A stretch of 64,000 nt of DNA, taken from an uncultured Verrucomicrobiae bacterium (GTDB taxonomy: Bacteria; Verrucomicrobiota; Verrucomicrobiia; Chthoniobacterales; Chthoniobacteraceae). The notes beneath the pieces were generated by a model. That model saw only the letters and a list, made by a program, of their open reading frames with translations. It made no database searches and had not been told where the DNA came from. Position numbers and translations under genes: made by a program. Shown here one piece after another: positions 1 through 64,000 of the stretch (its first letter is position 1; the number at the start of each line of letters is the position of its first letter). Where the stretch lies: the NCBI GenBank assembly GCA_963769025.1, contig CAVYKI010000009.1, forward strand, positions 1,120,001 through 1,184,000, given 5' to 3'.

Positions 1-3000
1 GGGGACGAAGTCCATCTTCTCGAATGCACCGGGCAGCGTGGCCATCTGGTTTGCGGCCTGGCCGATCTCGTCCTCGGAGCCTGGCTGCACGATCATCAAG
101 TTGTGCGGCGTGGCGTCGGGGTTTTCCAGGATGAGCTTCACCGGCGAGCCGGCCTTCACTTTGAACTCCGTGATCGTGAACATCATCCTTTCGTGGAGTG
201 TGGACATCTGCACGATCTGCGGCTTGAGCTTGTCGAACGGATCGCGCGCGCCCGTGCTGCTCGGCTTGCGCTTCTGCGGCGTGCTGTCGGCAAGGAATTT
301 CACGAGCTGCGGCTCGGCAGAAAATTTCGCGTCCTTCTCCCAGTGCGGCTTCAGCGAATCGAGCGCGCTGCGCAGGGCGAACGTGAGATACGTGTCCATC
401 GGGTGCTTCAGCAAATCGAGCGCGACGCCCGCGGCCTCCCGGCTCTGGAAATAGCTCGCGGCAATCGCCGCCTCCAGTCGCACGAGCCCGTTCCCGTCAT
501 TCGCGCATTCGCGCAGGAGGTCGAGCGCACGCGGTTCGGTCGAGGTGCAGATGAGCGATTCCTTTCCGTCCTCCCCCGTCACTTTGATCAAGTCGTGCCC
601 CTGCCCCGCGAGCAGCGGATGCGCCCAGCGCAGTTCGCGCGTCGCCGCGGCGCGGGCCTGGGGATCCTTCGCGTGCAGCAGCTTCATGAGCAGATCCACA
701 TTCGTGAAGCCCAGCCCGCGATACATCCACAACGCCTCGGTTTCGTGATGCAGCACACGCGCATCGCCCGCATCGAGCTTCGGCCACCACGCATCGAGCG
801 CCTTGCGCACTTCGTCGCGCGGACGCTCGCGCAGTTCCATCTTCGCGAGGTAGCGCGTGCGCGGCTCGGGGACTTTCAAAAGTTCCAGCAGCGCGGGAAC
901 CTGCTCGCCCGCGATCTTCGGCGCATCGAGCAGCGGCTGTCCCTTCGCGGTGATTCGCCAGATGCGGCCGCTCGTCTTGTCGCGGCGCGTGTCGCGCAGC
1001 GAATACTGCGCGTGGCCCTTCACCGGATTGTACCAGTCGCACACATACATGTCGCCGCGCGGGCCGCAGCGCACGTCGGTCGGGATGAACGACAGGTTCG
1101 TGCTCTCCCACACGTGGCCCTCCAGCTTCTCCTCGAAGTGCGTGTCCTTTTCCTCCCAGCGCATGATTTCCACGCTGTTCGTCGGCTTGTAGCGCACGCG
1201 CGCGAAGCACCCCTGCAGCTCCGCGGGAAAATGCCGGCCCGTGAAAAACTCCTGCCCGCAGGTGCCGCTGTAGGCCGGGAAGAAATTCCCCGCCGGCACG
1301 TGCTGCTGCGGGAATGGCGGGTTCAGCGCATGCACCGCGCTCGCGAAGACCGGATGACTCCCGACGTGCCAGCCCCAGTCATCGAACACGATGCCCCACG
1401 GATTCGTGCTGTAGTAGCTGCCGAATGCGAGCAGCCGCTGCGTCGCCGGGCGGAAGCGGAAGAACGTGCTGTCCTGCGCGCGCACCGGGCCGTAGGGCGT
1501 CTCGACCGACGAGTGATGAAAGATGCTCTCGCGGAAAATGAGGTCGCCGTCCGGGCTCCACGCAAAGTCGTGCAGCGCGTGATGCGAATCCTCCGTGCCG
1601 AAACCCGTCATCACGATCTGCTTCAGGTCCGCCTTTCCGTCGCCGTCCGTGTCCTTGAGAAAAACGAGGCTCGGCTGCTCCGACACATACACGCCGCCGT
1701 CGCCAAACTCGAAGGACAGCGGGATCGTCAGCCCCGTCGCGAACGTCGAGCACTTGTCCGCCTTCCCGTCGCCATCCGTGTCTTCGAGGATGATCGAGCT
1801 TGTCGCCCGGCGCGTCGCCCGGCGTCACCTGCGGATAGGTCTGCGAGCACGACACCCACAGCCGCCCGCGCGTGTCGAAGCGCATCTGGATCGGCTTCGC
1901 CAGTTCGGGAAAATCTTCCTCCGACGCAAAGCAGTTCACCTCAAAGCGCGGATCGATCCGGAACGCCTTCAGCTCGTCCGCAGGCGTGAGCCATTCGTTG
2001 ATGGGCCGGTCGCCCGTGATCGCCGGGAGCGGCGTCGTGTTCGAGTCGTCCACCTTCACGCCCCTTCCCTTCGGCGAGCGCCCACGCCGCGCGGTCGCGG
2101 TTCTCCGTCATCTCCTCCAGCTTCTTCAGCTCGCCGGGGAAATTGACCACGCCATACGGCTGCGCGCGCCCGCCGGTGATGTAGAAGCCATTCAGCGGAC
2201 GGTAATGCAGCAGCCACTGCCGGTTCTTGTCCTCCACCGTTTCCTTCAACTGCGCCGACACGTCCTTCGGCGTCTCGCTGAACAGCCCGCGGAACAGCAT
2301 CTCGCCAAACTGCCGGTAGCCCGCGTCCGTGAGATGGATGCCATTAAAAGTGAGCGCCTCCTTTTTCTCCGCCGCATTTTTCCGCGCCTCCATCGCCGCG
2401 AGAGACGGCGTGAACACATCCACAAACCCCACGCGCTCCCGCTTCGCCACGCGCTCCATCGCCTCCGTGTAGAGGCGCAGCCGCGCGTTGCTCTCGCGCC
2501 CGTCCGGCAGATTCGGATTGCCGAGATTCTCATGCGCGATCGGCGAGATGAGCACGATGGCCGGTGCCGACTTCCCATTGTAGCGATGCGCCCGCAGCCC
2601 CGCGACGAACGCCACCAGATCCGCCTCAAACTTCGCCACGCCCGCCGCACCGGCAAACGACTCATTGAACCCATACCCCGCGAGCACCACGTCCGCCTTC
2701 ACCTCCGCGAGCTGCGCGTGCATGTCCGCATATTTCTCCGGACGCGGCTGCACCGTGATCTCATCCCCCGGCCAGGCGAGCGTCCGCACCACCGGCTGCT
2801 GCGCCGCAAACCGCGCAAACAGCATCCCCTCAAACCACCCATGCGCCTGCATCCGCTCCATGAGCGTCCCCCCGAGAATCGCAATGCGCGCCCCCTTCTC
2901 GATGGAAAGCGGGAGCATCGTTGGAATCACCTCAGCAGCCTTCGCCGATTGCGCGGCACCCGCCGCATTCTGCGCACACACGGGCCACGAACACGCGACG

Positions 3001-3047
3001 GAAAGAACGGCAACGGCGGCGGGGAAAAGAAGGCGAGGGGAATTCAT
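1..3047 (-). CDS. Large secreted PVC-type multidomain protein (SGNH/GDSL-like domain + membrane-bound dehydrogenase-type beta-propeller + HEAT-like repeats + cupredoxin/azurin-like domain); runs off the left edge; frameshifts near 2065 and 1795
   Basis: ORF 1941..3092 has a signal peptide and GYGFNES / NGIHL motifs. It continues in ORF 1379..2059 (FASEEDFPELAKPIQMRFDTRGRLWV) and then in a third frame (LEDTDGDGKADK, GFGTEDSHH, NPWG). The left edge reads ENPDATPHNLMIVQPG, which is cupredoxin-like. Confidence 0.8.
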
Positions 3048-3176
3048 GGGAGTGCTCGGAACACCCTCACCGCCGCGACGACGGACACTCAAGGATTTTC
3101 AAATCAACTTGGTGCATTTCACAAATTCCCCGACCGGCTTACGCCCTAACAGCGAAATTGGGGTTTCGCGGCCGAC

Positions 3177-4889
3177 TCAAATCGTCAGCGCCCAAATCGA
3201 TTTGGCAACTTTCGCCATCTCGCCTTGCCGTTTTGCAATCGTCTCTTCCGTCCAGTCGCTGTATTGAGGCAGTTCCTTCGAAGTTCGATATTGGGATTGT
3301 GCATACACATGCTGTTTTTGTGCAAATGCGGCGTTGCCAGCTTGCTGCCCATTCAATCCTCGCTCCAACAATGAGTAGTTGCCGACGCGCTCGTAGCTGC
3401 GCTCATGTGCCTCGGGAGTAAACTGCTCCCACCCGACCTCACCCGGATTCTCCGGCAGGATATGCTCAACCGTGGCGGTCATCCCTTCGTCGGTGATGTC
3501 GGCACCGCTGAGTTGCTTTTCAATCTTAGCGAGAAGGTAGCGCAACCGCTTGCCAGAAGTGCTGCGGTTCCTCAGTCGAAGCGCTGAGAAATCCGCCTCG
3601 AACTCATCATCGGGAACGTAGATGGGCCGTAGAGCCTGCCGCACCGCAGCAAGTGTTGTAGCAGTGCCACGACGGACTTCCAAGGCTGCGCGGTTGTAAA
3701 TTTCTTCCAGAATGTGAGTGCTGCGTCGGCCGACGCCGTTGAATCTCACCGACAACACCGCGCAATAACGAAGAATCTCCACCAAGTCTTGCGGAGCGAT
3801 GAACACATCCTTCGCAGCAAGGACTAGCGGTGTGAACTGGGATACATTGAAAAGGTTGAGCACGCGCACCTGTTCGCGTGCGCCTTGGTAATCCAGCCAG
3901 AACTGGCTGGAAAAGTCGCTGAGTGCTTCGAACCACGCGGCATCCTTCTCTAATCGATCGAGCAGAGCAAATACGTGGTCCAGTGTCGTCACATCCCGCT
4001 TGATCGTTTTGAAGAGCTGCTTCTGTCGCACGTATTCACGATGAGAGTTCAGGTGGTGACGCAGGAAATCGGGAAAGCTGGCGATGCCCACACGAGCGGT
4101 GATGCGCGCCCACTGCCGGAGCACCGGGTCCATCTGCGACTTGCTGAGACGATCCGCCAGCGACAGCAGGTAGTTTTTCAACAGATCAGTTTCTGTCAGT
4201 TCCAAACCACGCGCGTTCAGAGTTTCAAAGACGGTGTAGGCGCTCAACTGATCCTGCACTCGCACGCTGATGAATACCAATCGCTCGGTAACAATCTCGC
4301 TGACGAAGCCCGCTACCTCCTCGCCCTTCTTCTTGCGCGAAAACTTTTCCTGAACCTTGCGTTTGAAGAACTGGAAACACTCCCAAAGAAGTCTCTCCGA
4401 ATCACGCAAACCTCGAACTCCACCCTGCGGCGGCTTGCGCTGGGCGAGGTTCAACTGAAAGAAGTCGTCGTCGTTGTTGTTGAGCTTGAGTTTTGGCGTG
4501 ATCCTCAGACTAGCCTCGTCTTTCGAGCCGACGTATCGCCCCTCCAAGAGTTCGGCTCGCTCGCGGTTTTCGGCTGGCTCGACGCCTTCTTTCGCAAGCT
4601 CATAGAGATAATCCGCGCAGGCGAGGATCAGGATGCTAAGCGTCGCCATTCGCTGCTGCCCGTAAATAATCCGGAACTGCTTCCGCTCGCCACTTTCCAG
4701 CACCAGCGCGCCCATGTAGTGATCCTCGCGGTTGGCCTCGATAGTCATCAAGTCTTCCCAGAGGTCCTCCCAATGCTCGTCCTTCCACGAGTAGTCACGT
4801 TGATACGGGGGAACACTGTAGCTCTTCCCGTTGCTGAGAAGCTCCTTCAGGTCTTCCGTATCGGTGTTGAGTAGAGTGCTGCGTGCCAT
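3177..4889 (-). CDS. GmrSD-family restriction-like protein (DUF262 + DUF1524/HNH)
   Basis: Motifs VPPYQRDYSW, YGQQR (for canonical DGQQR), FETLNARG, and C-terminal TVEHILPEN...GNYSLL...N. Composition is visibly less GC-rich than the flanks. Confidence 0.9.
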   Translation of the reverse strand: MARSTLLNTDTEDLKELLSNGKSYSVPPYQRDYSWKDEHWEDLWEDLMTIEANREDHYMGALVLESGERKQFRIIYGQQRMATLSILILACADYLYELAKEGVEPAENRERAELLEGRYVGSKDEASLRITPKLKLNNNDDDFFQLNLAQRKPPQGGVRGLRDSERLLWECFQFFKRKVQEKFSRKKKGEEVAGFVSEIVTERLVFISVRVQDQLSAYTVFETLNARGLELTETDLLKNYLLSLADRLSKSQMDPVLRQWARITARVGIASFPDFLRHHLNSHREYVRQKQLFKTIKRDVTTLDHVFALLDRLEKDAAWFEALSDFSSQFWLDYQGAREQVRVLNLFNVSQFTPLVLAAKDVFIAPQDLVEILRYCAVLSVRFNGVGRRSTHILEEIYNRAALEVRRGTATTLAAVRQALRPIYVPDDEFEADFSALRLRNRSTSGKRLRYLLAKIEKQLSGADITDEGMTATVEHILPENPGEVGWEQFTPEAHERSYERVGNYSLLERGLNGQQAGNAAFAQKQHVYAQSQYRTSKELPQYSDWTEETIAKRQGEMAKVAKSIWALTI

Positions 4890-4941
4890 AATTGACGGTG
4901 AGTTTACACAGTCGATCAGGAATGAACAGTCTCCGCCATAC

Positions 4942-5112
4942 TCAGTTTTCCGCGCAGGAGAACCACGCCCGCAGCCCGTCCTTCTTCAGCCGCTCCGCCA
5001 CGTCGCGCATGACCGCGTTGCCGCCAGTGTCGTGCATCAAAGTGGGCGGCTTACTTCGTTTGTCCTTTTCGCTGTGGCTCGGGAAGACGTCGTAGGGGAA
5101 TTCACCGGGCAT
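4942..5112 (-). pseudogene. Truncated TIR-domain N-terminal fragment, copy 1 (56 aa)
   Basis: My translation: MPGEFPYDVFPSHSEKDK[RSKPPTLMHDTGGN]AVMRDVAERLKKDGLRAWFSCAEN*. This resembles the TIR_2 start YDVFLSH...DK..V...AERL...GL.VWFD. Confidence 0.75.
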
Positions 5113-5178
5113 GGCTGTGGGGAATGGGATTCAGACGCTGGTTCCAACCTGCGGACGCGAGGTGCATAGCAGGGCGGG
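4960..5178. repeat. ~220-bp direct repeat, copy 1 (TIR start plus upstream leader)
   Basis: Aligns by eye with 6232..6451 at roughly 90% identity. Confidence 0.92.
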
Positions 5179-5273
5179 CACCGGGACGGCAAGCAGTTGG
5201 GCGGGTTTTTGAAGGATGCAAATTTTCCAAAGGTGACGGTGATCTTTCCGGGGGCGCGGGTTTCTCGCTCACA

Positions 5274-5564
5274 TCAGCCGCTGAACGGGCGTCTGGCAGC
5301 ATGACGGATGTGGCCGATGAGCACGGCGGTGGAGTGGATTTGAAAGAAGACAATGTAATTGCCGAAGGGCATCATCCTCCACGTTCTGGCGTACGGATAT
5401 GCCGCGAAGCGTTCAGGGAAAGTCTCCAAAGAGGCGCAGGCGGCGAGCAGTTGGCTGACGAAACGATCGGCCACCGCACGGTCGCGAGCCTCATCAACGA
5501 GCCGGGTGTGAATCCCGTCCAAGTCCCGGAGCGTGCGCCGGGCATGGACAACCTCGCGCTTCAC
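5274..5564 (-). CDS. RelE/ParE-family toxin
   Basis: 96 aa: ALRDL-like start (TLRDLDGI), L.TFPER, R....GNYIVFF, IRHAARR. Start overlaps the upstream antitoxin stop (GTGA). Confidence 0.85.
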   Translation of the reverse strand: MKREVVHARRTLRDLDGIHTRLVDEARDRAVADRFVSQLLAACASLETFPERFAAYPYARTWRMMPFGNYIVFFQIHSTAVLIGHIRHAARRPFSG

Positions 5565-5773
5565 GGCAGACCGAAATGCCGCCGCACGTCACCTTCCCGC
5601 AAGACATCTCCCCGGGCGAACTCCGCTTCGGCTTCAGAAAGCGCCTCGCGAATCACCGAGGTCTCTTCGCTGGAAAAACGCGACGCGAGCATTTCGGCAA
5701 TGCCGGTCTGGATCTTCATCCATTCCTCGCTGGGCATCGCGGCAATGGTGGCGAGAAGTTCCTGAGCGTTCAT
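5561..5773 (-). CDS. Putative antitoxin of the ParE/RelE toxin
   Basis: 70-aa acidic protein ending EAEAEFARGDV....VRRHFGL, translationally coupled to the toxin. Confidence 0.75.
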   Translation of the reverse strand: MNAQELLATIAAMPSEEWMKIQTGIAEMLASRFSSEETSVIREALSEAEAEFARGDVLREGDVRRHFGLP

Positions 5774-5831
5774 GTCGCCCGCACGCTGCCACGGCGAGGC
5801 ATCGCCCTCAAGTGAGAACCCCGCACATTTT

Positions 5832-5915
5832 TCATTTCGAGGTTCCATGGGGAGTGACGGGGCCGGATGGAGCCGGGTTGCAACACGATTGGTCGCTGAA
5901 GAAGCGCAGGCTCAC
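5832..5915 (-). pseudogene. Remnant of a DUF5615 (PIN-like) toxin partner of DUF433
   Basis: GTG overlaps the DUF433 stop (GTGA). It reads MSLRFFSDQ, a DUF5615-like start, then diverges and stops after 27 aa. Confidence 0.6.
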
Positions 5916-6133
5916 GCAGGCACGGCTTCAAATTCCGACAAGTCGCGGGCGTAATCCAGGCACGCCGCAACATCGGCCGGAGTGATGTCGGGAAATTCCC
6001 GCTGGATGGCTGCCGCATCGCGTCCTGCCGCCAGATAGCCCAGGATGAGCGCCACGGGAATGCGGGTGCCCTTGATGCACGGCTTGCCGCGGAGGATTTG
6101 CGAATCGCTAAGGATGTGTTCGCGCCAGTTCAT
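5912..6133 (-). CDS. DUF433 domain protein (VapB45-like antitoxin)
   Basis: ILRGKPCIKGTRIPV...EFPDIT..DVAACLDYA. Confidence 0.92.
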   Translation of the reverse strand: MNWREHILSDSQILRGKPCIKGTRIPVALILGYLAAGRDAAAIQREFPDITPADVAACLDYARDLSEFEAVPA

Positions 6134-6141
6134 AAGGTGAA

Positions 6142-6384
6142 TTATGTCACACGCTTGGCGGAAGGCGAGAGCTTCGCAGTCTTCGACTGGGTTCTTTCGA
6201 TGCTGCCGCCGGGCCGGATCTCCCATTCATCGAACCACCCCCGCAGCCCGTCCTTCCTCAGCCGCTCCGCCACGCCGCGCACGACCGGGTTGCCGCCAGT
6301 GTCGTGCATCAAAGTGGGCGGCATACTTCGTTTGTCCCTTGCGTTGTGGCTCGGGAAAGCATCGCAAGGGAATTCACCGGGCAT
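6142..6384 (-). pseudogene. Truncated TIR-domain N-terminal fragment, copy 2 (80 aa)
   Basis: MPGEFPCDAFPSHNARDK[RSMPPTLMHDTGGN]PVVRGVAERLRKDGLRGWFDEWEIRPGGSI, followed by unrelated sequence. Confidence 0.8.
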
Positions 6385-6451
6385 CGCTCTGGGGAGTGGG
6401 ATTCCAACGCTGGTTCCGACCTGCGGACGCGAGGTGGCATGGCAGGGCGGG
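6232..6451. repeat. ~220-bp direct repeat, copy 2
   Basis: Aligns with 4960..5178; offset 1272 bp. Confidence 0.92.
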
Positions 6452-6604
6452 AGGGAGGGAAAAGGATGAAGTTTCAAGGATGAGCCGGAAACTTTGGCTT
6501 CCGCGACGGGCAACCTTTTAGTCGAACGCGGTCGCAGACCGGATTTTCCATCGTTTGATGCGGTTTTTGCTTCAAAAAAGGCTCTTTTTCAAGGTTGCGA
6601 GGTG

Positions 6605-7087
6605 ATTCTCCGACGCAAGAAAACCATTCTCCGACGCAAGAAAACCATTCTCCGACGCAAGAAAACCATTCTCCGACGCAAGAAAACCATTCTCCGACGC
6701 AAGAAAACCATTCTCCGACGCAAGAAAACCATTCTCCGACGCAAGAAAACCATTCTCCGACGCAAGAAAACCATTCTCCGACGCAAGAGAACCATTCTCC
6801 GACGCAAGAGAACCATTCTCCGACGCAAGAGAACCATTCTCCGACGCAAGAGAACCATTCTCCGACGCAAGAGAACCATTCTCCGACGCAAGAGAACCAT
6901 TCTCCGACGCAAGAGAACCATTCTCCGACGCAAGAGAACCATTCTCCGACGCAAGAGAACCATTCTCCGACGCAAGAAAACCATTCTCCGACGCAAGAGA
7001 ACCGCTCCCCGACGCAAGTGAACCGTTCTCCGACGCAAGAGAACCATTCTCCGACGCAAGAGAACGATCCTCCGCCGGAAGAGAAGC
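6605..7087. repeat. Tandem array of the 21-bp unit ATTCTCCGACGCAAGA(A/G)AACC, ~22 copies plus one degenerate copy
   Basis: Directly visible. 8 A-variant units, then 9 G-variant units, then mixed and degenerate units at the right end. No spacers. Confidence 0.98.
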
Positions 7088-7171
7088 GAAGGCGTCCAGC
7101 ATCATCTCCAGAAGGGCAGGCGGTCCGGTTTCCCCTTCCATCATGCAGTCCGCGCGCTAGCGTGCGCGGCT

Positions 7172-7882
7172 GTGCCAGTCTTCTCCGGCATTTTCCGCAA
7201 TCTAGTCTTCAAGCCGATCTTGCGGCCGGTTTTTCGCGTGCTCACCGGGGTGCTGGCCATCCCGGTGTTTCGGTTTGTGATGCGGCGTTTCTTTCACCGG
7301 AAAAAGCTCACGAAGGAAATGGAGCGGGACCTGGAGATGTGGTTCCGGGGCGCGGTGATCCTGCTCGCGGCGACGGCGAATCTGGAGGATTTTCTCTTCG
7401 GCTGGCTGCCCTGGCACAAGAGCGAGGAGCCGTGGCTGACCATGCTGCTGCGCCTGCTGCTGGCCGTCGGGGTCATCGAGCACATGCCCGACCAGGAGGT
7501 GTTTGGCATCCTGCATCGCGGGCCGCCACAGGTGAAGCTGACCAGCCGCAGCGGGTGGAAGGAAGCCTGGCGGCGGCGGCGGGAATTCCTGCGCGGCCTC
7601 GTGGTCCTCCACCTGAAGCGCTCCTCGCCGGTGTTTGTCATCATGACGGTGATCTTCGGAAACCAGCCGGGCACGCGCGAGTTCATCGTCGGATGGATCT
7701 TCTACGGCCTCGCGGTCGCGCAGTACTTGATCATCGGGCTGGTGACCGAGGGCGACCGGCTCCGGGGCTTGCTGGCGGAGTTCGACCGCAGTGCGGAGGC
7801 GCTCCGGAAGGAGATCGCGGCGAAGGAACCTGCTTCCGCAACCCCGGCGAATGACGGGACGACACCGATCTCGCCCCCGTAG
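7172..7882 (+). CDS. Hypothetical membrane protein
   Basis: 236-aa ORF with several hydrophobic segments; TAGCGT -10-like box 8 nt before the GTG. Confidence 0.8.
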   Translation: MPVFSGIFRNLVFKPILRPVFRVLTGVLAIPVFRFVMRRFFHRKKLTKEMERDLEMWFRGAVILLAATANLEDFLFGWLPWHKSEEPWLTMLLRLLLAVGVIEHMPDQEVFGILHRGPPQVKLTSRSGWKEAWRRRREFLRGLVVLHLKRSSPVFVIMTVIFGNQPGTREFIVGWIFYGLAVAQYLIIGLVTEGDRLRGLLAEFDRSAEALRKEIAAKEPASATPANDGTTPISPP

Positions 7883-7983
7883 CGACGACCGCCAGACTGT
7901 GAATGGGCTGCCCCGCTACACGCCGCCAGCCGAGGGCGGGTAATCGGCATTTGCCTCGCGACGGGGAAGTCGCGCGCGGCTTC

Positions 7984-9753
7984 TCAGGCGCATTGAGTCG
8001 TCGGAATGGCGAAGGCGCTGCCTTGCGATAGGATCGCTTTGTGAAGGACGGTCAGGAGCGTGCCCGTGCTGAAGGGCTTGTTGAGCATCTCGCTCACTTT
8101 GAGTGACTGCAATTCCTCGGCGCGCGCTTCATCCGCATACCCGGTCGAAGCAATCACGGAGACCGCCGGATTCATGCGCTTCAAAAGACGGCAGAGGGTC
8201 ACGCCATCCACCAGTGGCATCATGATGTCGGTGAGGACGACGCGGATTTCTGCGCCGTGCTGGGCATAGATGGATACCGCCTCGGTGCCATCCGCCGCCG
8301 CCATGGTGCTGTAGCCGTATCGGGTGAGCACGGATTCGGTCGTGGTGCGGATGTCGTATTCGTCGTCCACCACGAGGATCAGTTCGCCATGTCCGACCGG
8401 GAACGGCGTTTCGACGTCCTCAAGCATCGGACAGGCGCCTCCGGACGCGACCGGCAGCCAGAATTCGAAGGTGGTGCCCCGGCCCTGTTCGCTCCGCAAG
8501 TTCAGCACGCCGTCGTGGCTTTTCACGATGCCGCTGGCAGTGGAGAGGCCGAGGCCGGTGCCCTTGCCCAGCGGTTTGGTCGTAAAAAATGGATCGAAGA
8601 TTTTGGCGATGATCTCGCGGGGGATGCCCATGCCGCTGTCGGCGACCCTGAATACGACGTACCGTCCGGGTTGAACCCCCGGCGTCATGCACGCAGATGC
8701 CGCGTCGAACTCAACATTGTCGGCGCTGAGGCGCAGCGTGCCGCCGTCGGGCATGGCGTCGCGGGCGTTCACGCAGAGATTCATGAGCACTTGATGGAGT
8801 TGCGTGGCGTCGCCGTTCACGCAGAACAGGTTCTTGGCAATGTCGCACTGGATGCGAACGTTTCGCGGGAAGGTACCCGAGATGACGTTGACGATTTCGT
8901 GGAGCAGATGGCTGGGCTCGAGACGCGAACGCGCGCCCTCCGCACCGCGGGCAAAGGTGAGCACCTGCTTGACCAACACGGCGGCACGCTGCGCGGAATT
9001 TTCGATCATCGCGACCAGTCCCCTCGATTCCTCGGCGATGTCCACATTCAGCAATCCCGCGGACATGAGGATCGGCGAGAGCATGTTGTTCAAGTCATGC
9101 GCGATACCGCTGGCGAGGGTGCCAATGCTCTCGAGACGCTGGGCGCGCAGAAGGTGGTCCTCGGCCTGCTTGCGCTGTTCCATCTCGGCGAGGAGCCGCT
9201 TGTTCATTTCGCGGAGATCGCGGGTGCGCTCCTCGACGACCCGCTCCGTTTCCGCAAGGCGATCGCGGGCCTCGTGGGTCAGCCTCCATTTTTCGCAGAG
9301 CGCGCAGGCGAGTTGCAGCGCCTCGATGGCCGCGAATGGCTTTTTGAGCACCAGCAACCGGTCGCGGTTACCGAGGCGGTCCACCATTTCCTGCCACGAA
9401 TAGTCCGAGTAGGCGGTGCACATGACCACCTGCAGCTCCGGGCAAAGCTGCCAGAGGCGCTCCGCAGTCTCGATGCCATCCGCGCCGGGAGGCATCCGCA
9501 CGTCCACAAACGCCATCGCAAACGGACGCCCCTCCTCGATCGCCAGGCGAAGCGCGACCACGCCTTCATCCCCCTGATAGGCCGAGGTGAGTTCGAAAGT
9601 CGGCTGCCCCGGGGATGGCACGGGCTTGCCGAAGAACTCCGCCTCCGCCTGGTCGCTCGCGTCATTTACGGGGCAGAGGATCTTGCGAAAATCCTCATGG
9701 ATCGCGCGGTTGTCATCGATGACGAGGATGCGGTGGTTGGAGTGCGTGCTCAT
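7984..9753 (-). CDS. Hybrid sensor kinase/response regulator (REC-HisKA-HATPase-REC)
   Basis: ILVIDD...DVRMPPG; IAHDLNN; NLCVNARDAM, DSGMGI, FDPFFTTK, GTGLGL; ILVVDDE...DIMMP...KPF. Confidence 0.95.
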   Translation of the reverse strand: MSTHSNHRILVIDDNRAIHEDFRKILCPVNDASDQAEAEFFGKPVPSPGQPTFELTSAYQGDEGVVALRLAIEEGRPFAMAFVDVRMPPGADGIETAERLWQLCPELQVVMCTAYSDYSWQEMVDRLGNRDRLLVLKKPFAAIEALQLACALCEKWRLTHEARDRLAETERVVEERTRDLREMNKRLLAEMEQRKQAEDHLLRAQRLESIGTLASGIAHDLNNMLSPILMSAGLLNVDIAEESRGLVAMIENSAQRAAVLVKQVLTFARGAEGARSRLEPSHLLHEIVNVISGTFPRNVRIQCDIAKNLFCVNGDATQLHQVLMNLCVNARDAMPDGGTLRLSADNVEFDAASACMTPGVQPGRYVVFRVADSGMGIPREIIAKIFDPFFTTKPLGKGTGLGLSTASGIVKSHDGVLNLRSEQGRGTTFEFWLPVASGGACPMLEDVETPFPVGHGELILVVDDEYDIRTTTESVLTRYGYSTMAAADGTEAVSIYAQHGAEIRVVLTDIMMPLVDGVTLCRLLKRMNPAVSVIASTGYADEARAEELQSLKVSEMLNKPFSTGTLLTVLHKAILSQGSAFAIPTTQCA

Positions 9754-11750
9754 GAATTTTCGGGGGTCAAGGGGATCTCGATGGTGAAAGTGGCGCCCGT
9801 GCCGGGCCCGTCGCTGTGTGCGCGGAGCGAGCCGCCCATCTCGGACGCGGCCAGCGCGCTGCTGTGGAGCCCGAATCCGTGCCCCTGCTTTCGCGTGGTG
9901 AATCCGTGTTCGAAGATGCGGGTGAGGTTTTCCGGAGCGATGCCGATGCCATTGTCGCTCACCGAGACTTTTGCGAACTTCCCGCCATTCAGCTGCGCAC
10001 GCACCGTGACCTGCTTGTGCGTACCGCCGCCCTCGTCACATGCATACTTTGCGTTGCGGACGAGGTTCATCAAAATGAGCAGGAGCTTGTTGCGATCGAA
10101 AGGGATGGGGGGAATCGCGGGATCAAATTCGCGCACGAGATGCGTGCCGTGGCGGAGGAAGGCGTTCGCATTCATCCGCAGCGCGTCCTCGATCACTCCG
10201 TCCAGGGGCAGCGTCTCCACGACGCCGCCCGAGCCCGCGAAGCTCTGCTGCATGGCCACGATCTCGTTGATGTGCTCGATGTTCGCACGCAGCGAGGCGA
10301 GTTCGCGGAGTACCGTCTGCCGTTCCGCGATGAAGTGCTCGGCGAGCTGGGTGAGGAATTTCGGCAGTTTGGAACCCTGCGGGTGCTCCGCAAAAAACGC
10401 CGGAAGCTCCTCCGTATGCTCGTTCACCAGCTCCGCGACGCGGCCCAGTCCCGCGGCCTTCAGGCGGGAGACCTTGTCGGTGGCGATGCCGATGGACGTG
10501 TAGACGCTGTTGAGGACGTTGCCCACATTGTGCAACACGCTGGAGGCCACCTCGGCCATTCCAGCCTGCCTCGAGGTGTCGAGCAACTGCCTGTGGATTC
10601 GACGCAGCTCACTTTCGGCATGCTTTCGCTCGGTGATGTCGTGAAGAAACGCACTGAAAAGCACCGTGGTCCCGAGACGGATCGGGGAGATGGCCAGTTC
10701 GACGGGCAGCTCATGCCCGTCCTGATGCAGGACACCGATCTCGGTGCGCTGGTTCAGCGCCGCGCCGTCCCCAGAGGCAAAGAAGTGATCGAGCCGCTGG
10801 CGGTGGGCTTCGCGGTGGCTCGGCGCGACGAGCATCTCGGAGAAGTTGCGCCCCAGCGCTTCCGCCTGCGTCCAGCCGCAGGTCAGCTCGGCCTGCCGGT
10901 TCCAAGCGGTGATCGCACCGGTCGCGTCGGTCGTGATGATGGCATCCGATGCAGTGTCCACGATGAGTCGGATGCGCTCTTCACTGGCACGCAGGGCCGC
11001 GGTGCGTTCCTCGACCCGCTTTTCCAAGGTGACCTGTGCTGCCTGGCGCTCGGCGTCCCGCGCCTCCACCTGCGCCAGTAATGCGCGGGTGGCGGCGAGC
11101 GAAAGGCCGAGGCAAAGGAGCGTGAACCCCGTGAGCACCACCGTCGCGAGGAGCCCGAAATGATCGGACTGCGCGAGGAGCACGGTGGTGCGCACGCCGG
11201 CTGCGTTGGAGAGCTGAAAGTATTGCTCGTTGAGGGCGCCAAGCTGCGTCTCGATCTTGTCCTGCGCCGGTCCGACCTGCTGGTCGAGCGTGGCCATCGC
11301 CTTTTCAAACTCACCCACGGCGAGCTCGGTCTGGAACTTTTCCGCGCTCTTGCGATAGCGTTCCTCATCCTCGGCAAATGCGGCAAGGAAGCGTTGCGTG
11401 GGCTCATCCTTGGCGAGCAGCTTCAGGAGGGAAATGCTGCGGTTCACCTGCACCGTGGCTTCCTGGAATGCCTGCTTTTGCTGCTTCATGGCCTCCTCGT
11501 CCCTCGCGAGCGCAAACTGGTAGGTAATGCTCTTCAACGTAAGCGCGGCGTCCTGCAACCGGGCAAGGGTGACCAGGCCCGGCAGGAACTGACGGGTGAG
11601 GGTCTCCGTCTGCTGGGTGCCCTGCCGGGAGTATTTCCGGGAGATGATGGTGACGACGGTGACGCCGAGCGCGATCAGCGCGAAGCATCCGGCTGTGAGC
11701 AGCATCGCCTGACGGAACCCGAAATTGCGGGTGAAACGGGTGAGGTTCAT
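9750..11750 (-). CDS. Membrane sensor histidine kinase (two TM helices, periplasmic four-helix-bundle-like sensor, PAS, HisKA, HATPase)
   Basis: WNRQAELTCGW (PAS); VLHNVGNVL; NLVRNA, DNGIGI, FEHGFTT, GHGFGL. Confidence 0.93.
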   Translation of the reverse strand: MNLTRFTRNFGFRQAMLLTAGCFALIALGVTVVTIISRKYSRQGTQQTETLTRQFLPGLVTLARLQDAALTLKSITYQFALARDEEAMKQQKQAFQEATVQVNRSISLLKLLAKDEPTQRFLAAFAEDEERYRKSAEKFQTELAVGEFEKAMATLDQQVGPAQDKIETQLGALNEQYFQLSNAAGVRTTVLLAQSDHFGLLATVVLTGFTLLCLGLSLAATRALLAQVEARDAERQAAQVTLEKRVEERTAALRASEERIRLIVDTASDAIITTDATGAITAWNRQAELTCGWTQAEALGRNFSEMLVAPSHREAHRQRLDHFFASGDGAALNQRTEIGVLHQDGHELPVELAISPIRLGTTVLFSAFLHDITERKHAESELRRIHRQLLDTSRQAGMAEVASSVLHNVGNVLNSVYTSIGIATDKVSRLKAAGLGRVAELVNEHTEELPAFFAEHPQGSKLPKFLTQLAEHFIAERQTVLRELASLRANIEHINEIVAMQQSFAGSGGVVETLPLDGVIEDALRMNANAFLRHGTHLVREFDPAIPPIPFDRNKLLLILMNLVRNAKYACDEGGGTHKQVTVRAQLNGGKFAKVSVSDNGIGIAPENLTRIFEHGFTTRKQGHGFGLHSSALAASEMGGSLRAHSDGPGTGATFTIEIPLTPENS

Positions 11751-11757
11751 CGGTGGC

Positions 11758-12177
11758 CTACTGCGGGGCTAAAACAGTGAGGCCGGCGGTCCGCCCGGAG
11801 TCGGTGATCACAATGGCGCCGGGCGTTTCAGTGGCGATTCGCTTCGCCTCCGCCTCGGTGTCGACAATCTTGGGCGCGCTGCCTCCGCCGGTCATGAACA
11901 GGCGACGCCAGTGGTTTTGAAACTGGCTGGTCGTCATGCCAAGATGGAACTGGAGAAAGGCGTTCTGGGCCTCGCTGTTCCTCGCCATGACGATGACGAC
12001 GCGCACGCCGCCGAGCGTGATCCTTTTGCCGAGAAGGACGGCCTTGATGCCCTCGGCATCGAGCGACTGGCCCGCAAGTTCGGCGTGACCGAGAAGTGCG
12101 GGCGCAGCGCGGAGATTCACCGACGAGCCGAAGAGGCTCGCAGCAAGAATCAGTGAGCGCAGAAGTTTGATAAGCAC
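11758..12177 (-). CDS. Small exported protein resembling a single periplasmic-binding-protein lobe
   Basis: Signal peptide; WRRLFMTGGGSAP...E.E......TPGAI motif recalled from small proteins often annotated as phosphate-binding-like. Confidence 0.7.
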   Translation of the reverse strand: MLIKLLRSLILAASLFGSSVNLRAAPALLGHAELAGQSLDAEGIKAVLLGKRITLGGVRVVIVMARNSEAQNAFLQFHLGMTTSQFQNHWRRLFMTGGGSAPKIVDTEAEAKRIATETPGAIVITDSGRTAGLTVLAPQ

Positions 12178-12207
12178 GGGAGTTAAGGCAGTGGTTTCCG
12201 GTGCGGG

Positions 12208-13617
12208 TCAGAACGAGAAGGTGAGCTTCGCGGCGAAGAGGAACCACGAATTGTCACGGCCAGAGACGGGCTGCGGGTTCTCGACGGTGTCGAAGACCTT
12301 GCCGGCATTAAGCATATAATGCCCTTCAAGCTTGAAGACGAGGTGCTCGTTGATGTCGAATCGCGCGCTGACGGCAAAGTCGTTCTGTTTGAGGACCGGC
12401 AGGCTTAGGTTGCCGTACGGACTGTTCACCAACGGCTCCGTATCCCGGGAGTGACTGTAATAAACGCCCAGCTCCAGCCACGAGTTGATCCTGCGAGCGA
12501 CCGACAGGTAGTAATAGTCGCTGTTGAAATCCATGTCCAAATAGTGTGCACCGGCCAGATCGGTGTTGTAGAAGGCCGAGTCCCGTCCCGCCTCGGCGGC
12601 GAATACCCAATTGCCCTTCGTATACTCGACCGAAAACAGATGCCGTTGATAGGAGTCCGTGGACTTCGTGCCTACGACGTTCACAAAAGGCTGATCCAGT
12701 CCGTTCAGTGGCAAATCCGCCCGGCGCACGGAACTCAGATTCTGGAACGAGCTGTACGAGTATCCGAGGCGAAGTCCTGCGAGCGGGGTGTTCCAAAATA
12801 CGGAACCCCCAGCCACGGAATCCATCTTCATGCCCAAGCCCACGGACGGATAATCGTTATTGAAGTAGTCGCTGGCTCCCGATTCCGTGCCGATGGGAAT
12901 ATCGCCAAAGAAAGCCCGGTAATCGATGCTCCCGGCTTCCTTCAAACTGACATTGCCGAAGATCATGCCGCCGTTGAAGGAGGCGTTGAAATCCCGCAGG
13001 CGCGCGTCATAGACGCTCTGCGGCAAGAGGACGAAAGGACGGACGGAATCGAGGTCGAGTGCCTCGTTGTAAAGCCCGCGCGGCATTTTCACACGGCCGG
13101 CACGCACGCCAAACCACTGCGCAGGCTGATAATCCACCGTCGCCCAATCGATATCCAGCTTGTCATTGCCGTAATCGCCGAGCTTTTGGCCGAAGGCCTG
13201 AATGCCCAATCGCCATTTTCCTATGGCATAGGACGCATTGACGCCGTACTCGCGGAAATCAAAAGTTCCCGCGCTGGTATCGCCAAGGTACTTGTTGTGC
13301 CCGGTATTGGCGATGAAGCCCTGGCTGACAAACCCGCCGAACTGCACGGAGGTCATGGATCCCTTCATCAGTTGCTGGATGGAATCAGAAAGGCTGGACG
13401 AACGGTCGGCACCCATCGCCGGAGTGCCAAGGAGACCGATGGCACAGGCCAAAGCACAGCCTTTTGCGCCCGAGAGAAGCTGCCGCCGCACTGCAGGTAT
13501 CCGCGGAGCCGCCGACTCGGAAAGCGGGAGGATTGAATCACTCTCCGGGGGGTGGAACTGAGAATTCCGGATAGCGGCTTCCCCGGATATCCATGATGGC
13601 GTGGCGTTTATTTCCAT
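12208..13617 (-). CDS. Outer-membrane beta-barrel / porin-like protein (start uncertain)
   Basis: FGGFVSQGF, DWATVDY, RAGRVKMPRGLYNE; alternating aromatic strands; C-terminal Phe (KLTFSF). Confidence 0.85.
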   Translation of the reverse strand: MEINATPSWISGEAAIRNSQFHPPESDSILPLSESAAPRIPAVRRQLLSGAKGCALACAIGLLGTPAMGADRSSSLSDSIQQLMKGSMTSVQFGGFVSQGFIANTGHNKYLGDTSAGTFDFREYGVNASYAIGKWRLGIQAFGQKLGDYGNDKLDIDWATVDYQPAQWFGVRAGRVKMPRGLYNEALDLDSVRPFVLLPQSVYDARLRDFNASFNGGMIFGNVSLKEAGSIDYRAFFGDIPIGTESGASDYFNNDYPSVGLGMKMDSVAGGSVFWNTPLAGLRLGYSYSSFQNLSSVRRADLPLNGLDQPFVNVVGTKSTDSYQRHLFSVEYTKGNWVFAAEAGRDSAFYNTDLAGAHYLDMDFNSDYYYLSVARRINSWLELGVYYSHSRDTEPLVNSPYGNLSLPVLKQNDFAVSARFDINEHLVFKLEGHYMLNAGKVFDTVENPQPVSGRDNSWFLFAAKLTFSF

Positions 13618-13635
13618 TTTAGGACAACCAAACCT

Positions 13636-13652
13636 AGCCGACGCCATGCCAA
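13636..13652 (-). promoter_or_regulatory. Possible sigma54 (-24/-12) promoter
   Basis: Minus strand TTGGCATGGCGTCGGCT has GG-N10-GC spacing upstream of the porin gene; the -12 box is non-consensus. Confidence 0.4.
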
Positions 13653-13826
13653 CACCCTCCGTAAACTCAATTCTTTTATCACCTCGTTCCCATTCAAATG
13701 TCGCGGATAAAGCCTGTCCGCAGGGTCGACGCACCACGCGTCATTTCCGGCATCGCGCCGTCCTGATGCAGCACTCCATTCACAATCTCATACCCCCGCG
13801 GCACCCGCTTTCCGGCCCGCCGCGGC

Positions 13827-15259
13827 CTAGGCCGACGACTCGAGAACTCTCAGGTCGGCACGCTTGTTTTCGTAGCTCTCGTTAAACGCGGCGACCCTGG
13901 GCTCCGGCTTCACCCCCCAGTTTTCGCACGCGGCGGAATAGACGTCCGGCCACCAGTTGCGGTGCTGCGTGAGGCCCTCGTCGCGCCATTGCGCGCCAGC
14001 CGATGAGGACCTTGCTCCAGCAGCGGTCGCCCTACTCGATGGCCTCCTTCGCGTTGTCGAACTGGCTGACGTACCAGTCGCGGCCGACGCGCGCGTGCAG
14101 CACTTCGTCGGCCCAGTCGTAAGTCCTGGAACGTGCGCGGAGAGCGGTTGCTGCGACGCGACGCGCGATCTCCCACTCGAAGCGCTTGCCGGTCTTCGGC
14201 ATCAGCCCCTGCTCGATGAAGTAGAGCACGGCGTGCCGCTCCTTCGGCGCGAGTTGGGTGTTGAGCCCGAGCGACCAGGTGAAGTTGACCATCACCTTCG
14301 TCCAGTCGACGCCCAGCGTCGACGAAGCCGACCTCGCCCATCATCGCGTGGCGCGCCTCGTCCCAGAGCTGGCGCGTCATGTCGCGGTAGTAGCCCCACG
14401 GCTTGCCCGGCGTCTCGGTGATGATGCTGGCCATCATCTCCGGCACGTCGATTTCGCGGAGGCGCTTGTAGAACATCATCAGCGTCTTCGGCTGCGCGCG
14501 GCATCTCCGGGTCGTAGAGGAACGCCTCGGCGTTCACGCCCATGTTGTAGGGATCGGGGAAACGCTCGTCGCGCTGCGGCACGCGGTCGTAGGTGTACGG
14601 CTTCGCCGAAAAGTGACGGGGTGCGCGTGCGGGCGAGACTTCCGCGGAGCCGTCGAGCGTTCCCGCGGCCGCGAGCGCGCAATCGAGCAGCGCAAGCCAC
14701 TCCGCGAAGCGCGTGCGCTCGGCGGCGGCGACGAGCTGCGCGACGGCCTTCGTGCCGTAGCCGGCATGTCACCGAGTTCGAGCAGCGCGAACCGCAGCAC
14801 GCGACGGCTCGGCGCATCGGCGAGCGGATTCGCCGCCGCGCTGTAGCGTTCCATCGCCTGCACGAGCTCGGGGACCACTTTCTCGTACAGCCCGAGCAGG
14901 AGCGCGGCCGTGTCCGGCGCGGCGAGGATTTCGTCGAAGAAGATCTCGAGGTTCGCATCCGGCACGACCTCCAGCCCGAGCGGCGGCTCGCGCATCTCGC
15001 CGACGCGCGCACGCAGCGCCGTGGCGTGCTCGGCGCAGTAGTGGCCATGCAGCGAGAAGGCCATCTTCAGCTCATAGATCGGCTCGGCGGTGAGCCGTGC
15101 GATGAAGATCTCGTGCAGCCGGCGGAAGGCGTAGTGGAAGCGCTTCAGCCGCCGCACGCATTCGTCCACGGAGAGGCCGGGCGTCCGCGCTTCGTCGAAC
15201 GAAGCGAGGCCGGCGAGGGGCGGGAGGCTCTGGTACGGGGTGTAGTTCTCGATGGCCAT
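13827..15259 (-). CDS. Ferritin-like (DUF455-like) protein, broken by several frameshifts
   Basis: Fragments in successive frames: MAIENY...CAEHATAL; RDERFPDPYN; LWDEARHAMMG; WADEVLHAR; ...LRVLESSA*. Repeated ExxH motifs. Confidence 0.65.
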
Positions 15260-15322
15260 GCAGGGAGAATAACCTGCGGGCGGCGCGATTCCAGACTTCG
15301 CGTGAGCCCGGCGACCCCGCAA

Positions 15323-16318
15323 CTACTCCGGTTTCGGATCGCGGCCGAGCAGGCGCGCCATCGCGTCGGCGGGCGAGACGGCACCGTCGAGGATTGCCTT
15401 CACCTGATCGATGATCGGAGTTTCGACCCCGAGCTTCCGCGCGCATTCGAATGCGCTGTAAGTCGTCGGCACGCCTTCCGCGACCATCTGCATCGACGAC
15501 ACGATGTCCGCGAGACGCTCGCCTTTTCCGAGGCGCTCGCCGACCGCGCGGTTGCGGCTGTGCCGGCTGAAGCACGTGACCATCAAATCCCCCACCCCGC
15601 TGAGGCCCATGAAGGTCTCGCGCCTGCCGCCGAGCGCGGTGCCGAGGCGGCCGAGTTCCACAAGCGCACGCGTCACGAGCGCGGACTTCGCATTGTCGCC
15701 GAGGCCGAGTCCGTCGCCTGCGCCCGCAGCGAGCGCGTAGATGTTTTTCAGCGCGCCGCCAAACTCAACGCCCGCGACATCCTCGCTCGTGTAGGCCCGG
15801 AAAAACGGGGCGGTGAATGCGCGCTGCAGCTTTTGCGCGATGCCGGAATCGCTGCAGCCGAGCACCACGCAGGTCGGCATCTTGCGCGCGACTTCCTCCG
15901 CGTGGCTCGGCCCGCTCAGTGCGGCGAGCGGATGATCCGGAAAATGTTCGGCGATGACTTCGCTCATCCGCAGCCCGCTCCCGCGCTCCACGCCTTTCGT
16001 GCAGCTCAGGAGCACGGCGCCGGCCCGCACGCCGCTCGCCGAAAGCCGCGCGGCCACCTCGCGGACCGCCTTCGATGGCGTGACGACGAGCAGGAGATCG
16101 CACTCTGCGAGATCGCCGAGTTCCGGGGTGAGGCGGAGCGATTCGGGAATGGCCACGCCCGGCAGGCAGATGGCGTTCTCGCGCCGCGTCGCGATTTCAC
16201 CGACGTGCCTGGGATCGTGGCCCCACATGGTGACCGGCACTCCGTTGCCGAGCAGCACGAGCGAGAGCGCAGTGCCCCAACTCCCGGCCCCGATGACTCC
16301 GACATTTTGAAAACTCAC
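15323..16318 (-). CDS. gpsA: NAD(P)H-dependent glycerol-3-phosphate dehydrogenase
   Basis: GAGSWGTAL, LSGPSHAEEV, GGALKNI, GDLMVTC.SRHSRN. Confidence 0.97.
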   Translation of the reverse strand: MSFQNVGVIGAGSWGTALSLVLLGNGVPVTMWGHDPRHVGEIATRRENAICLPGVAIPESLRLTPELGDLAECDLLLVVTPSKAVREVAARLSASGVRAGAVLLSCTKGVERGSGLRMSEVIAEHFPDHPLAALSGPSHAEEVARKMPTCVVLGCSDSGIAQKLQRAFTAPFFRAYTSEDVAGVEFGGALKNIYALAAGAGDGLGLGDNAKSALVTRALVELGRLGTALGGRRETFMGLSGVGDLMVTCFSRHSRNRAVGERLGKGERLADIVSSMQMVAEGVPTTYSAFECARKLGVETPIIDQVKAILDGAVSPADAMARLLGRDPKPE

Positions 16319-16938
16319 GACTTTTTCCTCCCGAAGCGGTTCTCAGTCCCCGCGCGCAGCCGGGCGATGTTTGCCCGGTGGCGCACGATCACCAGAACGC
16401 CGGCAAACGTAGCGAAGCCGGCGCTGGGCCAGCCATACGGCCATTCCGTGAACTGCGCCACGATCGCGACGGCCGGCAGCGCCACCGCCGCGACGATGCT
16501 GGCGAGCGAGACGTAGCCGCTCGCCTTGAAAACGATCAGCCACAGCAGCAGCGCGCAAAGGCTCGCGAGCGGCATCAGTCCCAGCAGCACGCCGAGCGAG
16601 GTCGCGACTCCCTTGCCTCCTTTGAACCCGAGCCAGACTGGAAAGCTGTGGCCGAGCACGCAGGCAAGCGCGCCCGCGATGGCCGCCCAAGCCGGATCGC
16701 CGCCCAGTCGCACGGCCAGCCAGCGCGAGAAATAGACGGCGGCAACGCCCTTCACCACATCGAGCACGAAGACCGGCAGGCCGTACCGCCAGCCGCAGAC
16801 ACGCCAGACATTCGTCGCGCCGATGTTGCCGCTCCCGTGCTTGCGGATGTCCAAGCCCTTCAGGCGCGCCGCCAACAATCCGAATGGCACGGAGCCAAGC
16901 AAGTAACCGGCGAGGAGGCTGAGGCAGAGGGCGAGCAC
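16315..16938 (-). CDS. plsY: Glycerol-3-phosphate acyltransferase
   Basis: GSGNIGATNV.R, FKGGKGVAT, RHRANI.RL. Confidence 0.97.
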   Translation of the reverse strand: MLALCLSLLAGYLLGSVPFGLLAARLKGLDIRKHGSGNIGATNVWRVCGWRYGLPVFVLDVVKGVAAVYFSRWLAVRLGGDPAWAAIAGALACVLGHSFPVWLGFKGGKGVATSLGVLLGLMPLASLCALLLWLIVFKASGYVSLASIVAAVALPAVAIVAQFTEWPYGWPSAGFATFAGVLVIVRHRANIARLRAGTENRFGRKKS

Positions 16939-16996
16939 GTGCCGGATGGGATGTTTTCGCGAGGCGCGGTGTCAAGCACGCGGCAAGACGAACGCG

Positions 16997-17674
16997 CTAC
17001 TTCAGCTTCTCGTAAAAGCGGAGCGCCTCAATCTGGCTGCCGAATTCCTTCAGCGGATAGAGGCCCTTCGCCGCGCCTGCGCCGGGGTCGCGCACGAGGT
17101 AGTCGTAGCCTTCCTTGCCCGCGATGACGACGAAGTGCGTGATGCCGCCGGTGGTGCGCAGGCGGACGATGACGGGATTCCGCCGAGCGAGGTTTTCGTC
17201 GATCAGGCGGTAGCTCGGGTCGGCCTCATACGCCTTGCGCGCGATGTTTCCGGTGACCTCCGCGGCCTTCTCCCACACGAGCCAGCCGGTTCCCTCGTAG
17301 CCGTTCGCTTCGGTCACGAGTTTGTTCAGCCGGCCGGGGTCGGTGTCGGCCCCGTAGCTCGCGAGCACCATCGCGGCAGAGGCAACGGCGCAGCCTTCCG
17401 CTGCGAGCGACGCGGGGGTGTTGCCGAGGAGATCCTTTCCCCATCGCTCATCAGCCTGCCGGAAAATGGGGACATCCAGCTCGATGCGCGGCTGGAAAAA
17501 AAGTCCGCCGCTCGGCTCCAGCGGACCGAGGCGATTCCAGTCCTGCTGCCAGCGGTGCCAGCGCACCCAGCCATACACCAGGCTCCCGATGATGCTCAGG
17601 ACGATGACGAGAATCGTGAGTCGCAGCGAACGCTTCGAGTTCGGGTGCGGCAGGGCGAGCGGGTCGGCTGGCAT
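16997..17674 (-). CDS. C39-like cysteine peptidase family protein
   Basis: FRQADERW, EGCAVASAAM, HFVVIAG, VRDPG; N-terminal TM helix. Confidence 0.85.
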   Translation of the reverse strand: MPADPLALPHPNSKRSLRLTILVIVLSIIGSLVYGWVRWHRWQQDWNRLGPLEPSGGLFFQPRIELDVPIFRQADERWGKDLLGNTPASLAAEGCAVASAAMVLASYGADTDPGRLNKLVTEANGYEGTGWLVWEKAAEVTGNIARKAYEADPSYRLIDENLARRNPVIVRLRTTGGITHFVVIAGKEGYDYLVRDPGAGAAKGLYPLKEFGSQIEALRFYEKLK

Positions 17675-17677
17675 GGG

Positions 17678-18667
17678 TCAGGAGCAGCGGAGCAAAATCT
17701 TCCCGCCACGCTGCGAACGCTGCGCGTGGGCAAGGGCGTCGGCGATTTGCTCGAGCGGATAGACGGCCTCGACGGGCGTCGCGATGATTCCGCGCGCGGC
17801 GAGCGCGGACAATTCGGCGAGCAACGCAGCCGCGGCAGCCTCACCGGCCTGCTGGTACCAGCGCGTGATCCACAGGCCGCGCCACACGGTGTTTTGGAAA
17901 ATCAGCAGGCCGTTCGGAATCTTCAGCGGCTGGCGGGCCATCGCGCCGAACGTGACGATGGTTCCGTCCGGCGCAAGCGCGCCTGCGAGCCGCACCGCGC
18001 TGTCGCCGCCGACGGAATTCAACGCAAGGCGGGCTGGCTCGCCGCCGGTCGCGGCCTTGATCTCGGCGGAGGTTTTTTCCCCATCCACGAGCACGACATC
18101 CGCGCCTTCGGCTTTCAGTTCATCCACGAGTTCGGGACGGCGCACGACATTCACCGTGCGCCAGCCGAAGTGCCGCGCGAGCCGGATCACGCAGCGGCCC
18201 ACGGCGGAGTTTGCGGCGTTCTGGAGGACCCATTCGCCGGGCTGCAGCGCGACGAATTCACGGAGCAGCACGAGCGCGGTCGCCGGGTTGATGCGCAGCA
18301 TCGCCGCCTGCTCCAGCGGCACATCGGATCCGATTTTCAAAAGCTCGCCCGCCTTCACATTCCCCGCTTCACGCCAGGTGCCGAATCCGTGCGGCAGGAG
18401 CACGACGCTCCCGACGACGAGGCCTTCAACGCCCACCCCGCATTCCTCGACCACGCCGACGCCCTCGATGCCCGGCGTGGCGGGCAGTGCCGGACGGACC
18501 GGGTATTTGCCCTCGATGACGTTCAAGTCCGCCGGATTGACCGGCGCGAACTTCACGCGCACCCGCACCTCGCCGGGGCCGGGGTCAGGGAGGTTCAGCG
18601 CTGCGACCCGAACGACTTCGCGGGGCTCGCCGTGTTCATGGATGATGATGGCGCGGACGTTTTGCAT
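17678..18667 (-). CDS. MDR-family 2-enoyl thioester reductase (MECR-like)
   Basis: APVNPADLNVIEGKY, INPATA, QNAANSAVG, ALNSVGG. Confidence 0.9.
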   Translation of the reverse strand: MQNVRAIIIHEHGEPREVVRVAALNLPDPGPGEVRVRVKFAPVNPADLNVIEGKYPVRPALPATPGIEGVGVVEECGVGVEGLVVGSVVLLPHGFGTWREAGNVKAGELLKIGSDVPLEQAAMLRINPATALVLLREFVALQPGEWVLQNAANSAVGRCVIRLARHFGWRTVNVVRRPELVDELKAEGADVVLVDGEKTSAEIKAATGGEPARLALNSVGGDSAVRLAGALAPDGTIVTFGAMARQPLKIPNGLLIFQNTVWRGLWITRWYQQAGEAAAAALLAELSALAARGIIATPVEAVYPLEQIADALAHAQRSQRGGKILLRCS

Positions 18668-18770
18668 GATGCGACGACGATGCCGGGTTCTGACGAAAAA
18701 GGAAGGGCGGGCGAGCTTTCAACTGGGGGAATGCTCGCCCGCCCTCATAGGAGGAATCTGTTTCTCCGCG

Positions 18771-21257
18771 CTAAGCGGTCGGCGCCGGCTCGGAAGACTT
18801 CGCGGGCTTCGAGGCCTTGAAGGTGAGTCCCTTGTCGTCGGTGCTGACCTCGGTGGTGTCCCCGGGTTTGATGGTGCCCTTGAGCATCTCCTCGGCCATC
18901 GGGTCCTCGAGGTAGCGCTCGACGGCGCGGCGCATCGGACGCGCGCCGTAGGCCGGGTCGAATCCCTTTTCGATGAGGAAGTCGCGGGCCTTGTCGTCGA
19001 GGACGACCTTGATGTCCTTCTGCTTGATGCGCGCCACGAGCTTCGCGATCTCGAGCTCCACGATCTGCTGGAGGTCGGGTTTGCCGAGCTGGTGGAAGAC
19101 GATGAGGTCGTCGAAACGGTTGATGAACTCGGGCTTCAGCACGCGCTTCGCCTCGTTGAGCACCTTGCCCTTCATCGAGTCGTAAGTGCCGTCCTCACGG
19201 TCACCGCCGAATCCGAGCGTGACCTTCTTCATCTGCTCCGCGCCGATGTTGGTCGTGAGGATGATGATGGTATTGCGGAAGTCGATCTTCCGGCCGAGCG
19301 AGTCGGTGAGCTTGCCCTCTTCGAGCACCTGCAGGAGGAGATGCAGGACGTTCGGGTGCGCCTTTTCGATCTCGTCGAAGAGCACGACCGAATACGGACG
19401 GCGGCGCACCTGCTCGGAAAGCTGGCCGCCTTCGTCGTGACCGATGTAGCCGGGAGGCGAACCGACCAGACGCGAGATCGTGTGCTCCTCGCGATACTCC
19501 GACATGTCGAACTGGATGAGCGCATCGCGGTCGCCAAACATGTATTCGGCGAGCGTCTGCGCGAGGTAGGTCTTTCCGACGCCGGTCGGGCCGAGGAAAA
19601 TGAACGAGCCAATCGGACGCCGCGGATCCTTGAGATCCGCACGGCTGCGGCGGAGCGCCTTCGCCACGGCAATGACAGCTTCGTTCTGGCCGACGACCTT
19701 GCCCTTCAGCTCGGCCTCCATCTTCAGCAGCTTCTCGGTGTCCTCCTGCTCCATGCGGTGCAGCGGCACGCCGGTCCACTTCGCGACGACGACACGCATG
19801 TCCTCCTCGGTGACGACGATTTCCTTTTCCTCGCGCTTCTTTTCCCAGTCCTTGAGCACGGAGTCCTTCCGCTCCTTGGCCTGCTTTTCGGTGTCACGGA
19901 GAGCCGCGGCCTTCTCGAAGTCCTGCGCTTTGATCGCGCCTTCCTTCTGGGCCTTGATGGCTTCGATTTCCTTGTCGATGTCCTTGATGTCCGGCGGGCG
20001 CGTCATCGAGGCGATGCGTGCGCGGGAACCGGCCTCGTCCATCACGTCGATGGCCTTGTCCGGCAGGAAGCGCCCGGTGAGATACCGGTCGCTCAGTTCG
20101 GCGGCGGCCTTCACGGCTTCGTCGGTGATGCGCGCCTTGTGATGCTGCTCGTACTTGTGGCGGATGCCCTTCAAAATGAGGATCGTGTCCTCGACGCTCG
20201 GCGCCTCGACTTTCACCTGCTGGAAACGGCGCTCGAGCGCGGCGTCCTTCTCGATGTACTTGCGGTACTCGTTCAGCGTGGTCGCGCCGACGCACTGGAG
20301 TTCGCCGCGGCTGAGCGCGGGCTTGATGATGTTGCTCGCGTCCATCGCGCCTTCCGCGGAGCCCGCGCCGACGATGGTGTGCAGTTCGTCGATGAAAAGG
20401 ATGACGTTCTTCGTGCGGCGGATTTCGTCCATCACGGCCTTGATGCGCTCCTCGAACTGGCCGCGATATTTCGTGCCCGCGACCATGAGCGCGAGGTCGA
20501 GCGTGATCACGCGCTTGTCGCGCAGCAGCTCCGGCACGTTGCCCGCTGCGATTTCCTGCGCGAGGCCCTCGACGATGGCCGTCTTGCCGACGCCCGCTTC
20601 GCCGATGAGCACGGGGTTGTTCTTCGTGCGGCGGCAGAGGATCTGGATGACACGCTCGATTTCATTCGCGCGCCCGATGACCGGGTCCATGTCGCCCTTG
20701 CGCGCAAGCTCCGTGAGGTCGCGGCCAAATGCGCGGAGCGCGGGAGTCTTGCTGTCCTTCTTGCTGCCGGACTGCGGCGCTTCCTGCGGGGCATCCTGCT
20801 CGCCTTCCGGCGGCGTGAAATTCGGGTCGAGTTCCTTCAGGATTTCGTTCCGCGTGCGCTCGATGTCCACCTCGAGATTCTTCAGCACACGCGCGGCCAC
20901 GCCTTCGCCCTCGCGGAGCAGTCCGAGCAGGATGTGCTCGGTGCCGACGTAGCTGTGATTCAGCGCCTTCGCCTCCTTGCCCGCCAGCGCGAGCACCTTC
21001 TTCACGCGGGGCGTGTACGGGATGTTGCCGACCATCTTCTGGTCCGGCCCGCTGCCGACCTGTTTCTCGACTTCCATGCGGACGGTCTCGAGATCGAGGC
21101 CCATTTTTTGGAGGACGTTTACGGCGACGCCTTGGCCGAGTTTGATGAGGCCGAGCAGGAGGTGCTCGGTGCCGACGTAGTTGTGGTTGAACCGGTCGGC
21201 TTCCTTGCGGGCGAGTGCGAGGACCTGCTGCGCGCGGGGCGTGAAGTTATTCATCAT
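18771..21257 (-). CDS. clpC: ATP-dependent Clp protease ATP-binding subunit
   Basis: Two Clp-N repeats; GEAGVGKT and GPTGVGKT Walker A motifs; UVR-like middle domain (FEKAAALRD). Confidence 0.96.
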
Positions 21258-21468
21258 GGTTTGGCTGAGCTAGCCCCATGCCTCGCCACCTTTGCTCCGC
21301 ACTTCGCGAGAGCTGGAGCGCTGCAACAGGGATGCGATGCACAGTGGAGTGCCTCCAGGATTTGCGCAAGGTGCGACATCGCGGCCCGGCGAAATATTTT
21401 TTTGGCGCAGAAGGTTTGTCACATCGGCGCACTTGCGTTCGCGTCCTCCGCGTGCAAAAAACGCACCG

Positions 21469-21942
21469 ATGAAACTCCCTTCCCTCCTCCTCGTCATTTT
21501 CTCGGCCGCCACGCTGTCCCTCCACGCGCAGGTCAGTCCGATCCGCATCGCAGTCGAGCAAGTCAGCAAGACCGAAACAAAGGACAAGACGGGACGCGAC
21601 AAGACGCAGATCCGATCCCTCAAGATTTCCCTCAACAACAATTCCGCAGAGACGTTCGAAAGTCTGATGGTCAAGTATTGGTTCCTCGGACGCGACGTGA
21701 AGGACCCCGCGACCAAAGTGGTCGCCGAGGGCGAACGCAAATCCGCGCTCACTCCGCGTGGCAAGGATCTGGTGGAAAGCGAATCCGTCTCCAAGCGCTA
21801 CGTCGAGGCGCACTCTGACAAGGGCAAGAAGGTCCCGGCCTCCGGCGAAAAAATCTCCGGCTACGCGGTGCGGGTGTTGAAGGACGGCAAGGTCCTCGCG
21901 GAGTATTACAGCGAGCCGTCTTACAAAACGCTCCTCAAGTAA
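21469..21942 (+). CDS. Hypothetical exported protein
   Basis: Signal peptide MKLPSLLLVIFSAATLSLHA; Lys-rich mature part. Confidence 0.8.
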   Translation: MKLPSLLLVIFSAATLSLHAQVSPIRIAVEQVSKTETKDKTGRDKTQIRSLKISLNNNSAETFESLMVKYWFLGRDVKDPATKVVAEGERKSALTPRGKDLVESESVSKRYVEAHSDKGKKVPASGEKISGYAVRVLKDGKVLAEYYSEPSYKTLLK

Positions 21943-21957
21943 GCCGTCGCGCCCGTC

Positions 21958-22602
21958 CTATTGCGCTCCGGCAAGGATCCCCTCGCCGTGCCGCTGGATC
22001 ATGATTCCGCGCACGATCGCCTGCGCGAGCTGCTCGCGATACGCCCCGCTGGCACAGCGCCGGCCCTCGACGGGATTGCTGAGATAGCCGCATTCCACGA
22101 GCACGGCCGGATACTCGGCCTTCTTCAGCACGCGGAAATTTGCCGTGCGGATTCCCCGCGACGACGTGCCGCGAATCGCGGACAGCTGGTTCAGGATGTT
22201 GCGCGCGATCTCCGCTGAACAACGCGAATTGTAATACACCTCCGCCCCACGAATCCGAGACTTCGGCGAGTGGTTGAAATGGACGCTGACGAAAATGACG
22301 TTGTGGTTGCGGTTCGAGATCGCGGCCCGGGTGTCGAGCGGGATGAACCGGTCATCGCTGCGCGTCATCACCGTCCGGAATCCCGCATCCGCCACCTTCG
22401 GGCGCAGCCGCATCACCACATCGAGCGTCGCGTCCTTTTCCCGGCCGGCGTAGCGGCTCGTCGCCCCGCTGTCGTGCCCGCCATGGCCGGCGTCGAGAAC
22501 CACGCCCGTAAACGTCCGGCTCGTATCCTTCACGCTCGATGCGCACGCGCCAAGCAGGCACGCGACGGCTACCGCTGCCAGCGACGCAACCGCACGGCGC
22601 AC
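21958..22602 (-). CDS. N-acetylmuramoyl-L-alanine amidase (Amidase_3), probable lipoprotein
   Basis: [40 protein letters not shown] lipobox. Confidence 0.92.
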
Positions 22603-22639
22603 CTTGCCATGTGCTTTTGCTTCACCGAAGATTGCGGGA

Positions 22640-24904
<2,265 letters not shown>

Positions 24905-24924
24905 CCCAGTTCCCTCGCGACCGC

Positions 24925-25929
24925 CTACTTCGCCAGTTCCTTCACGAGCAGCCAGAGGGTGACCCGGCCGATGGTCTGGAGGCTGGCGGCGCTGAGTTTG
25001 TCCATCGTGTCGGCGGAGGTGTGCCAGGGCGGGTAGTCGAAATCGATGATGTCCATCGCCGGGATGCGCGCGATGCGCTGCAACGACGTGTGGTCGTCGA
25101 TGATTTCACCGGCCGCATAGCCGAAGTTCCGCCGTACGCCGAGCGCCTCGGCAGCGGCAAACACACCGCTCGCGAGCGACGCTGGCGTATCGCGCGGGAG
25201 CGTGACGGTGAGGTCGGCATCGCCGATCATGTCCCACACGATGGCGAAGCGGAACTGTGCGGCGCGGCCGGTTTCGCGGAGCGCGTGTGCGTAGTGCCGG
25301 CTGCCGATGAGGCCGTCCGGTCCGATTTCCGGCGGGCCGTATTGTGCGACGGCTTCCTCGCCGTCGAAAAAAACCAGCTCGATGCGCGACGCGAGAGCCG
25401 GCGCGGTGGCGAGGACGCGGGCGAGTTCCAGCAGCGCGCCGGTGGAGGAGCCGGCGTCGTTTGCGCCGACAAAGCGGATGCCGTCCATGCGCTTCGTATC
25501 GTAGTGAGAGCCGATGATGGCGCGCTGTGTGTCCCTCGGCGCGGGTGTCTTTCCATCGGCGGGAAAACGGGCGATCACATTGACAAAATGAAGGCTCCCC
25601 TGCCCCGGAACCGGAACGTGGTCGAATGCCTGCATCTCGACTTCCCAGCCGGATTTTTTCAGCGAGTCCTCGATGTGTCCGCGTGCCCTGGTGATCGCGG
25701 CGGACCCCGAAGGACGGGGGCCGAAGCCGACCTGCGCCTCCACTTCCCGGAGGGCATTTGCGCCGGAAAATTGCTCCCACAACCGCGGCGGCACTTCGGC
25801 TCGCGTGGCACCGTCGCCTTTCGCATCCTCCTTCTTTTCCGGTGAGCAGCCCGCGCACGCCACGAGCGCGGCGGCGAGCATGACACCGAGCGCACGCAGC
25901 GGAAACAAGAAGACCTGCCGTAACGCCAC
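24925..25929 (-). CDS. M28-family peptidase / glutaminyl cyclase-like lipoprotein
   Basis: SHYDTK, GANDAGS, FFDGEEA, DMIGD, DDH, WHTSADT. Confidence 0.9.
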   Translation of the reverse strand: MALRQVFLFPLRALGVMLAAALVACAGCSPEKKEDAKGDGATRAEVPPRLWEQFSGANALREVEAQVGFGPRPSGSAAITRARGHIEDSLKKSGWEVEMQAFDHVPVPGQGSLHFVNVIARFPADGKTPAPRDTQRAIIGSHYDTKRMDGIRFVGANDAGSSTGALLELARVLATAPALASRIELVFFDGEEAVAQYGPPEIGPDGLIGSRHYAHALRETGRAAQFRFAIVWDMIGDADLTVTLPRDTPASLASGVFAAAEALGVRRNFGYAAGEIIDDHTSLQRIARIPAMDIIDFDYPPWHTSADTMDKLSAASLQTIGRVTLWLLVKELAK

Positions 25930-25933
25930 GATG

Positions 25934-26821
25934 CTATTCCTCGTCGGGAATGCCGATGAGTTTCAGAAGCCGCTGGAGGTCGTCGTTGCCGTAGTACTCG
26001 ATCTCGATGCGCCCCTTCTTCTCCCCGTGGTGCATCGCGACCTGCGTGCCGAGATGCTGCCGCAGCCGGTTTTGCAAATGCGCGATGGCCGGCTCCAACT
26101 GCGGGCTGCTGGATGCGCCGCGCTTGGGTTTTCTTGTGCCGTTGCCGGCGAAGTGATCCGCGACGAGGCGCTCGGCGCCGCGCACGGTGAGGCCGCGCCG
26201 GAGCGATTCCTCCGCGAGCGCGAGCTGCTCCTCGTGGCCCTTTGCACTGAGCAGGACCTTTGCGTGCCCGACGCTGAGGCGCTGCTGGACGACCCACGTC
26301 TGCACCTGCGGATGCAGGTCGAGCAGGCGCATCGAGTTCGCGACGGCCGCGCGGCTCTTGCCGACCTTTTGCGCGATGTCCTCCTGCTTGAGATGGAAAT
26401 CCGTGGCGAGCCGCTGGAATGCGCGCGCCTCTTCGATCGCGTTCAGATCCTCGCGCTGGAGATTTTCGATGAGGGCGAGTTCGAGCACGTCCTGGTCGCT
26501 CGCCTCGCGGACGATGACGGGCGCCTCCTTCAGCCCGACGCGCTGCGCGGCACGCCACCGGCGCTCGCCAGCGACGAGTTCAAATTTTTCCCCCGCACGG
26601 CGGACGATGAGCGGCTGGATGACGCCCTTCTCGCGGATGCTCTCGGCGAGTTCCTGGAGGTTCTCGTCGCGGAATTCCGTGCGCGGCTGCCACGGGGACG
26701 GGATGATTTGATCGATGGGAACAGTCTGGATCCGCTCACCATCCTCGGGACGAGGCGTGGGCGACGCGACGCGCGGATTGATGAGCGCGCTGAGACCTTT
26801 TCCAAGGGCGGGTTTGACCAT
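25934..26821 (-). CDS. parB: Chromosome partitioning protein ParB/Spo0J
   Basis: LGKGLSALI, QPR..F, AGERRWRA, ENLQREDL, HTH VGKSRAAVANSMRLL. Confidence 0.96.
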   Translation of the reverse strand: MVKPALGKGLSALINPRVASPTPRPEDGERIQTVPIDQIIPSPWQPRTEFRDENLQELAESIREKGVIQPLIVRRAGEKFELVAGERRWRAAQRVGLKEAPVIVREASDQDVLELALIENLQREDLNAIEEARAFQRLATDFHLKQEDIAQKVGKSRAAVANSMRLLDLHPQVQTWVVQQRLSVGHAKVLLSAKGHEEQLALAEESLRRGLTVRGAERLVADHFAGNGTRKPKRGASSSPQLEPAIAHLQNRLRQHLGTQVAMHHGEKKGRIEIEYYGNDDLQRLLKLIGIPDEE

Positions 26822-26949
26822 GCGCGAGACGCTAGTACGCGGATTCGGACGGGGCAATGCGAATCGCTAACGGCAAATTCACGACGCGGGATTTTTTCCA
26901 AGGCGGCTTGCGTTTGCGGATAAAGCCAGCGACACCAACCCGCTCACAC

Positions 26950-27642
26950 ATGAAAACCCTCATTGCATTGTTCACCCTCGGCACGCTCGCATTTGCGGGC
27001 GAAAAGCAACTTTTCAACGGCAAGGATCTCGACGGATGGGATGGCAACATGAAGCTCTGGTCCGTGCAGGACGGCGCCATCACCGGCAAGACCGGCAGCG
27101 AGGGCGACACGAAGATCGGCCACAACACCTTCCTCGTCTGGAAGGGCGGCAACGTCTCGGATTTCGAGCTCACTTTCAAATACCGGATCGAGAAGGGAAA
27201 CAGCGGCGTGCAGTACCGCTCCAAGGCGCTGGCGCCGGGAGCAGCCGGGCCGATCATCAGCGGCTATCAGGCGGATTTCGAGGCGGGGAAAACCTACAGC
27301 GGCATCCTGTATGAAGAGAAAGGCCGTGGCATCCTCGCCAAGCGCGGGGAGAAAACCAAGGTCGCCACGGATCCGGATGGGAAGAAGCACAAGGTCGAGG
27401 TGACCGGGAGCGTGGGCGATTCGAACGAGATTCAGGCCTCGATCAAGGCCGAGGACTGGAACGATTACAAGATCGTCGCCAAGGGCAATCACCTTCAGCA
27501 CTTCATCAACGGCAAGCAGACCGTGGATGTGACGGACGAGCACGCGGGCGCCGCAAAGGAGGGCCTCCTCGCGCTGCAGATCCACGCCGGCCCGGCGATG
27601 GTGGTGCAGTTCAAGGACATCGTCCTGAAGACACAGGACTAG
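26950..27642 (+). CDS. DUF1080 (3-keto-disaccharide hydrolase-like) protein
   Basis: LFNGKDLDGW, GNSGVQYRS, GYQAD, WNDY.I, LALQIH. Confidence 0.93.
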   Translation: MKTLIALFTLGTLAFAGEKQLFNGKDLDGWDGNMKLWSVQDGAITGKTGSEGDTKIGHNTFLVWKGGNVSDFELTFKYRIEKGNSGVQYRSKALAPGAAGPIISGYQADFEAGKTYSGILYEEKGRGILAKRGEKTKVATDPDGKKHKVEVTGSVGDSNEIQASIKAEDWNDYKIVAKGNHLQHFINGKQTVDVTDEHAGAAKEGLLALQIHAGPAMVVQFKDIVLKTQD

Positions 27643-28531
27643 AGCGTGTCATGCACTTGGGTTGAAAGAAAGGTCTGTACTTTGTAAATACATCCCGGCA
27701 TCAGGCTCGGGATGGCACACAAAACTGACCAAAAGAAAACGTATCCGAGCGACGTCACCGACGAGGAGTGGGCGTTTTGCGCACCGTACCTGACGCTGAT
27801 GAATGAGGAAGCTGCGCAGAGAAAGCATGCATTGCGCACGGTGTTCAACGGGCTGCGTTACATGGTGCGTGCGGGCTGCCCGTGGCGGATGCTGCCGCAC
27901 GACCTGCCGCCCTGGCAGGCGATCCAGCAGCAGACGCTGCGTTGGATCGCGGCGGGGATTTTCGAGGACATGGCGGCGGACCTGCGGCGCATCCTGCGCT
28001 TGATCCTGGAACGCGCGGAGGAGCCGAGCGCGGTGGTCCTTGATGGACGGACGGTGCAATCCACGCCCGAGAGCGGGGCGCGCGCGGGCTATGACGGGCA
28101 CAAGCGGCGCAAGGGTTCGAAGGTGCATATCGCGGTGGACACGCTCGGACATTTGCTGGCGCTGCGCGTGACCAGCGCCGACCAGCAGGAGCGCGCGCAA
28201 GTCGAGGCGCTGGCCAAAGAAGTGCAGCAAGCCACCGGGCAGAGCGTCGGGCTGGCGTATGTGGACCAAGGCTACACCGGCCGGGACGCGGCGGACGCCG
28301 CCGCAGCGCAGGGCATCCAGCTCGAAGTGGTCAAACTCAGCACGGCCAAGCGCGGGTTTGTCCTCCTGCCCAGGCGCTGGGTGGTGGAACGTTCCTTCGC
28401 CTGGATGGCGCGCTTCCGCAGACTGGCCAAGGACTACGAACGATTGCCCCAAACTTTTGCCGACCTTCACTGGCTGGCCTTCATTACCCTCATGCTCGGC
28501 TCGCTCTTCCGTCAAAGTGCATGACACGCTC
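27642..28531 (+). mobile_element. IS5-family insertion sequence, ~890 bp
   Basis: Perfect terminal inverted repeats GAGCGTGTCATGCACTT / AAGTGCATGACACGCTC. Both ends are embedded in CTAG (TA or CTAG target duplication). Confidence 0.95.
27712..28524 (+). CDS. IS5-family transposase
   Basis: YPSDVTDEEW, GCPWRMLPHD, VLDG, VDQGY, RWVVERSFAW..RFRRL.KDYE. Confidence 0.96.
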   Translation: MAHKTDQKKTYPSDVTDEEWAFCAPYLTLMNEEAAQRKHALRTVFNGLRYMVRAGCPWRMLPHDLPPWQAIQQQTLRWIAAGIFEDMAADLRRILRLILERAEEPSAVVLDGRTVQSTPESGARAGYDGHKRRKGSKVHIAVDTLGHLLALRVTSADQQERAQVEALAKEVQQATGQSVGLAYVDQGYTGRDAADAAAAQGIQLEVVKLSTAKRGFVLLPRRWVVERSFAWMARFRRLAKDYERLPQTFADLHWLAFITLMLGSLFRQSA

Positions 28532-28576
28532 TAGGCGCGAGCCTCACCCGTCCGCTTCGGCTCCCGGCGTAGCCGG

Positions 28577-28661
28577 GGCCGGAATTCGAAGGCGGAGGAC
28601 CGGCACAACTGTCAGCCCAATGTCAGTTGCACCGGAGGATCCCCGCCTCCGAATTCCGGCC
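28577..28661. repeat. Long imperfect palindrome (85 bp) between convergent genes
   Basis: GGCCGGAATTCGAAGGCGG pairs with CCGCCTCCGAATTCCGGCC (1 mismatch); inner arms CCGGCACAACTG / CAGTTGCACCGG. Confidence 0.8.
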
Positions 28662-28670
28662 TCGGTAAAA

Positions 28671-30014
28671 TCATGCGCTCTTGCGGATGGTCGCCGCATC
28701 GCCGGACAGCACGTCGCCCACGGTCCGGACGAGCTTGGAAATCTCGTACGGCTTGGCCACCGCGGCGCCGAATCCGTGCTTGCGGCAATCGCGCATCACC
28801 GGATCGCCGTCGTATCCGCTGGAGACGATGGCCTTGATGTCCGGGTCGATGGTCCGCAGCTTTTGCAGCGCCTGGATGCCATTCATGTCTCCTGGCAGGC
28901 TGAGGTCGCAAATCACGAGTGAGAATGGCTGGCCTGAACGCGTCGCCTCCTCGCAGGCTTGAATCGCGATCGCCGTGGAAGTCGCCGGCGTCACTTCAAA
29001 TCCCGACGCGTCGAGCGCGCTCGCCACGAGGAGACAGATGGCCTCCTCGTCATCGAGAATCAAAATGCGCGACGGACCGGAAGGATGGGACGATTCCAGC
29101 TTCGGCGCCGCCTGCATGATTGGCATCGGCAAAATCGTGCAGCCCACATCGGCCCTCCCGGACGAGACCGTTTCGTCACCTTCGCCCGGTTGGATGAGGG
29201 ACTGCAGTTTCTGGCTGAGCACCTGCGCGCGGACGGCGGTCTTCTTGGCAGTCAGCACGCGCCCGTGCGTCGCCGGGTCGCCGGGCCTGGCCATCAGGAT
29301 GAGGGACAGATTGCCGAGCACCGAAGTGAGCTCGTTGTTCAGGTCATGCGTGAATTTCCCGACGGCGTCGTTCAATTCCAATTTCCGAGGCGACTTCTTC
29401 AGCGGATCACGGGGAAATGCCTCCCGGGTCTCGTGAAGGATCGCCAGGTAGCCCCTGCCGCCGTTCATATCGACCGGCGAAAGCAGCATCTCCACCTGCG
29501 CAAATGCCTCCTCGCCGCGCCGTGCGGTCGTTTCAAAGTTTGCAGGCCCGTGCTTCGTCAGTTCACCCAGGGACAGCGGTTGCGCCATGACCTTCGTGAG
29601 TGGTTCGCCGATGAATTCCTCCGCGTCCCGGTCAAACAGTTCCTCCGCTGCCGGATTCGCCGCGCGGATGCTGCCCTCCGAGGAAAGCACAAGCACCGCC
29701 TCGTCGGTCATCATCAGCAGCGCGCGCAATTCCGCCTCCGCGTTTTCAGCACGGCGGCGCAGTTCCTCCTCCCGCTGATGCATGTGCCGGTAAAGAAGCG
29801 CCGCCGAAAGTCCGAGAATCCCGGCACCCACCGCGAGGATCGCCGTGAAAGCCGATTCCGGCGCGATCTCCACAGCCGCGATGGCGTGTCCGTGAAAAGG
29901 GCCGGCAAGCAGGGCTGCACAACCGAACGCGTGGCCTCCCACGGGTTTCTTCGCCGGTTTGGCAAAGGCTCGGATCGAGCGAGCTAGGATGGACTGACTG
30001 GGCTGTTTTCGCAT
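28671..30014 (-). CDS. TM-PAS-HisKA-like-REC signalling protein lacking an HATPase domain
   Basis: ANPAAEELF (PAS), FTHDLNNELT (H-box), ILILDDEE...CDLSLPG...KPY (REC); no N/G1/F/G2 boxes. Confidence 0.85.
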   Translation of the reverse strand: MRKQPSQSILARSIRAFAKPAKKPVGGHAFGCAALLAGPFHGHAIAAVEIAPESAFTAILAVGAGILGLSAALLYRHMHQREEELRRRAENAEAELRALLMMTDEAVLVLSSEGSIRAANPAAEELFDRDAEEFIGEPLTKVMAQPLSLGELTKHGPANFETTARRGEEAFAQVEMLLSPVDMNGGRGYLAILHETREAFPRDPLKKSPRKLELNDAVGKFTHDLNNELTSVLGNLSLILMARPGDPATHGRVLTAKKTAVRAQVLSQKLQSLIQPGEGDETVSSGRADVGCTILPMPIMQAAPKLESSHPSGPSRILILDDEEAICLLVASALDASGFEVTPATSTAIAIQACEEATRSGQPFSLVICDLSLPGDMNGIQALQKLRTIDPDIKAIVSSGYDGDPVMRDCRKHGFGAAVAKPYEISKLVRTVGDVLSGDAATIRKSA

Positions 30015-30029
30015 GGCTGCCTCCGAGAG

Positions 30030-30046
30030 AGCCAGCCACGTGCCAA
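30030..30046 (-). promoter_or_regulatory. Sigma54-type (-24/-12) promoter
   Basis: Minus strand TTGGCACGTGGCTGGCT matches TGGCACG-N4-T(T>G)GCW, directly upstream of the ATG at 30014. Confidence 0.6.
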
Positions 30047-30067
30047 ACTATGACAATTATAATCCGT

Positions 30068-30592
30068 CTAGTAAATCACCATGCTTACCACTGGAGTAGG
30101 GCAGACATTCTTCCGCCCATCGAGAAACCCCAGTTCCATCAAAAACTGCGCCCTCACCACCTCAGCACCACTTTGGCCGAGGAGTTTCACTGCCGCAGCT
30201 GCCGTTCCGCCGGTTGCAAGCACATCATCGATCAACGCCACCTTCTCCCCTGGCTCCACCCCGTCCACATGCATCTCCACGACAGACTCGCCATATTCGA
30301 GCGTGTAGGCCGCCGAACGCGTCGTCCAAGGGAGCTTGCCCTTCTTGCGGATCGGGATGAACCCGAGCCCAAGTTTGTACGCCACCGCGCCTGCGAAGAT
30401 GAAGCCCCGCGCGTCGATCCCGACCACCTTCGACACACCAAGGCCGCTCAGTTCATCCGCAAACCGATCCACGACGTCCTGAAACAGCTTTCCGTCGGAA
30501 AGCACGGGAGTGATGTCTTTAAAAACGATTCCCGCTTTTGGGAAATCTTGCACGTCGCGGATGGCGGCACGGAGCCGGGCGTTAAAGTCCAT
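30068..30592 (-). CDS. apt: Adenine phosphoribosyltransferase
   Basis: DFPKAGIVFKDIT, GIDARGF, RKKGKLP, LIDDVLATGGT. Confidence 0.97.
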   Translation of the reverse strand: MDFNARLRAAIRDVQDFPKAGIVFKDITPVLSDGKLFQDVVDRFADELSGLGVSKVVGIDARGFIFAGAVAYKLGLGFIPIRKKGKLPWTTRSAAYTLEYGESVVEMHVDGVEPGEKVALIDDVLATGGTAAAAVKLLGQSGAEVVRAQFLMELGFLDGRKNVCPTPVVSMVIY

Positions 30593-30640
30593 GGATTGCA
30601 TTTGGCAGAGCGCGGGCCGCGGCGCAAGTCCGACGCAGCG

Positions 30641-33600
30641 TCACGCCACGCCGCCCGCGCTTTCGCCGTTTTCGCTGTGAAGATCGCCGCTCTTGCCAAA
30701 GCTCTCCGCGATGCTCGGCACGGGCGTCGCATTTTCAGCACCGAGAATGTCCCGGCTCTCGTGCGCCTCGTCGCGCGCGCGGAATTTCACGCCGACCAGC
30801 TTCGAAACGCCGTGCTCCTCCATCGTCACGCCGTAGAGCGCGTCGGCCCGCGCGATGGTGCGCTTGTTGTGGCTGATGACCACGAACTGGCTCTGGGCCA
30901 CGAACCGGTCGAGAATCTTGATGAACCGGTTGATGTTCGACTCGTCCAGCGGCGCATCCATTTCGTCCAGCACGCAGAACGGCGACGGCTTCACCATGTA
31001 AATGGAGAACAGCAGCGCGACGGCCGTCATCGTCTTCTCGCCGCCCGAAAGCAGCGTGATGCTCTGGAGCTGCTTGCCCGGCGGCTTTGCGATGATGTCG
31101 ATGCCGCTCTCCAGCGGGTCATCCTCCATCGTGAGGATGAGGTTCGCCTGCCCGCCGCCGAACAGCTCCTTGAACATCTCCTGGAAGTTCACGCGGATCT
31201 TCTCAAACGTGTCCGCGAAGAGCGTCTTGGTCGTCGTGTTGATCTTGTTGATCACGCCGATCAGCTCTTCCTTCGCCGAGGTCGTGTCGCCGATCTGCGT
31301 TTCGAGGAAAGTGTGGCGCTGCTCGAGCTCCTCGAATTCCGCGATGGCGTCGAGGTTCACCGGCCCCATGCCCGCGAGCCGCGTGTCGAGTTCGCGCACG
31401 ATGGTCTCGATGCGCATCCAGTCGATCGTGTCGGACACCGGCGCCTCGCTGACCTCCACGCTTTCGGACAGCGCCTCCGCCGTCGGATCCCCGGCTTCCG
31501 CAGTCCCCTCGCCGCCCGCCTCCGTCTGCGTTTCAAATTTCCGCACGCGCTTCCCGATTTCCCGCATGCACGACGCGAGCGCGTAGCCGTCCGGCACGAA
31601 TTCGCGCAGCGTGAGCTGGTAGCGCTTCTGAATGTGGTCATCGATCGAGGCCGCCTTCAGTTCGAGCTGCGTCGAGCGCACCTCGATCGCCCCGCGCTGC
31701 TCCATGCAGTGCGACTGCTCGCGGCGGAGCTGGCGCATCCGCTCCGCCATCTCCTCCGCGGCGGCGACGACCCCGGCGCGCTCCTCCTGCAACGTCGCGA
31801 CATGCTCGTTCGCCTCGCCGATGCTCGCGCGAAGGCGCTCCATGTTTGCCTCGATCTCAAACTTCTCCGCTTCGAGCGCACCCGCGCGCTCCTCGTAATT
31901 CTGGATGTCGCGCTGCCGCTGCTCGATCAGTTCGCGCAGTTCGCCGATGCGCGCCTCCATCGGCTGCCGCTGGTGATGCAGCGAGGAATGCCGCTGCCGC
32001 TCAGTCGCGACCTTGATCTTCAGATCATTCAGCTCCGACGCGATCTCGCTCTCCCGCGCACGCAGCATTTCGAGCGACCCCTGCGCCTCCGTGCGCCGCG
32101 TGAGCATGGACTCAAATGCCTGCATCGCGCCGCGAATCTCTTCCTCGAGTTCCGCAATTCTGCCCGCCGCCTCGGCCCGGCGCGACTCCGCGCTCTGCCG
32201 CTCCCATTCGAGGCTCTCGTTCCGGCGAGTCGTCTCCGTGAGCTGCGAATCGAGCATCTGCACCTGCCCCTGCAGCGTCCCGAGCCGCACGGTCGCGTTC
32301 TGCTTTTCCTCGCGCGCCTCGGTCAGTTGCGCGTTCGCGGATTCCATCCGCTGCAAAATCTCAGCCTGCCGCACGACGATGCCATCCAGCACCGCCTGGA
32401 GCCGCGCGACTTCCGCTTCGAGCGCCAGCGTCTGGTTCTTCCGCGCAAGCACGGAGCCGCCTGCGTCGCTCGCCGTGCCGCCGGTCAGCAAACCTTCCGT
32501 CGTCAGCACCTCGCCCGCGAGCGTCACGGCGCAGAGCCTGCGATTTTCGGCATGGGCGCGCTGCTGGATCCGGATTGCGGCATCCACGCCTTGAACGATC
32601 ACGTGATCCGCGAGCAGCGCGGCGAGCAAAGGCCGCATTGCGTCGTCCACGCGCACCTTGTCGATCGCCCATGCGAGCGCGCCCTCGGGCAGGAATTGCC
32701 CCTGCGACGGCGCCGCCGGTTGCAGTTCGCGCAGCAGCAGCGTCGCGCGTCCCCACTTCTTCGCCGCGAGCGTCCGCATCACCGACTCCGCGACCATCGC
32801 GTCCTTCATCAAAATCGCCTGCAAGTTCTGCCCGAGCGCCGCCTCGATCGCCGTGACGAATTCCGGCTCGACCGTCAGGTGCTCCGTCAGCGCGCCAGCG
32901 ATGGCCGCCTGGAAGAACTCCGGGTTATCGAGCCCGCGCAGCACCGCCTGCGTGCCTTCGCCGAATCCTTCGCCCTCCGCCGCGAGCTGGCGCAGCACTT
33001 CGAGGCTCCCCGCCTTCTCACTCAGCGCACGCTGCGCTTCCGCAAATTCCCGGTCCACCTGCGCCTTCTCCGCGGCCGCGGACTGCACCGCACCCGAAGC
33101 CTCCGCGAGCGACGATGTCCACGATTCGAGATTCCTGTTCGCGTCGTCGAGCTGCGCCACCGCGGTCGCGCGCTGCTCGCCGAGCCGCGTCGCCGCTTCC
33201 GTCGCCGCCGCGACTTCGCTCGCCAGCACCGCCAGCCGCGCCTCCGCGCCGTCCTGCTGCTGCGTCGCGCCCGAGATTGCCATGCGCAGGCTCGCGAGCT
33301 TGCTCTCGATTCTCCCCGCCTCGTTTGCGAGCGATGAGATCTGCGCATCCGCCTCCTGCCGCTGACCCGTGAGGTCCGCCGTCTGCGCCTGCACATCCTC
33401 CATGCGCCGCAGCTCCGACGCGAGCAATGTGCTGATCTGCTCGAGCTGCACGTCCGCCTCGCGCAGCTTCGATTCCGCATCCTGGAAACGCTCCTGCGCG
33501 CCGGCGATGTCCGCGCGATAGCGATCCGCGAGCTGGCCAAATTCCGTCACGCGCTCGGCATTGAACGCCAGCCGGCTCTCGTGGTTCGCGATGCGCGAAT

Positions 33601-34480
33601 GCAGGTCCTGCACGGACTGCCGCGCCTGCGCGAGCCGGCCCTCCATTTCCTCCAGCGCCACGCGCCGGTCGTGCGCCGTGGATTCCTCCGCCTCGATCTG
33701 CGAGTCAATCTCCGCCTGCCGCGCCACGAGATTTTCCAGCTCCTCCGCGCCGGCAGCGCGCGAATTCTCCAGTTCGTCCCACTGGCGCTTCGTGCTGTGC
33801 GTTTCGAGCACGCGCAGATCGTCCAGCATTCCCTGGTAGCGCCGCGCCTTCGCCGCCTGCCGCTGCACGCTGCCGATCTGCCGCTTCACTTCGCGGATGA
33901 TGTCCGCGAGCCGCACGAGATTCGCCTCCGTCGCCTCCAGCTTGCGCAGCGCCTCCTTGCGCTGGCTCTTGTATTTCGTGATGCCCGCCGCCTCCTCGAA
34001 AATCGCCCGCCGATCCTCCGGCCGCGACGAAAGGATGAGGTCAATTTTCCCCTGCTCCATGATCGAATAAGCGCTGCGCCCGATGCCGGTGTCCATGAAC
34101 AGCGTGTGAATGTCCTTCAGCCGACACGGCGTCCCGTTCAGCAGATACTCCGAGCCGCCTTCGCGGAAAACGCGCCGCGTGATTTTCACCTCATGCCAGT
34201 CCAGCCCGAGCTGCTCCTCGCATTCGCTGAAAGTCATCGAGACCTCCGCCATCCCCAGCGCCGGCCGCGAGTCCGTGCCGGAGAAAATCACGTCCGTCAT
34301 TTCGCCGCCGCGCAGCGCCTTCGCCGACTGCTCGCCGAGCACCCATCGGATCGAGTCCAGCACGTTCGACTTGCCGCACCCGTTTGGCCCGACGACGCAC
34401 GTCACGCCGGGGTCAAAATTGAGGGTCGTTTTCGGCGCGAATGACTTGAAACCAAAGATGTCGAGGCTCTTGAGATACAT
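30641..34480 (-). CDS. smc: Chromosome segregation protein SMC
   Basis: GFKSF, GPNGCGKSN, long coiled coils with a hinge, LSGGEK, LDEMDAPLD. Confidence 0.98.
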   Translation of the reverse strand: MYLKSLDIFGFKSFAPKTTLNFDPGVTCVVGPNGCGKSNVLDSIRWVLGEQSAKALRGGEMTDVIFSGTDSRPALGMAEVSMTFSECEEQLGLDWHEVKITRRVFREGGSEYLLNGTPCRLKDIHTLFMDTGIGRSAYSIMEQGKIDLILSSRPEDRRAIFEEAAGITKYKSQRKEALRKLEATEANLVRLADIIREVKRQIGSVQRQAAKARRYQGMLDDLRVLETHSTKRQWDELENSRAAGAEELENLVARQAEIDSQIEAEESTAHDRRVALEEMEGRLAQARQSVQDLHSRIANHESRLAFNAERVTEFGQLADRYRADIAGAQERFQDAESKLREADVQLEQISTLLASELRRMEDVQAQTADLTGQRQEADAQISSLANEAGRIESKLASLRMAISGATQQQDGAEARLAVLASEVAAATEAATRLGEQRATAVAQLDDANRNLESWTSSLAEASGAVQSAAAEKAQVDREFAEAQRALSEKAGSLEVLRQLAAEGEGFGEGTQAVLRGLDNPEFFQAAIAGALTEHLTVEPEFVTAIEAALGQNLQAILMKDAMVAESVMRTLAAKKWGRATLLLRELQPAAPSQGQFLPEGALAWAIDKVRVDDAMRPLLAALLADHVIVQGVDAAIRIQQRAHAENRRLCAVTLAGEVLTTEGLLTGGTASDAGGSVLARKNQTLALEAEVARLQAVLDGIVVRQAEILQRMESANAQLTEAREEKQNATVRLGTLQGQVQMLDSQLTETTRRNESLEWERQSAESRRAEAAGRIAELEEEIRGAMQAFESMLTRRTEAQGSLEMLRARESEIASELNDLKIKVATERQRHSSLHHQRQPMEARIGELRELIEQRQRDIQNYEERAGALEAEKFEIEANMERLRASIGEANEHVATLQEERAGVVAAAEEMAERMRQLRREQSHCMEQRGAIEVRSTQLELKAASIDDHIQKRYQLTLREFVPDGYALASCMREIGKRVRKFETQTEAGGEGTAEAGDPTAEALSESVEVSEAPVSDTIDWMRIETIVRELDTRLAGMGPVNLDAIAEFEELEQRHTFLETQIGDTTSAKEELIGVINKINTTTKTLFADTFEKIRVNFQEMFKELFGGGQANLILTMEDDPLESGIDIIAKPPGKQLQSITLLSGGEKTMTAVALLFSIYMVKPSPFCVLDEMDAPLDESNINRFIKILDRFVAQSQFVVISHNKRTIARADALYGVTMEEHGVSKLVGVKFRARDEAHESRDILGAENATPVPSIAESFGKSGDLHSENGESAGGVA

Positions 34481-34752
34481 GGGATGCGAAAGGTCTAGTG
34501 GGGGTTTGACCGCGGAGGATGAAAAAGACTAAAACGCCGCGCAAGCACTATTACGAGTGGTCGCGCGAAAAGTGGACCCCTGCATCTTGTGGCACGCCCG
34601 GCGTCTCTGACATGCGCCTTTTCCCTTGAATCCGAGCGAAAAACGATCCTTCACGATGCCGTTTTCGCCCGGAGGCGCCTGTCACCGCACGAAAGGACGC
34701 CGTGCCACGTTTTCGCGCTGACAGCGCATCGCACGGGACTACTCTCCGCACG

Positions 34753-35658
34753 ATGCAGACGCTCACACTCGGCACAGGAAACCTCACCGCCACACGCCTC
34801 GCCTACGGCTGCTGGAGGCTTGCCGGGAGCGAGGGCGGACCGCGCCTCGACGACTCCGAAGGCAAGGCCGCCGTGCGCGCGGCCTACGACGCCGGCTACA
34901 CGCTCTTCGACCACGCTGACATCTACGGACGAGGCGAGTGCGAGCGCATTTTTGGCAAAGTGCTCCGCGACACGCCGGGCATGCGACAGCGCATCGTCCT
35001 CGCGACGAAGTGCGGAATCTGCCCGCCGTGGGACGGCCGCACGCATTGCTACGACTCCTCGGGTGCCTACATCGTCGCCTCCGTCGAAGGCTCGCTGAAG
35101 CGGCTCGGCGTGGATTTCGTGGACTTGCTGATGATTCACCGGCCCGACTTCCTCGGTGACCCGCTCGATATCGCCGCCGCCTTTGCACAGCTCCGCGCGC
35201 AGGGAAAAGTGCGCGAATTCGGCGTGAGCAACTTCCGTCCATCGCAGCTCGCCGCGCTGCAAAAGCACTGTTCGATGCCGCTCGTCGTGAACCAGGTCGA
35301 AGTCAGCCTCGCCGCCCTCGCCTGCCTCGACGACGGCACGCTCGACCAGTGCCTGGCCGAGTGCATCACGCCCATGGCCTGGAGCCCGCTCGCCAAAGGC
35401 CTGCTCCTCGATGCGCCGCGCGACGAACGCGCGAAAAAACTTCAAGCGCTCCTCGCAACTATCGCCGCAGAAAAGGGTGCAACGCCTGCCGCCGTCGCCG
35501 TCGCCTGGCTGCTGCGCCATCCATCGCGCATGATGCCGATCATCGGTTCGGTAAATCCCGATCGCATCCGCGAAGTCACCCGCTCCGACGCCATCGAACT
35601 CACGCGCGGCGAGTGGTATTCCCTGCTCACCGCTGCCCGCGGGACCGCCCTGCCGTAG
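34753..35658 (+). CDS. Aldo/keto reductase (YdhF-like)
   Basis: YGCWRL, FDHADIYG, TKCGI, IHRPD, GVSNF, WSPLA. Confidence 0.93.
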   Translation: MQTLTLGTGNLTATRLAYGCWRLAGSEGGPRLDDSEGKAAVRAAYDAGYTLFDHADIYGRGECERIFGKVLRDTPGMRQRIVLATKCGICPPWDGRTHCYDSSGAYIVASVEGSLKRLGVDFVDLLMIHRPDFLGDPLDIAAAFAQLRAQGKVREFGVSNFRPSQLAALQKHCSMPLVVNQVEVSLAALACLDDGTLDQCLAECITPMAWSPLAKGLLLDAPRDERAKKLQALLATIAAEKGATPAAVAVAWLLRHPSRMMPIIGSVNPDRIREVTRSDAIELTRGEWYSLLTAARGTALP

Positions 35659-35667
35659 CCGGGATCG

Positions 35668-36788
35668 CTACTTTGGCGCAGCGGCGCGCAATTCATTACC
35701 GAGCACGCGCGCCTGCTCGTCGTCCGCGCAAATCGCTTCGGCCTTCGCCAGTTCGGCGAGCGCCTCATCGCGGCGATTCTGTTCAGTCAGCGAACGCGCC
35801 AGTTGCACACGCGCACGCGCTCTCTCGATCGATGCCTCCACGACCGCCCGCAATTGCAGCAGGTCGCCCCTTCCCGGTTCAGCCTCCAACCCGCTCACGA
35901 TGCTCCCGAGTGCGGCGAGAAGCTGCTTCGCGTCCATGCGTGCCCGTGCGCGTGCCAGCGCATCGCTCGCGGCATTGATCCTCCGCGTCAATTCAGCGCG
36001 ATCGGGCAAGTCCCAATCCGCCACCTGACGGTCCGCCGGGAGCTGGTTTCGCGCGAATGAAGCCACCGCGTCCCACATCGGCAAACCGATCGATAGCGAG
36101 CCGCTTCCGATGAGTGATCTTCGCATATCCGCGCGCGGACTTGATCGCCGTCGCGAGCGAATCCGTTGCCGCATTCACCGCCGCTTCGGACTTCCCACGC
36201 AAGGCAATCGCCTTCGCCCGGATCTCGCCCGCGCGCACCTGGTTCGACATGTCGCCGGGAATCAGCGCTCGGGCGGTCCGCGACCTGCGCATTGCGGAGC
36301 AGTCGCGCCACCTCCGCGAGATCCCGCTGCAACATCTGGTGCGCCGCCGCGAGGTCCGCGGTCGCCTTGCGCAGCGTCTCGCACTGCAGCGCGAGATTCA
36401 TCGCGACCGCGTCCACATTCTGCCCCGTCGAGGCACGGACAAACTGCGCTCGCGCCCCGGCCATGTCGCCCTGCTGCATCGTCCGCACGCCTGACTGGAG
36501 CAGCGCCCAACAGTCCTTCGGCGCCGGCTCCAAGGCCGAGTCCGCGCAATGCAGCGCAAACGGTTTCCCGTCGCTCCCGAAGGCCAGCAGATACACGCGC
36601 CCCGCCGCGCGATCGTAACGCATCACCTTGAACGTCTCGCCGATCTTCCCCGTGCGAAAGACGCCCTCCTTAAAGTGCAGCGGCTCATCGCGCCGCAGCC
36701 GCACCTCATCCTCCGCCGCAAACTGCGCGCGCAACAGACCGCCCGCACAGCAGGCCGCGCATAACACGCTGAGAATCGCCCGCAGCAT
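35668..36788 (-). CDS. Hypothetical exported helical protein, frameshifted (near 36285 and 36115)
   Basis: Three overlapping ORFs (35988..36842, 35993..36292, 35668..36174) join into one signal-peptide-bearing protein. Confidence 0.55.
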
Positions 36789-36884
36789 CCGGGATTTCCT
36801 TTTGCAAAATGCGGTGCCGGTCATGAGGTCGAAACACTGCATGAGGCGCGGGCTTCCCGCACGTATGAAAAGCCGGGGGCCTTT

Positions 36885-39800
36885 TCAACCGGCCGGCTGT
36901 GCCGGAACCGCGGGAGCCGGCGAATCACCAACGCCTTTTGCACGCCGACGCCGCTCGCTGAACCACATGATGACGACGTAGAAGACCGGCGTGAGGAAGA
37001 GGCCGAAGAAGGTGACGCCGAGCATGCCGAAGAAGACCGCGGTGCCGAGCGCCTGGCGCATTTCGTAGCCGGCGCCGCTGCTGAGGACGAGCGGCAGCAC
37101 GCCGAGGATGAAGGCGAAGCTGGTCATGAGGATCGGCCGCAGGCGCAGCTGGCAGGCTTCGACGGCGGCCGTGAAACGGTCCTTGCCGTCGCGCTCCTGA
37201 ATCTGCTTCGCAAACTCGACGATGAGGATGGCGTTTTTGCACGCGAGGCCGACGAGCACGACGAAGCCGATCTGCGTGAAGATGTTGTTGTCCATGTCGC
37301 GCAGCCAGACGCCGCCGATGGCGCTGAGCAGGCACATCGGCACGATGAGGATGATGGCCAGCGGCAGCGCCCAGCTTTCGTACTGCGCGGCGAGCACGAG
37401 GAAGACGAAGAGCACGCAGAGCGGGAAGATGTAGAGCGCGCTGTTGCCGGCGAGCTTTTGCTGGAGCGTCAGCTCGGTCCACTCGGTGGTGAAGCTCGTC
37501 GGGCAGCGTTTCCTTCGCGAGCTTCTCGACGGCGGCCATCGCCTGGCCGGTGCTGAAGCCGGGCGCGGCGCCGCCGTTGAGATCGGCGGCGGGCCACATG
37601 TTGTAGCGCGTCACTCTGTCCGCGCCGCTGATCTCCTGCACCGTCGCCGACCGCGCCGAGCGGGACCATGCCGCCGCTGGCGTTGCGCGTCTTGAGCAGG
37701 CGGATGTCCTCGGGCGTCAGGCGGAACTTCGCGTCGGCCTGCGCGGTGACGCGGTAGGTGCGGCCGAAGAGGGTGAAGTCATTCACGTAGCTGGAGCCGA
37801 GATAGGTCTGGAGCGTGCCGAAGATGTTGCTCAGCGGGACGTTCATCGTCTTCGCCTTCACGCGATCGACGTCGAGCCAGAGCTGCGGCACGTTGGCGCG
37901 GAAGGTGGTGATGTTGCCCGGCGAGCCCGGCGTCGCGTTCGCCGGCCATCATCAGTCGCGAAGGCCTGCTCTTGCAGCGCCTCGAGCCCGGCGCTGCCGC
38001 GGTCCTGGATGTAGAGCCGGAAGCCGCCGGCATTGCCGACGCCCGCGACGGGCGGCGGCGGGAAGACGCCGGTGAACGCCTCGGGAATCTCGGCGCGAAA
38101 GCGCGCGTTGATCTTCGCGAGGATCGCCGGCATCTGCTCGGTCGGCGCCTTTGCGTTCGGCGAATGGCTTGAACGGGATGAAGACCGCGCCGGTGTTCGA
38201 CTGGTTGCCGCCGAAGAGGTTCATGCCGGCGATCTCCATGGTGTCGAGCACGCCCGGGCGTTTCGCGCGCGATCTTCGCCATCTTGTCGATCGACCTCCT
38301 GCGTGCGATCGAGCGACGCGCCATCGGGGAGCTGGCAGAAGCGACGCCGCGTAGCCCGGTCCTGCGTGGGGATGAAGCCGGTCGGCACGGCCTTGAAACC
38401 GAGCGCGGTGAGGGCGAGCAGGCCCGCGTAGACGACCAGCACGATGCGCGGCGAGGCGCGTGAGCGCGCGCGACGCTCCTGCCGTAGGCGTTCGCGCCCC
38501 AGCCGAAGACCGGTTGAAGCCGCGGAAAAACCAGCCGAGCAGCCCGTCGATCAATCTTCTGGAGCCAGTCCCGCTTCGCGCCGTGCGGCTGCAGCAGGAT
38601 GGCGCCGAGCGCGGGCGAAAGCGTGAGCGAATTGAACGCGGAGATGACGGTGGAGACGGCGATGGTCAGCGCGAACTGCCGGAAGAACTGCCCGGTGATG
38701 CCGCTGATGAACGCCGTCGGGACGAAGACCGCGCCGAGCACCAGCGCGACCGCGATGACCGCGCCGCTCACTTCATTCATCGCCTTGCGCGCCGCGTCGC
38801 GCGGCGCTCAGCCCCTTCGCGATGTGATGCTCGACGTTCTCGACGACCACGATGGCGTCATCGACCACGATGCCGATCGCGAGCACGAGGCCGAAGAGCG
38901 AGAGGTTGTTCAGCGAGAAGCCGAAGCAGCGCCATCACCGCGAACGTGCCGATGAGCGACACCGGCACGGCGAGCAGCGGGATGATCGACGCGCGCCAGT
39001 TTTGCAGAAAGACGAGCACCACGAGCACGACGAGCGCGATGGCTTCGAAGAGCGTCTTCAGCACCTCCTGGATGGACTCGCGCACGGAACGTCGTCGGGT
39101 CGTACTGGATCTCGTAGTCGAGCCCGGCGGGAAATCGCGTCTTCAGCTCCTTCATCTTCGCGCGCACCGCGTCGGCGGTTTCGAGCGCGTTGGTGCCGGG
39201 GAGCTGGAAGATGCCGATGGCCGTGGCGGGCTTGCCGCCGAGCTGGCTGTTCACGGCGTAGTCCTGCGCCGCGAGTTCCACCCGGGCCACGTCGCGCACG
39301 CGGGTGACCTGTCCGTTCGCGCCGGTCTTGACGACGATGTCGCCAAACGCCGCTTCGTCCGCGAGCCGGCCCTGCGTGTTGACCGTGTACTGGAATGCCG
39401 TCGCGCCCGCCGGCACCGGCGGCGCGCCGACGATGCCCGCGGCGACCTGCACGTTCTGCTCGCGGATCGCCTGCACCACGTCCTGCGCGGTGAGTCCGCG
39501 CGCGGCGAGCTTCTCCGGATCGAGCCAGATGCGCATCGCGTACTCGCGCGCGCCGAAGACGTTCACGTCGCCGACGCCGGGGAGCCGCGCGAGTTCGTCG
39601 CGGATCTGCAGCAGCGCGTAGTTGCTCGTGAAAACGCGAATCGCGCGAGCCGTCCGGCGAGACGAGATGCACGACCATCGTGATGTCCGGCGACTGCTTC
39701 TTCGTCGTCACGCCGATGCGCTGCACCTCCTGCGGGCAGCGTCGGCATCGCGACGTCCACGCGGTTCTGCACCAGCACCTGCGCCTCGTCGAGGTCGGTG

Positions 39801-40097
39801 CCGAGCTTGAAGGTGACGTTCAGCGTCATGATGCCGTCGCTCGTGCTCGACGACGACATGTAGAGCATGTTCTCGACGCCATTGATCTGCTGCTCGATCG
39901 GCGTGGCCACGGTGTCCGCGACGGTCTTCGCATTCGCGCCCGGATAGGCCGCCGTGACCTGGACGGTCGGCGGCGCGATGTCCGGATACTGCGCGATCGG
40001 CAGCGTCCAAAGCGCGATGCGCACCGACGAGCGTGATGACGATGCTGATGACGCCCGCGAAGATCGGACGGTCGATGAAGAAATGCGCGAACTTCAT
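36885..40097 (-). CDS. RND efflux permease (HAE1/AcrB-MexF-like), many frameshifts
   Basis: [59 protein letters not shown] spread over several frames. Confidence 0.9.
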
Positions 40098-40104
40098 GGC
40101 TCGC

Positions 40105-41341
40105 CTACTTTGCGCCTTCCGGCTTCGCGCCCTCGGGTTTCACGGCCTCGGGCTTCGGCGGTGCGCCAGCATCTGCCGGCTTTGCGGTCTCGTCCTTCGT
40201 CTCCGCCAGCGGCACGACGGGCATTCCAGGCTGGAGAATCTGCAGCCGAGTCGAGACGACCTTCTCGCCCTGCTTCAGCCCGCTCTTCACGATGCGCAGG
40301 CCTTCCCACATCGTCGCGGTCTCGATGTTTCGCCGCTCGATCGTGTTGTCCGGTTTCACCACGAAGACATACTTCACGCCCTGCTGTGAGTTGATGACCC
40401 TGTCCTCGACCAGCGCGGCCTTGTAAGGCTGCACACCGGCCACGCGGACGCGGACGAAAAAGCCCGGCGTGAGCAGCGGATTCCAGCTCTTGAGAATCAC
40501 GCGCGCGCGCATTGTGCCGGTCGCGGCGTCCAGGCGGTTGTCCACAAAATCAATGTACCCCTCGTGGGGAAAACCGGTCTCGTTGCCGAGTTCCACGAAC
40601 GCCGGCACCTGCGCCTCGCGCGCGGTCTTGCGCTTCCCCTCGTCATTGAGCTTCACGTATTTGAGGATCATGTTTTCGTCCGCATCGATCAGCACGTAGA
40701 TCGGATCAATGGAAACGACGGTCGTGAGCACGCTGTCCTGTCCGGAGCCCGGCTGCACGAGGTTGCCGACCGTGATGCGCTCGTTGCTCACGCGCCCGTC
40801 AATCGGCGAGCGCACGAGCGTAAATTCCAGATTCAGCGCGGACGCGCTCTTTGCCGCCGCCGCCGAGCGCGTCGCCGCGGAAGCCTGCTGCCACGCCGCC
40901 GCCTTCTGATCAAATTCACTCGCCGCGATGATTTTCGACTCCCGCAGTTCCTTCGCGCGATCGAGATCGATCCGTGCCAGTTCGAGTTGCGCCTCCGCCC
41001 GCTCCATTTCCGCAGCGGCCTTGTCGAAATCCGCCTGATAAGGCCGAGGATCGATGACGAAAAAGCGGATCGCCTTTTTTGACAATGGCACCCGCCTTGA
41101 AATGAATCTCGGTAATGTAGCCCGACACGCGCGGCCGGATTTCCACCGACTCGACCGCCTCGATGCGCCCGGTGAATTCATCCCACTCGCGGACTTCCTG
41201 CTCCACGACGGTGACGACATTGACGGGCAGCGGCCCCTGCTCTTGCGGCGGCGGAGCCTTTTTGCACCCGGTGAAGCTCGTGGCGAGGATTACCGCCGCC
41301 GCCAACATGGAATACCAAACTCGTGCGTCCTTGCATGACAT
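40105..41341 (-). CDS. RND efflux periplasmic adaptor lipoprotein, one frameshift near 41065
   Basis: FTGC lipobox, VEIRPRVSGYI, IDPRPYQA, VRSPIDGRV, TGTMRAR. Confidence 0.9.
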
Positions 41342-41435
41342 CCCGCGAATGCTACGCCGACGTGCAACTTCGCCAAGGAGTATTCAATTTACACCTCGTA
41401 AGGAATTGCCTCCGACCACGAAGGATTCCGATGAC

Positions 41436-42691
41436 TCAGAACTTCATCGCCTTGATGCGCCGCGCCGACTTCCTCCGCGTTCGCGCGCGAGTTGAACGCG
41501 CTGATGCGGAAGTAGCCTTCGCCCGCGGCACCGAAGCCGCTGCCCGGCGTGATGACGACATTCGCCTCGTTCAGCATCTTGTCGAACATCTCCCAGCTCG
41601 TCAGTCCGCCGCGGGCGTTTCACCCAGATGTACGGCGCATTCACGCCGCCCCACGTCTGCGCAGCCCGCGGCCGTTCGCGGCCTCGCGCAGAACGCGCGC
41701 ATTGCCCATGTAGTGCTCGATCGAGCGCGCGCACCTGCGCCTTGCCCTCGGTGCGAATAGAGCGCCTCGGCGCCGCGCTGGACGATGTACGCGACGCCGT
41801 TGAATTTCGTCGTCTGCCGGCGCAGCCACAGCGGGTGCAGCGGCTTGCTTTTCGCCGCTCGCCGTCGTCGCCATGAGCGTCTTCGGCACGACGATGAATG
41901 CGCAGCGCACGCCGGTGAAGCCGCCATTCTTCGAGAAGCTGCGGAACTCGATCGCGCACTCGCGCGCGCCGGGGATTTCGTAGATGGAATGCGGGACGCC
42001 GGGCTCGCTGATGTAGGCCTCGTAGGCGGCGTCGAAGAGGATCAGCGACTGTCGTTCGCACGCGCGTATGCGACCCACGCTTCGAGCTGCGCGCGCGTCG
42101 CCACCGCGCCGGTCGGGTTGTTCGGCAAGCAGAGGTAAATCGACATCCACCTTCTCCTGCGGCGGCGCGGCGACGAAGCCGTTCGCCGTCGTTGCACTTC
42201 GAGATAGACGAGCCCGGCGTACGCGCCGCGCGCATCCGCCTCGCCGGTGTGCCCGGCCATCACGTTCGTGTCCACATAAACGGGATACACCGGGTCGGTG
42301 ACCGCGATGACGTTCTGCGCGCCGAGGATGTCGAGGATGTTGCCGCGTGTCGCACTTCGTCCCGTCGCACACGAAGATCTCGTCGTCCGCCACGTCGATG
42401 CCATGCGCGCGGTAATCATTCTCCGCGATCGCCTTGCGCAGCCACTCGTAGCCCTGCTCCGGGCCGTAGCCCTTGAAAGCCTCGCGCACGTCGCCATTTC
42501 GTCCACCGCCTTGTGCATCGCCGTGCGGCACCGCCTCCGGCAGCGGCTCCGTCACGTCGCCGATGCCGCAGCGGATCATGCGCTTCGCCGCGTCGGGATT
42601 CGCGTCGGTGAACGCCTTCACGCGCCGTGCGATTTCGGGAAAGAGGTAGCCGGCCTTGAGCTTGAGAGTAGTTGTCGTTGAGGAATGCCAT
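41436..42691 (-). CDS. dapL: LL-diaminopimelate aminotransferase, many frameshifts
   Basis: [81 protein letters not shown]. Confidence 0.93.
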
Positions 42692-42824
42692 GGTGCGGGT
42701 GTGGTTTGCGGGACGGGCGATGTAGTGGCTGCGCGCGCGCCGGTCAACCGTCCGCGGGAGTTTTCCATTTGTGCGCCGGAATAGGAAACGACACGGTCGC
42801 CCGCAGCATGACACAGACATCCCG

Positions 42825-44030
42825 ATGGCCGCGCCACTGACCGACGACGAACAGCGCCGCCGCAATTCCTGGATGGTGGTGATCATCCTCTGGACCGCAC
42901 TGATCGTCGGCGTGCTCATCCGCTCGCTGCTGAAACCGGGCAGCGGCACCGTGTTTCCCATATTCCACACCGCCGGCGGACGCTGGCTCCACGGCGAAAA
43001 CCTCTACTCCGGCGGCACCGACTACCTCTACAGCCCGCTCGTCGCCGCATTACTTTCGCCGCTCGCGCTGCTGCCGCTGTGGCTGGCGAACATCGTCTGG
43101 CGGCTCGCCGTCGTGGGCGCTTATCTCGCCGCCGTCCGGGCGTGGCTGCGCGACGGCACGAGCCGCATCTCGGCAAAAAGCCACGCTGCGGTGTTTCTCA
43201 TCCTCCTGCCGCTCTCGGTCGGAAGCATCAACAACGCGCAATCCAACCCGCTCGTGATCGCGCTCGTCATGTTCGCGCTCATCGCGTCGCGTGGATCGCG
43301 CTGGCTGCTGGCCGCGCTCTGCATCGCCGTCGTCGCCTACCTGAAAATCTACCCGCTCGCGGCAGGCCTGCTGCTCGCGGTCCTGTTTCCGAGGCAGTTT
43401 ACGTGGCGCCTCGGCGCGGCGCTCGTGGCGCTGGGCGCGCTGTCGTTCGTGCTGCAAAAGCCGGCCTACGTGCTCGAACAGTACCAAAACTGGGCCGCTA
43501 CGCGCTCCGTGGACGAGCGGCACTACGACGTGATGAACCGGCCACGCGACCTGTGGACGCTGCTCTACGCCTGCGGCATCGAGCTAAACTTGCGGCTCTA
43601 CTTTTTCATCCAGATCCTCGGCGGCGCATGCATCGCGGCGCTCTGCCTTTTCGGCCGGCTGAAAGGATGGGGCACGGATCGGCTGCTGACGCTCATCTTC
43701 ACCCTCGTATCGTGCTGGATGCTGCTGCTCGGCCCGGCGACCGAATCCGCGACTTACATCATCCTCGCGCCTGCCGTTTCCCTCGCGCTGGTCGAGGCAT
43801 TCAGCCGCCCGTTTCCAACGTGGATGCGCGCGCTCGTCACGACCGCGTTCACGATTCTCATCGGCGGTGCGGCGTTCATCGCGTTCGCAGGGCGGCGCCG
43901 CGACCTGTGGTCCATGTCCATCCAGCAAATCGGCACCGTGCTCTTCGCCGTCTTCGCACTCGCATGGATATTCAGGGATTCCCTCTGGCGCGACGACGAG
44001 GGTCGGGCGCGTTCGCCGAACGCGTCCTGA
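42825..44030 (+). CDS. Glycosyltransferase family 87 (DUF2029) membrane protein
   Basis: Polytopic membrane protein; YLYSP, NAQSNPL, LKIYP. Confidence 0.85.
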   Translation: MAAPLTDDEQRRRNSWMVVIILWTALIVGVLIRSLLKPGSGTVFPIFHTAGGRWLHGENLYSGGTDYLYSPLVAALLSPLALLPLWLANIVWRLAVVGAYLAAVRAWLRDGTSRISAKSHAAVFLILLPLSVGSINNAQSNPLVIALVMFALIASRGSRWLLAALCIAVVAYLKIYPLAAGLLLAVLFPRQFTWRLGAALVALGALSFVLQKPAYVLEQYQNWAATRSVDERHYDVMNRPRDLWTLLYACGIELNLRLYFFIQILGGACIAALCLFGRLKGWGTDRLLTLIFTLVSCWMLLLGPATESATYIILAPAVSLALVEAFSRPFPTWMRALVTTAFTILIGGAAFIAFAGRRRDLWSMSIQQIGTVLFAVFALAWIFRDSLWRDDEGRARSPNAS

Positions 44031-44057
44031 TCCGCGCGACGGCCCGGCGAGTTGTCG

Positions 44058-45956
44058 TTACGCGACGGACGCCACACGAACTGCCTCGAGTTCCTCCCAT
44101 CGGGCAAAAAGCGCCGCCGCACGCGACTTCGCAGCCTCGAGCTTCGCCTCCCATTCGGGGAATTCCTTCGAGCGCGTGACGAAGAACGCGGGATCCGCGA
44201 GCATCTTCTCGATCTCGGCGGCCTCGGCCTCCGCTGCGTGGATCGCATCCTCGATGCCGTCGAGTTCCTTCTGCTCCTTGTAGCTGAGCTTCCGCGCCCG
44301 CGCTTTTTCGGGCTGCACGACCACTTTCACGGCAGGCTTCGGGATTTCTACGATCGGTCCCTTTGCGAGCGCGCGCTTCTTTTCGAGATAGTAGTCGTAG
44401 TCGCCGACGTTCAGCTCCACGCGCCCGTCGTCTTCGAATGCGAGGATGTGCGTGCAGACGCGATTCAGAAACCAGCGGTCATGGCTGACGACGAGCACGC
44501 AGCCGCCGAATTCCGCGAGGCCTTCCTCGAGAATTTGCAGCGTCGAAAGATCGAGGTCGTTCGTCGGCTCGTCGAGGATGAGCAGGTTGCCGCCTCGGAG
44601 CAAAATTTTTGCAATCGCGAGCCGGCTGCGCTCTCCGCCACTGAGGGATTTGATGCGACCATTGATCGCCTCGTCGGTGAAAAGATAGCGCTTCAGGTAG
44701 CTGCGGACATGCAGCTTGTGGTCGCCGAGCACGACCCAGTCGCTCTTGCCCGAGATGGCCTCCATCACGCTCTCCTCGTCGCGGAGGACTTCACGGTTCT
44801 GGTCCACGTAATTGATCACCGTGCGCGCGCCGATCTTCACCTCGCCCCATGTCGGCTTCTGCTCGCCGAGGATGATACGCAGCAGCGTGGTCTTGCCTGC
44901 GCCGTTGCGTCCTACGAAACCGACGCGGGCGCCGGGAGGAAGCTCCAGCGAGAGGTAGTCGAAAAGTTTCCGCCCGCCGATTTCCACGCCGACATTGATG
45001 AGGTCGAGGATGGTGTTCCCGAGCTTCGGCGGCGGCGGGATGATGAGGTCCACATCCTCCTCGCGCTGCGGGCCAGCCTGCGCGGCGAGTTCGTGATAGC
45101 GCGCGATGCGATCCACGCTCTTCGTGCGGCGCGCGCTCGGGCCCTTGCGGACCCATTCGAGTTCGCGTGCGAGAAATTTTTGACGCTGGCGCTCGCTCGA
45201 CTCCTCACCGGCTTCACGCTCGGCCTTTGTCGTGAGGTATTGCTGGTAGTTGCCCGGGTAGGAATAGAACTGCCCGGCCTTCAACTCGACGATGCGCGAG
45301 GCAACACGGTCGAGGAAGTAGCGGTCGTGGGTGACGAGGAAGCAGGTGCCGGGATAGCTGCGCAGGAAATTTTCCAGCCACTCGACGCTCTGCGGATCGA
45401 GGTGGTTCGTCGGTTCGTCGAGGATGAGAAGCTCCGGCTGCGCGATGAGCGCGCGGCAGAGTGCGACGCGGCGCTTTTCCCCGCCGCTCAGCGGGCGGAC
45501 GATGCGATCCGCAGCGGGCGCGTGGAGATTTTGCAGCAGGCTTTTCAGGCGTGAGTCGAGATTCCAGCCGTCGTGCCGCTCGATCTCGTCGAGCAAATCC
45601 GCGCCGCGGTGCGAGTCGCCGGGCGTGTTTTCGTATTCGGCGATGATGTCGAGGATGTGCTGCGCGCCGCTGAGCACGTTGGCCTCCACGGTCGCATCCA
45701 GATCGAGGTCGAACGTCTGCGACAGGAAGCCTGTCATGATTCCGCGACGCCGCGAAACTTCGCCCTCATCCGGCTCTAAATCACCTGCGATGATTTTGAG
45801 CAGTGTGCTTTTTCCGCAGCCGTTGCGACCGACGAGGCCGACGTGTTCTCCCTCGTGCAGTGCGATGGTGGAACCGCCCAGAAGCGTCGTCGCGCCGTAG
45901 CGGACGACGAGGCCATTGGCGCTGACGACGGGTGTTGCGTTTGCGGGTGCGGACAT
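44058..45956 (-). CDS. uup: ABC-F family ATPase (Uup-like)
   Basis: Two ABC domains ([41 protein letters not shown]) and a C-terminal [10 protein letters not shown] coiled coil. Confidence 0.85.
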
Positions 45957-46032
45957 TGGAAGTGATTTTGGGAAAAAGAAAACGCGGGTGGTGTGCCCGC
46001 GTTTTCGAGGAGCGATTGGATGCGCGTCGCGC

Positions 46033-47030
46033 TTAGCCTCCGACGGCTGCGCGGGCATCCGCGGCGAGGGCGGTGGAGAGGTAGCGCTCGCCGGTCGAGC
46101 AGGCGACGGTGACGATGAGCTTGCCCTTGTTCTCCGGGCGCTTCGCGACCTGGATGGCGGCCCACACGTTCGCGCCGGTGCTGATGCCGACGAGGATGCC
46201 TTCCTCCTTCGCGAGGCGGCGCGCGATGGCGAACGAGTCGTCGTTCGACACCTTCACGCACTCGACGATCTGCGGCTTCCCCGCGGCGTCCTTGAGGTGG
46301 AGATTGTTCGGCACGAAGCCCGCGCCGGTGCCCTGAATCTTGTGCGGGCCGGGCTTCACGGGCTCGCCTGCGAGCGTCTGCGAAATGACCGGCGAATCCG
46401 CGGGTTCGACGGCGATGGCGGTGAACGACGCCTTGCGCGGTTTGATGACTTCGGTGACGCCGGTGATCGTTCCACCGGTGCCGACCGCGGCGACGAGGAT
46501 GTCGATCTTCCCGTCCGTGTCCGCCCACAGCTCCTCGGCGGTCGTCTTCGAGTGGATGGCCGGATTCGCGGGGTTGTTGAACTGCTGCGGCATCCACGCA
46601 TTCGGCGTGTCCTTCACGAGCTGCTTCGGCGCGCGCGATGGCGCCCTTCATGCCCTCGGTGCCGGGCGTGAGGACGAGCTTCGCACCGAGCATCGCGAGC
46701 AGCGTGCGGCGCTCGACGGACATCGTCTCGGGCATCGTGAGGATGAGCTTGTAGCCCTTCGCCGCCGCGACGAATGCGAGCGCGATGCCCGTGTTGCCGC
46801 TCGTGGGCTCGACGATGACGGTGTCCTTGTTCAAAATGCCGCGCTTCTCCGCATCCTCGATCATCGCCACGCCGATACGGTCCTTCACCGAGCCGAGCGG
46901 GTTGAAAAATTCGCACTTGAGCGCGATCGTCGTGCTCGGGTCCACGCCTTCGGCAGGCCGGGATGCGGTTGAGTTTCACCAGCGGCGTGCGGCCGACGGT
47001 TTCGATGATGTTGTTGTAGATGTTGCCCAT
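46033..47030 (-). CDS. cysK: Cysteine synthase A, frameshifts near 46950 and 46625
   Basis: [56 protein letters not shown]. Confidence 0.93.
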
Positions 47031-47135
47031 GGTGAGGATGAGTTGGTTGAAAGGAGTGCCGTGTCTAGCGGTCAGCGCCCGGAGCGGCAAGGCGGAGTTT
47101 TACGCGACTCACACCATCATTGGAGCGACTGCCTG

Positions 47136-47312
47136 TTATTCGACGTCTTCGTTTTCACGCTTCCGCTCAATCCAATCGTCGAACTCTTCATGTAAACTCT
47201 CAGTATCCTGTTCGAGATCCCAATCCTCGCCGTATTTTTTCATCAGGTAAGTTTCTCTCGCAGCAGCGTATCGAGCATCCACGCCTGCTTGCTCAAACTT
47301 GCGCCGCGTTTC
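47136..47312 (-). pseudogene. 3' remnant of a low-GC acidic ORF cut by the IS3 element
   Basis: Reads ETRRKFEQAGVDARYAAARETYLM then, after a frameshift in an A-run, KYGEDWDLEQDTESLHEEFDDWIERKRENEDVE*. A possible 5' part (MSEQYVFAFLEERPQLN) lies at 48130..48181. Confidence 0.4.
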
Positions 47313-47341
47313 TGGCCTGCCCCCGGTTTTTGAGCCACTCG

Positions 47342-47784
47342 CTATGAGAGTTTTTGGTTGGGTTCGGGTGTTTGGTTGTTGGTTTGGTGTTCTTGGGGAA
47401 GAGCGCAGCCATGCGGCTGCCGGAGCGTAGCGGAGGCGGCCGCATGGCTGCGCTGCGCGAACTCCACGGGCGTCTGGTCCTCCAGCGAGGAATGCGGGCG
47501 TCCTTGGTTGTGCCAGTGCCGGTGTTGCCTGCCGAGCACTTTTGCCTCCAACACCGACGCGAAGGCTTCACGGTTCAGGAACTCGTCGCGGTAGCCCGCC
47601 CGCGGATGGGCCGCCGAAATGCGTCGCAGTTCCGCGGCCAGCGCCGCGTCCTTGCTTCGCCGCCGCCCGCGGTAGCGTTGCGTGCTGCGCGGCTGCCGGA
47701 TCGTGGTGCAGGCCCGGCGTTCGCTCACGGCCAGCTCGTGCTGCACATGCACCACGGCTTCTCGTTTGCGCTCCGGGCCTACCA
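47342..47784 (-). pseudogene. IS3 OrfB transposase lacking most of the DDE core
   Basis: SERRAC...HPRAGYR is joined directly to DEFLN...HNQGRPHSSL. Confidence 0.88.
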
Positions 47785-48057
47785 TTTTCCCTCCGCAATC
47801 TCCTTGAGGATCGCCTTGTCCAGCGACAGGTCGGCCACCAGCTTCTTGAGCCGTCCGTTTTCCTTCTCCAGCTCCTTGAGCCGTTTGACGGTCTCCTCCT
47901 TGGCCCCGCCATATTCCTGCCGCCATCGGTGGTAGGTCGGCGGGCTGACTTCCAGCTTCTTGCAGACTTCCTCAACGCCCTGGCCTCCGGCCAGCAGCGT
48001 CGCCGCCTCGCGCAGCTTCTTGATGATCTCTTCGGGTGTGTGTCGTTTGCGTTTCAT
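47779..48057 (-). CDS. IS3 OrfA (HTH transposase subunit)
   Basis: MKRKRHTPEEII.KL, TYHRWRQEYGG, LKELEKEN.RLKKLVADLSLD; overlaps OrfB at GGGAAAATGG. Confidence 0.93.
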   Translation of the reverse strand: MKRKRHTPEEIIKKLREAATLLAGGQGVEEVCKKLEVSPPTYHRWRQEYGGAKEETVKRLKELEKENGRLKKLVADLSLDKAILKEIAEGKW

Positions 48058-48238
48058 GGTGAGAGTTCGGCGGCGCTCACGCGCCGCCAACTCTCATAGC
48101 GCCTGGATCAGTTTTTGGGGAGCACGCCAGATTGAGCTGCGGGCGCTCTTCTAGAAACGCGAAAACATATTGCTCACTCATTTGCCGCCATTTTACCGGT
48201 CAAAAACACGCGTCAAAGCGTGAAATCTACCATCCGGG

Positions 48239-49030
48239 CTACTTCACGCCGGCCATCGCCGTCCAGAATCCGAAATGCTGCAGCGCCTCCACGACTCCCG
48301 CGCTGGCTGCGCCTTTGGCGAGGTACCCGCCGGCGGTGCGGACGGTGAGCTTCACCTCCTCGCAGGAATTCGACGGGCATGCGACCCACTTGGCGAAGCT
48401 GCCGTCGAGCATCGGGATGTCGTTGTGATGGTCGCCGGCGGCGAAAATCGCGTTGTGGTCGAGGCCGAGGAGGCGTGCGAGTTCGCCGAGCGCGGTGCCT
48501 TTGCTATACGCCTCGTGGCAGAAGCGGATATAGATCGTGTTGCGCTGGTAGCTGAAGATGGGCAGGCGCGCGCGCAGTTCGTCGAGGAAATGGCAGAAGC
48601 GGTCCATGTCGGCGTTGCTCGCGGTGATGGCGCCGATGAAGCGGCCCTTATCCATGAGCGTCTGCGCGCCCTCGAACCGCTCGATGAATGCGAGCACCTC
48701 GGCGAGCAGCGGGCCGGCGAGCCGGAACAGCTCGTCGTGGTCGCGCACGCCGCGCTCGTTCCAATCGCCAAATGGCTTCCACGCGCCGTCCTCCTCGCGG
48801 TGGTAAATGTCGCGCTCCTCGACGATGGCGTAATCTGGCTGGATGGGCAGGGCGAATTCGCGCTTCAGCCCGTCGTCCATGTGCCAAAGCGTGCGGCCGG
48901 TGTTCACGGCCCACTTCACCCCGGCGGCCCGGAGGTCGCGCAGGGCCGTGATCATCTCCGGCACGACGGAAGGTTTCGCGTCGTGGTTGATGATGGTGCC
49001 GTCGAAGTCGGTGCTCAGGAGCTGAAGCAT
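48239..49030 (-). CDS. HAD-superfamily hydrolase (Cof/IIB-like)
   Basis: STDFDGT, NTGR, SKGTAL, GDHHNDIPML. Confidence 0.9.
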   Translation of the reverse strand: MLQLLSTDFDGTIINHDAKPSVVPEMITALRDLRAAGVKWAVNTGRTLWHMDDGLKREFALPIQPDYAIVEERDIYHREEDGAWKPFGDWNERGVRDHDELFRLAGPLLAEVLAFIERFEGAQTLMDKGRFIGAITASNADMDRFCHFLDELRARLPIFSYQRNTIYIRFCHEAYSKGTALGELARLLGLDHNAIFAAGDHHNDIPMLDGSFAKWVACPSNSCEEVKLTVRTAGGYLAKGAASAGVVEALQHFGFWTAMAGVK

Positions 49031-49133
49031 GGATGGAGAGTTGATGATTGAGGGTTGCGAGTCGCTCAGTCTAGATTCGTTTCCGCCAAAAGGACGGCGA
49101 CACTCAACTCTCAACACAAAACTCTCAACCTGA

Positions 49134-49416
<283 letters not shown>

Positions 49417-49551
49417 CACCCGGATACGACGGCGGATTTGCGGCGCCTGAAGAGGAGTGACGCGCATCGCCTGCACTTTGCCACTGGCTGTGCAGTCGCC
49501 ATCCCCCGCAGCCCTTGACTCTCCCCGCGCGCTCCGCTGGCATCGCGCCGC

Positions 49552-50586
49552 ATGAAATCCCTCCCCGCCATCGTCCTGTCGCTCACGTTCGCCGCAATCG
49601 CATCCGCTGAAGATCAGTGGATCACCTACGAGGGCAAGGAGGGGCCCGGCAAAGGCAAGCGCGTCGTGCTGCTCGCGGGCGACGAGGAATACCGCTCGGA
49701 GGAAGCGTTGCCGATGCTCGGAAAGCTGCTCAGCCAGCGGCACGGTTTCACGGCCACCGTGCTTTTCTCGATCAACAAGGAGACCGGCGAAATCGATCCG
49801 AACACCCCGGACAATGAGCCGGGCATGGCGGCGCTCGACAAGGCGGACCTCGTCATCACTTCGCTGCGCTTCCGCCGCTGGCCGGATGAGCAGTTCAGAC
49901 ATTTCGCGGACTACGTGAAGGCCGGCAAACCCGTCATCGGTCTGCGCACGAGCACGCATGCGTTCTCGGGCATCAAGGGCGAATTCGCGCCGTTCAACGC
50001 ATTCGGGAAAAAGGTGTACGGCGAGGGCTGGGTGAGCCATTGGGGCAGGCACAAGGGCGAGGCCACGCGCGGCGTCATCGAAAGCGGCGCAAAGGACGAC
50101 GTCCTCCTGCGCGGAGTGAGCGATATATTCGGTGACACCGACGTGTATGAAGCCTACCCGCCCGCCGATGCGAAGATCCTCATCCGCGGCGTCGTGCTCA
50201 AAGGCATGAAGCCGGGCGACGAGCCGGCCGATTACAAAAAGAAGCGCGCGACGGACAAGCAGGAGCAGGGTATCAACGAGCCCGCGATGCCGGTTGTCTG
50301 GACGAGGGTGAATGACAACGACTTTGGCAAAGGCAACAAGGTCCTCTGCACCACGCTCGGCTCCGCCACCGACCTCGAGAATGAGGGCCTCCGCCGCCTC
50401 CTCGTGAACGCCGCCTACTCGTTCACGGGCCTCGAAGTGCCGGCGAAGGCGAACGTCGAATACGTCGATCCCTACAAGCCGCTCTTCTACGGCTTCAACG
50501 GATTCCGCAAGGGCCTGAAGGTCTCCGATCTGGCCCTCGGCAAGGCACTGCCCGAACTGCCGCTCGCGAATGAAAAGAAAAAGTGA
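49552..50586 (+). CDS. ThuA-like domain exported protein
   Basis: Signal peptide; GDEEYRSEE, GKPVIGLRTSTHAF, PVVWTR, TTLG. Confidence 0.85.
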   Translation: MKSLPAIVLSLTFAAIASAEDQWITYEGKEGPGKGKRVVLLAGDEEYRSEEALPMLGKLLSQRHGFTATVLFSINKETGEIDPNTPDNEPGMAALDKADLVITSLRFRRWPDEQFRHFADYVKAGKPVIGLRTSTHAFSGIKGEFAPFNAFGKKVYGEGWVSHWGRHKGEATRGVIESGAKDDVLLRGVSDIFGDTDVYEAYPPADAKILIRGVVLKGMKPGDEPADYKKKRATDKQEQGINEPAMPVVWTRVNDNDFGKGNKVLCTTLGSATDLENEGLRRLLVNAAYSFTGLEVPAKANVEYVDPYKPLFYGFNGFRKGLKVSDLALGKALPELPLANEKKK

Positions 50587-50598
50587 GCGCGCGGGCGC

Positions 50599-51681
50599 TC
50601 AGCGGGCCGTGCGCTTCCCGCGCGGGACGGATGCGACGGCGCTCCCCGCAAGGGGGACCTCGCGCCACCCGGACGAGTCGAAGAAAAGCCGCCGGCTGCT
50701 CACTTTCACGAAAACCGATTCGAGCGGGCGCAGCGCCGCGGCAGGAATACGCACCTCGGTCACCGCTCCCTTCACGCGCACCGTGCACCTGCGCTGAAGC
50801 GCTCCGCAGGTTTCATCGCGCAATTCCACACAGCGGCTCCGTGACGGCAGCGGGAGCGACCAGCGGACCATCCCGAGCGGAATGCTTTGCGCAGCGATAA
50901 ACAGCCGTCTCCGCGGCAGCGGCGCGCGAACGCTGCGGACTAGAAGCCTGAGCGCGCCGTCCTTGAATGACGCCTCGCTCACCGGATGGTGCGCGGAAGT
51001 TTCGACCGCCGCCGGCAGCAGATCGTAAGGCTCCTCCGCCCTCGCGTACGCAGTGAAGCGCCGCTTGCTCAGCGCCATCTGCGTCTCGTGGCAGAGAATG
51101 GCCTGCCGTTTGTCGCGCATCTCCGCGGGGGTGAGCCGGAGACAGAGCGCTGGTCCCGGCGCGGACTTGCCCCGCCGGTGGACGACGTAGGTGAGCACCC
51201 GGCAGTCGGCGAGCGCGCCGGAAAAAGCGAAGCGCGCCAGCACATGCAGCGCGCTGTGGTCGGGATGCGCGTCGTCCGCGGACGGCAGGATCACAATGGT
51301 CGGTCGCAAGGCCGCGAACTCGGCCCGCAGCGTCGCGATGGTCTGTTCGCCGCCGCGCAGCAGCACGCGCGTGACACCCTGGTCCGGCAGATTCAGGAAA
51401 ATGGAGGACGCATCGGTCCCGAGGAGAAAGCGCAACGCCGCCCGCGCCTCGTCCCTCCGGCGAGCCGCCCAGCGCAGTCGCGCCGACGCCGAGATGAATA
51501 CGCGCTTCTCGACCGCGCGCTGCGGCCACGGATTGTCATCGCCGCTCGTGCCAAAAATGACACCCACCTCCGCACCCGCCTGTTTCACACGCAGGAGGAG
51601 TCCGCCTGCGCCGATTGATTCGTCATCCGGATGCGGCGCGACGACGAGGATCCGATCCGTAGGTGAAATGGTGATCTGCAT
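50599..51681 (-). CDS. PIG-L family deacetylase
   Basis: VAPHPDDESIG, RRRDE, DAHPDH, HETQ. Confidence 0.9.
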   Translation of the reverse strand: MQITISPTDRILVVAPHPDDESIGAGGLLLRVKQAGAEVGVIFGTSGDDNPWPQRAVEKRVFISASARLRWAARRRDEARAALRFLLGTDASSIFLNLPDQGVTRVLLRGGEQTIATLRAEFAALRPTIVILPSADDAHPDHSALHVLARFAFSGALADCRVLTYVVHRRGKSAPGPALCLRLTPAEMRDKRQAILCHETQMALSKRRFTAYARAEEPYDLLPAAVETSAHHPVSEASFKDGALRLLVRSVRAPLPRRRLFIAAQSIPLGMVRWSLPLPSRSRCVELRDETCGALQRRCTVRVKGAVTEVRIPAAALRPLESVFVKVSSRRLFFDSSGWREVPLAGSAVASVPRGKRTAR

Positions 51682-51875
51682 GGACCGCGCGGACGCTAGC
51701 TGGACGCCGCGGGATGGCAACGCGGGAAACCGCGGAGCATCCGCAACCCACTGCGCGCACGCCTTGCGACGAATCGCCAATCACGTTTGCCGGCGCCCTT
51801 CACGCTCTGCTCTTGTGAAAAAATTCCCCTTGCCAACCCATCCCCTCATTCCCATCTTCCCCGCCCGCTGCGAAC

Positions 51876-51948
51876 GGGGTCTTAGCTCAGTTGGTAGAGC
51901 GCCTGAATGGCATTCAGGAGGTCAGGGGTTCGAACCCCCTAGGCTCCA
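51876..51948 (+). tRNA. tRNA-Ala (GGC)
   Basis: GGGGTCTTAGCTCAG...CCTGA-ATGGCAT-TCAGG...GGTTCGAACC...AGGCTCCA; G3:U70 pair; CCA not encoded. Confidence 0.97.
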
Positions 51949-52247
51949 CTCCTTTCGTCAGAAAGAGAGTCCCGCCCGTGGATTCCGGTGGGCGGAGCGG
52001 GACATCAATGGCAGCGCACCGGCCTCGTACCGCCGCACGGATTTACCTCTTGGCCCGACGCGGGCTACCGCGTCCACTCGTACCGGCATGTGAATCGTAG
52101 TCGGACGGCTCGCTGGTCGCCACGGTCGGCGAGGGCGCATTGGTGAGTGCCGGTGTCGCTGGGAAATGCGCTGACGCGAGCCCATTCGGTCCGACGGACA
52201 TCCGGGCGGAAACCCGGTGCGGTATCCAAGCCGTGCGCCGAGCGCCA

Positions 52248-52586
52248 TCAGGCGTCCTTGCGGATTTTTCCGCCCCACGAAAGGATCCGCGCCTTTCCTC
52301 CTGCGGCCTCGGCCTCGGGCACCTGGTGATTCTTGACGTAGCAGATGCTCAGCGTGCTCCACGCGAGCTGGTCGTTCGGGCGCAGCTCGGTGTTTTTCAA
52401 AGCTGCAGGAATCGCCTCGGAATGACGGCCGAGCTTCATCAGCGCCATGGCGAGCGCGTGCCACGCATCGGCGAAATCCGGCGCGAGCTCCGTGCAGCGG
52501 CGGTACTTTTCCACGGCCGCGTCGAGTTCGCCGAGGGCGAGATCGCCGTTCGCGTCGTCGAAGAGCTCGTCGAGTTCGGGCGTCAT
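52248..52586 (-). CDS. Small TPR protein
   Basis: TPR-like helices (ELAPDFADAWHALA, ELRPNDQLAW). Confidence 0.85.
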   Translation of the reverse strand: MTPELDELFDDANGDLALGELDAAVEKYRRCTELAPDFADAWHALAMALMKLGRHSEAIPAALKNTELRPNDQLAWSTLSICYVKNHQVPEAEAAGGKARILSWGGKIRKDA

Positions 52587-52601
52587 GAAAAGGCGCGGGC
52601 G

Positions 52602-54110
52602 CTACTGGCGCAGCGTGCGCGGCTTCAGCCCTGCGGCGACCCTGCGGTCCGCGAGCCACGCCTGGAATGCCATCATCTGGCGGGACGACTGGATGTATTC
52701 CGCGATGCGCGCGGTGGCTTCCTCCATTCCCTTTTCATCCACGGCAGGCCGCTGATCGACATGGACAATGAGCGCAGCTCCCGAAGTCGGAACGACGTCG
52801 CTGATGTCGCCGGGCGCGAGCTTGGCCGACGCGGACTGGACGACTTCCGCGAAGGGCGTTTGCGGCGGGATGCGCTGCATCATCGAGAACGCGGGAAACG
52901 CGACCGGCTTGAGCGCGAGCGCCGTCGCGGCTTCCGCGAAGGACTTCCCGGCCTTGCGGGCCTCCACCAGTTTACCGCGGATTTCGCGGGCCTTCTCCAT
53001 CATCGCGGTGTCGGCCTTTTCGGCGAGGAGCTCGTCCTCGAGCTGCTTGCGCACTTTGTCGAACGGGAGCTGCTCGGGCGCCTTCGTCTCCTTGAAGACG
53101 AGCACGTAGGTTCCATTCCCGAGCGGGATGTGCGTGCTGTACGGCTTCTCCTTCGTGAGCGCAAAGGCCGCCTCGGCTGCGACCGTGGAGCCTTCGAGTT
53201 CCGCCGGCCCCTTGTCACGGGAGAAAAATTCTGCGGTCTCGCCGATCGTCGCACCGGCCTGCTTCGCAGCCTCGTCGAAATTCACGGCCGGCTTTTGCAG
53301 CGCCGTCGCGAAATCATACGCCGCATTCGCGAGCTTCTGGAGTTCCTCGGTCTTTTTCGATTCCTCCATGGGCTTGCCATCCGCGGTGGGCGGCAGCGCA
53401 AAGGCCGCGAAGCGCACCTTGCGCATTTCCGGCGACTTCAGGAAATCCTTCTTCGCCTCGTAGCGCTGCTTGATTTCGTCCTCCGTCACCTTTTGCGCGG
53501 CGCGGAAATCCTCGGCCTTGAACGACACGTACGAAGCCTCGGTCGTGAGGCGTTCACGGATGAACTCGTCCTTAATCTCGGACGGCGTCGGCGGCATCGT
53601 CGAAGCGAGAAGCGCGGCGATTTTCCGAACGCGCACCTCGGCGATGATGAACTGCTCGATCTGCGTCTTGCTGAATCCCTCGGGGTTCAGCGCCTGCTGC
53701 ACGAAGAAGTCGAAACGGGCCGCGTCGAACTTCCCGTCCTGGCCCATGAAAGCGCGCGTCTCGGCGAGCTGTTTCTCGACTTCCTCCTGCGTGACCGAGA
53801 TGCCGAGCGCGTTGGCCTCGCCGTCAAACAGCAGCGAATTTTCCACACCCTCCGGCGAGAGCGACCCAAACCGCGTGTTGGGATCCATCAGCTGCGCATA
53901 CGCATCGCCGAGCCGCGTGTGAACGAGCATGATGCCCCGCTCGCGCCGCCAGACCTCCTCGCTGACGGGCTTGCCGTGAATCACCGCCGCGGGGCCGCCA
54001 TGGCTGGATTTTGCGTACCAGCTCGGCGTCCACCACACGAAGGTGATGATGATGAACACCGTCACGAAAATCATGATGGGCCGGCTGAATTTGCGGAGGA
54101 TGGTGACCAT
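52602..54110 (-). CDS. SurA-N/PpiD-like periplasmic chaperone
   Basis: N-terminal TM anchor; LGISVTQEEV, F...DGKFD, VTEDEIKQRYE, LPFDKVR. Confidence 0.8.
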   Translation of the reverse strand: MVTILRKFSRPIMIFVTVFIIITFVWWTPSWYAKSSHGGPAAVIHGKPVSEEVWRRERGIMLVHTRLGDAYAQLMDPNTRFGSLSPEGVENSLLFDGEANALGISVTQEEVEKQLAETRAFMGQDGKFDAARFDFFVQQALNPEGFSKTQIEQFIIAEVRVRKIAALLASTMPPTPSEIKDEFIRERLTTEASYVSFKAEDFRAAQKVTEDEIKQRYEAKKDFLKSPEMRKVRFAAFALPPTADGKPMEESKKTEELQKLANAAYDFATALQKPAVNFDEAAKQAGATIGETAEFFSRDKGPAELEGSTVAAEAAFALTKEKPYSTHIPLGNGTYVLVFKETKAPEQLPFDKVRKQLEDELLAEKADTAMMEKAREIRGKLVEARKAGKSFAEAATALALKPVAFPAFSMMQRIPPQTPFAEVVQSASAKLAPGDISDVVPTSGAALIVHVDQRPAVDEKGMEEATARIAEYIQSSRQMMAFQAWLADRRVAAGLKPRTLRQ

Positions 54111-54203
54111 TGGTTTTTTAAAAAAGCTGCGGAAGTGTGTTGCGTCGGTCCGGCGGAGGAGAGTAGGTATTGCGCCACATTCCCCCGCCCGAAGACAAAG
54201 GCC

Positions 54204-55004
54204 ATGAAGCTACGTTTCCCGTTCGCCGCGCTGCAACTTCTTTCTGCACCCATCGCAGGATGCGCCTTGATTTTTGCTCCCCACGCGGCAATCGCGCAGG
54301 CTCCGGCAGCCGGCACCGACTACGTAATTCTCAAGCCGGTCACTCCAACCGCGCAACCGCAGCAGCTCACCAACGTCCTCATCGTCGCAGTGCGAGGCGG
54401 GAAGGTCTCGATCAAGAATGCGCAGGGCGAAATCGCGTACAACCTCAGCCAGATCCAGGAAGTGAGGAAGGCCGCACCTCCGGAGTTTGGACAGGCGCAG
54501 CGCTTGATCGAAGCGGGCGACATGGAGAAGGCCCTGCCGCTCATCAAGGGCATCGCAGATCGCTACAAGAGCCTGCCGACGCCCTGGGCGGCCGATGCGA
54601 CCGGCATGCTCGGCAACATCTACATCAGCCTCGGCAAACTCCCCGAGGCCGAGGCAGCCTTTAACGACTTTCAGCAAAGCTACCCGGCAGCCGGCTCGAA
54701 TATCACCGGCGTGGGCAAGGCGCGCCTCGCAGCGGAGCGTGGAAAATTCGAGGAAGCGAAGGCAATCGCCGCGCCGCTTGTCGCGGACGCCCTGACCAAA
54801 AAAACCGTGAGCCGTGCCGAGAGCCAGCTCTACGGTCAGGCCTACTATATTCTCGGCAAAATAGCCGAGGGAGAGGGAAAACTTCCGGAGGCGATGGAAA
54901 ACTATTGCCGGACGGTGGCAATCTTCTATCAGGAGCGCTCAGTCGTCAAAGAAGCGCAAAAGCGAATTGACGAACTCCGTCAGAAAGGCATTACGACACC
55001 GTAA
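54204..55004 (+). CDS. Exported TPR protein
   Basis: Signal peptide plus TPR-like repeats; first gene of the exb cluster. Confidence 0.8.
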   Translation: MKLRFPFAALQLLSAPIAGCALIFAPHAAIAQAPAAGTDYVILKPVTPTAQPQQLTNVLIVAVRGGKVSIKNAQGEIAYNLSQIQEVRKAAPPEFGQAQRLIEAGDMEKALPLIKGIADRYKSLPTPWAADATGMLGNIYISLGKLPEAEAAFNDFQQSYPAAGSNITGVGKARLAAERGKFEEAKAIAAPLVADALTKKTVSRAESQLYGQAYYILGKIAEGEGKLPEAMENYCRTVAIFYQERSVVKEAQKRIDELRQKGITTP

Positions 55005-55041
55005 CAAGGAATCCCTCGCAGAACCGAACCTCTTTTCACCC

Positions 55042-55941
55042 ATGCTCAAACACCCGCTCCGCCGTCTCCTCCCGTTCATCCTGACTCCAATCGTCGCGCT
55101 ATTATCCGTGGCCTCCGCCGCAGCGCAGGAACATGCCAAGCAGGATAGTGTCATCACCCACATCCTCGCCAGCGGGCCGATGGGCATATTCATCTGGATC
55201 TGCATTTTGGCCACCTCGGTCATCATGGTGACGCTCATCATCCAGCTCGCCCTCTCCATGCAGAAGGCAAAGCTCGCCCCGCCGCCGCTCGTGGACAGCC
55301 TGCGCCAGATCATCGGCTCGGGCAATTACCAGGAAGCATGGGAGACCTGCAACGCGAACAAGAACTACCTCGCCAACGTCCTCAAAGCCGGCCTCAGCCG
55401 CATCGGTCGCGGCAAGGAGGCCGTCGAAACCGGACTCGCCGAGCACGGCATGCGCGAAGCCACGCTGCTCCGCACACGCAACAGCTACCTCTCCGTCATC
55501 GGCGTCGTCTCGCCGATGATCGGTCTGCTCGGCACCGTCATCGGAATGATGGGCGCATTCGCCGTCCTCGGGACTTCCGGCATGGGAAACCCAAAGGAAC
55601 TCGCCGGCAAGATCTCCGAAGTGCTCCTCGCAACGGCCGCCGGTCTCTTCATCGCCATCCCGGCATTCGTCGCCTACTACGTCTTCCGCAATATGTCGCA
55701 GGCATCCATCGTGTATGCCGACGACATCGTGAACACGCTCTTCATCGACATCCCTTACGAGGAACTTGCCGGCATGCAGGTGGGTGAAAACTTCGCCGCC
55801 GCTGGCGCGCCGATGGCACGCCCGATGGGCGTGGCCGCCGCGGCACCCGCGGCCGCCGGTGCGAGTTGTCCGGTCTGTGCCGGCGCCGTCACAGTCGGCC
55901 AGACTCCCTGCCCGCACTGCGGTTCGGTCCTCAGCTGGTAA
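55042..55941 (+). CDS. MotA/TolQ/ExbB proton channel protein with a C-terminal zinc ribbon
   Basis: SPMIGLLGTVIGMM.AF, ISEVLLATAAGL.IAIPA; tail CPVC...CPHC. Confidence 0.93.
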   Translation: MLKHPLRRLLPFILTPIVALLSVASAAAQEHAKQDSVITHILASGPMGIFIWICILATSVIMVTLIIQLALSMQKAKLAPPPLVDSLRQIIGSGNYQEAWETCNANKNYLANVLKAGLSRIGRGKEAVETGLAEHGMREATLLRTRNSYLSVIGVVSPMIGLLGTVIGMMGAFAVLGTSGMGNPKELAGKISEVLLATAAGLFIAIPAFVAYYVFRNMSQASIVYADDIVNTLFIDIPYEELAGMQVGENFAAAGAPMARPMGVAAAAPAAAGASCPVCAGAVTVGQTPCPHCGSVLSW

Positions 55942-55950
55942 CGTCCCGCC

Positions 55951-56436
55951 ATGGCCCACCTCACACACGCACAGCAGTCGAAGGCCGCGACCCGCACGCT
56001 GCCAGAGGAAGATCCGGAATTCCAGATCGCTCCGATGATCGACATTCTCCTCGTGCTGCTCGTGTTCTTCATGTCCATCGCCACCGAGCAGGTGTTGCAG
56101 GTGAACAAGGAAGTCATCCTGCCGATGGCCAAGGAGTCAAAGCCGCCGGGCCCCGAAGACACGGCGAAGAGCGAACTGATGATCAATCTCACATGGTCGG
56201 ACCTCGGCAACACCGGCTCCATCATCGTGGACGACCGGACGATCGACGCCGCCACGCTCCAGGACCTCATCCGCCGGAAAAAGGAAATCAACAAGGATCT
56301 CCGCGTCATCATCCGCGCCGACAAGCGCGCGAAGTATCAGTACGTCCGCTCCATCATGGTCGCCATGGGCGCCGCCGGCGTCCCGAACGTCACGTTCAGC
56401 GCCGTGGACAAGGAGATGGAAGACAAGAAACCCTAA
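55951..56436 (+). CDS. ExbD/TolR family protein
   Basis: FQIAPMIDILLVLLVFFM, VIIRADK. Confidence 0.93.
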   Translation: MAHLTHAQQSKAATRTLPEEDPEFQIAPMIDILLVLLVFFMSIATEQVLQVNKEVILPMAKESKPPGPEDTAKSELMINLTWSDLGNTGSIIVDDRTIDAATLQDLIRRKKEINKDLRVIIRADKRAKYQYVRSIMVAMGAAGVPNVTFSAVDKEMEDKKP

Positions 56437-56462
56437 CCCCACACAGAAAGGAACACACTCAT

Positions 56463-56879
56463 ATGGCCGGAGGCGGAGGCGGAGAAAGCGGAGATTACGG
56501 ATTTCAAATCGCACCCATGGTGGACGTGGTGTTCGTGCTGCTGCTGTTTTTCATGGCATCAGCCGGACAGCAAATCACCGAGGGATTTTTTCAGATCGGC
56601 CTGCCCAGCTCCGCCCCGGGCGGAGACTCCAAGCCCATCGTTCCCATCGTCGTGGACGTGGACCAGCTCGGAAACGTCTTCGTGAACGGCAACCCCATGT
56701 CCGGCAGCACGAAGGATCGCGAGCTCAAGCAACTCACCGAATTCCTCTCCAGCGCGATGAAGGCATCGCCTGAGGATCCCGTGATCGTCCGCCCCAACAT
56801 GGAAGCGCGGCACGAACGCGTCGTGGATGTCCTCAACGCGTGTCGCGTTGCCAGAGTCAATAAGCTGACCTTCGGCTAG
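56463..56879 (+). CDS. ExbD/TolR family protein (second copy)
   Basis: FQIAPMVDVVFVLLLFFM, PVIVRP...RHERVVDVLNAC. Confidence 0.92.
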   Translation: MAGGGGGESGDYGFQIAPMVDVVFVLLLFFMASAGQQITEGFFQIGLPSSAPGGDSKPIVPIVVDVDQLGNVFVNGNPMSGSTKDRELKQLTEFLSSAMKASPEDPVIVRPNMEARHERVVDVLNACRVARVNKLTFG

Positions 56880-56892
56880 GGGCTGCCCTTTC

Positions 56893-57768
56893 GTGGCGGG
56901 CTCCATGGTCTCCTTTCTCCTCGGAGGCGATCTGCCCGTCCATCGCATCGGCTACGGCGCGATGCGGCTCTGCGGACAACCCGGAAATTTCGGCCCCTTC
57001 GCCAACTGGCCTGCGGGTGAAAAGCTGCTGCGCCGCGCGGTCGAACTCGGTGTCAACTTCTTCGATACCGCCGAGGCGTACGGCCCCGGGCACAACGAGG
57101 AACTCATCGCCTCCGCCCTGCATCCGTACTGCGAAGGGATCGTCCTCACGACAAAAGGCGGCGTGACAAAAACCTCGCCCACCACCGTCTTCCCCGACGG
57201 CCGGCCGGAGAATCTTCGGCGCGCCTGCGAAGCCAGCCTGCAACGGCTGCGCCTTCCGCGGATCGACCTCTATCAGCTCCACCGTCCCGATCCGAAGGTG
57301 CCCTTCGCCGATTCCGTCGGCATGCTCGCGACGCTCCGGGGCGAGGGGAAAATCCGGCACGTCGGCCTTTCAAACGTCACGCTCGAACAGATCGGGGAAG
57401 CCCGCGCCATCGTGCCGATCGTCACCGTGCAAAACCGCTACAACCTCCGCGAACGCGGGGCGGACGACGTGCTCGGCTATTGCGAACGCAACGCCATCGC
57501 ATTTCTCCCCTACGGCCCGCTCGGCGCACAGCCCTTCGAACGCAACGCTCCCCTCACCGCGGACACCGGATCCCTCGCCGCAGTCGCCGCCAACCTCGGC
57601 GCGACGTCCGCGCAAGTCGCCCTCGCCTGGCTCCTGCATCGCTCGCCGAATATCATCGTCATCCCCGGCACGACGACCGTTTCGCACCTCGAGGAAAATT
57701 TCGCGGCAGCACGCATCGCGCTCACGTCGGACGATCTTGCGGCACTTTCCGCGGCGAAAATCGAGTGA
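56893..57768 (+). CDS. Aldo/keto reductase
   Basis: IGYGAMRL, FDTAEAYG, DLYQLHRPD, VGLSNV, VQNRYN, IPGT. Confidence 0.93.
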   Translation: MAGSMVSFLLGGDLPVHRIGYGAMRLCGQPGNFGPFANWPAGEKLLRRAVELGVNFFDTAEAYGPGHNEELIASALHPYCEGIVLTTKGGVTKTSPTTVFPDGRPENLRRACEASLQRLRLPRIDLYQLHRPDPKVPFADSVGMLATLRGEGKIRHVGLSNVTLEQIGEARAIVPIVTVQNRYNLRERGADDVLGYCERNAIAFLPYGPLGAQPFERNAPLTADTGSLAAVAANLGATSAQVALAWLLHRSPNIIVIPGTTTVSHLEENFAAARIALTSDDLAALSAAKIE

Positions 57769-57801
57769 CTCAGCCGGGCGCTTCCCTACCCTGCCCCCGC
57801 C

Positions 57802-58263
57802 ATGACTCCCGAACAACGCCTAGCCGCACTCCGCCTCGAACTCCCGCCCGCTCCGAAGCCCGTCGCCGTTTACAAGCCGCTGGTGATTACCGGCAGTCTC
57901 GCCTACGTCTCAGGCCACGGCCCGCTCCGTTCGGACAAGACCGTCATCACCGGCGTCGTCGGCCGCGACCTGGATCTCGAAGCCGGCAAAGCCGCCGCGC
58001 GCCAGGTCGGCCTCGCCATTCTCGCCACGCTCCGCTCCGAACTCGGCAGTCTCGACCGCGTCCGTCGCCTCGTGAAAGTCCTCGGCATGGTGAACACCGC
58101 TCCGGATTTCTACGATCACCCGAAGGTCATCAACGGATGTTCCGAGCTCTTCGCTGAAATCTGGGGCGCCGACGACGGCGTCGGTGCCCGCAGCGCCGTC
58201 GGCATGGGCCCGCTCCCCGGCAATATCGCCGTCGAGATCGAGGCCATCTTCGAGTTGCGTTAA
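57802..58263 (+). CDS. RidA/YjgF family protein
   Basis: YVSGHGP, VINGCSEL, GARSAVG..LP.N.AVEIE. Confidence 0.92.
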   Translation: MTPEQRLAALRLELPPAPKPVAVYKPLVITGSLAYVSGHGPLRSDKTVITGVVGRDLDLEAGKAAARQVGLAILATLRSELGSLDRVRRLVKVLGMVNTAPDFYDHPKVINGCSELFAEIWGADDGVGARSAVGMGPLPGNIAVEIEAIFELR

Positions 58264-58293
58264 AAGCCGCTCCCCGGCGAACTCCCCTCCCTC

Positions 58294-59691
58294 GTGACCA
58301 CCGAGGACTGGACACTCATCACCTTCGCGCTTGCGGCCGTCGTGCTGCTCGTCGTGCTCGTCACGCGGTTCAAGGTGAACGCCTTCAACGCGCTCGCGCT
58401 GGCATCACTGCTCGTCGGCGCCGGTGCCGTCGCGATGGGCGTGAAGGCACCCGGGGGAAAGGCGCCGCTCTCGCTTTTCGACGTCGTCGAAACATTCGGC
58501 GCAGGCCTCGGCAGGACGCTTGGCAGCATCGCCGCCCTCATTGGCCTGGGCACCATGTTCGGCAAGCTGCTCGCGGAAAGCGGCGGCGCGAGCGTGCTCG
58601 CAAAACGCTTCATCGCATTCTTCGGCCCGAAGCGCGTCGTGTGGTGCGTCATGGCGCTCGCCATCGTGGTCGGGCTGCCGACGTGGTTTGCCGTCGGCCT
58701 CGTGCTGCTGCTCCCCGTGCTCGTGAGCCTCACGCATGAGACGAAGCAGCCCTTCCTCCATCTCGCGATCCCGCTCGTATCCTGCCTGAGCGTGATGCAC
58801 GGCCTCATGCCGCCGCACCCCGGCCCCGTCGCGGCGATTGGCGCATTTGCGCAATACAAGCCCAACATGGGAATGGTCATCCTTTGGGGTTTTCTCATCG
58901 GCCTGCCGACCGCATTTGTCGCAGGCCCGCTCTTTGCGCGCCGCGCAGTGCGCCTCGTGCCCGCCGAGGCGCCGCCGATGCCATCGGTCTCAGAGCGGCG
59001 TCACATCACGCCACCGCCGTTCGGGCTCACGCTTTTCACGGTCATCCTGCCCATCGGGCTCATGCTGCTCGACACGCTCGCGCGCGTCTTCCTCGCGGAA
59101 AATGATCCGCTCGCCGCGGTCGCGAAATTCGTCGGCCACAGCACCATCGCTCTCCTCGCATCCGTCCTGTTCGCCGCGTGGGCGTTTGGGACGCGCTGCG
59201 GCTACTCCCGCACCGAGGTGCTCGGCTTTCTCGACAGTTGCATGGCCTCCGTCGGGCTCACGCTTCTCGTGGTCGGAGGAGGCGGCGGATTCGCGGCCGT
59301 GCTGCGCGACACCGGCGTAGCGAGCGCGATGGGCGCCCTCGCGACTCAACTCGGCCTCCCGGTGCTCCTGTACGGATGGATCATCGCTGCATTCATCCGC
59401 GTCGCCACCGGCAGTGCGACGGTGAGCATCATGACCGCCGCCGGACTCGTCGCGCCCGTCCTCGCGAACTACCCCGGCACGAACGTCGAACTGCTCATCA
59501 TCGCCATCGGCTGCGGCTCGCTCTTCCTCTCGCATCTCAATGACGGCGGTTTCTGGATCGTGAAGGACTCCCTCGGCCTCAGCGTTTCGCAGACGCTGCG
59601 GACGTGGACAATCACCGAGACGATCGTCGGCGTCTTCGGCCTGCTCCTCACCATCGGCGTCCACGCCGTGTGGCAGATGCTGCACCGCTGA
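58294..59691 (+). CDS. GntP-family gluconate:H+ symporter
   Basis: GKLLAESGGA, HGLMPPHPGP, RVATGSATV, SHLNDGGFW. Confidence 0.93.
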   Translation: MTTEDWTLITFALAAVVLLVVLVTRFKVNAFNALALASLLVGAGAVAMGVKAPGGKAPLSLFDVVETFGAGLGRTLGSIAALIGLGTMFGKLLAESGGASVLAKRFIAFFGPKRVVWCVMALAIVVGLPTWFAVGLVLLLPVLVSLTHETKQPFLHLAIPLVSCLSVMHGLMPPHPGPVAAIGAFAQYKPNMGMVILWGFLIGLPTAFVAGPLFARRAVRLVPAEAPPMPSVSERRHITPPPFGLTLFTVILPIGLMLLDTLARVFLAENDPLAAVAKFVGHSTIALLASVLFAAWAFGTRCGYSRTEVLGFLDSCMASVGLTLLVVGGGGGFAAVLRDTGVASAMGALATQLGLPVLLYGWIIAAFIRVATGSATVSIMTAAGLVAPVLANYPGTNVELLIIAIGCGSLFLSHLNDGGFWIVKDSLGLSVSQTLRTWTITETIVGVFGLLLTIGVHAVWQMLHR

Positions 59692-59703
59692 CGACGCGCG
59701 GCG

Positions 59704-60516
59704 TCAGATCGTCTGTGCGAGATAGCCGCCGTCCACGACGATGTCCGTGCCGGTCACGAAGCTGGACGCCTTGTGGGCGGCGAGGAACACCGCGGCACCG
59801 ATCAGTTCGTGGCTTTCGCCAAAGCGCTTCATCGGCGTGTGGCCGAGAATCGCCTGCGTGCGCGGCGTCGGCGAACCGTCGTCGTTGAAAAGCAGTTTCC
59901 GGTTCTGCTCCGCGGGGAAAAACCCGGGCGTGATCGAATTCACCCGCACGCCCTTCGTCGCCCACTCGCGCGCGAGGAACATCGTGAGACTCAGCACCGC
60001 CGCCTTGCTCGCCGAGTAGGCGACGACACGGGAAAGCGGGATGCGCGCGCTCGCGCTGGCGATGTTGATGATGCTCCCGCGCCCGCGTCCGCACATCGCC
60101 GGTCCGAATTCCTGGCTCGGCAGCAGGACGCCGCCCACCACGTTCATGTCGAAATTCGCGCGCCAGTCCTCGATCGTGATGGCCTCGATGGGCCGCTCGG
60201 GCGTCACCGTCACCTTGGGATCGTTGCCGCCTGCGGCATTCACGAGAATCGTCGGCGCTCCGAGCACTTCCGCCACCGCCTCATGCGCATCGTGCAGGCT
60301 CGCCTTGTCCATCGCGTCGGCCGCAAAAAATTCCGCCGTCCCGCCCGCTGCGCGGATCGCATCCACGCGCGACTGGCCGCGGCCCGCATTGCGCCCGAGA
60401 ACCGCGATTTTCGCGCCTGCGGCAGCAAGCCCATCGGCCAGCGCACCGCCGAGGACGCCGGTCGCGCCGATGACGACCGCGACTTCATTTGTGAGATCAA
60501 AGAGGGAATGGCTCAT
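59704..60516 (-). CDS. SDR oxidoreductase (sugar-acid dehydrogenase-like)
   Basis: GATGVLG, NAAGGN, YSASK, PGFFPAEQNR, HTPMKRFG. Confidence 0.9.
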   Translation of the reverse strand: MSHSLFDLTNEVAVVIGATGVLGGALADGLAAAGAKIAVLGRNAGRGQSRVDAIRAAGGTAEFFAADAMDKASLHDAHEAVAEVLGAPTILVNAAGGNDPKVTVTPERPIEAITIEDWRANFDMNVVGGVLLPSQEFGPAMCGRGRGSIINIASASARIPLSRVVAYSASKAAVLSLTMFLAREWATKGVRVNSITPGFFPAEQNRKLLFNDDGSPTPRTQAILGHTPMKRFGESHELIGAAVFLAAHKASSFVTGTDIVVDGGYLAQTI

Positions 60517-60676
60517 GCACCCAAGACAGCCGAGCAAGGCAGGGCTTGGCAAAGCCAAACTGAACGCAGCAGTGAAAACGCCGGGGGCAAAACGGCGTCC
60601 GCAGATGCACGCAGAGTTCAGGCGACACGCCCGCGTTCATCCCCCGCGCGAATCCGCACAATCTGCGGATGAATCC

Positions 60677-61750
60677 CTACCCTCCGGACTTCGGATATGT
60701 GCCGAGGATCTTGACGAGCGTGCAGTGCTTGCTGAGTTCCTCGATGGCTTCCTTCAGAGGCGTCTGCTCCGCGTGACCCTCGGCGTCCACAAAGAAGAAA
60801 TATTCCCACGCCTTCCGCTTGCTCGGCCGGCTTTCGATCTTGCTCATCGAAATGTGCAGCCGGTTGAACGGCTCCAGCGCACGAAAAAGTGCGCCGGGCT
60901 CGTCGCGGATGCAGAACATCAGCGACGTGCGATCCTCGCCGGTCGGCGGCGGCGCGACGGGGCCGATGACCAGGAAGCGTGTGGTGTTGTTCGGATTGTC
61001 CTGCACGCTCATCTCGATGATGGGCAGACTGTGTTCCTCCGCAGCCATGCGGCCCACGAGCGCACCGGCCCCAGGCTGCTGCGAGGCGAGTTCGGCGGCG
61101 CGCGGCGTGCTGCCGGCCTCGATGAGCTCCGCATTCGGCATCGTGCGCTGCAGCCACTGGCGGCATTGGCCGAAGACCTGCGGATGCGAATAGAGCTTCG
61201 TGATCTCACCACGCGCACATTTCGATGCGAGGTGGTTTTCGATCTTCATCAGGATCTGCGCGCAGATGCGCAGTTCGCTGTCCATGAAAACGTCGAGCGT
61301 GTGGTTCACCGCGCCCTCGGTGCTGTTCTCGATCGGCACGACGCCGTAGTCGGCGCGACCACGCGCGACAGCGTCGAACACATCCGCGATGGTCACCTGC
61401 GGCACATAATCCACGCTGGAGCCGAAGCGGCTGCGCGCGGCCTGGTGGGTGTTCGTCGAAGGCGGGCCGAAGTAGGCGATGGTGAGATCCTTTTCGAGCG
61501 CGAGCGCGGCGGACATGATCTCCCGGTAAATGGCGCGGATGCTTTTCTCCGGGAGGCGGCTGTTCAGCTCGCGTGCCTTTGCGGCAAGCGCGCGCAGCAC
61601 CTGCTCCTCGCGTTCCGGCGCGTAGATGGGCTGTCCCTGCGCCTTTTTGATAAGCCCGACCTCGTGGACAAGGTCCGAGCGCTCATTGAGCAGGCGGATG
61701 ATTTGCTCATCCACGATGTCGATCTTGCGGCGGATTTCGGGAAGGTCCAT
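60677..61750 (-). CDS. pheA: Chorismate mutase / prephenate dehydratase
   Basis: IRRKIDIVDEQI, VPIENSTEG, SHPQVFGQC, NTTRF, IESRPS. Confidence 0.97.
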   Translation of the reverse strand: MDLPEIRRKIDIVDEQIIRLLNERSDLVHEVGLIKKAQGQPIYAPEREEQVLRALAAKARELNSRLPEKSIRAIYREIMSAALALEKDLTIAYFGPPSTNTHQAARSRFGSSVDYVPQVTIADVFDAVARGRADYGVVPIENSTEGAVNHTLDVFMDSELRICAQILMKIENHLASKCARGEITKLYSHPQVFGQCRQWLQRTMPNAELIEAGSTPRAAELASQQPGAGALVGRMAAEEHSLPIIEMSVQDNPNNTTRFLVIGPVAPPPTGEDRTSLMFCIRDEPGALFRALEPFNRLHISMSKIESRPSKRKAWEYFFFVDAEGHAEQTPLKEAIEELSKHCTLVKILGTYPKSGG

Positions 61751-61755
61751 GGCGA

Positions 61756-62499
61756 TCAGTTTTCGGGCGTTGGCTGCGCGTCGCCAGGCTCCACCTCGGC
61801 GGACTCGGCCTGCAATTCAACCGGAGGCGCATCCTCAGCCAGAGCCTCCGCCGCCGCTCCTTCCTCCGCCGCCGTCTCGGCCGGGGCGGGCGCGCCAGCC
61901 TTTTCCTCGACGGGAATCTCCGCCTTTGGCAGCTGCACCCGGCGCAGTTCCTCCACGTTGGGAAGTTCATCCACGGCCTTGAGGCCGAAGTGCTGCAGAA
62001 AATATTCCGTCGTCGCGTACAGCAGCGGGCGTCCCGGCACCTCGGCGCGACCGGTGATGCTCACCAGGCTGCGGTCCAGCAGCACCTGCATCACGCCATC
62101 CACGGCGACACCGCGGACGGCCTCGATGTCCGCGCGCGTGACGGGCTGGCGGTAGGCGATGATCGCGAGCGTCTCCAGCGCGGGACCGCTGAGCCGCGTC
62201 GGCTTCGCCTCGGGGTAAAGCTGCCGCACCCATTCGCTCGCTTCCTTCACCGTCGTCATCGTCCAGCCGTTCACCTGCTCGGTGAGCTGAAGCGCGCGTT
62301 CCTGCTGCGCGTATTCGGCCTTCAGCTCCTCCAGCGCCGCGGTCACGTCGGCCTCCTTCGTCTCGCTGAACTGCTGCACGGCGGCGTCCTCGCTCTCCGC
62401 CGCAGCATCGCGGATGGCCTTCACCATTTCCGACAGCGTCAGCGGCCTCGGCGAGGCGAACACCAGGGCCTCCACGGCATGTTTGATCGTCAGCGTCAT
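61756..62499 (-). CDS. scpB: SMC-Scp complex subunit ScpB
   Basis: VEALVFAS, LETLAIIAYRQPVTRADIEAVRGV, GRPLLYATT..FL.HFGL. Confidence 0.97.
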   Translation of the reverse strand: MTLTIKHAVEALVFASPRPLTLSEMVKAIRDAAAESEDAAVQQFSETKEADVTAALEELKAEYAQQERALQLTEQVNGWTMTTVKEASEWVRQLYPEAKPTRLSGPALETLAIIAYRQPVTRADIEAVRGVAVDGVMQVLLDRSLVSITGRAEVPGRPLLYATTEYFLQHFGLKAVDELPNVEELRRVQLPKAEIPVEEKAGAPAPAETAAEEGAAAEALAEDAPPVELQAESAEVEPGDAQPTPEN

Positions 62500-62514
62500 C
62501 GCGGTTGGGACAGT

Positions 62515-63234
62515 TTAGGCGCGGCTCAGTTCAATTTCACCGAAAGGCTCCGGCTGCACGCAGCGCAGTTGCTTCAGCCGGATCAGTTCGAGCAGCGCTA
62601 GGAAAGTGATCACCACCTCCGAGCGCGAGGCTGCGTCGGTGAACAGCTCGGTGAACTTCAACGCCACGCCCGGTGCCGCCATTTTCAAGATAAGATCGAT
62701 CTTGTCGGCGACCGTGAAGTTCTCCTCGAAGATCTCCCGCAGGTCCTCCTTCTTCCCCTCGATGCGCTTGAGGATCTTGTTGAACGCATTGATGAGGTCG
62801 AACACCGACACCTCCCCGAGCGGACGCTCCGCGTGCTCCTCCGGCGACGCCGCAACGCGCGGAAAAACCCCCTCGCGCTCCAGCTCGCGGCCGTGCAGAT
62901 GCGCCGCGGCCTCCTTGAATTTCTTGTACTCGATGAGCTGCCGCACGAGTTCCCAGCGCGGGTCCTCCTCATCGGCCTCCTCCTCCGGCGGCTGCACGTT
63001 CACGGGCAGAAGCGAGCGGCTCTTGATGTAGATGAGGTTCGCCGCCATCACCACGAACTCGCCCGCCACATCGAGGTCGAGCATCTTGAACAGCTCCATG
63101 AAATCCAGGTACTGCTTCGTGATGTGCCCGATGTTGATGTCGTGGATGTCGATCTCATCGCGCTTGATGAGAAAGAGCAGCAGATCGAGCGGCCCTTCGA
63201 AGACCTCGAGTTTCACTTTGTATTCCTGCGACAT
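62515..63234 (-). CDS. scpA: Segregation/condensation protein A
   Basis: FEGPLDLLL.LI, IKSRSLLP, DPRWELV..L.EY, TFLALLEL. Confidence 0.97.
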   Translation of the reverse strand: MSQEYKVKLEVFEGPLDLLLFLIKRDEIDIHDINIGHITKQYLDFMELFKMLDLDVAGEFVVMAANLIYIKSRSLLPVNVQPPEEEADEEDPRWELVRQLIEYKKFKEAAAHLHGRELEREGVFPRVAASPEEHAERPLGEVSVFDLINAFNKILKRIEGKKEDLREIFEENFTVADKIDLILKMAAPGVALKFTELFTDAASRSEVVITFLALLELIRLKQLRCVQPEPFGEIELSRA

Positions 63235-63318
63235 GAGGGCGCGGAGGCTAGCGCACGACCGCCCGATGGGAAGGAAAACGTGGAGAAACGACCGCCGGCA
63301 CTTGGCTGCGCGTGAAGT

Positions 63319-64000
63319 CTAACCTGCGGGATCGCGCCGGTCGCGGGGGTGGCTTTCCAGCAGGCGGCGGGCGCTGGCGTCGTCGGCCATGCCGAGGGTG
63401 GACCAGTCGTGCGCGTGCCGGCCGTATTGCGCCCAGAATGCGCGGAGGTTGGAATTGGAGACAAACTCCGGGTGCTCGACGAGGACGTCGTAGGGGCCGG
63501 GGCGGCTGAAGATTTTCGCCATGATGGGCACGAGGTCCAACACGAAGAGCGTGCCGAATATCACGAGGAACTGGAAGAGGCCTGCGATCCACTTCTGACC
63601 CTGCTCGCTGCGTTCGGTTTCGTCGGCATCCGGCGGGAGGGTGAAAATGACTTTGTACAGGCCGATGGTTTCCTCCATGGGGTCGAGGACGCCGGCCATC
63701 TTGAGTTCATGCCGCGAGATCTGCGGGAGGTATTCATCGTCCGCGCGCTTCACGCCGCTGGCGTTCTCGGCTTCGAGCGCGGCGGTCTGGTCGGCGATGC
63801 GCTTGAGGTGCAGCGGGTGTTCGGTTTCCGCTTCGGTGATTTCCCTGGTCACTTTGTCGAGGCGATCCTTGCGGATGCGTTCCCGCTCCTTCCCTTCCTC
63901 GACATAGGCGGCGCGCTTGCTGCCGAGGGCGTCGAGGTAGGCGTTCTTGTCGGAAAGGCGCGCGCCGGCGAGCAGCTTGTCGCTCGCGAGGAGTGCGGCG
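63319..64000 (-). CDS. C-terminal part of a DUF4407-like coiled-coil membrane protein (5' end outside the window)
   Basis: Coiled coil, then a TM segment followed by DLVPIMAKIFSRPGPYD. Confidence 0.6.
   Translation of the reverse strand, partial: AALLASDKLLAGARLSDKNAYLDALGSKRAAYVEEGKERERIRKDRLDKVTREITEAETEHPLHLKRIADQTAALEAENASGVKRADDEYLPQISRHELKMAGVLDPMEETIGLYKVIFTLPPDADETERSEQGQKWIAGLFQFLVIFGTLFVLDLVPIMAKIFSRPGPYDVLVEHPEFVSNSNLRAFWAQYGRHAHDWSTLGMADDASARRLLESHPRDRRDPAG

Follow-up and report, generated by a model that had tools for sequence, protein, structure and literature searches.

Truncated TIR gene starts beside defence genes in a freshwater Verrucomicrobium as probable scars of repeated gene replacement

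Introduction

How do the genes of a defence patch come to stand, all in one orientation, behind repeated copies of a broken gene start? The question is raised by a fast-changing patch in the genome of a freshwater Verrucomicrobium of the Chthoniobacterales (genome G000, a 13-contig MAG that is 83% complete), which lies on contig C9 in a variable island of ~12 kb (about 3104-15323) of the window, the 64,000-nt stretch of DNA analysed here. A first-pass annotation proposed that the ~220-nt unit containing the start of a TIR gene is a reusable recombination or expression platform that collects defence cassettes, in the manner of an integron array without attC sites.

The patch and its cargo genes

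Read on the minus strand, which holds every gene between 3177 and 6384, the patch consists of a tandem array (21 nt x 22.9), TIR start copy 2, a DUF433 gene with ~10 codons of a DUF5615 gene, an antitoxin/ParE pair, TIR start copy 1 and an intact GmrSD gene (Table 1). Repeat finding, ORFs and Pfam searches bear out this order and common orientation as first annotated, and the abrupt ends then reported for several modules are evident in alignments to relatives. As one block, window 5248-7100 is absent from all other genomes and metagenome contigs compared.

Table 1. Features of the patch in window coordinates
Feature	Position	Strand	Description
GmrSD	3177..4889	-	Intact, 570 aa, DUF262+DUF1524; predicted type IV restriction enzyme; cargo of stub copy 1
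Spacer, stub 1/GmrSD	4890..4959	-	Includes the stub ORF's non-TIR tail 'SCAEN' (stop); from junction comparison
TIR start copy 1	4960..5112	-	Codons 1-51 of TIR gene, cut after 'GLRAWF'; element A at 5020-5061
U1 of copy 1	5113..5178	-	Conserved in both copies and many relatives (alignments)
U2a	5179..5247	-	Further upstream; common only to tgt-linked copies of relatives
ParE toxin gene	5274..5564	-	96 aa; Pfam ParE_toxin 5.5e-12
Putative ParE antitoxin	5561..5785	-	74 aa from ATG at 5785; stop overlaps ParE start by 4 nt
DUF5615 remnant	5883..5915	-	~10 codons, then unrelated sequence; PIN-like partner of DUF433
DUF433 gene	5912..6133	-	73 aa; Pfam 2.4e-21; intact, partner lost
TIR start copy 2	6169..6384	-	~72 TIR codons, cut after 'SKTAK'; element A at 6292-6333, insert B at 6178-6198
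U1 of copy 2	6385..6451	-	From alignments
Tandem array	6605-7085		Period 21, 22.9 copies, 96% matches; two unit variants in blocks

Type IV restriction by GmrSD proceeds by cleavage of modified (glucosyl-hmC) DNA. The GmrSD gene of the patch encodes both domains in one ORF (Pfam GmrSD_N, 1.1e-34, residues 14-242; GmrSD_C, 7e-27, residues 426-561) and matches PADLOC HEC-06 over its full length (1.2e-197). Its differences from two metagenome relatives, 0.016/0.007/0.093 by codon position, show purifying selection; the GmrSD cargo is live. Its GC content is 0.54-0.57, as against 0.63-0.68 in the flanks.

The ParE-fold toxin gene follows a small antitoxin gene in one operon, the arrangement of a type II ParDE system. 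The putative antitoxin has no Pfam or PADLOC match, and the two genes are conserved together in locus G012:C89, to which a 550-nt block (5273-5822) that stops at the ParE stop is 84% identical. Homologues of the DUF433 gene occur at 70-74% in five genomes of the genus. Intact DUF433+DUF5615 pairs are present in G023 and G018 (DUF5615 at 9e-11 and 1e-11), and their DNA homology with the window ends at ~5883, some 10 codons into the second gene; the truncation of DUF5615 noted in the first pass is thereby confirmed, and only DUF433 is intact in the window.

Two probable remnants of one TIR gene family

A repeat search found two copies of 205 nt (4960-5164 and 6232-6436, 90%), which blastn lengthens to 220 nt at 90.0% identity (4960-5178 and 6232-6451). 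The copies are direct repeats spaced 1272 nt from each other; each comprises ~66 nt of upstream sequence and ~50 codons from the beginning of a TIR ORF, with ATGs at 5112 (copy 1) and 6384 (copy 2). The copy 2 ORF (80 aa) matches TIR_2 at 23.9 bits, under the Pfam cut-off of 28, over profile positions 10-43 of 122, and the copy 1 ORF (56 aa), without a match in the Pfam search, was recognised as TIR solely through DNA alignment to intact relatives; neither stub contains a complete TIR domain. The non-TIR tail of copy 1 may, to judge from weak similarity, be the remnant of an older stub::PSD1 fusion, and contigs L092 and L116 have the same junction and spacer as the window. Besides the two stubs, G000 holds one longer paralogue, in which a TIR domain (102 bits) is followed, by eye, by WD40-like repeats and a P-loop GTPase-like stretch.

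Local duplication of one TIR gene start, followed by decay, would account for the direct orientation and spacing of the copies, and for the single identical derived change common to both (FLSH to FPSH, in 0 of 12 consensus copies). However, their 10% divergence is the sum of private changes (8 in copy 1 and 14 in copy 2) from the consensus of 12 related copies held by other genomes, and the tree of TIR-start copies is a star. Each copy also has a counterpart of its own: copy 1 possesses U2a and a 95% identical orthologue in other genomes, and copy 2, with its upstream array and insert B, resembles array-linked TIR genes with the extra 18-nt insert in G012:C89 and in contig L090, the latter carrying an uncut form with U1, A and B. 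Between the two, U2a is confined to copy 1, and insert B and the upstream array to copy 2. Because of these private changes and separate counterparts, the copies are not recent duplicates of each other; they are probably the surviving 5' ends of two separate genes that belonged to a single TIR defence family. Local duplication, largely refuted by the same features and by the different points at which the copies are truncated, is highly improbable.

Two short inserts are found in these gene starts. Element A, of 42 nt with a GC stem and a variable centre of 7-10 nt, inserts in frame into genes in either orientation; G000 has it at 7 sites, tandem doublets occur, and its recurrent sites are few, most of them within two genes of a single defence locus. 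Insert B is an 18-nt palindromic insert, and all four combinations of A and B occur among TIR starts, a trace of recombination.

A variable slot beside tgt

At least eight related contigs (L049, L083, L084, L092, L098, L101, L113 and L116) have an orthologue of copy 1, with tgt on one side of it and a GDSL-lipase gene on the other. In all eight, tgt is ~77 nt upstream of U2a-U1-stub, and between this unit and a 5' piece of the lipase gene there are five cargo states. GmrSD occupies the slot in L092 and L116, which are 95.4-95.5% identical to window 2606-5247; the remaining states are a stub::PSD1 fragment with a HEAT and an AbiEii-like protein, an IS200-like transposase, no ORF, and a full 276-aa TIR with three more genes. 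The lipase piece measures ~500 nt in L084, L092, L101, L113 and L116, and is down to a remnant of 40 nt in L049 and L098; L083, whose contig ends sooner, showed no such piece. Among these loci tgt differs at 18-54 of 1123 positions, yet L116 and L049, separated by just 18 such differences, carry different cargo (GmrSD and HEAT, respectively). Cargo turnover is fast, and with constant flanks and different cargo in close relatives the slot has the character of a defence hotspot. Synteny of the window with the tgt-linked relatives stops at ~5247-5255, and the tgt of G000 is on another contig than the stub.

Sequence upstream of the stubs

U1 is presumed to be a promoter/5' UTR; no sigma-70-like match was found on the minus strand of the U1 region, and U1 has no match in Rfam. 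Compared with L116, G000 shows 13 differences over the 69 positions of U2a, 4 over the 66 of U1 and 7 over the 153 of the stub (15 of 289 over U1, stub and spacer). The leader carries a recombination trace: U2a, nearly invariant across tgt-type contigs, has ~11 private changes in G000 and has diverged from L116, and U1, stub and spacer have done so less. Divergence of stub and U1 from relatives is 5-7% (from small counts), below that of third codon positions in GmrSD (9%) and tgt (13-16%), so that constraint of some kind, gene conversion or recent transfer must be at work.

The start codon of copy 2 follows the tandem array at a distance of ~220 nt, and arrays with 21- or 42-nt units stand at the matching position upstream of U1-TIR in G012 (four loci) and L090. 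Type III toxin-antitoxin systems consist of tandem repeats directly upstream of, and cotranscribed with, a ToxN/AbiQ-type endoribonuclease gene; such a reading of the array was rejected, since the downstream gene encodes a TIR protein instead of an endoRNase, the units measure 21 nt and their folds are weak.

Juxtaposition of the two stubs

The direct repeats that flank the toxin-antitoxin segment are what would remain had the DUF433-ParDE segment entered by a reversible, Campbell-type single crossover between a circle bearing a TIR start and the resident TIR start, and the order in G012:C89 (ParDE, array, U1-TIR with insert B) is the one expected if the inter-repeat segment circularised. Such an entry is nevertheless unlikely. 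The ParE/U2a joint (~5250) falls outside the repeat, which starts at 5178, so that the right-hand copy does not look as though a crossover within the repeat had produced it; 220 nt at 90% identity make a poor substrate; and no segment-free variant was seen in the metagenome runs, which did not include the strain itself.

The same joint bears on the suspicion that the stubs were brought together by a chimera of MAG assembly, joined via the repeated TIR starts. The number of contigs and incompleteness of the MAG would permit such an error, as would the co-occurrence of several TIR-start variants in the same lake metagenomes, where contigs break at unit edges, and the location on another G000 contig of tgt, which adjoins the stub in the relatives. 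With unique sequence between the copies, however, two false joins would be needed, and the ParE/U2a joint is not within the repeat. The large-scale order of gpsA, stub and lipase gene is kept in G004, and the private changes in the G000 U2a mean that more than the splicing-in of a contig from a relative would be needed. A chimera is thus very unlikely.

TIR starts across the genus and lake metagenomes

In related genomes and lake metagenomes, whose ORFs were called by a custom script rather than a gene finder, the TIR start precedes GmrSD/HEC-06, UG19 reverse transcriptase, HNH nuclease, AAA_13/PDC-S06, toxin-antitoxin genes, HEAT proteins, an IS200-like transposase and others. PADLOC matches (HEC-06 1e-197, PDC-S06 2e-245, RT_UG19 2e-167, HNH 1e-18, PDC-S29 3e-76) and Pfam matches (ParE, DUF433, AbiEii-like) show that the cargo is enriched in defence genes; non-defence cargo is also present (HEAT, an Asp-protease-like protein, the PSD1 fragment). 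In 12 of the 14 cargo classes the nearest gene downstream has the orientation of the stub; the other two are uninformative. Four dispersed copies in G012 share array, upstream region and TIR start and each continues differently, and in G014:C7 a DUF4062-NACHT protein follows a broken TIR. The first pass expected many copies with differing cargo, and this holds for the genus and metagenomes; it fails within G000. The alternative that it named, of only two copies whose neighbours are fixed in relatives, is not what was found.

Where the TIR gene breaks off depends on the cargo: after codon 11, codon 14, 'WFDKWEM', 'SKTAK', 'NKER' or 'RFLP', or near 'GLRVWF'. Three or four junction classes fall within ~20 nt of 'GLRVWFDEWE', tighter than random breakage predicts, and there may be a local junction hot spot there; two of these classes may share one origin, and ascertainment based on element A narrows the range of junctions seen. 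Beyond the cargo, contigs L050, L051 and L055 contain pieces that match the 3' region of the G000 paralogue locus at 85-88% identity, and so retain the 5' as well as the 3' remnant of a long TIR-WD40-GTPase gene. Because both gene ends flank the cargo in these three loci, it was the interior of a complete gene that the cargo replaced.

Platform or scar

Integrons are recognised by an IntI-type tyrosine recombinase beside the array, an attC-like site at each cassette boundary, and co-oriented cassettes behind one promoter. A dedicated platform of this kind, capturing and expressing defence cassettes by specific recombination, would explain why the unit recurs with differing and often defensive cargo, the four G012 copies, the co-orientation of cargo and stub, the clustering of junctions near 'GLRVWF' and the tight module boundaries, with linkers of 25-60 nt (5247-5273, 5822-5883 and 6134-6169). 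The mechanism that it implies is unlikely, however. Junction position varies by cargo class, three loci keep both ends of the full-length gene around the cargo, G000 has just two stubs, and the linkers have no common motif visible by eye. As the first pass remarked, no recombinase is in view: contig C9 has no tyrosine recombinase (the three PF00589 matches of the assembly are on C3, with two, and C12), no IntI-type recombinase therefore stands beside the array, and no serine recombinase match exists in the 83% complete assembly. Nor was a stub seen spreading as a stub among relatives and metagenome contigs. A reusable recombination platform is thus not supported, and the integron-like idea is right on pattern, not on mechanism; that the stub serves in expression is plausible in view of the co-oriented cargo (12 of 14 classes).

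The reading that we favour, with some reserve, is that the stubs are scars left by successive replacements within TIR defence genes. Members of the TIR family would repeatedly lose their middle or 3' part to foreign genes, many of them defensive, through illegitimate replacement, each event leaving the upstream region and the first 10-110 codons. The stub-cargo junction would then be inherited and would move between close relatives by ordinary homologous recombination, with the conserved stub and the next conserved gene, here the 5' part of the GDSL-lipase gene, as homology arms, and the stub would probably supply the promoter for the new gene. Copy 1 with GmrSD would be a stub-cargo unit shared with lake relatives, and copy 2 with DUF433 and ParDE a second, independent scar put beside it by rearrangement, no dedicated recombinase or recombination site taking part at any step. 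Most likely the stub is no integron-like machine but a common flank that bears a promoter and takes part in ordinary recombination, although the strict co-orientation, the recurrent 21/42-nt arrays and the four dispersed G012 copies would also fit a more organised system. The clustering of junctions near 'GLRVWFDEWE', the low divergence of stub and U1, and the failure to find a promoter-like site on the minus strand likewise count against the favoured reading.

Comparison with known systems

In-frame miniature insertion elements are known as Rickettsia palindromic elements and Coxiella MITEs (PMC1779305, PMC5896051; reviewed in PMC10969869). Element A is like them in being short, with a GC stem, and in lying within ORFs in both orientations without breaking the frame, and unlike them in its length of only 42 nt, variable centre, low copy number and recurrent sites.

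The G000 paralogue, with its TIR, WD40-like and GTPase-like parts, resembles the bacterial TIR proteins of NLR-like type (STAND, WD40, Roc-type GTPase) that act in immunity, whereas the window's stubs are the first 51 and ~72 codons, neither with a complete TIR domain.

Chromosomal integrons can carry defence cassettes, and the patch shares with integron arrays a single upstream unit, compact modules and co-oriented cargo without evident promoters of its own. It departs from them in that the contig lacks an IntI-type recombinase, a repeated recombination site cannot be recognised, the junctions vary in position within coding sequence and the 'platform' is a gene remnant.

Chromosomal 'core defence hotspots' exist as well. 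Hotspots of P2-like phages and P4-like satellites combine conserved flanks with exchangeable defence cargo (PMC9122126). The likeness to defence-island hotspots lies in a fixed slot with different cargo in very close relatives, much of it known or candidate defence, and in conserved flanks that permit exchange by homologous recombination. The slot described here differs in that one flank is the dead front of a defence gene, rather than a housekeeping or phage core gene, and in that the same kind of stub occurs at several unrelated loci of one genome, four of them in G012.

Organization of the defence patch

The window covers positions 1120001-1184000 of contig C9 in an assembly (G000) that comprises 13 contigs and is 83% complete. 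On its minus strand, the patch runs from 7085 to 3177 as a tandem array, a truncated TIR gene start (copy 2), DUF433, ParDE, another truncated TIR start (copy 1) and GmrSD, in that order (Table). The repeated unit, which joins the TIR start, or stub, to a conserved upstream sequence, U1, is 205-220 nt long and 90% identical between the copies. The first-pass annotation had described the patch correctly on all points tested. A search of 3000-7400 against Rfam (E<=1) gave 0 matches, and a tRNA/tmRNA scan of 1-20000 found none, so a tRNA-type attachment site is absent from that interval.

Features of the window and of related loci (G, genomes; C, contigs; L, loci from lake metagenomes and relatives)
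Locus	Feature	Position	Strand	Detail
Window	21-nt tandem array	upper end 7085		22.9 copies, 96% matches
Window	Spacer, array to copy 2			150 nt
Window	TIR start copy 2	U1 6385-6451; ATG at 6384	minus	~72 TIR codons
Window	Insert B	6178-6198		in copy 2
Window	DUF433 gene		minus	Pfam 2.4e-21
Window	DUF5615 remnant (usual DUF433 partner)	after DUF433	minus	~10 codons
Window	74-aa ORF		minus	4-nt overlap with ParE
Window	ParE		minus	5.5e-12
Window	TIR start copy 1	U2a 5179-5247; U1 5113-5178	minus	then 51 TIR codons
Window	GmrSD, intact	lower end 3177	minus	both Pfam domains; PADLOC HEC-06 1e-197
Window	GmrSD-lipase intergenic sequence	3093-3176
Window	Split GDSL-lipase/DUF7133/HEAT gene	1-3092 (ORFs 1941-3092, 1379-2059, 1-1692)	minus	overlapping ORFs
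Window	Element A	5020-5061, 6292-6333
G000	Element A	C12:195178, C3:838410, C6:322542, C6:428879, C9:1246559
L060	Element A	2770-2855, 3148-3191
G000	TIR paralogue	C9:1243012-1245925		outside the window
G000	Further arrays	C10:336900-337400, C13:22037, C2:176310, C2:337807, C2:421895, C3:868806, C9:210326, C9:552487, C9:1222853, C9:1246839
L092, L116	Cargo beside tgt: GmrSD			95.4-95.5% identical to window 2606-5247; junction as in window
L113, G025:C117	Cargo beside tgt: stub fused in frame to C-terminal DUF1553/PSD1 piece; HEAT protein; AbiEii-like nucleotidyltransferase
L084	Cargo beside tgt: IS200-like Y1 transposase			identical junction in L087
L101	Cargo beside tgt: no convincing ORF
L098	Cargo beside tgt: full 276-aa TIR protein			TIR_2 positions 10-122; contains element A
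G004	Before lipase-fusion gene: 42-nt array, ArsR-like ORF, stub fused to HEAT protein			HEAT protein 558 aa
G014	Before lipase-fusion gene: stub, 42-nt array, ArsR-like ORF			stub of 11 codons
G026	Before lipase-fusion gene: TIR start, Asp-protease-like protein			TIR start with insert B
G012	TIR start, then UG19-class reverse transcriptase			cut after 'SH'; PADLOC 2e-167
G012	TIR start, then HNH protein			broken; block 84% identical to window's ParDE just upstream
G012	TIR start, then 269-aa ORF and Y1 transposase			interrupted by another small repeat
G012	Fourth TIR start			broken after ~75 codons
G025:C76	TIR start, then AAA_13 protein			cut after 'NKER'; protein 28 nt further on; PDC-S06 2e-245
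G016	Two more truncated TIR starts

When compared with the relative G004, 3104-15323 is the variable stretch of the window, and 5248-7100 (ParDE, DUF433, copy 2 and array) was seen as a block only in the window among the sequences compared. In four lake or freshwater DNA runs, contigs cover ~2615-5247 along with short stretches of copy 2, leaving 5296-6200 and 6382-7800 uncovered; an apparent 'goes back' joint in these runs derives from a relative whose TIR gene is intact (contig of 151 nt), and is uninformative on excision. The GDSL-lipase/DUF7133/HEAT gene below the patch is a single ORF of 1060-1079 aa in G004 and G014, and its split state in the window is due either to a frameshift in the gene or to an error of assembly. 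The intergenic sequence separating it from GmrSD shows 1-2 differences in 84 positions to L116 and L092, which makes it the best conserved part of its surroundings; it may be a control region of the lipase gene.

Relation of the two TIR starts

The full unit occurs in G000 only at the two places in the window, and a third, partial match (C9:1245783-1245935) is the start of an 849-aa paralogue with a TIR domain (102 bits). By eye, WD40-like repeats and then a part resembling a P-loop GTPase follow this domain before an apparent frame loss, at ~640 codons, past which a separate 338-aa ORF continues in another frame; the long paralogue may be broken too, or contain a sequencing error.

Both window copies contain element A, a 42-nt in-frame insert that encodes RSKPPTLMHDTGGN and is absent from the paralogue. 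Insert B, an 18-nt palindromic insert read 'ERTQSKT', is found in copy 2 and not in copy 1, and U2a, a piece farther upstream, in copy 1 and not in copy 2. When the two are set against a consensus built from 12 related copies, 8 changes are private to copy 1 and 14 to copy 2, the sole identical change common to both being FLSH to FPSH, and a tree of 20 TIR-start copies is an unresolved star. The private changes, the star tree, and the differing inserts and U2a speak strongly against a recent duplication; each copy has thus decayed independently from a common family sequence, and the two sets of changes together account for the 10% difference.

A cargo hotspot beside tgt

Copy 1 is part of a hotspot that is represented in relatives by eight loci, seven on metagenome contigs and one on G025:C117, in which tgt, which encodes queuine tRNA-ribosyltransferase, lies ~77 nt upstream of U2a, U1 and the stub. 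These tgt genes are 93-95% identical to that of G000, which is on contig C6 next to an unrelated neighbour, away from C9, the contig of the stub. The genes after the stub, or cargo, vary among related loci (Table). The stub-DUF1553/PSD1 fusion ORF is present in L083, L094, L103 and L119 as well, and the TIR gene of L098 is followed by a 185-aa ORF, an EcsC-like protein (PADLOC PDC-S29 3e-76) and the same nucleotidyltransferase as in L113 and G025:C117. Past the cargo, a fragment from the 5' end of the GDSL-lipase gene is present in most tgt-stub contigs and ends at about window position 2606, with a DnaJ gene next; the full lipase-fusion gene is found in other species (G004, G014 and G026), with still other upstream states. 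L116 (GmrSD) and L049 (HEAT) differ at 18 of 1123 tgt positions, yet their cargo differs, and the tgt of G000 is farther off (66-77 differences) but its GmrSD unit is shared with L092 and L116.

TIR starts at other loci

Four copies in G012 are alike from the array, which has related 21-nt units, through ~330 nt of upstream sequence and U1 to the TIR start, and differ beyond it (Table). Pieces past the cargo in L050, L051 and L055 are 85-88% identical to the 3' region of the G000 paralogue locus, and thus the interior of a long TIR gene was replaced by cargo there. A full TIR domain is passed in two of 29 tabulated TIR starts, the G000 paralogue and L098; one of the others is a fusion, one is cut short by the edge of its contig, and all remaining starts end within 29-151 codons. 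The BLASTN comparison proposed with the first-pass annotation had a divided outcome, since G000 has only two stubs and a partial match in the paralogue and relatives have copies with differing cargo. A scan of the collection with a 21-nt U1 pattern returned nine loci, three being the same contigs as G015:C36, G025:C117 and G012:C116; the other six, from unrelated phyla, were taken as chance matches.

Other repeats accompany these loci. One translating '...LHPSAFILHPSSF' replaces the middle of a TIR copy in L055 (G012:C120, ~8790-8880) and recurs in G000 at C9:1248130-1248440, as another small dispersed repeat of the genus. A candidate REP/MITE-type element is a ~120-nt block (L055 3380-3510 of slice 6500-11500; G012:C89, C108) that is up to 99% identical among three G012 loci and is also found inverted; it follows the TIR starts at a distance of 1-1.5 kb, close to a Y1 (IS200-like) transposase gene.

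Junctions, exchange and expression

Stub-cargo junctions were taken from nucleotide alignments, as the automatic estimate of the TIR end over-extended in chimeric ORFs. Each cargo class has its own junction position, and an identical junction recurs only with its own cargo, which suggests that every class arose by a single illegitimate event and then spread as a block; three or four junction classes fall within ~20 nt around 'GLRVWFDEWE'.

Three lines of support suggest that the blocks spread by homologous recombination via their flanks: cargo is distributed at odds with the tgt tree, each of the four possible combinations of inserts A and B is found (a pattern that repeated insertion of a mobile element could imitate), and divergence shifts inside the leader. 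Between G000 and L116 there are 13 differences in 69 positions of U2a and 15 in 289 of U1, stub and spacer, and U2a is near-invariant among tgt-type contigs, with ~11 changes private to G000. Because of this shift and these private changes, a crossover would be placed near 5179, and the block from stub through GmrSD to the lipase 5' piece would have been recently common to G000 and the L116 lineage, with transfer in either direction. GmrSD differences by codon position are 0.016/0.007/0.093, and the gene is, as judged from sequence, under purifying selection; the stub, U1 and spacer differ by 5-7%, near or slightly below the third-position rate.

For the toxin-antitoxin segment, entry by a Campbell-type event is attractive because the order in G012:C89 is ParDE, array, U1 and TIR start with insert B, but the joint between ParE and U2a in the window falls outside the repeat.

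For 12 of 14 cargo classes, the stub and the first downstream gene have the same orientation, and the other two (L101 and G016:C212) are uninformative; this co-orientation fits cargo expression from a putative TIR promoter. A promoter scan recognised one promoter-like site only, on the plus strand inside GmrSD, and none for the stub; terminator-like sites were at chance level.

Small inserts and tandem arrays

Element A consists of AAACGRAGTAAGCCGCCCACTT, 7-10 variable nt and CACTGGCGGC, with a GC stem of 6-7 bp, and lies in frame within ORFs in either orientation, at times as tandem doublets. It was found in 54 metagenome loci and recurs at few sites: the TIR start in 15, a second TIR site in L127, a membrane-protein gene in four, and, in opposite orientation at ~25 loci, a gene resembling one located downstream of the TIR paralogue in G000. 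It appears to be a very small insertion element that enters genes in frame. Insert B, palindromic with core CAGTCGAAGACTG and a net gain of 18 nt, is also in G026:C283, G012:C89 and L090, and changes 'SIPAKI' to 'SIERTQSKTAKI' in some TIR copies.

Six loci have an array with a period of 21 or 42 nt, at 150-340 nt upstream of U1 and the TIR start. Besides that of the window, G000 has ten further arrays of either period, with 4-19 copies, adjoining unrelated genes. An all-against-all comparison of the flanks of 13 G000 arrays found nothing shared except one gene family (C9:552487 and C9:1246839), so the arrays do not belong to a single mobile element. Element A and the array units fold weakly (z -0.9 to -3.1). 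One array unit recurs at three G000 loci (C10, C13 and C9:210326), and the 42-nt units at C9:552487 and C9:1246839 have a GGGGAGACTCCCC-like palindrome in common, with related cores in relatives' arrays. Two G000 arrays are inside homologous ORFs of 592-643 aa, beside collagen-like, phage-tail-like genes.

Comparison with known systems

The TIR-start unit had been likened to an integron array without attC sites. No tyrosine recombinase was found on the contig with the window and no serine recombinase match in the assembly, itself 83% complete, whose one Y1 transposase is 570 kb away. The locus does not appear to be an integron: the search for a recombinase on the contig was negative, and no common boundary site was visible to the eye; the strong form of the integron-like reading is quite improbable.

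A related proposal is that in Chthoniobacterales the array, U1 and TIR start work together, at dispersed sites, as a 'landing and expression pad' for defence genes. Selection may maintain the unit, with homogenisation across loci and species; defence genes may be captured preferentially just inside the TIR frame, with a hot spot near 'GLRVWFDEWE', and may be driven by the putative TIR promoter; and the array would be regulatory, for instance a protein-binding iteron or a repeat RNA checking the TIR toxin. Taken whole, with all its parts, this proposal is unlikely; if true, it would describe a defence-gene capture system without an integrase.

To our knowledge, few mobile elements are known in this environmental phylum. 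Defence islands turn over quickly, and the anchors of exchange are usually core or phage genes. If the stub is such an anchor, broken defence genes are more than debris, for a kept promoter and kept homology would let the next defence gene be installed and passed among relatives; it would also mean that this lineage's TIR genes are unusually liable to be overwritten (2/29 starts pass the full TIR domain). The locus is a concrete, testable case of defence cargo swapping, with a set of junctions for working out the mechanism of replacement. PMC9122126 describes defence hotspots with exchangeable cargo in phages and satellites. The present locus resembles a defence-island hotspot in its exchangeable cargo and differs in its conserved flank, the start of a dead TIR gene, of a kind that recurs at several loci; a dead immune-gene front end as the anchor of exchange is a new twist on known hotspots.
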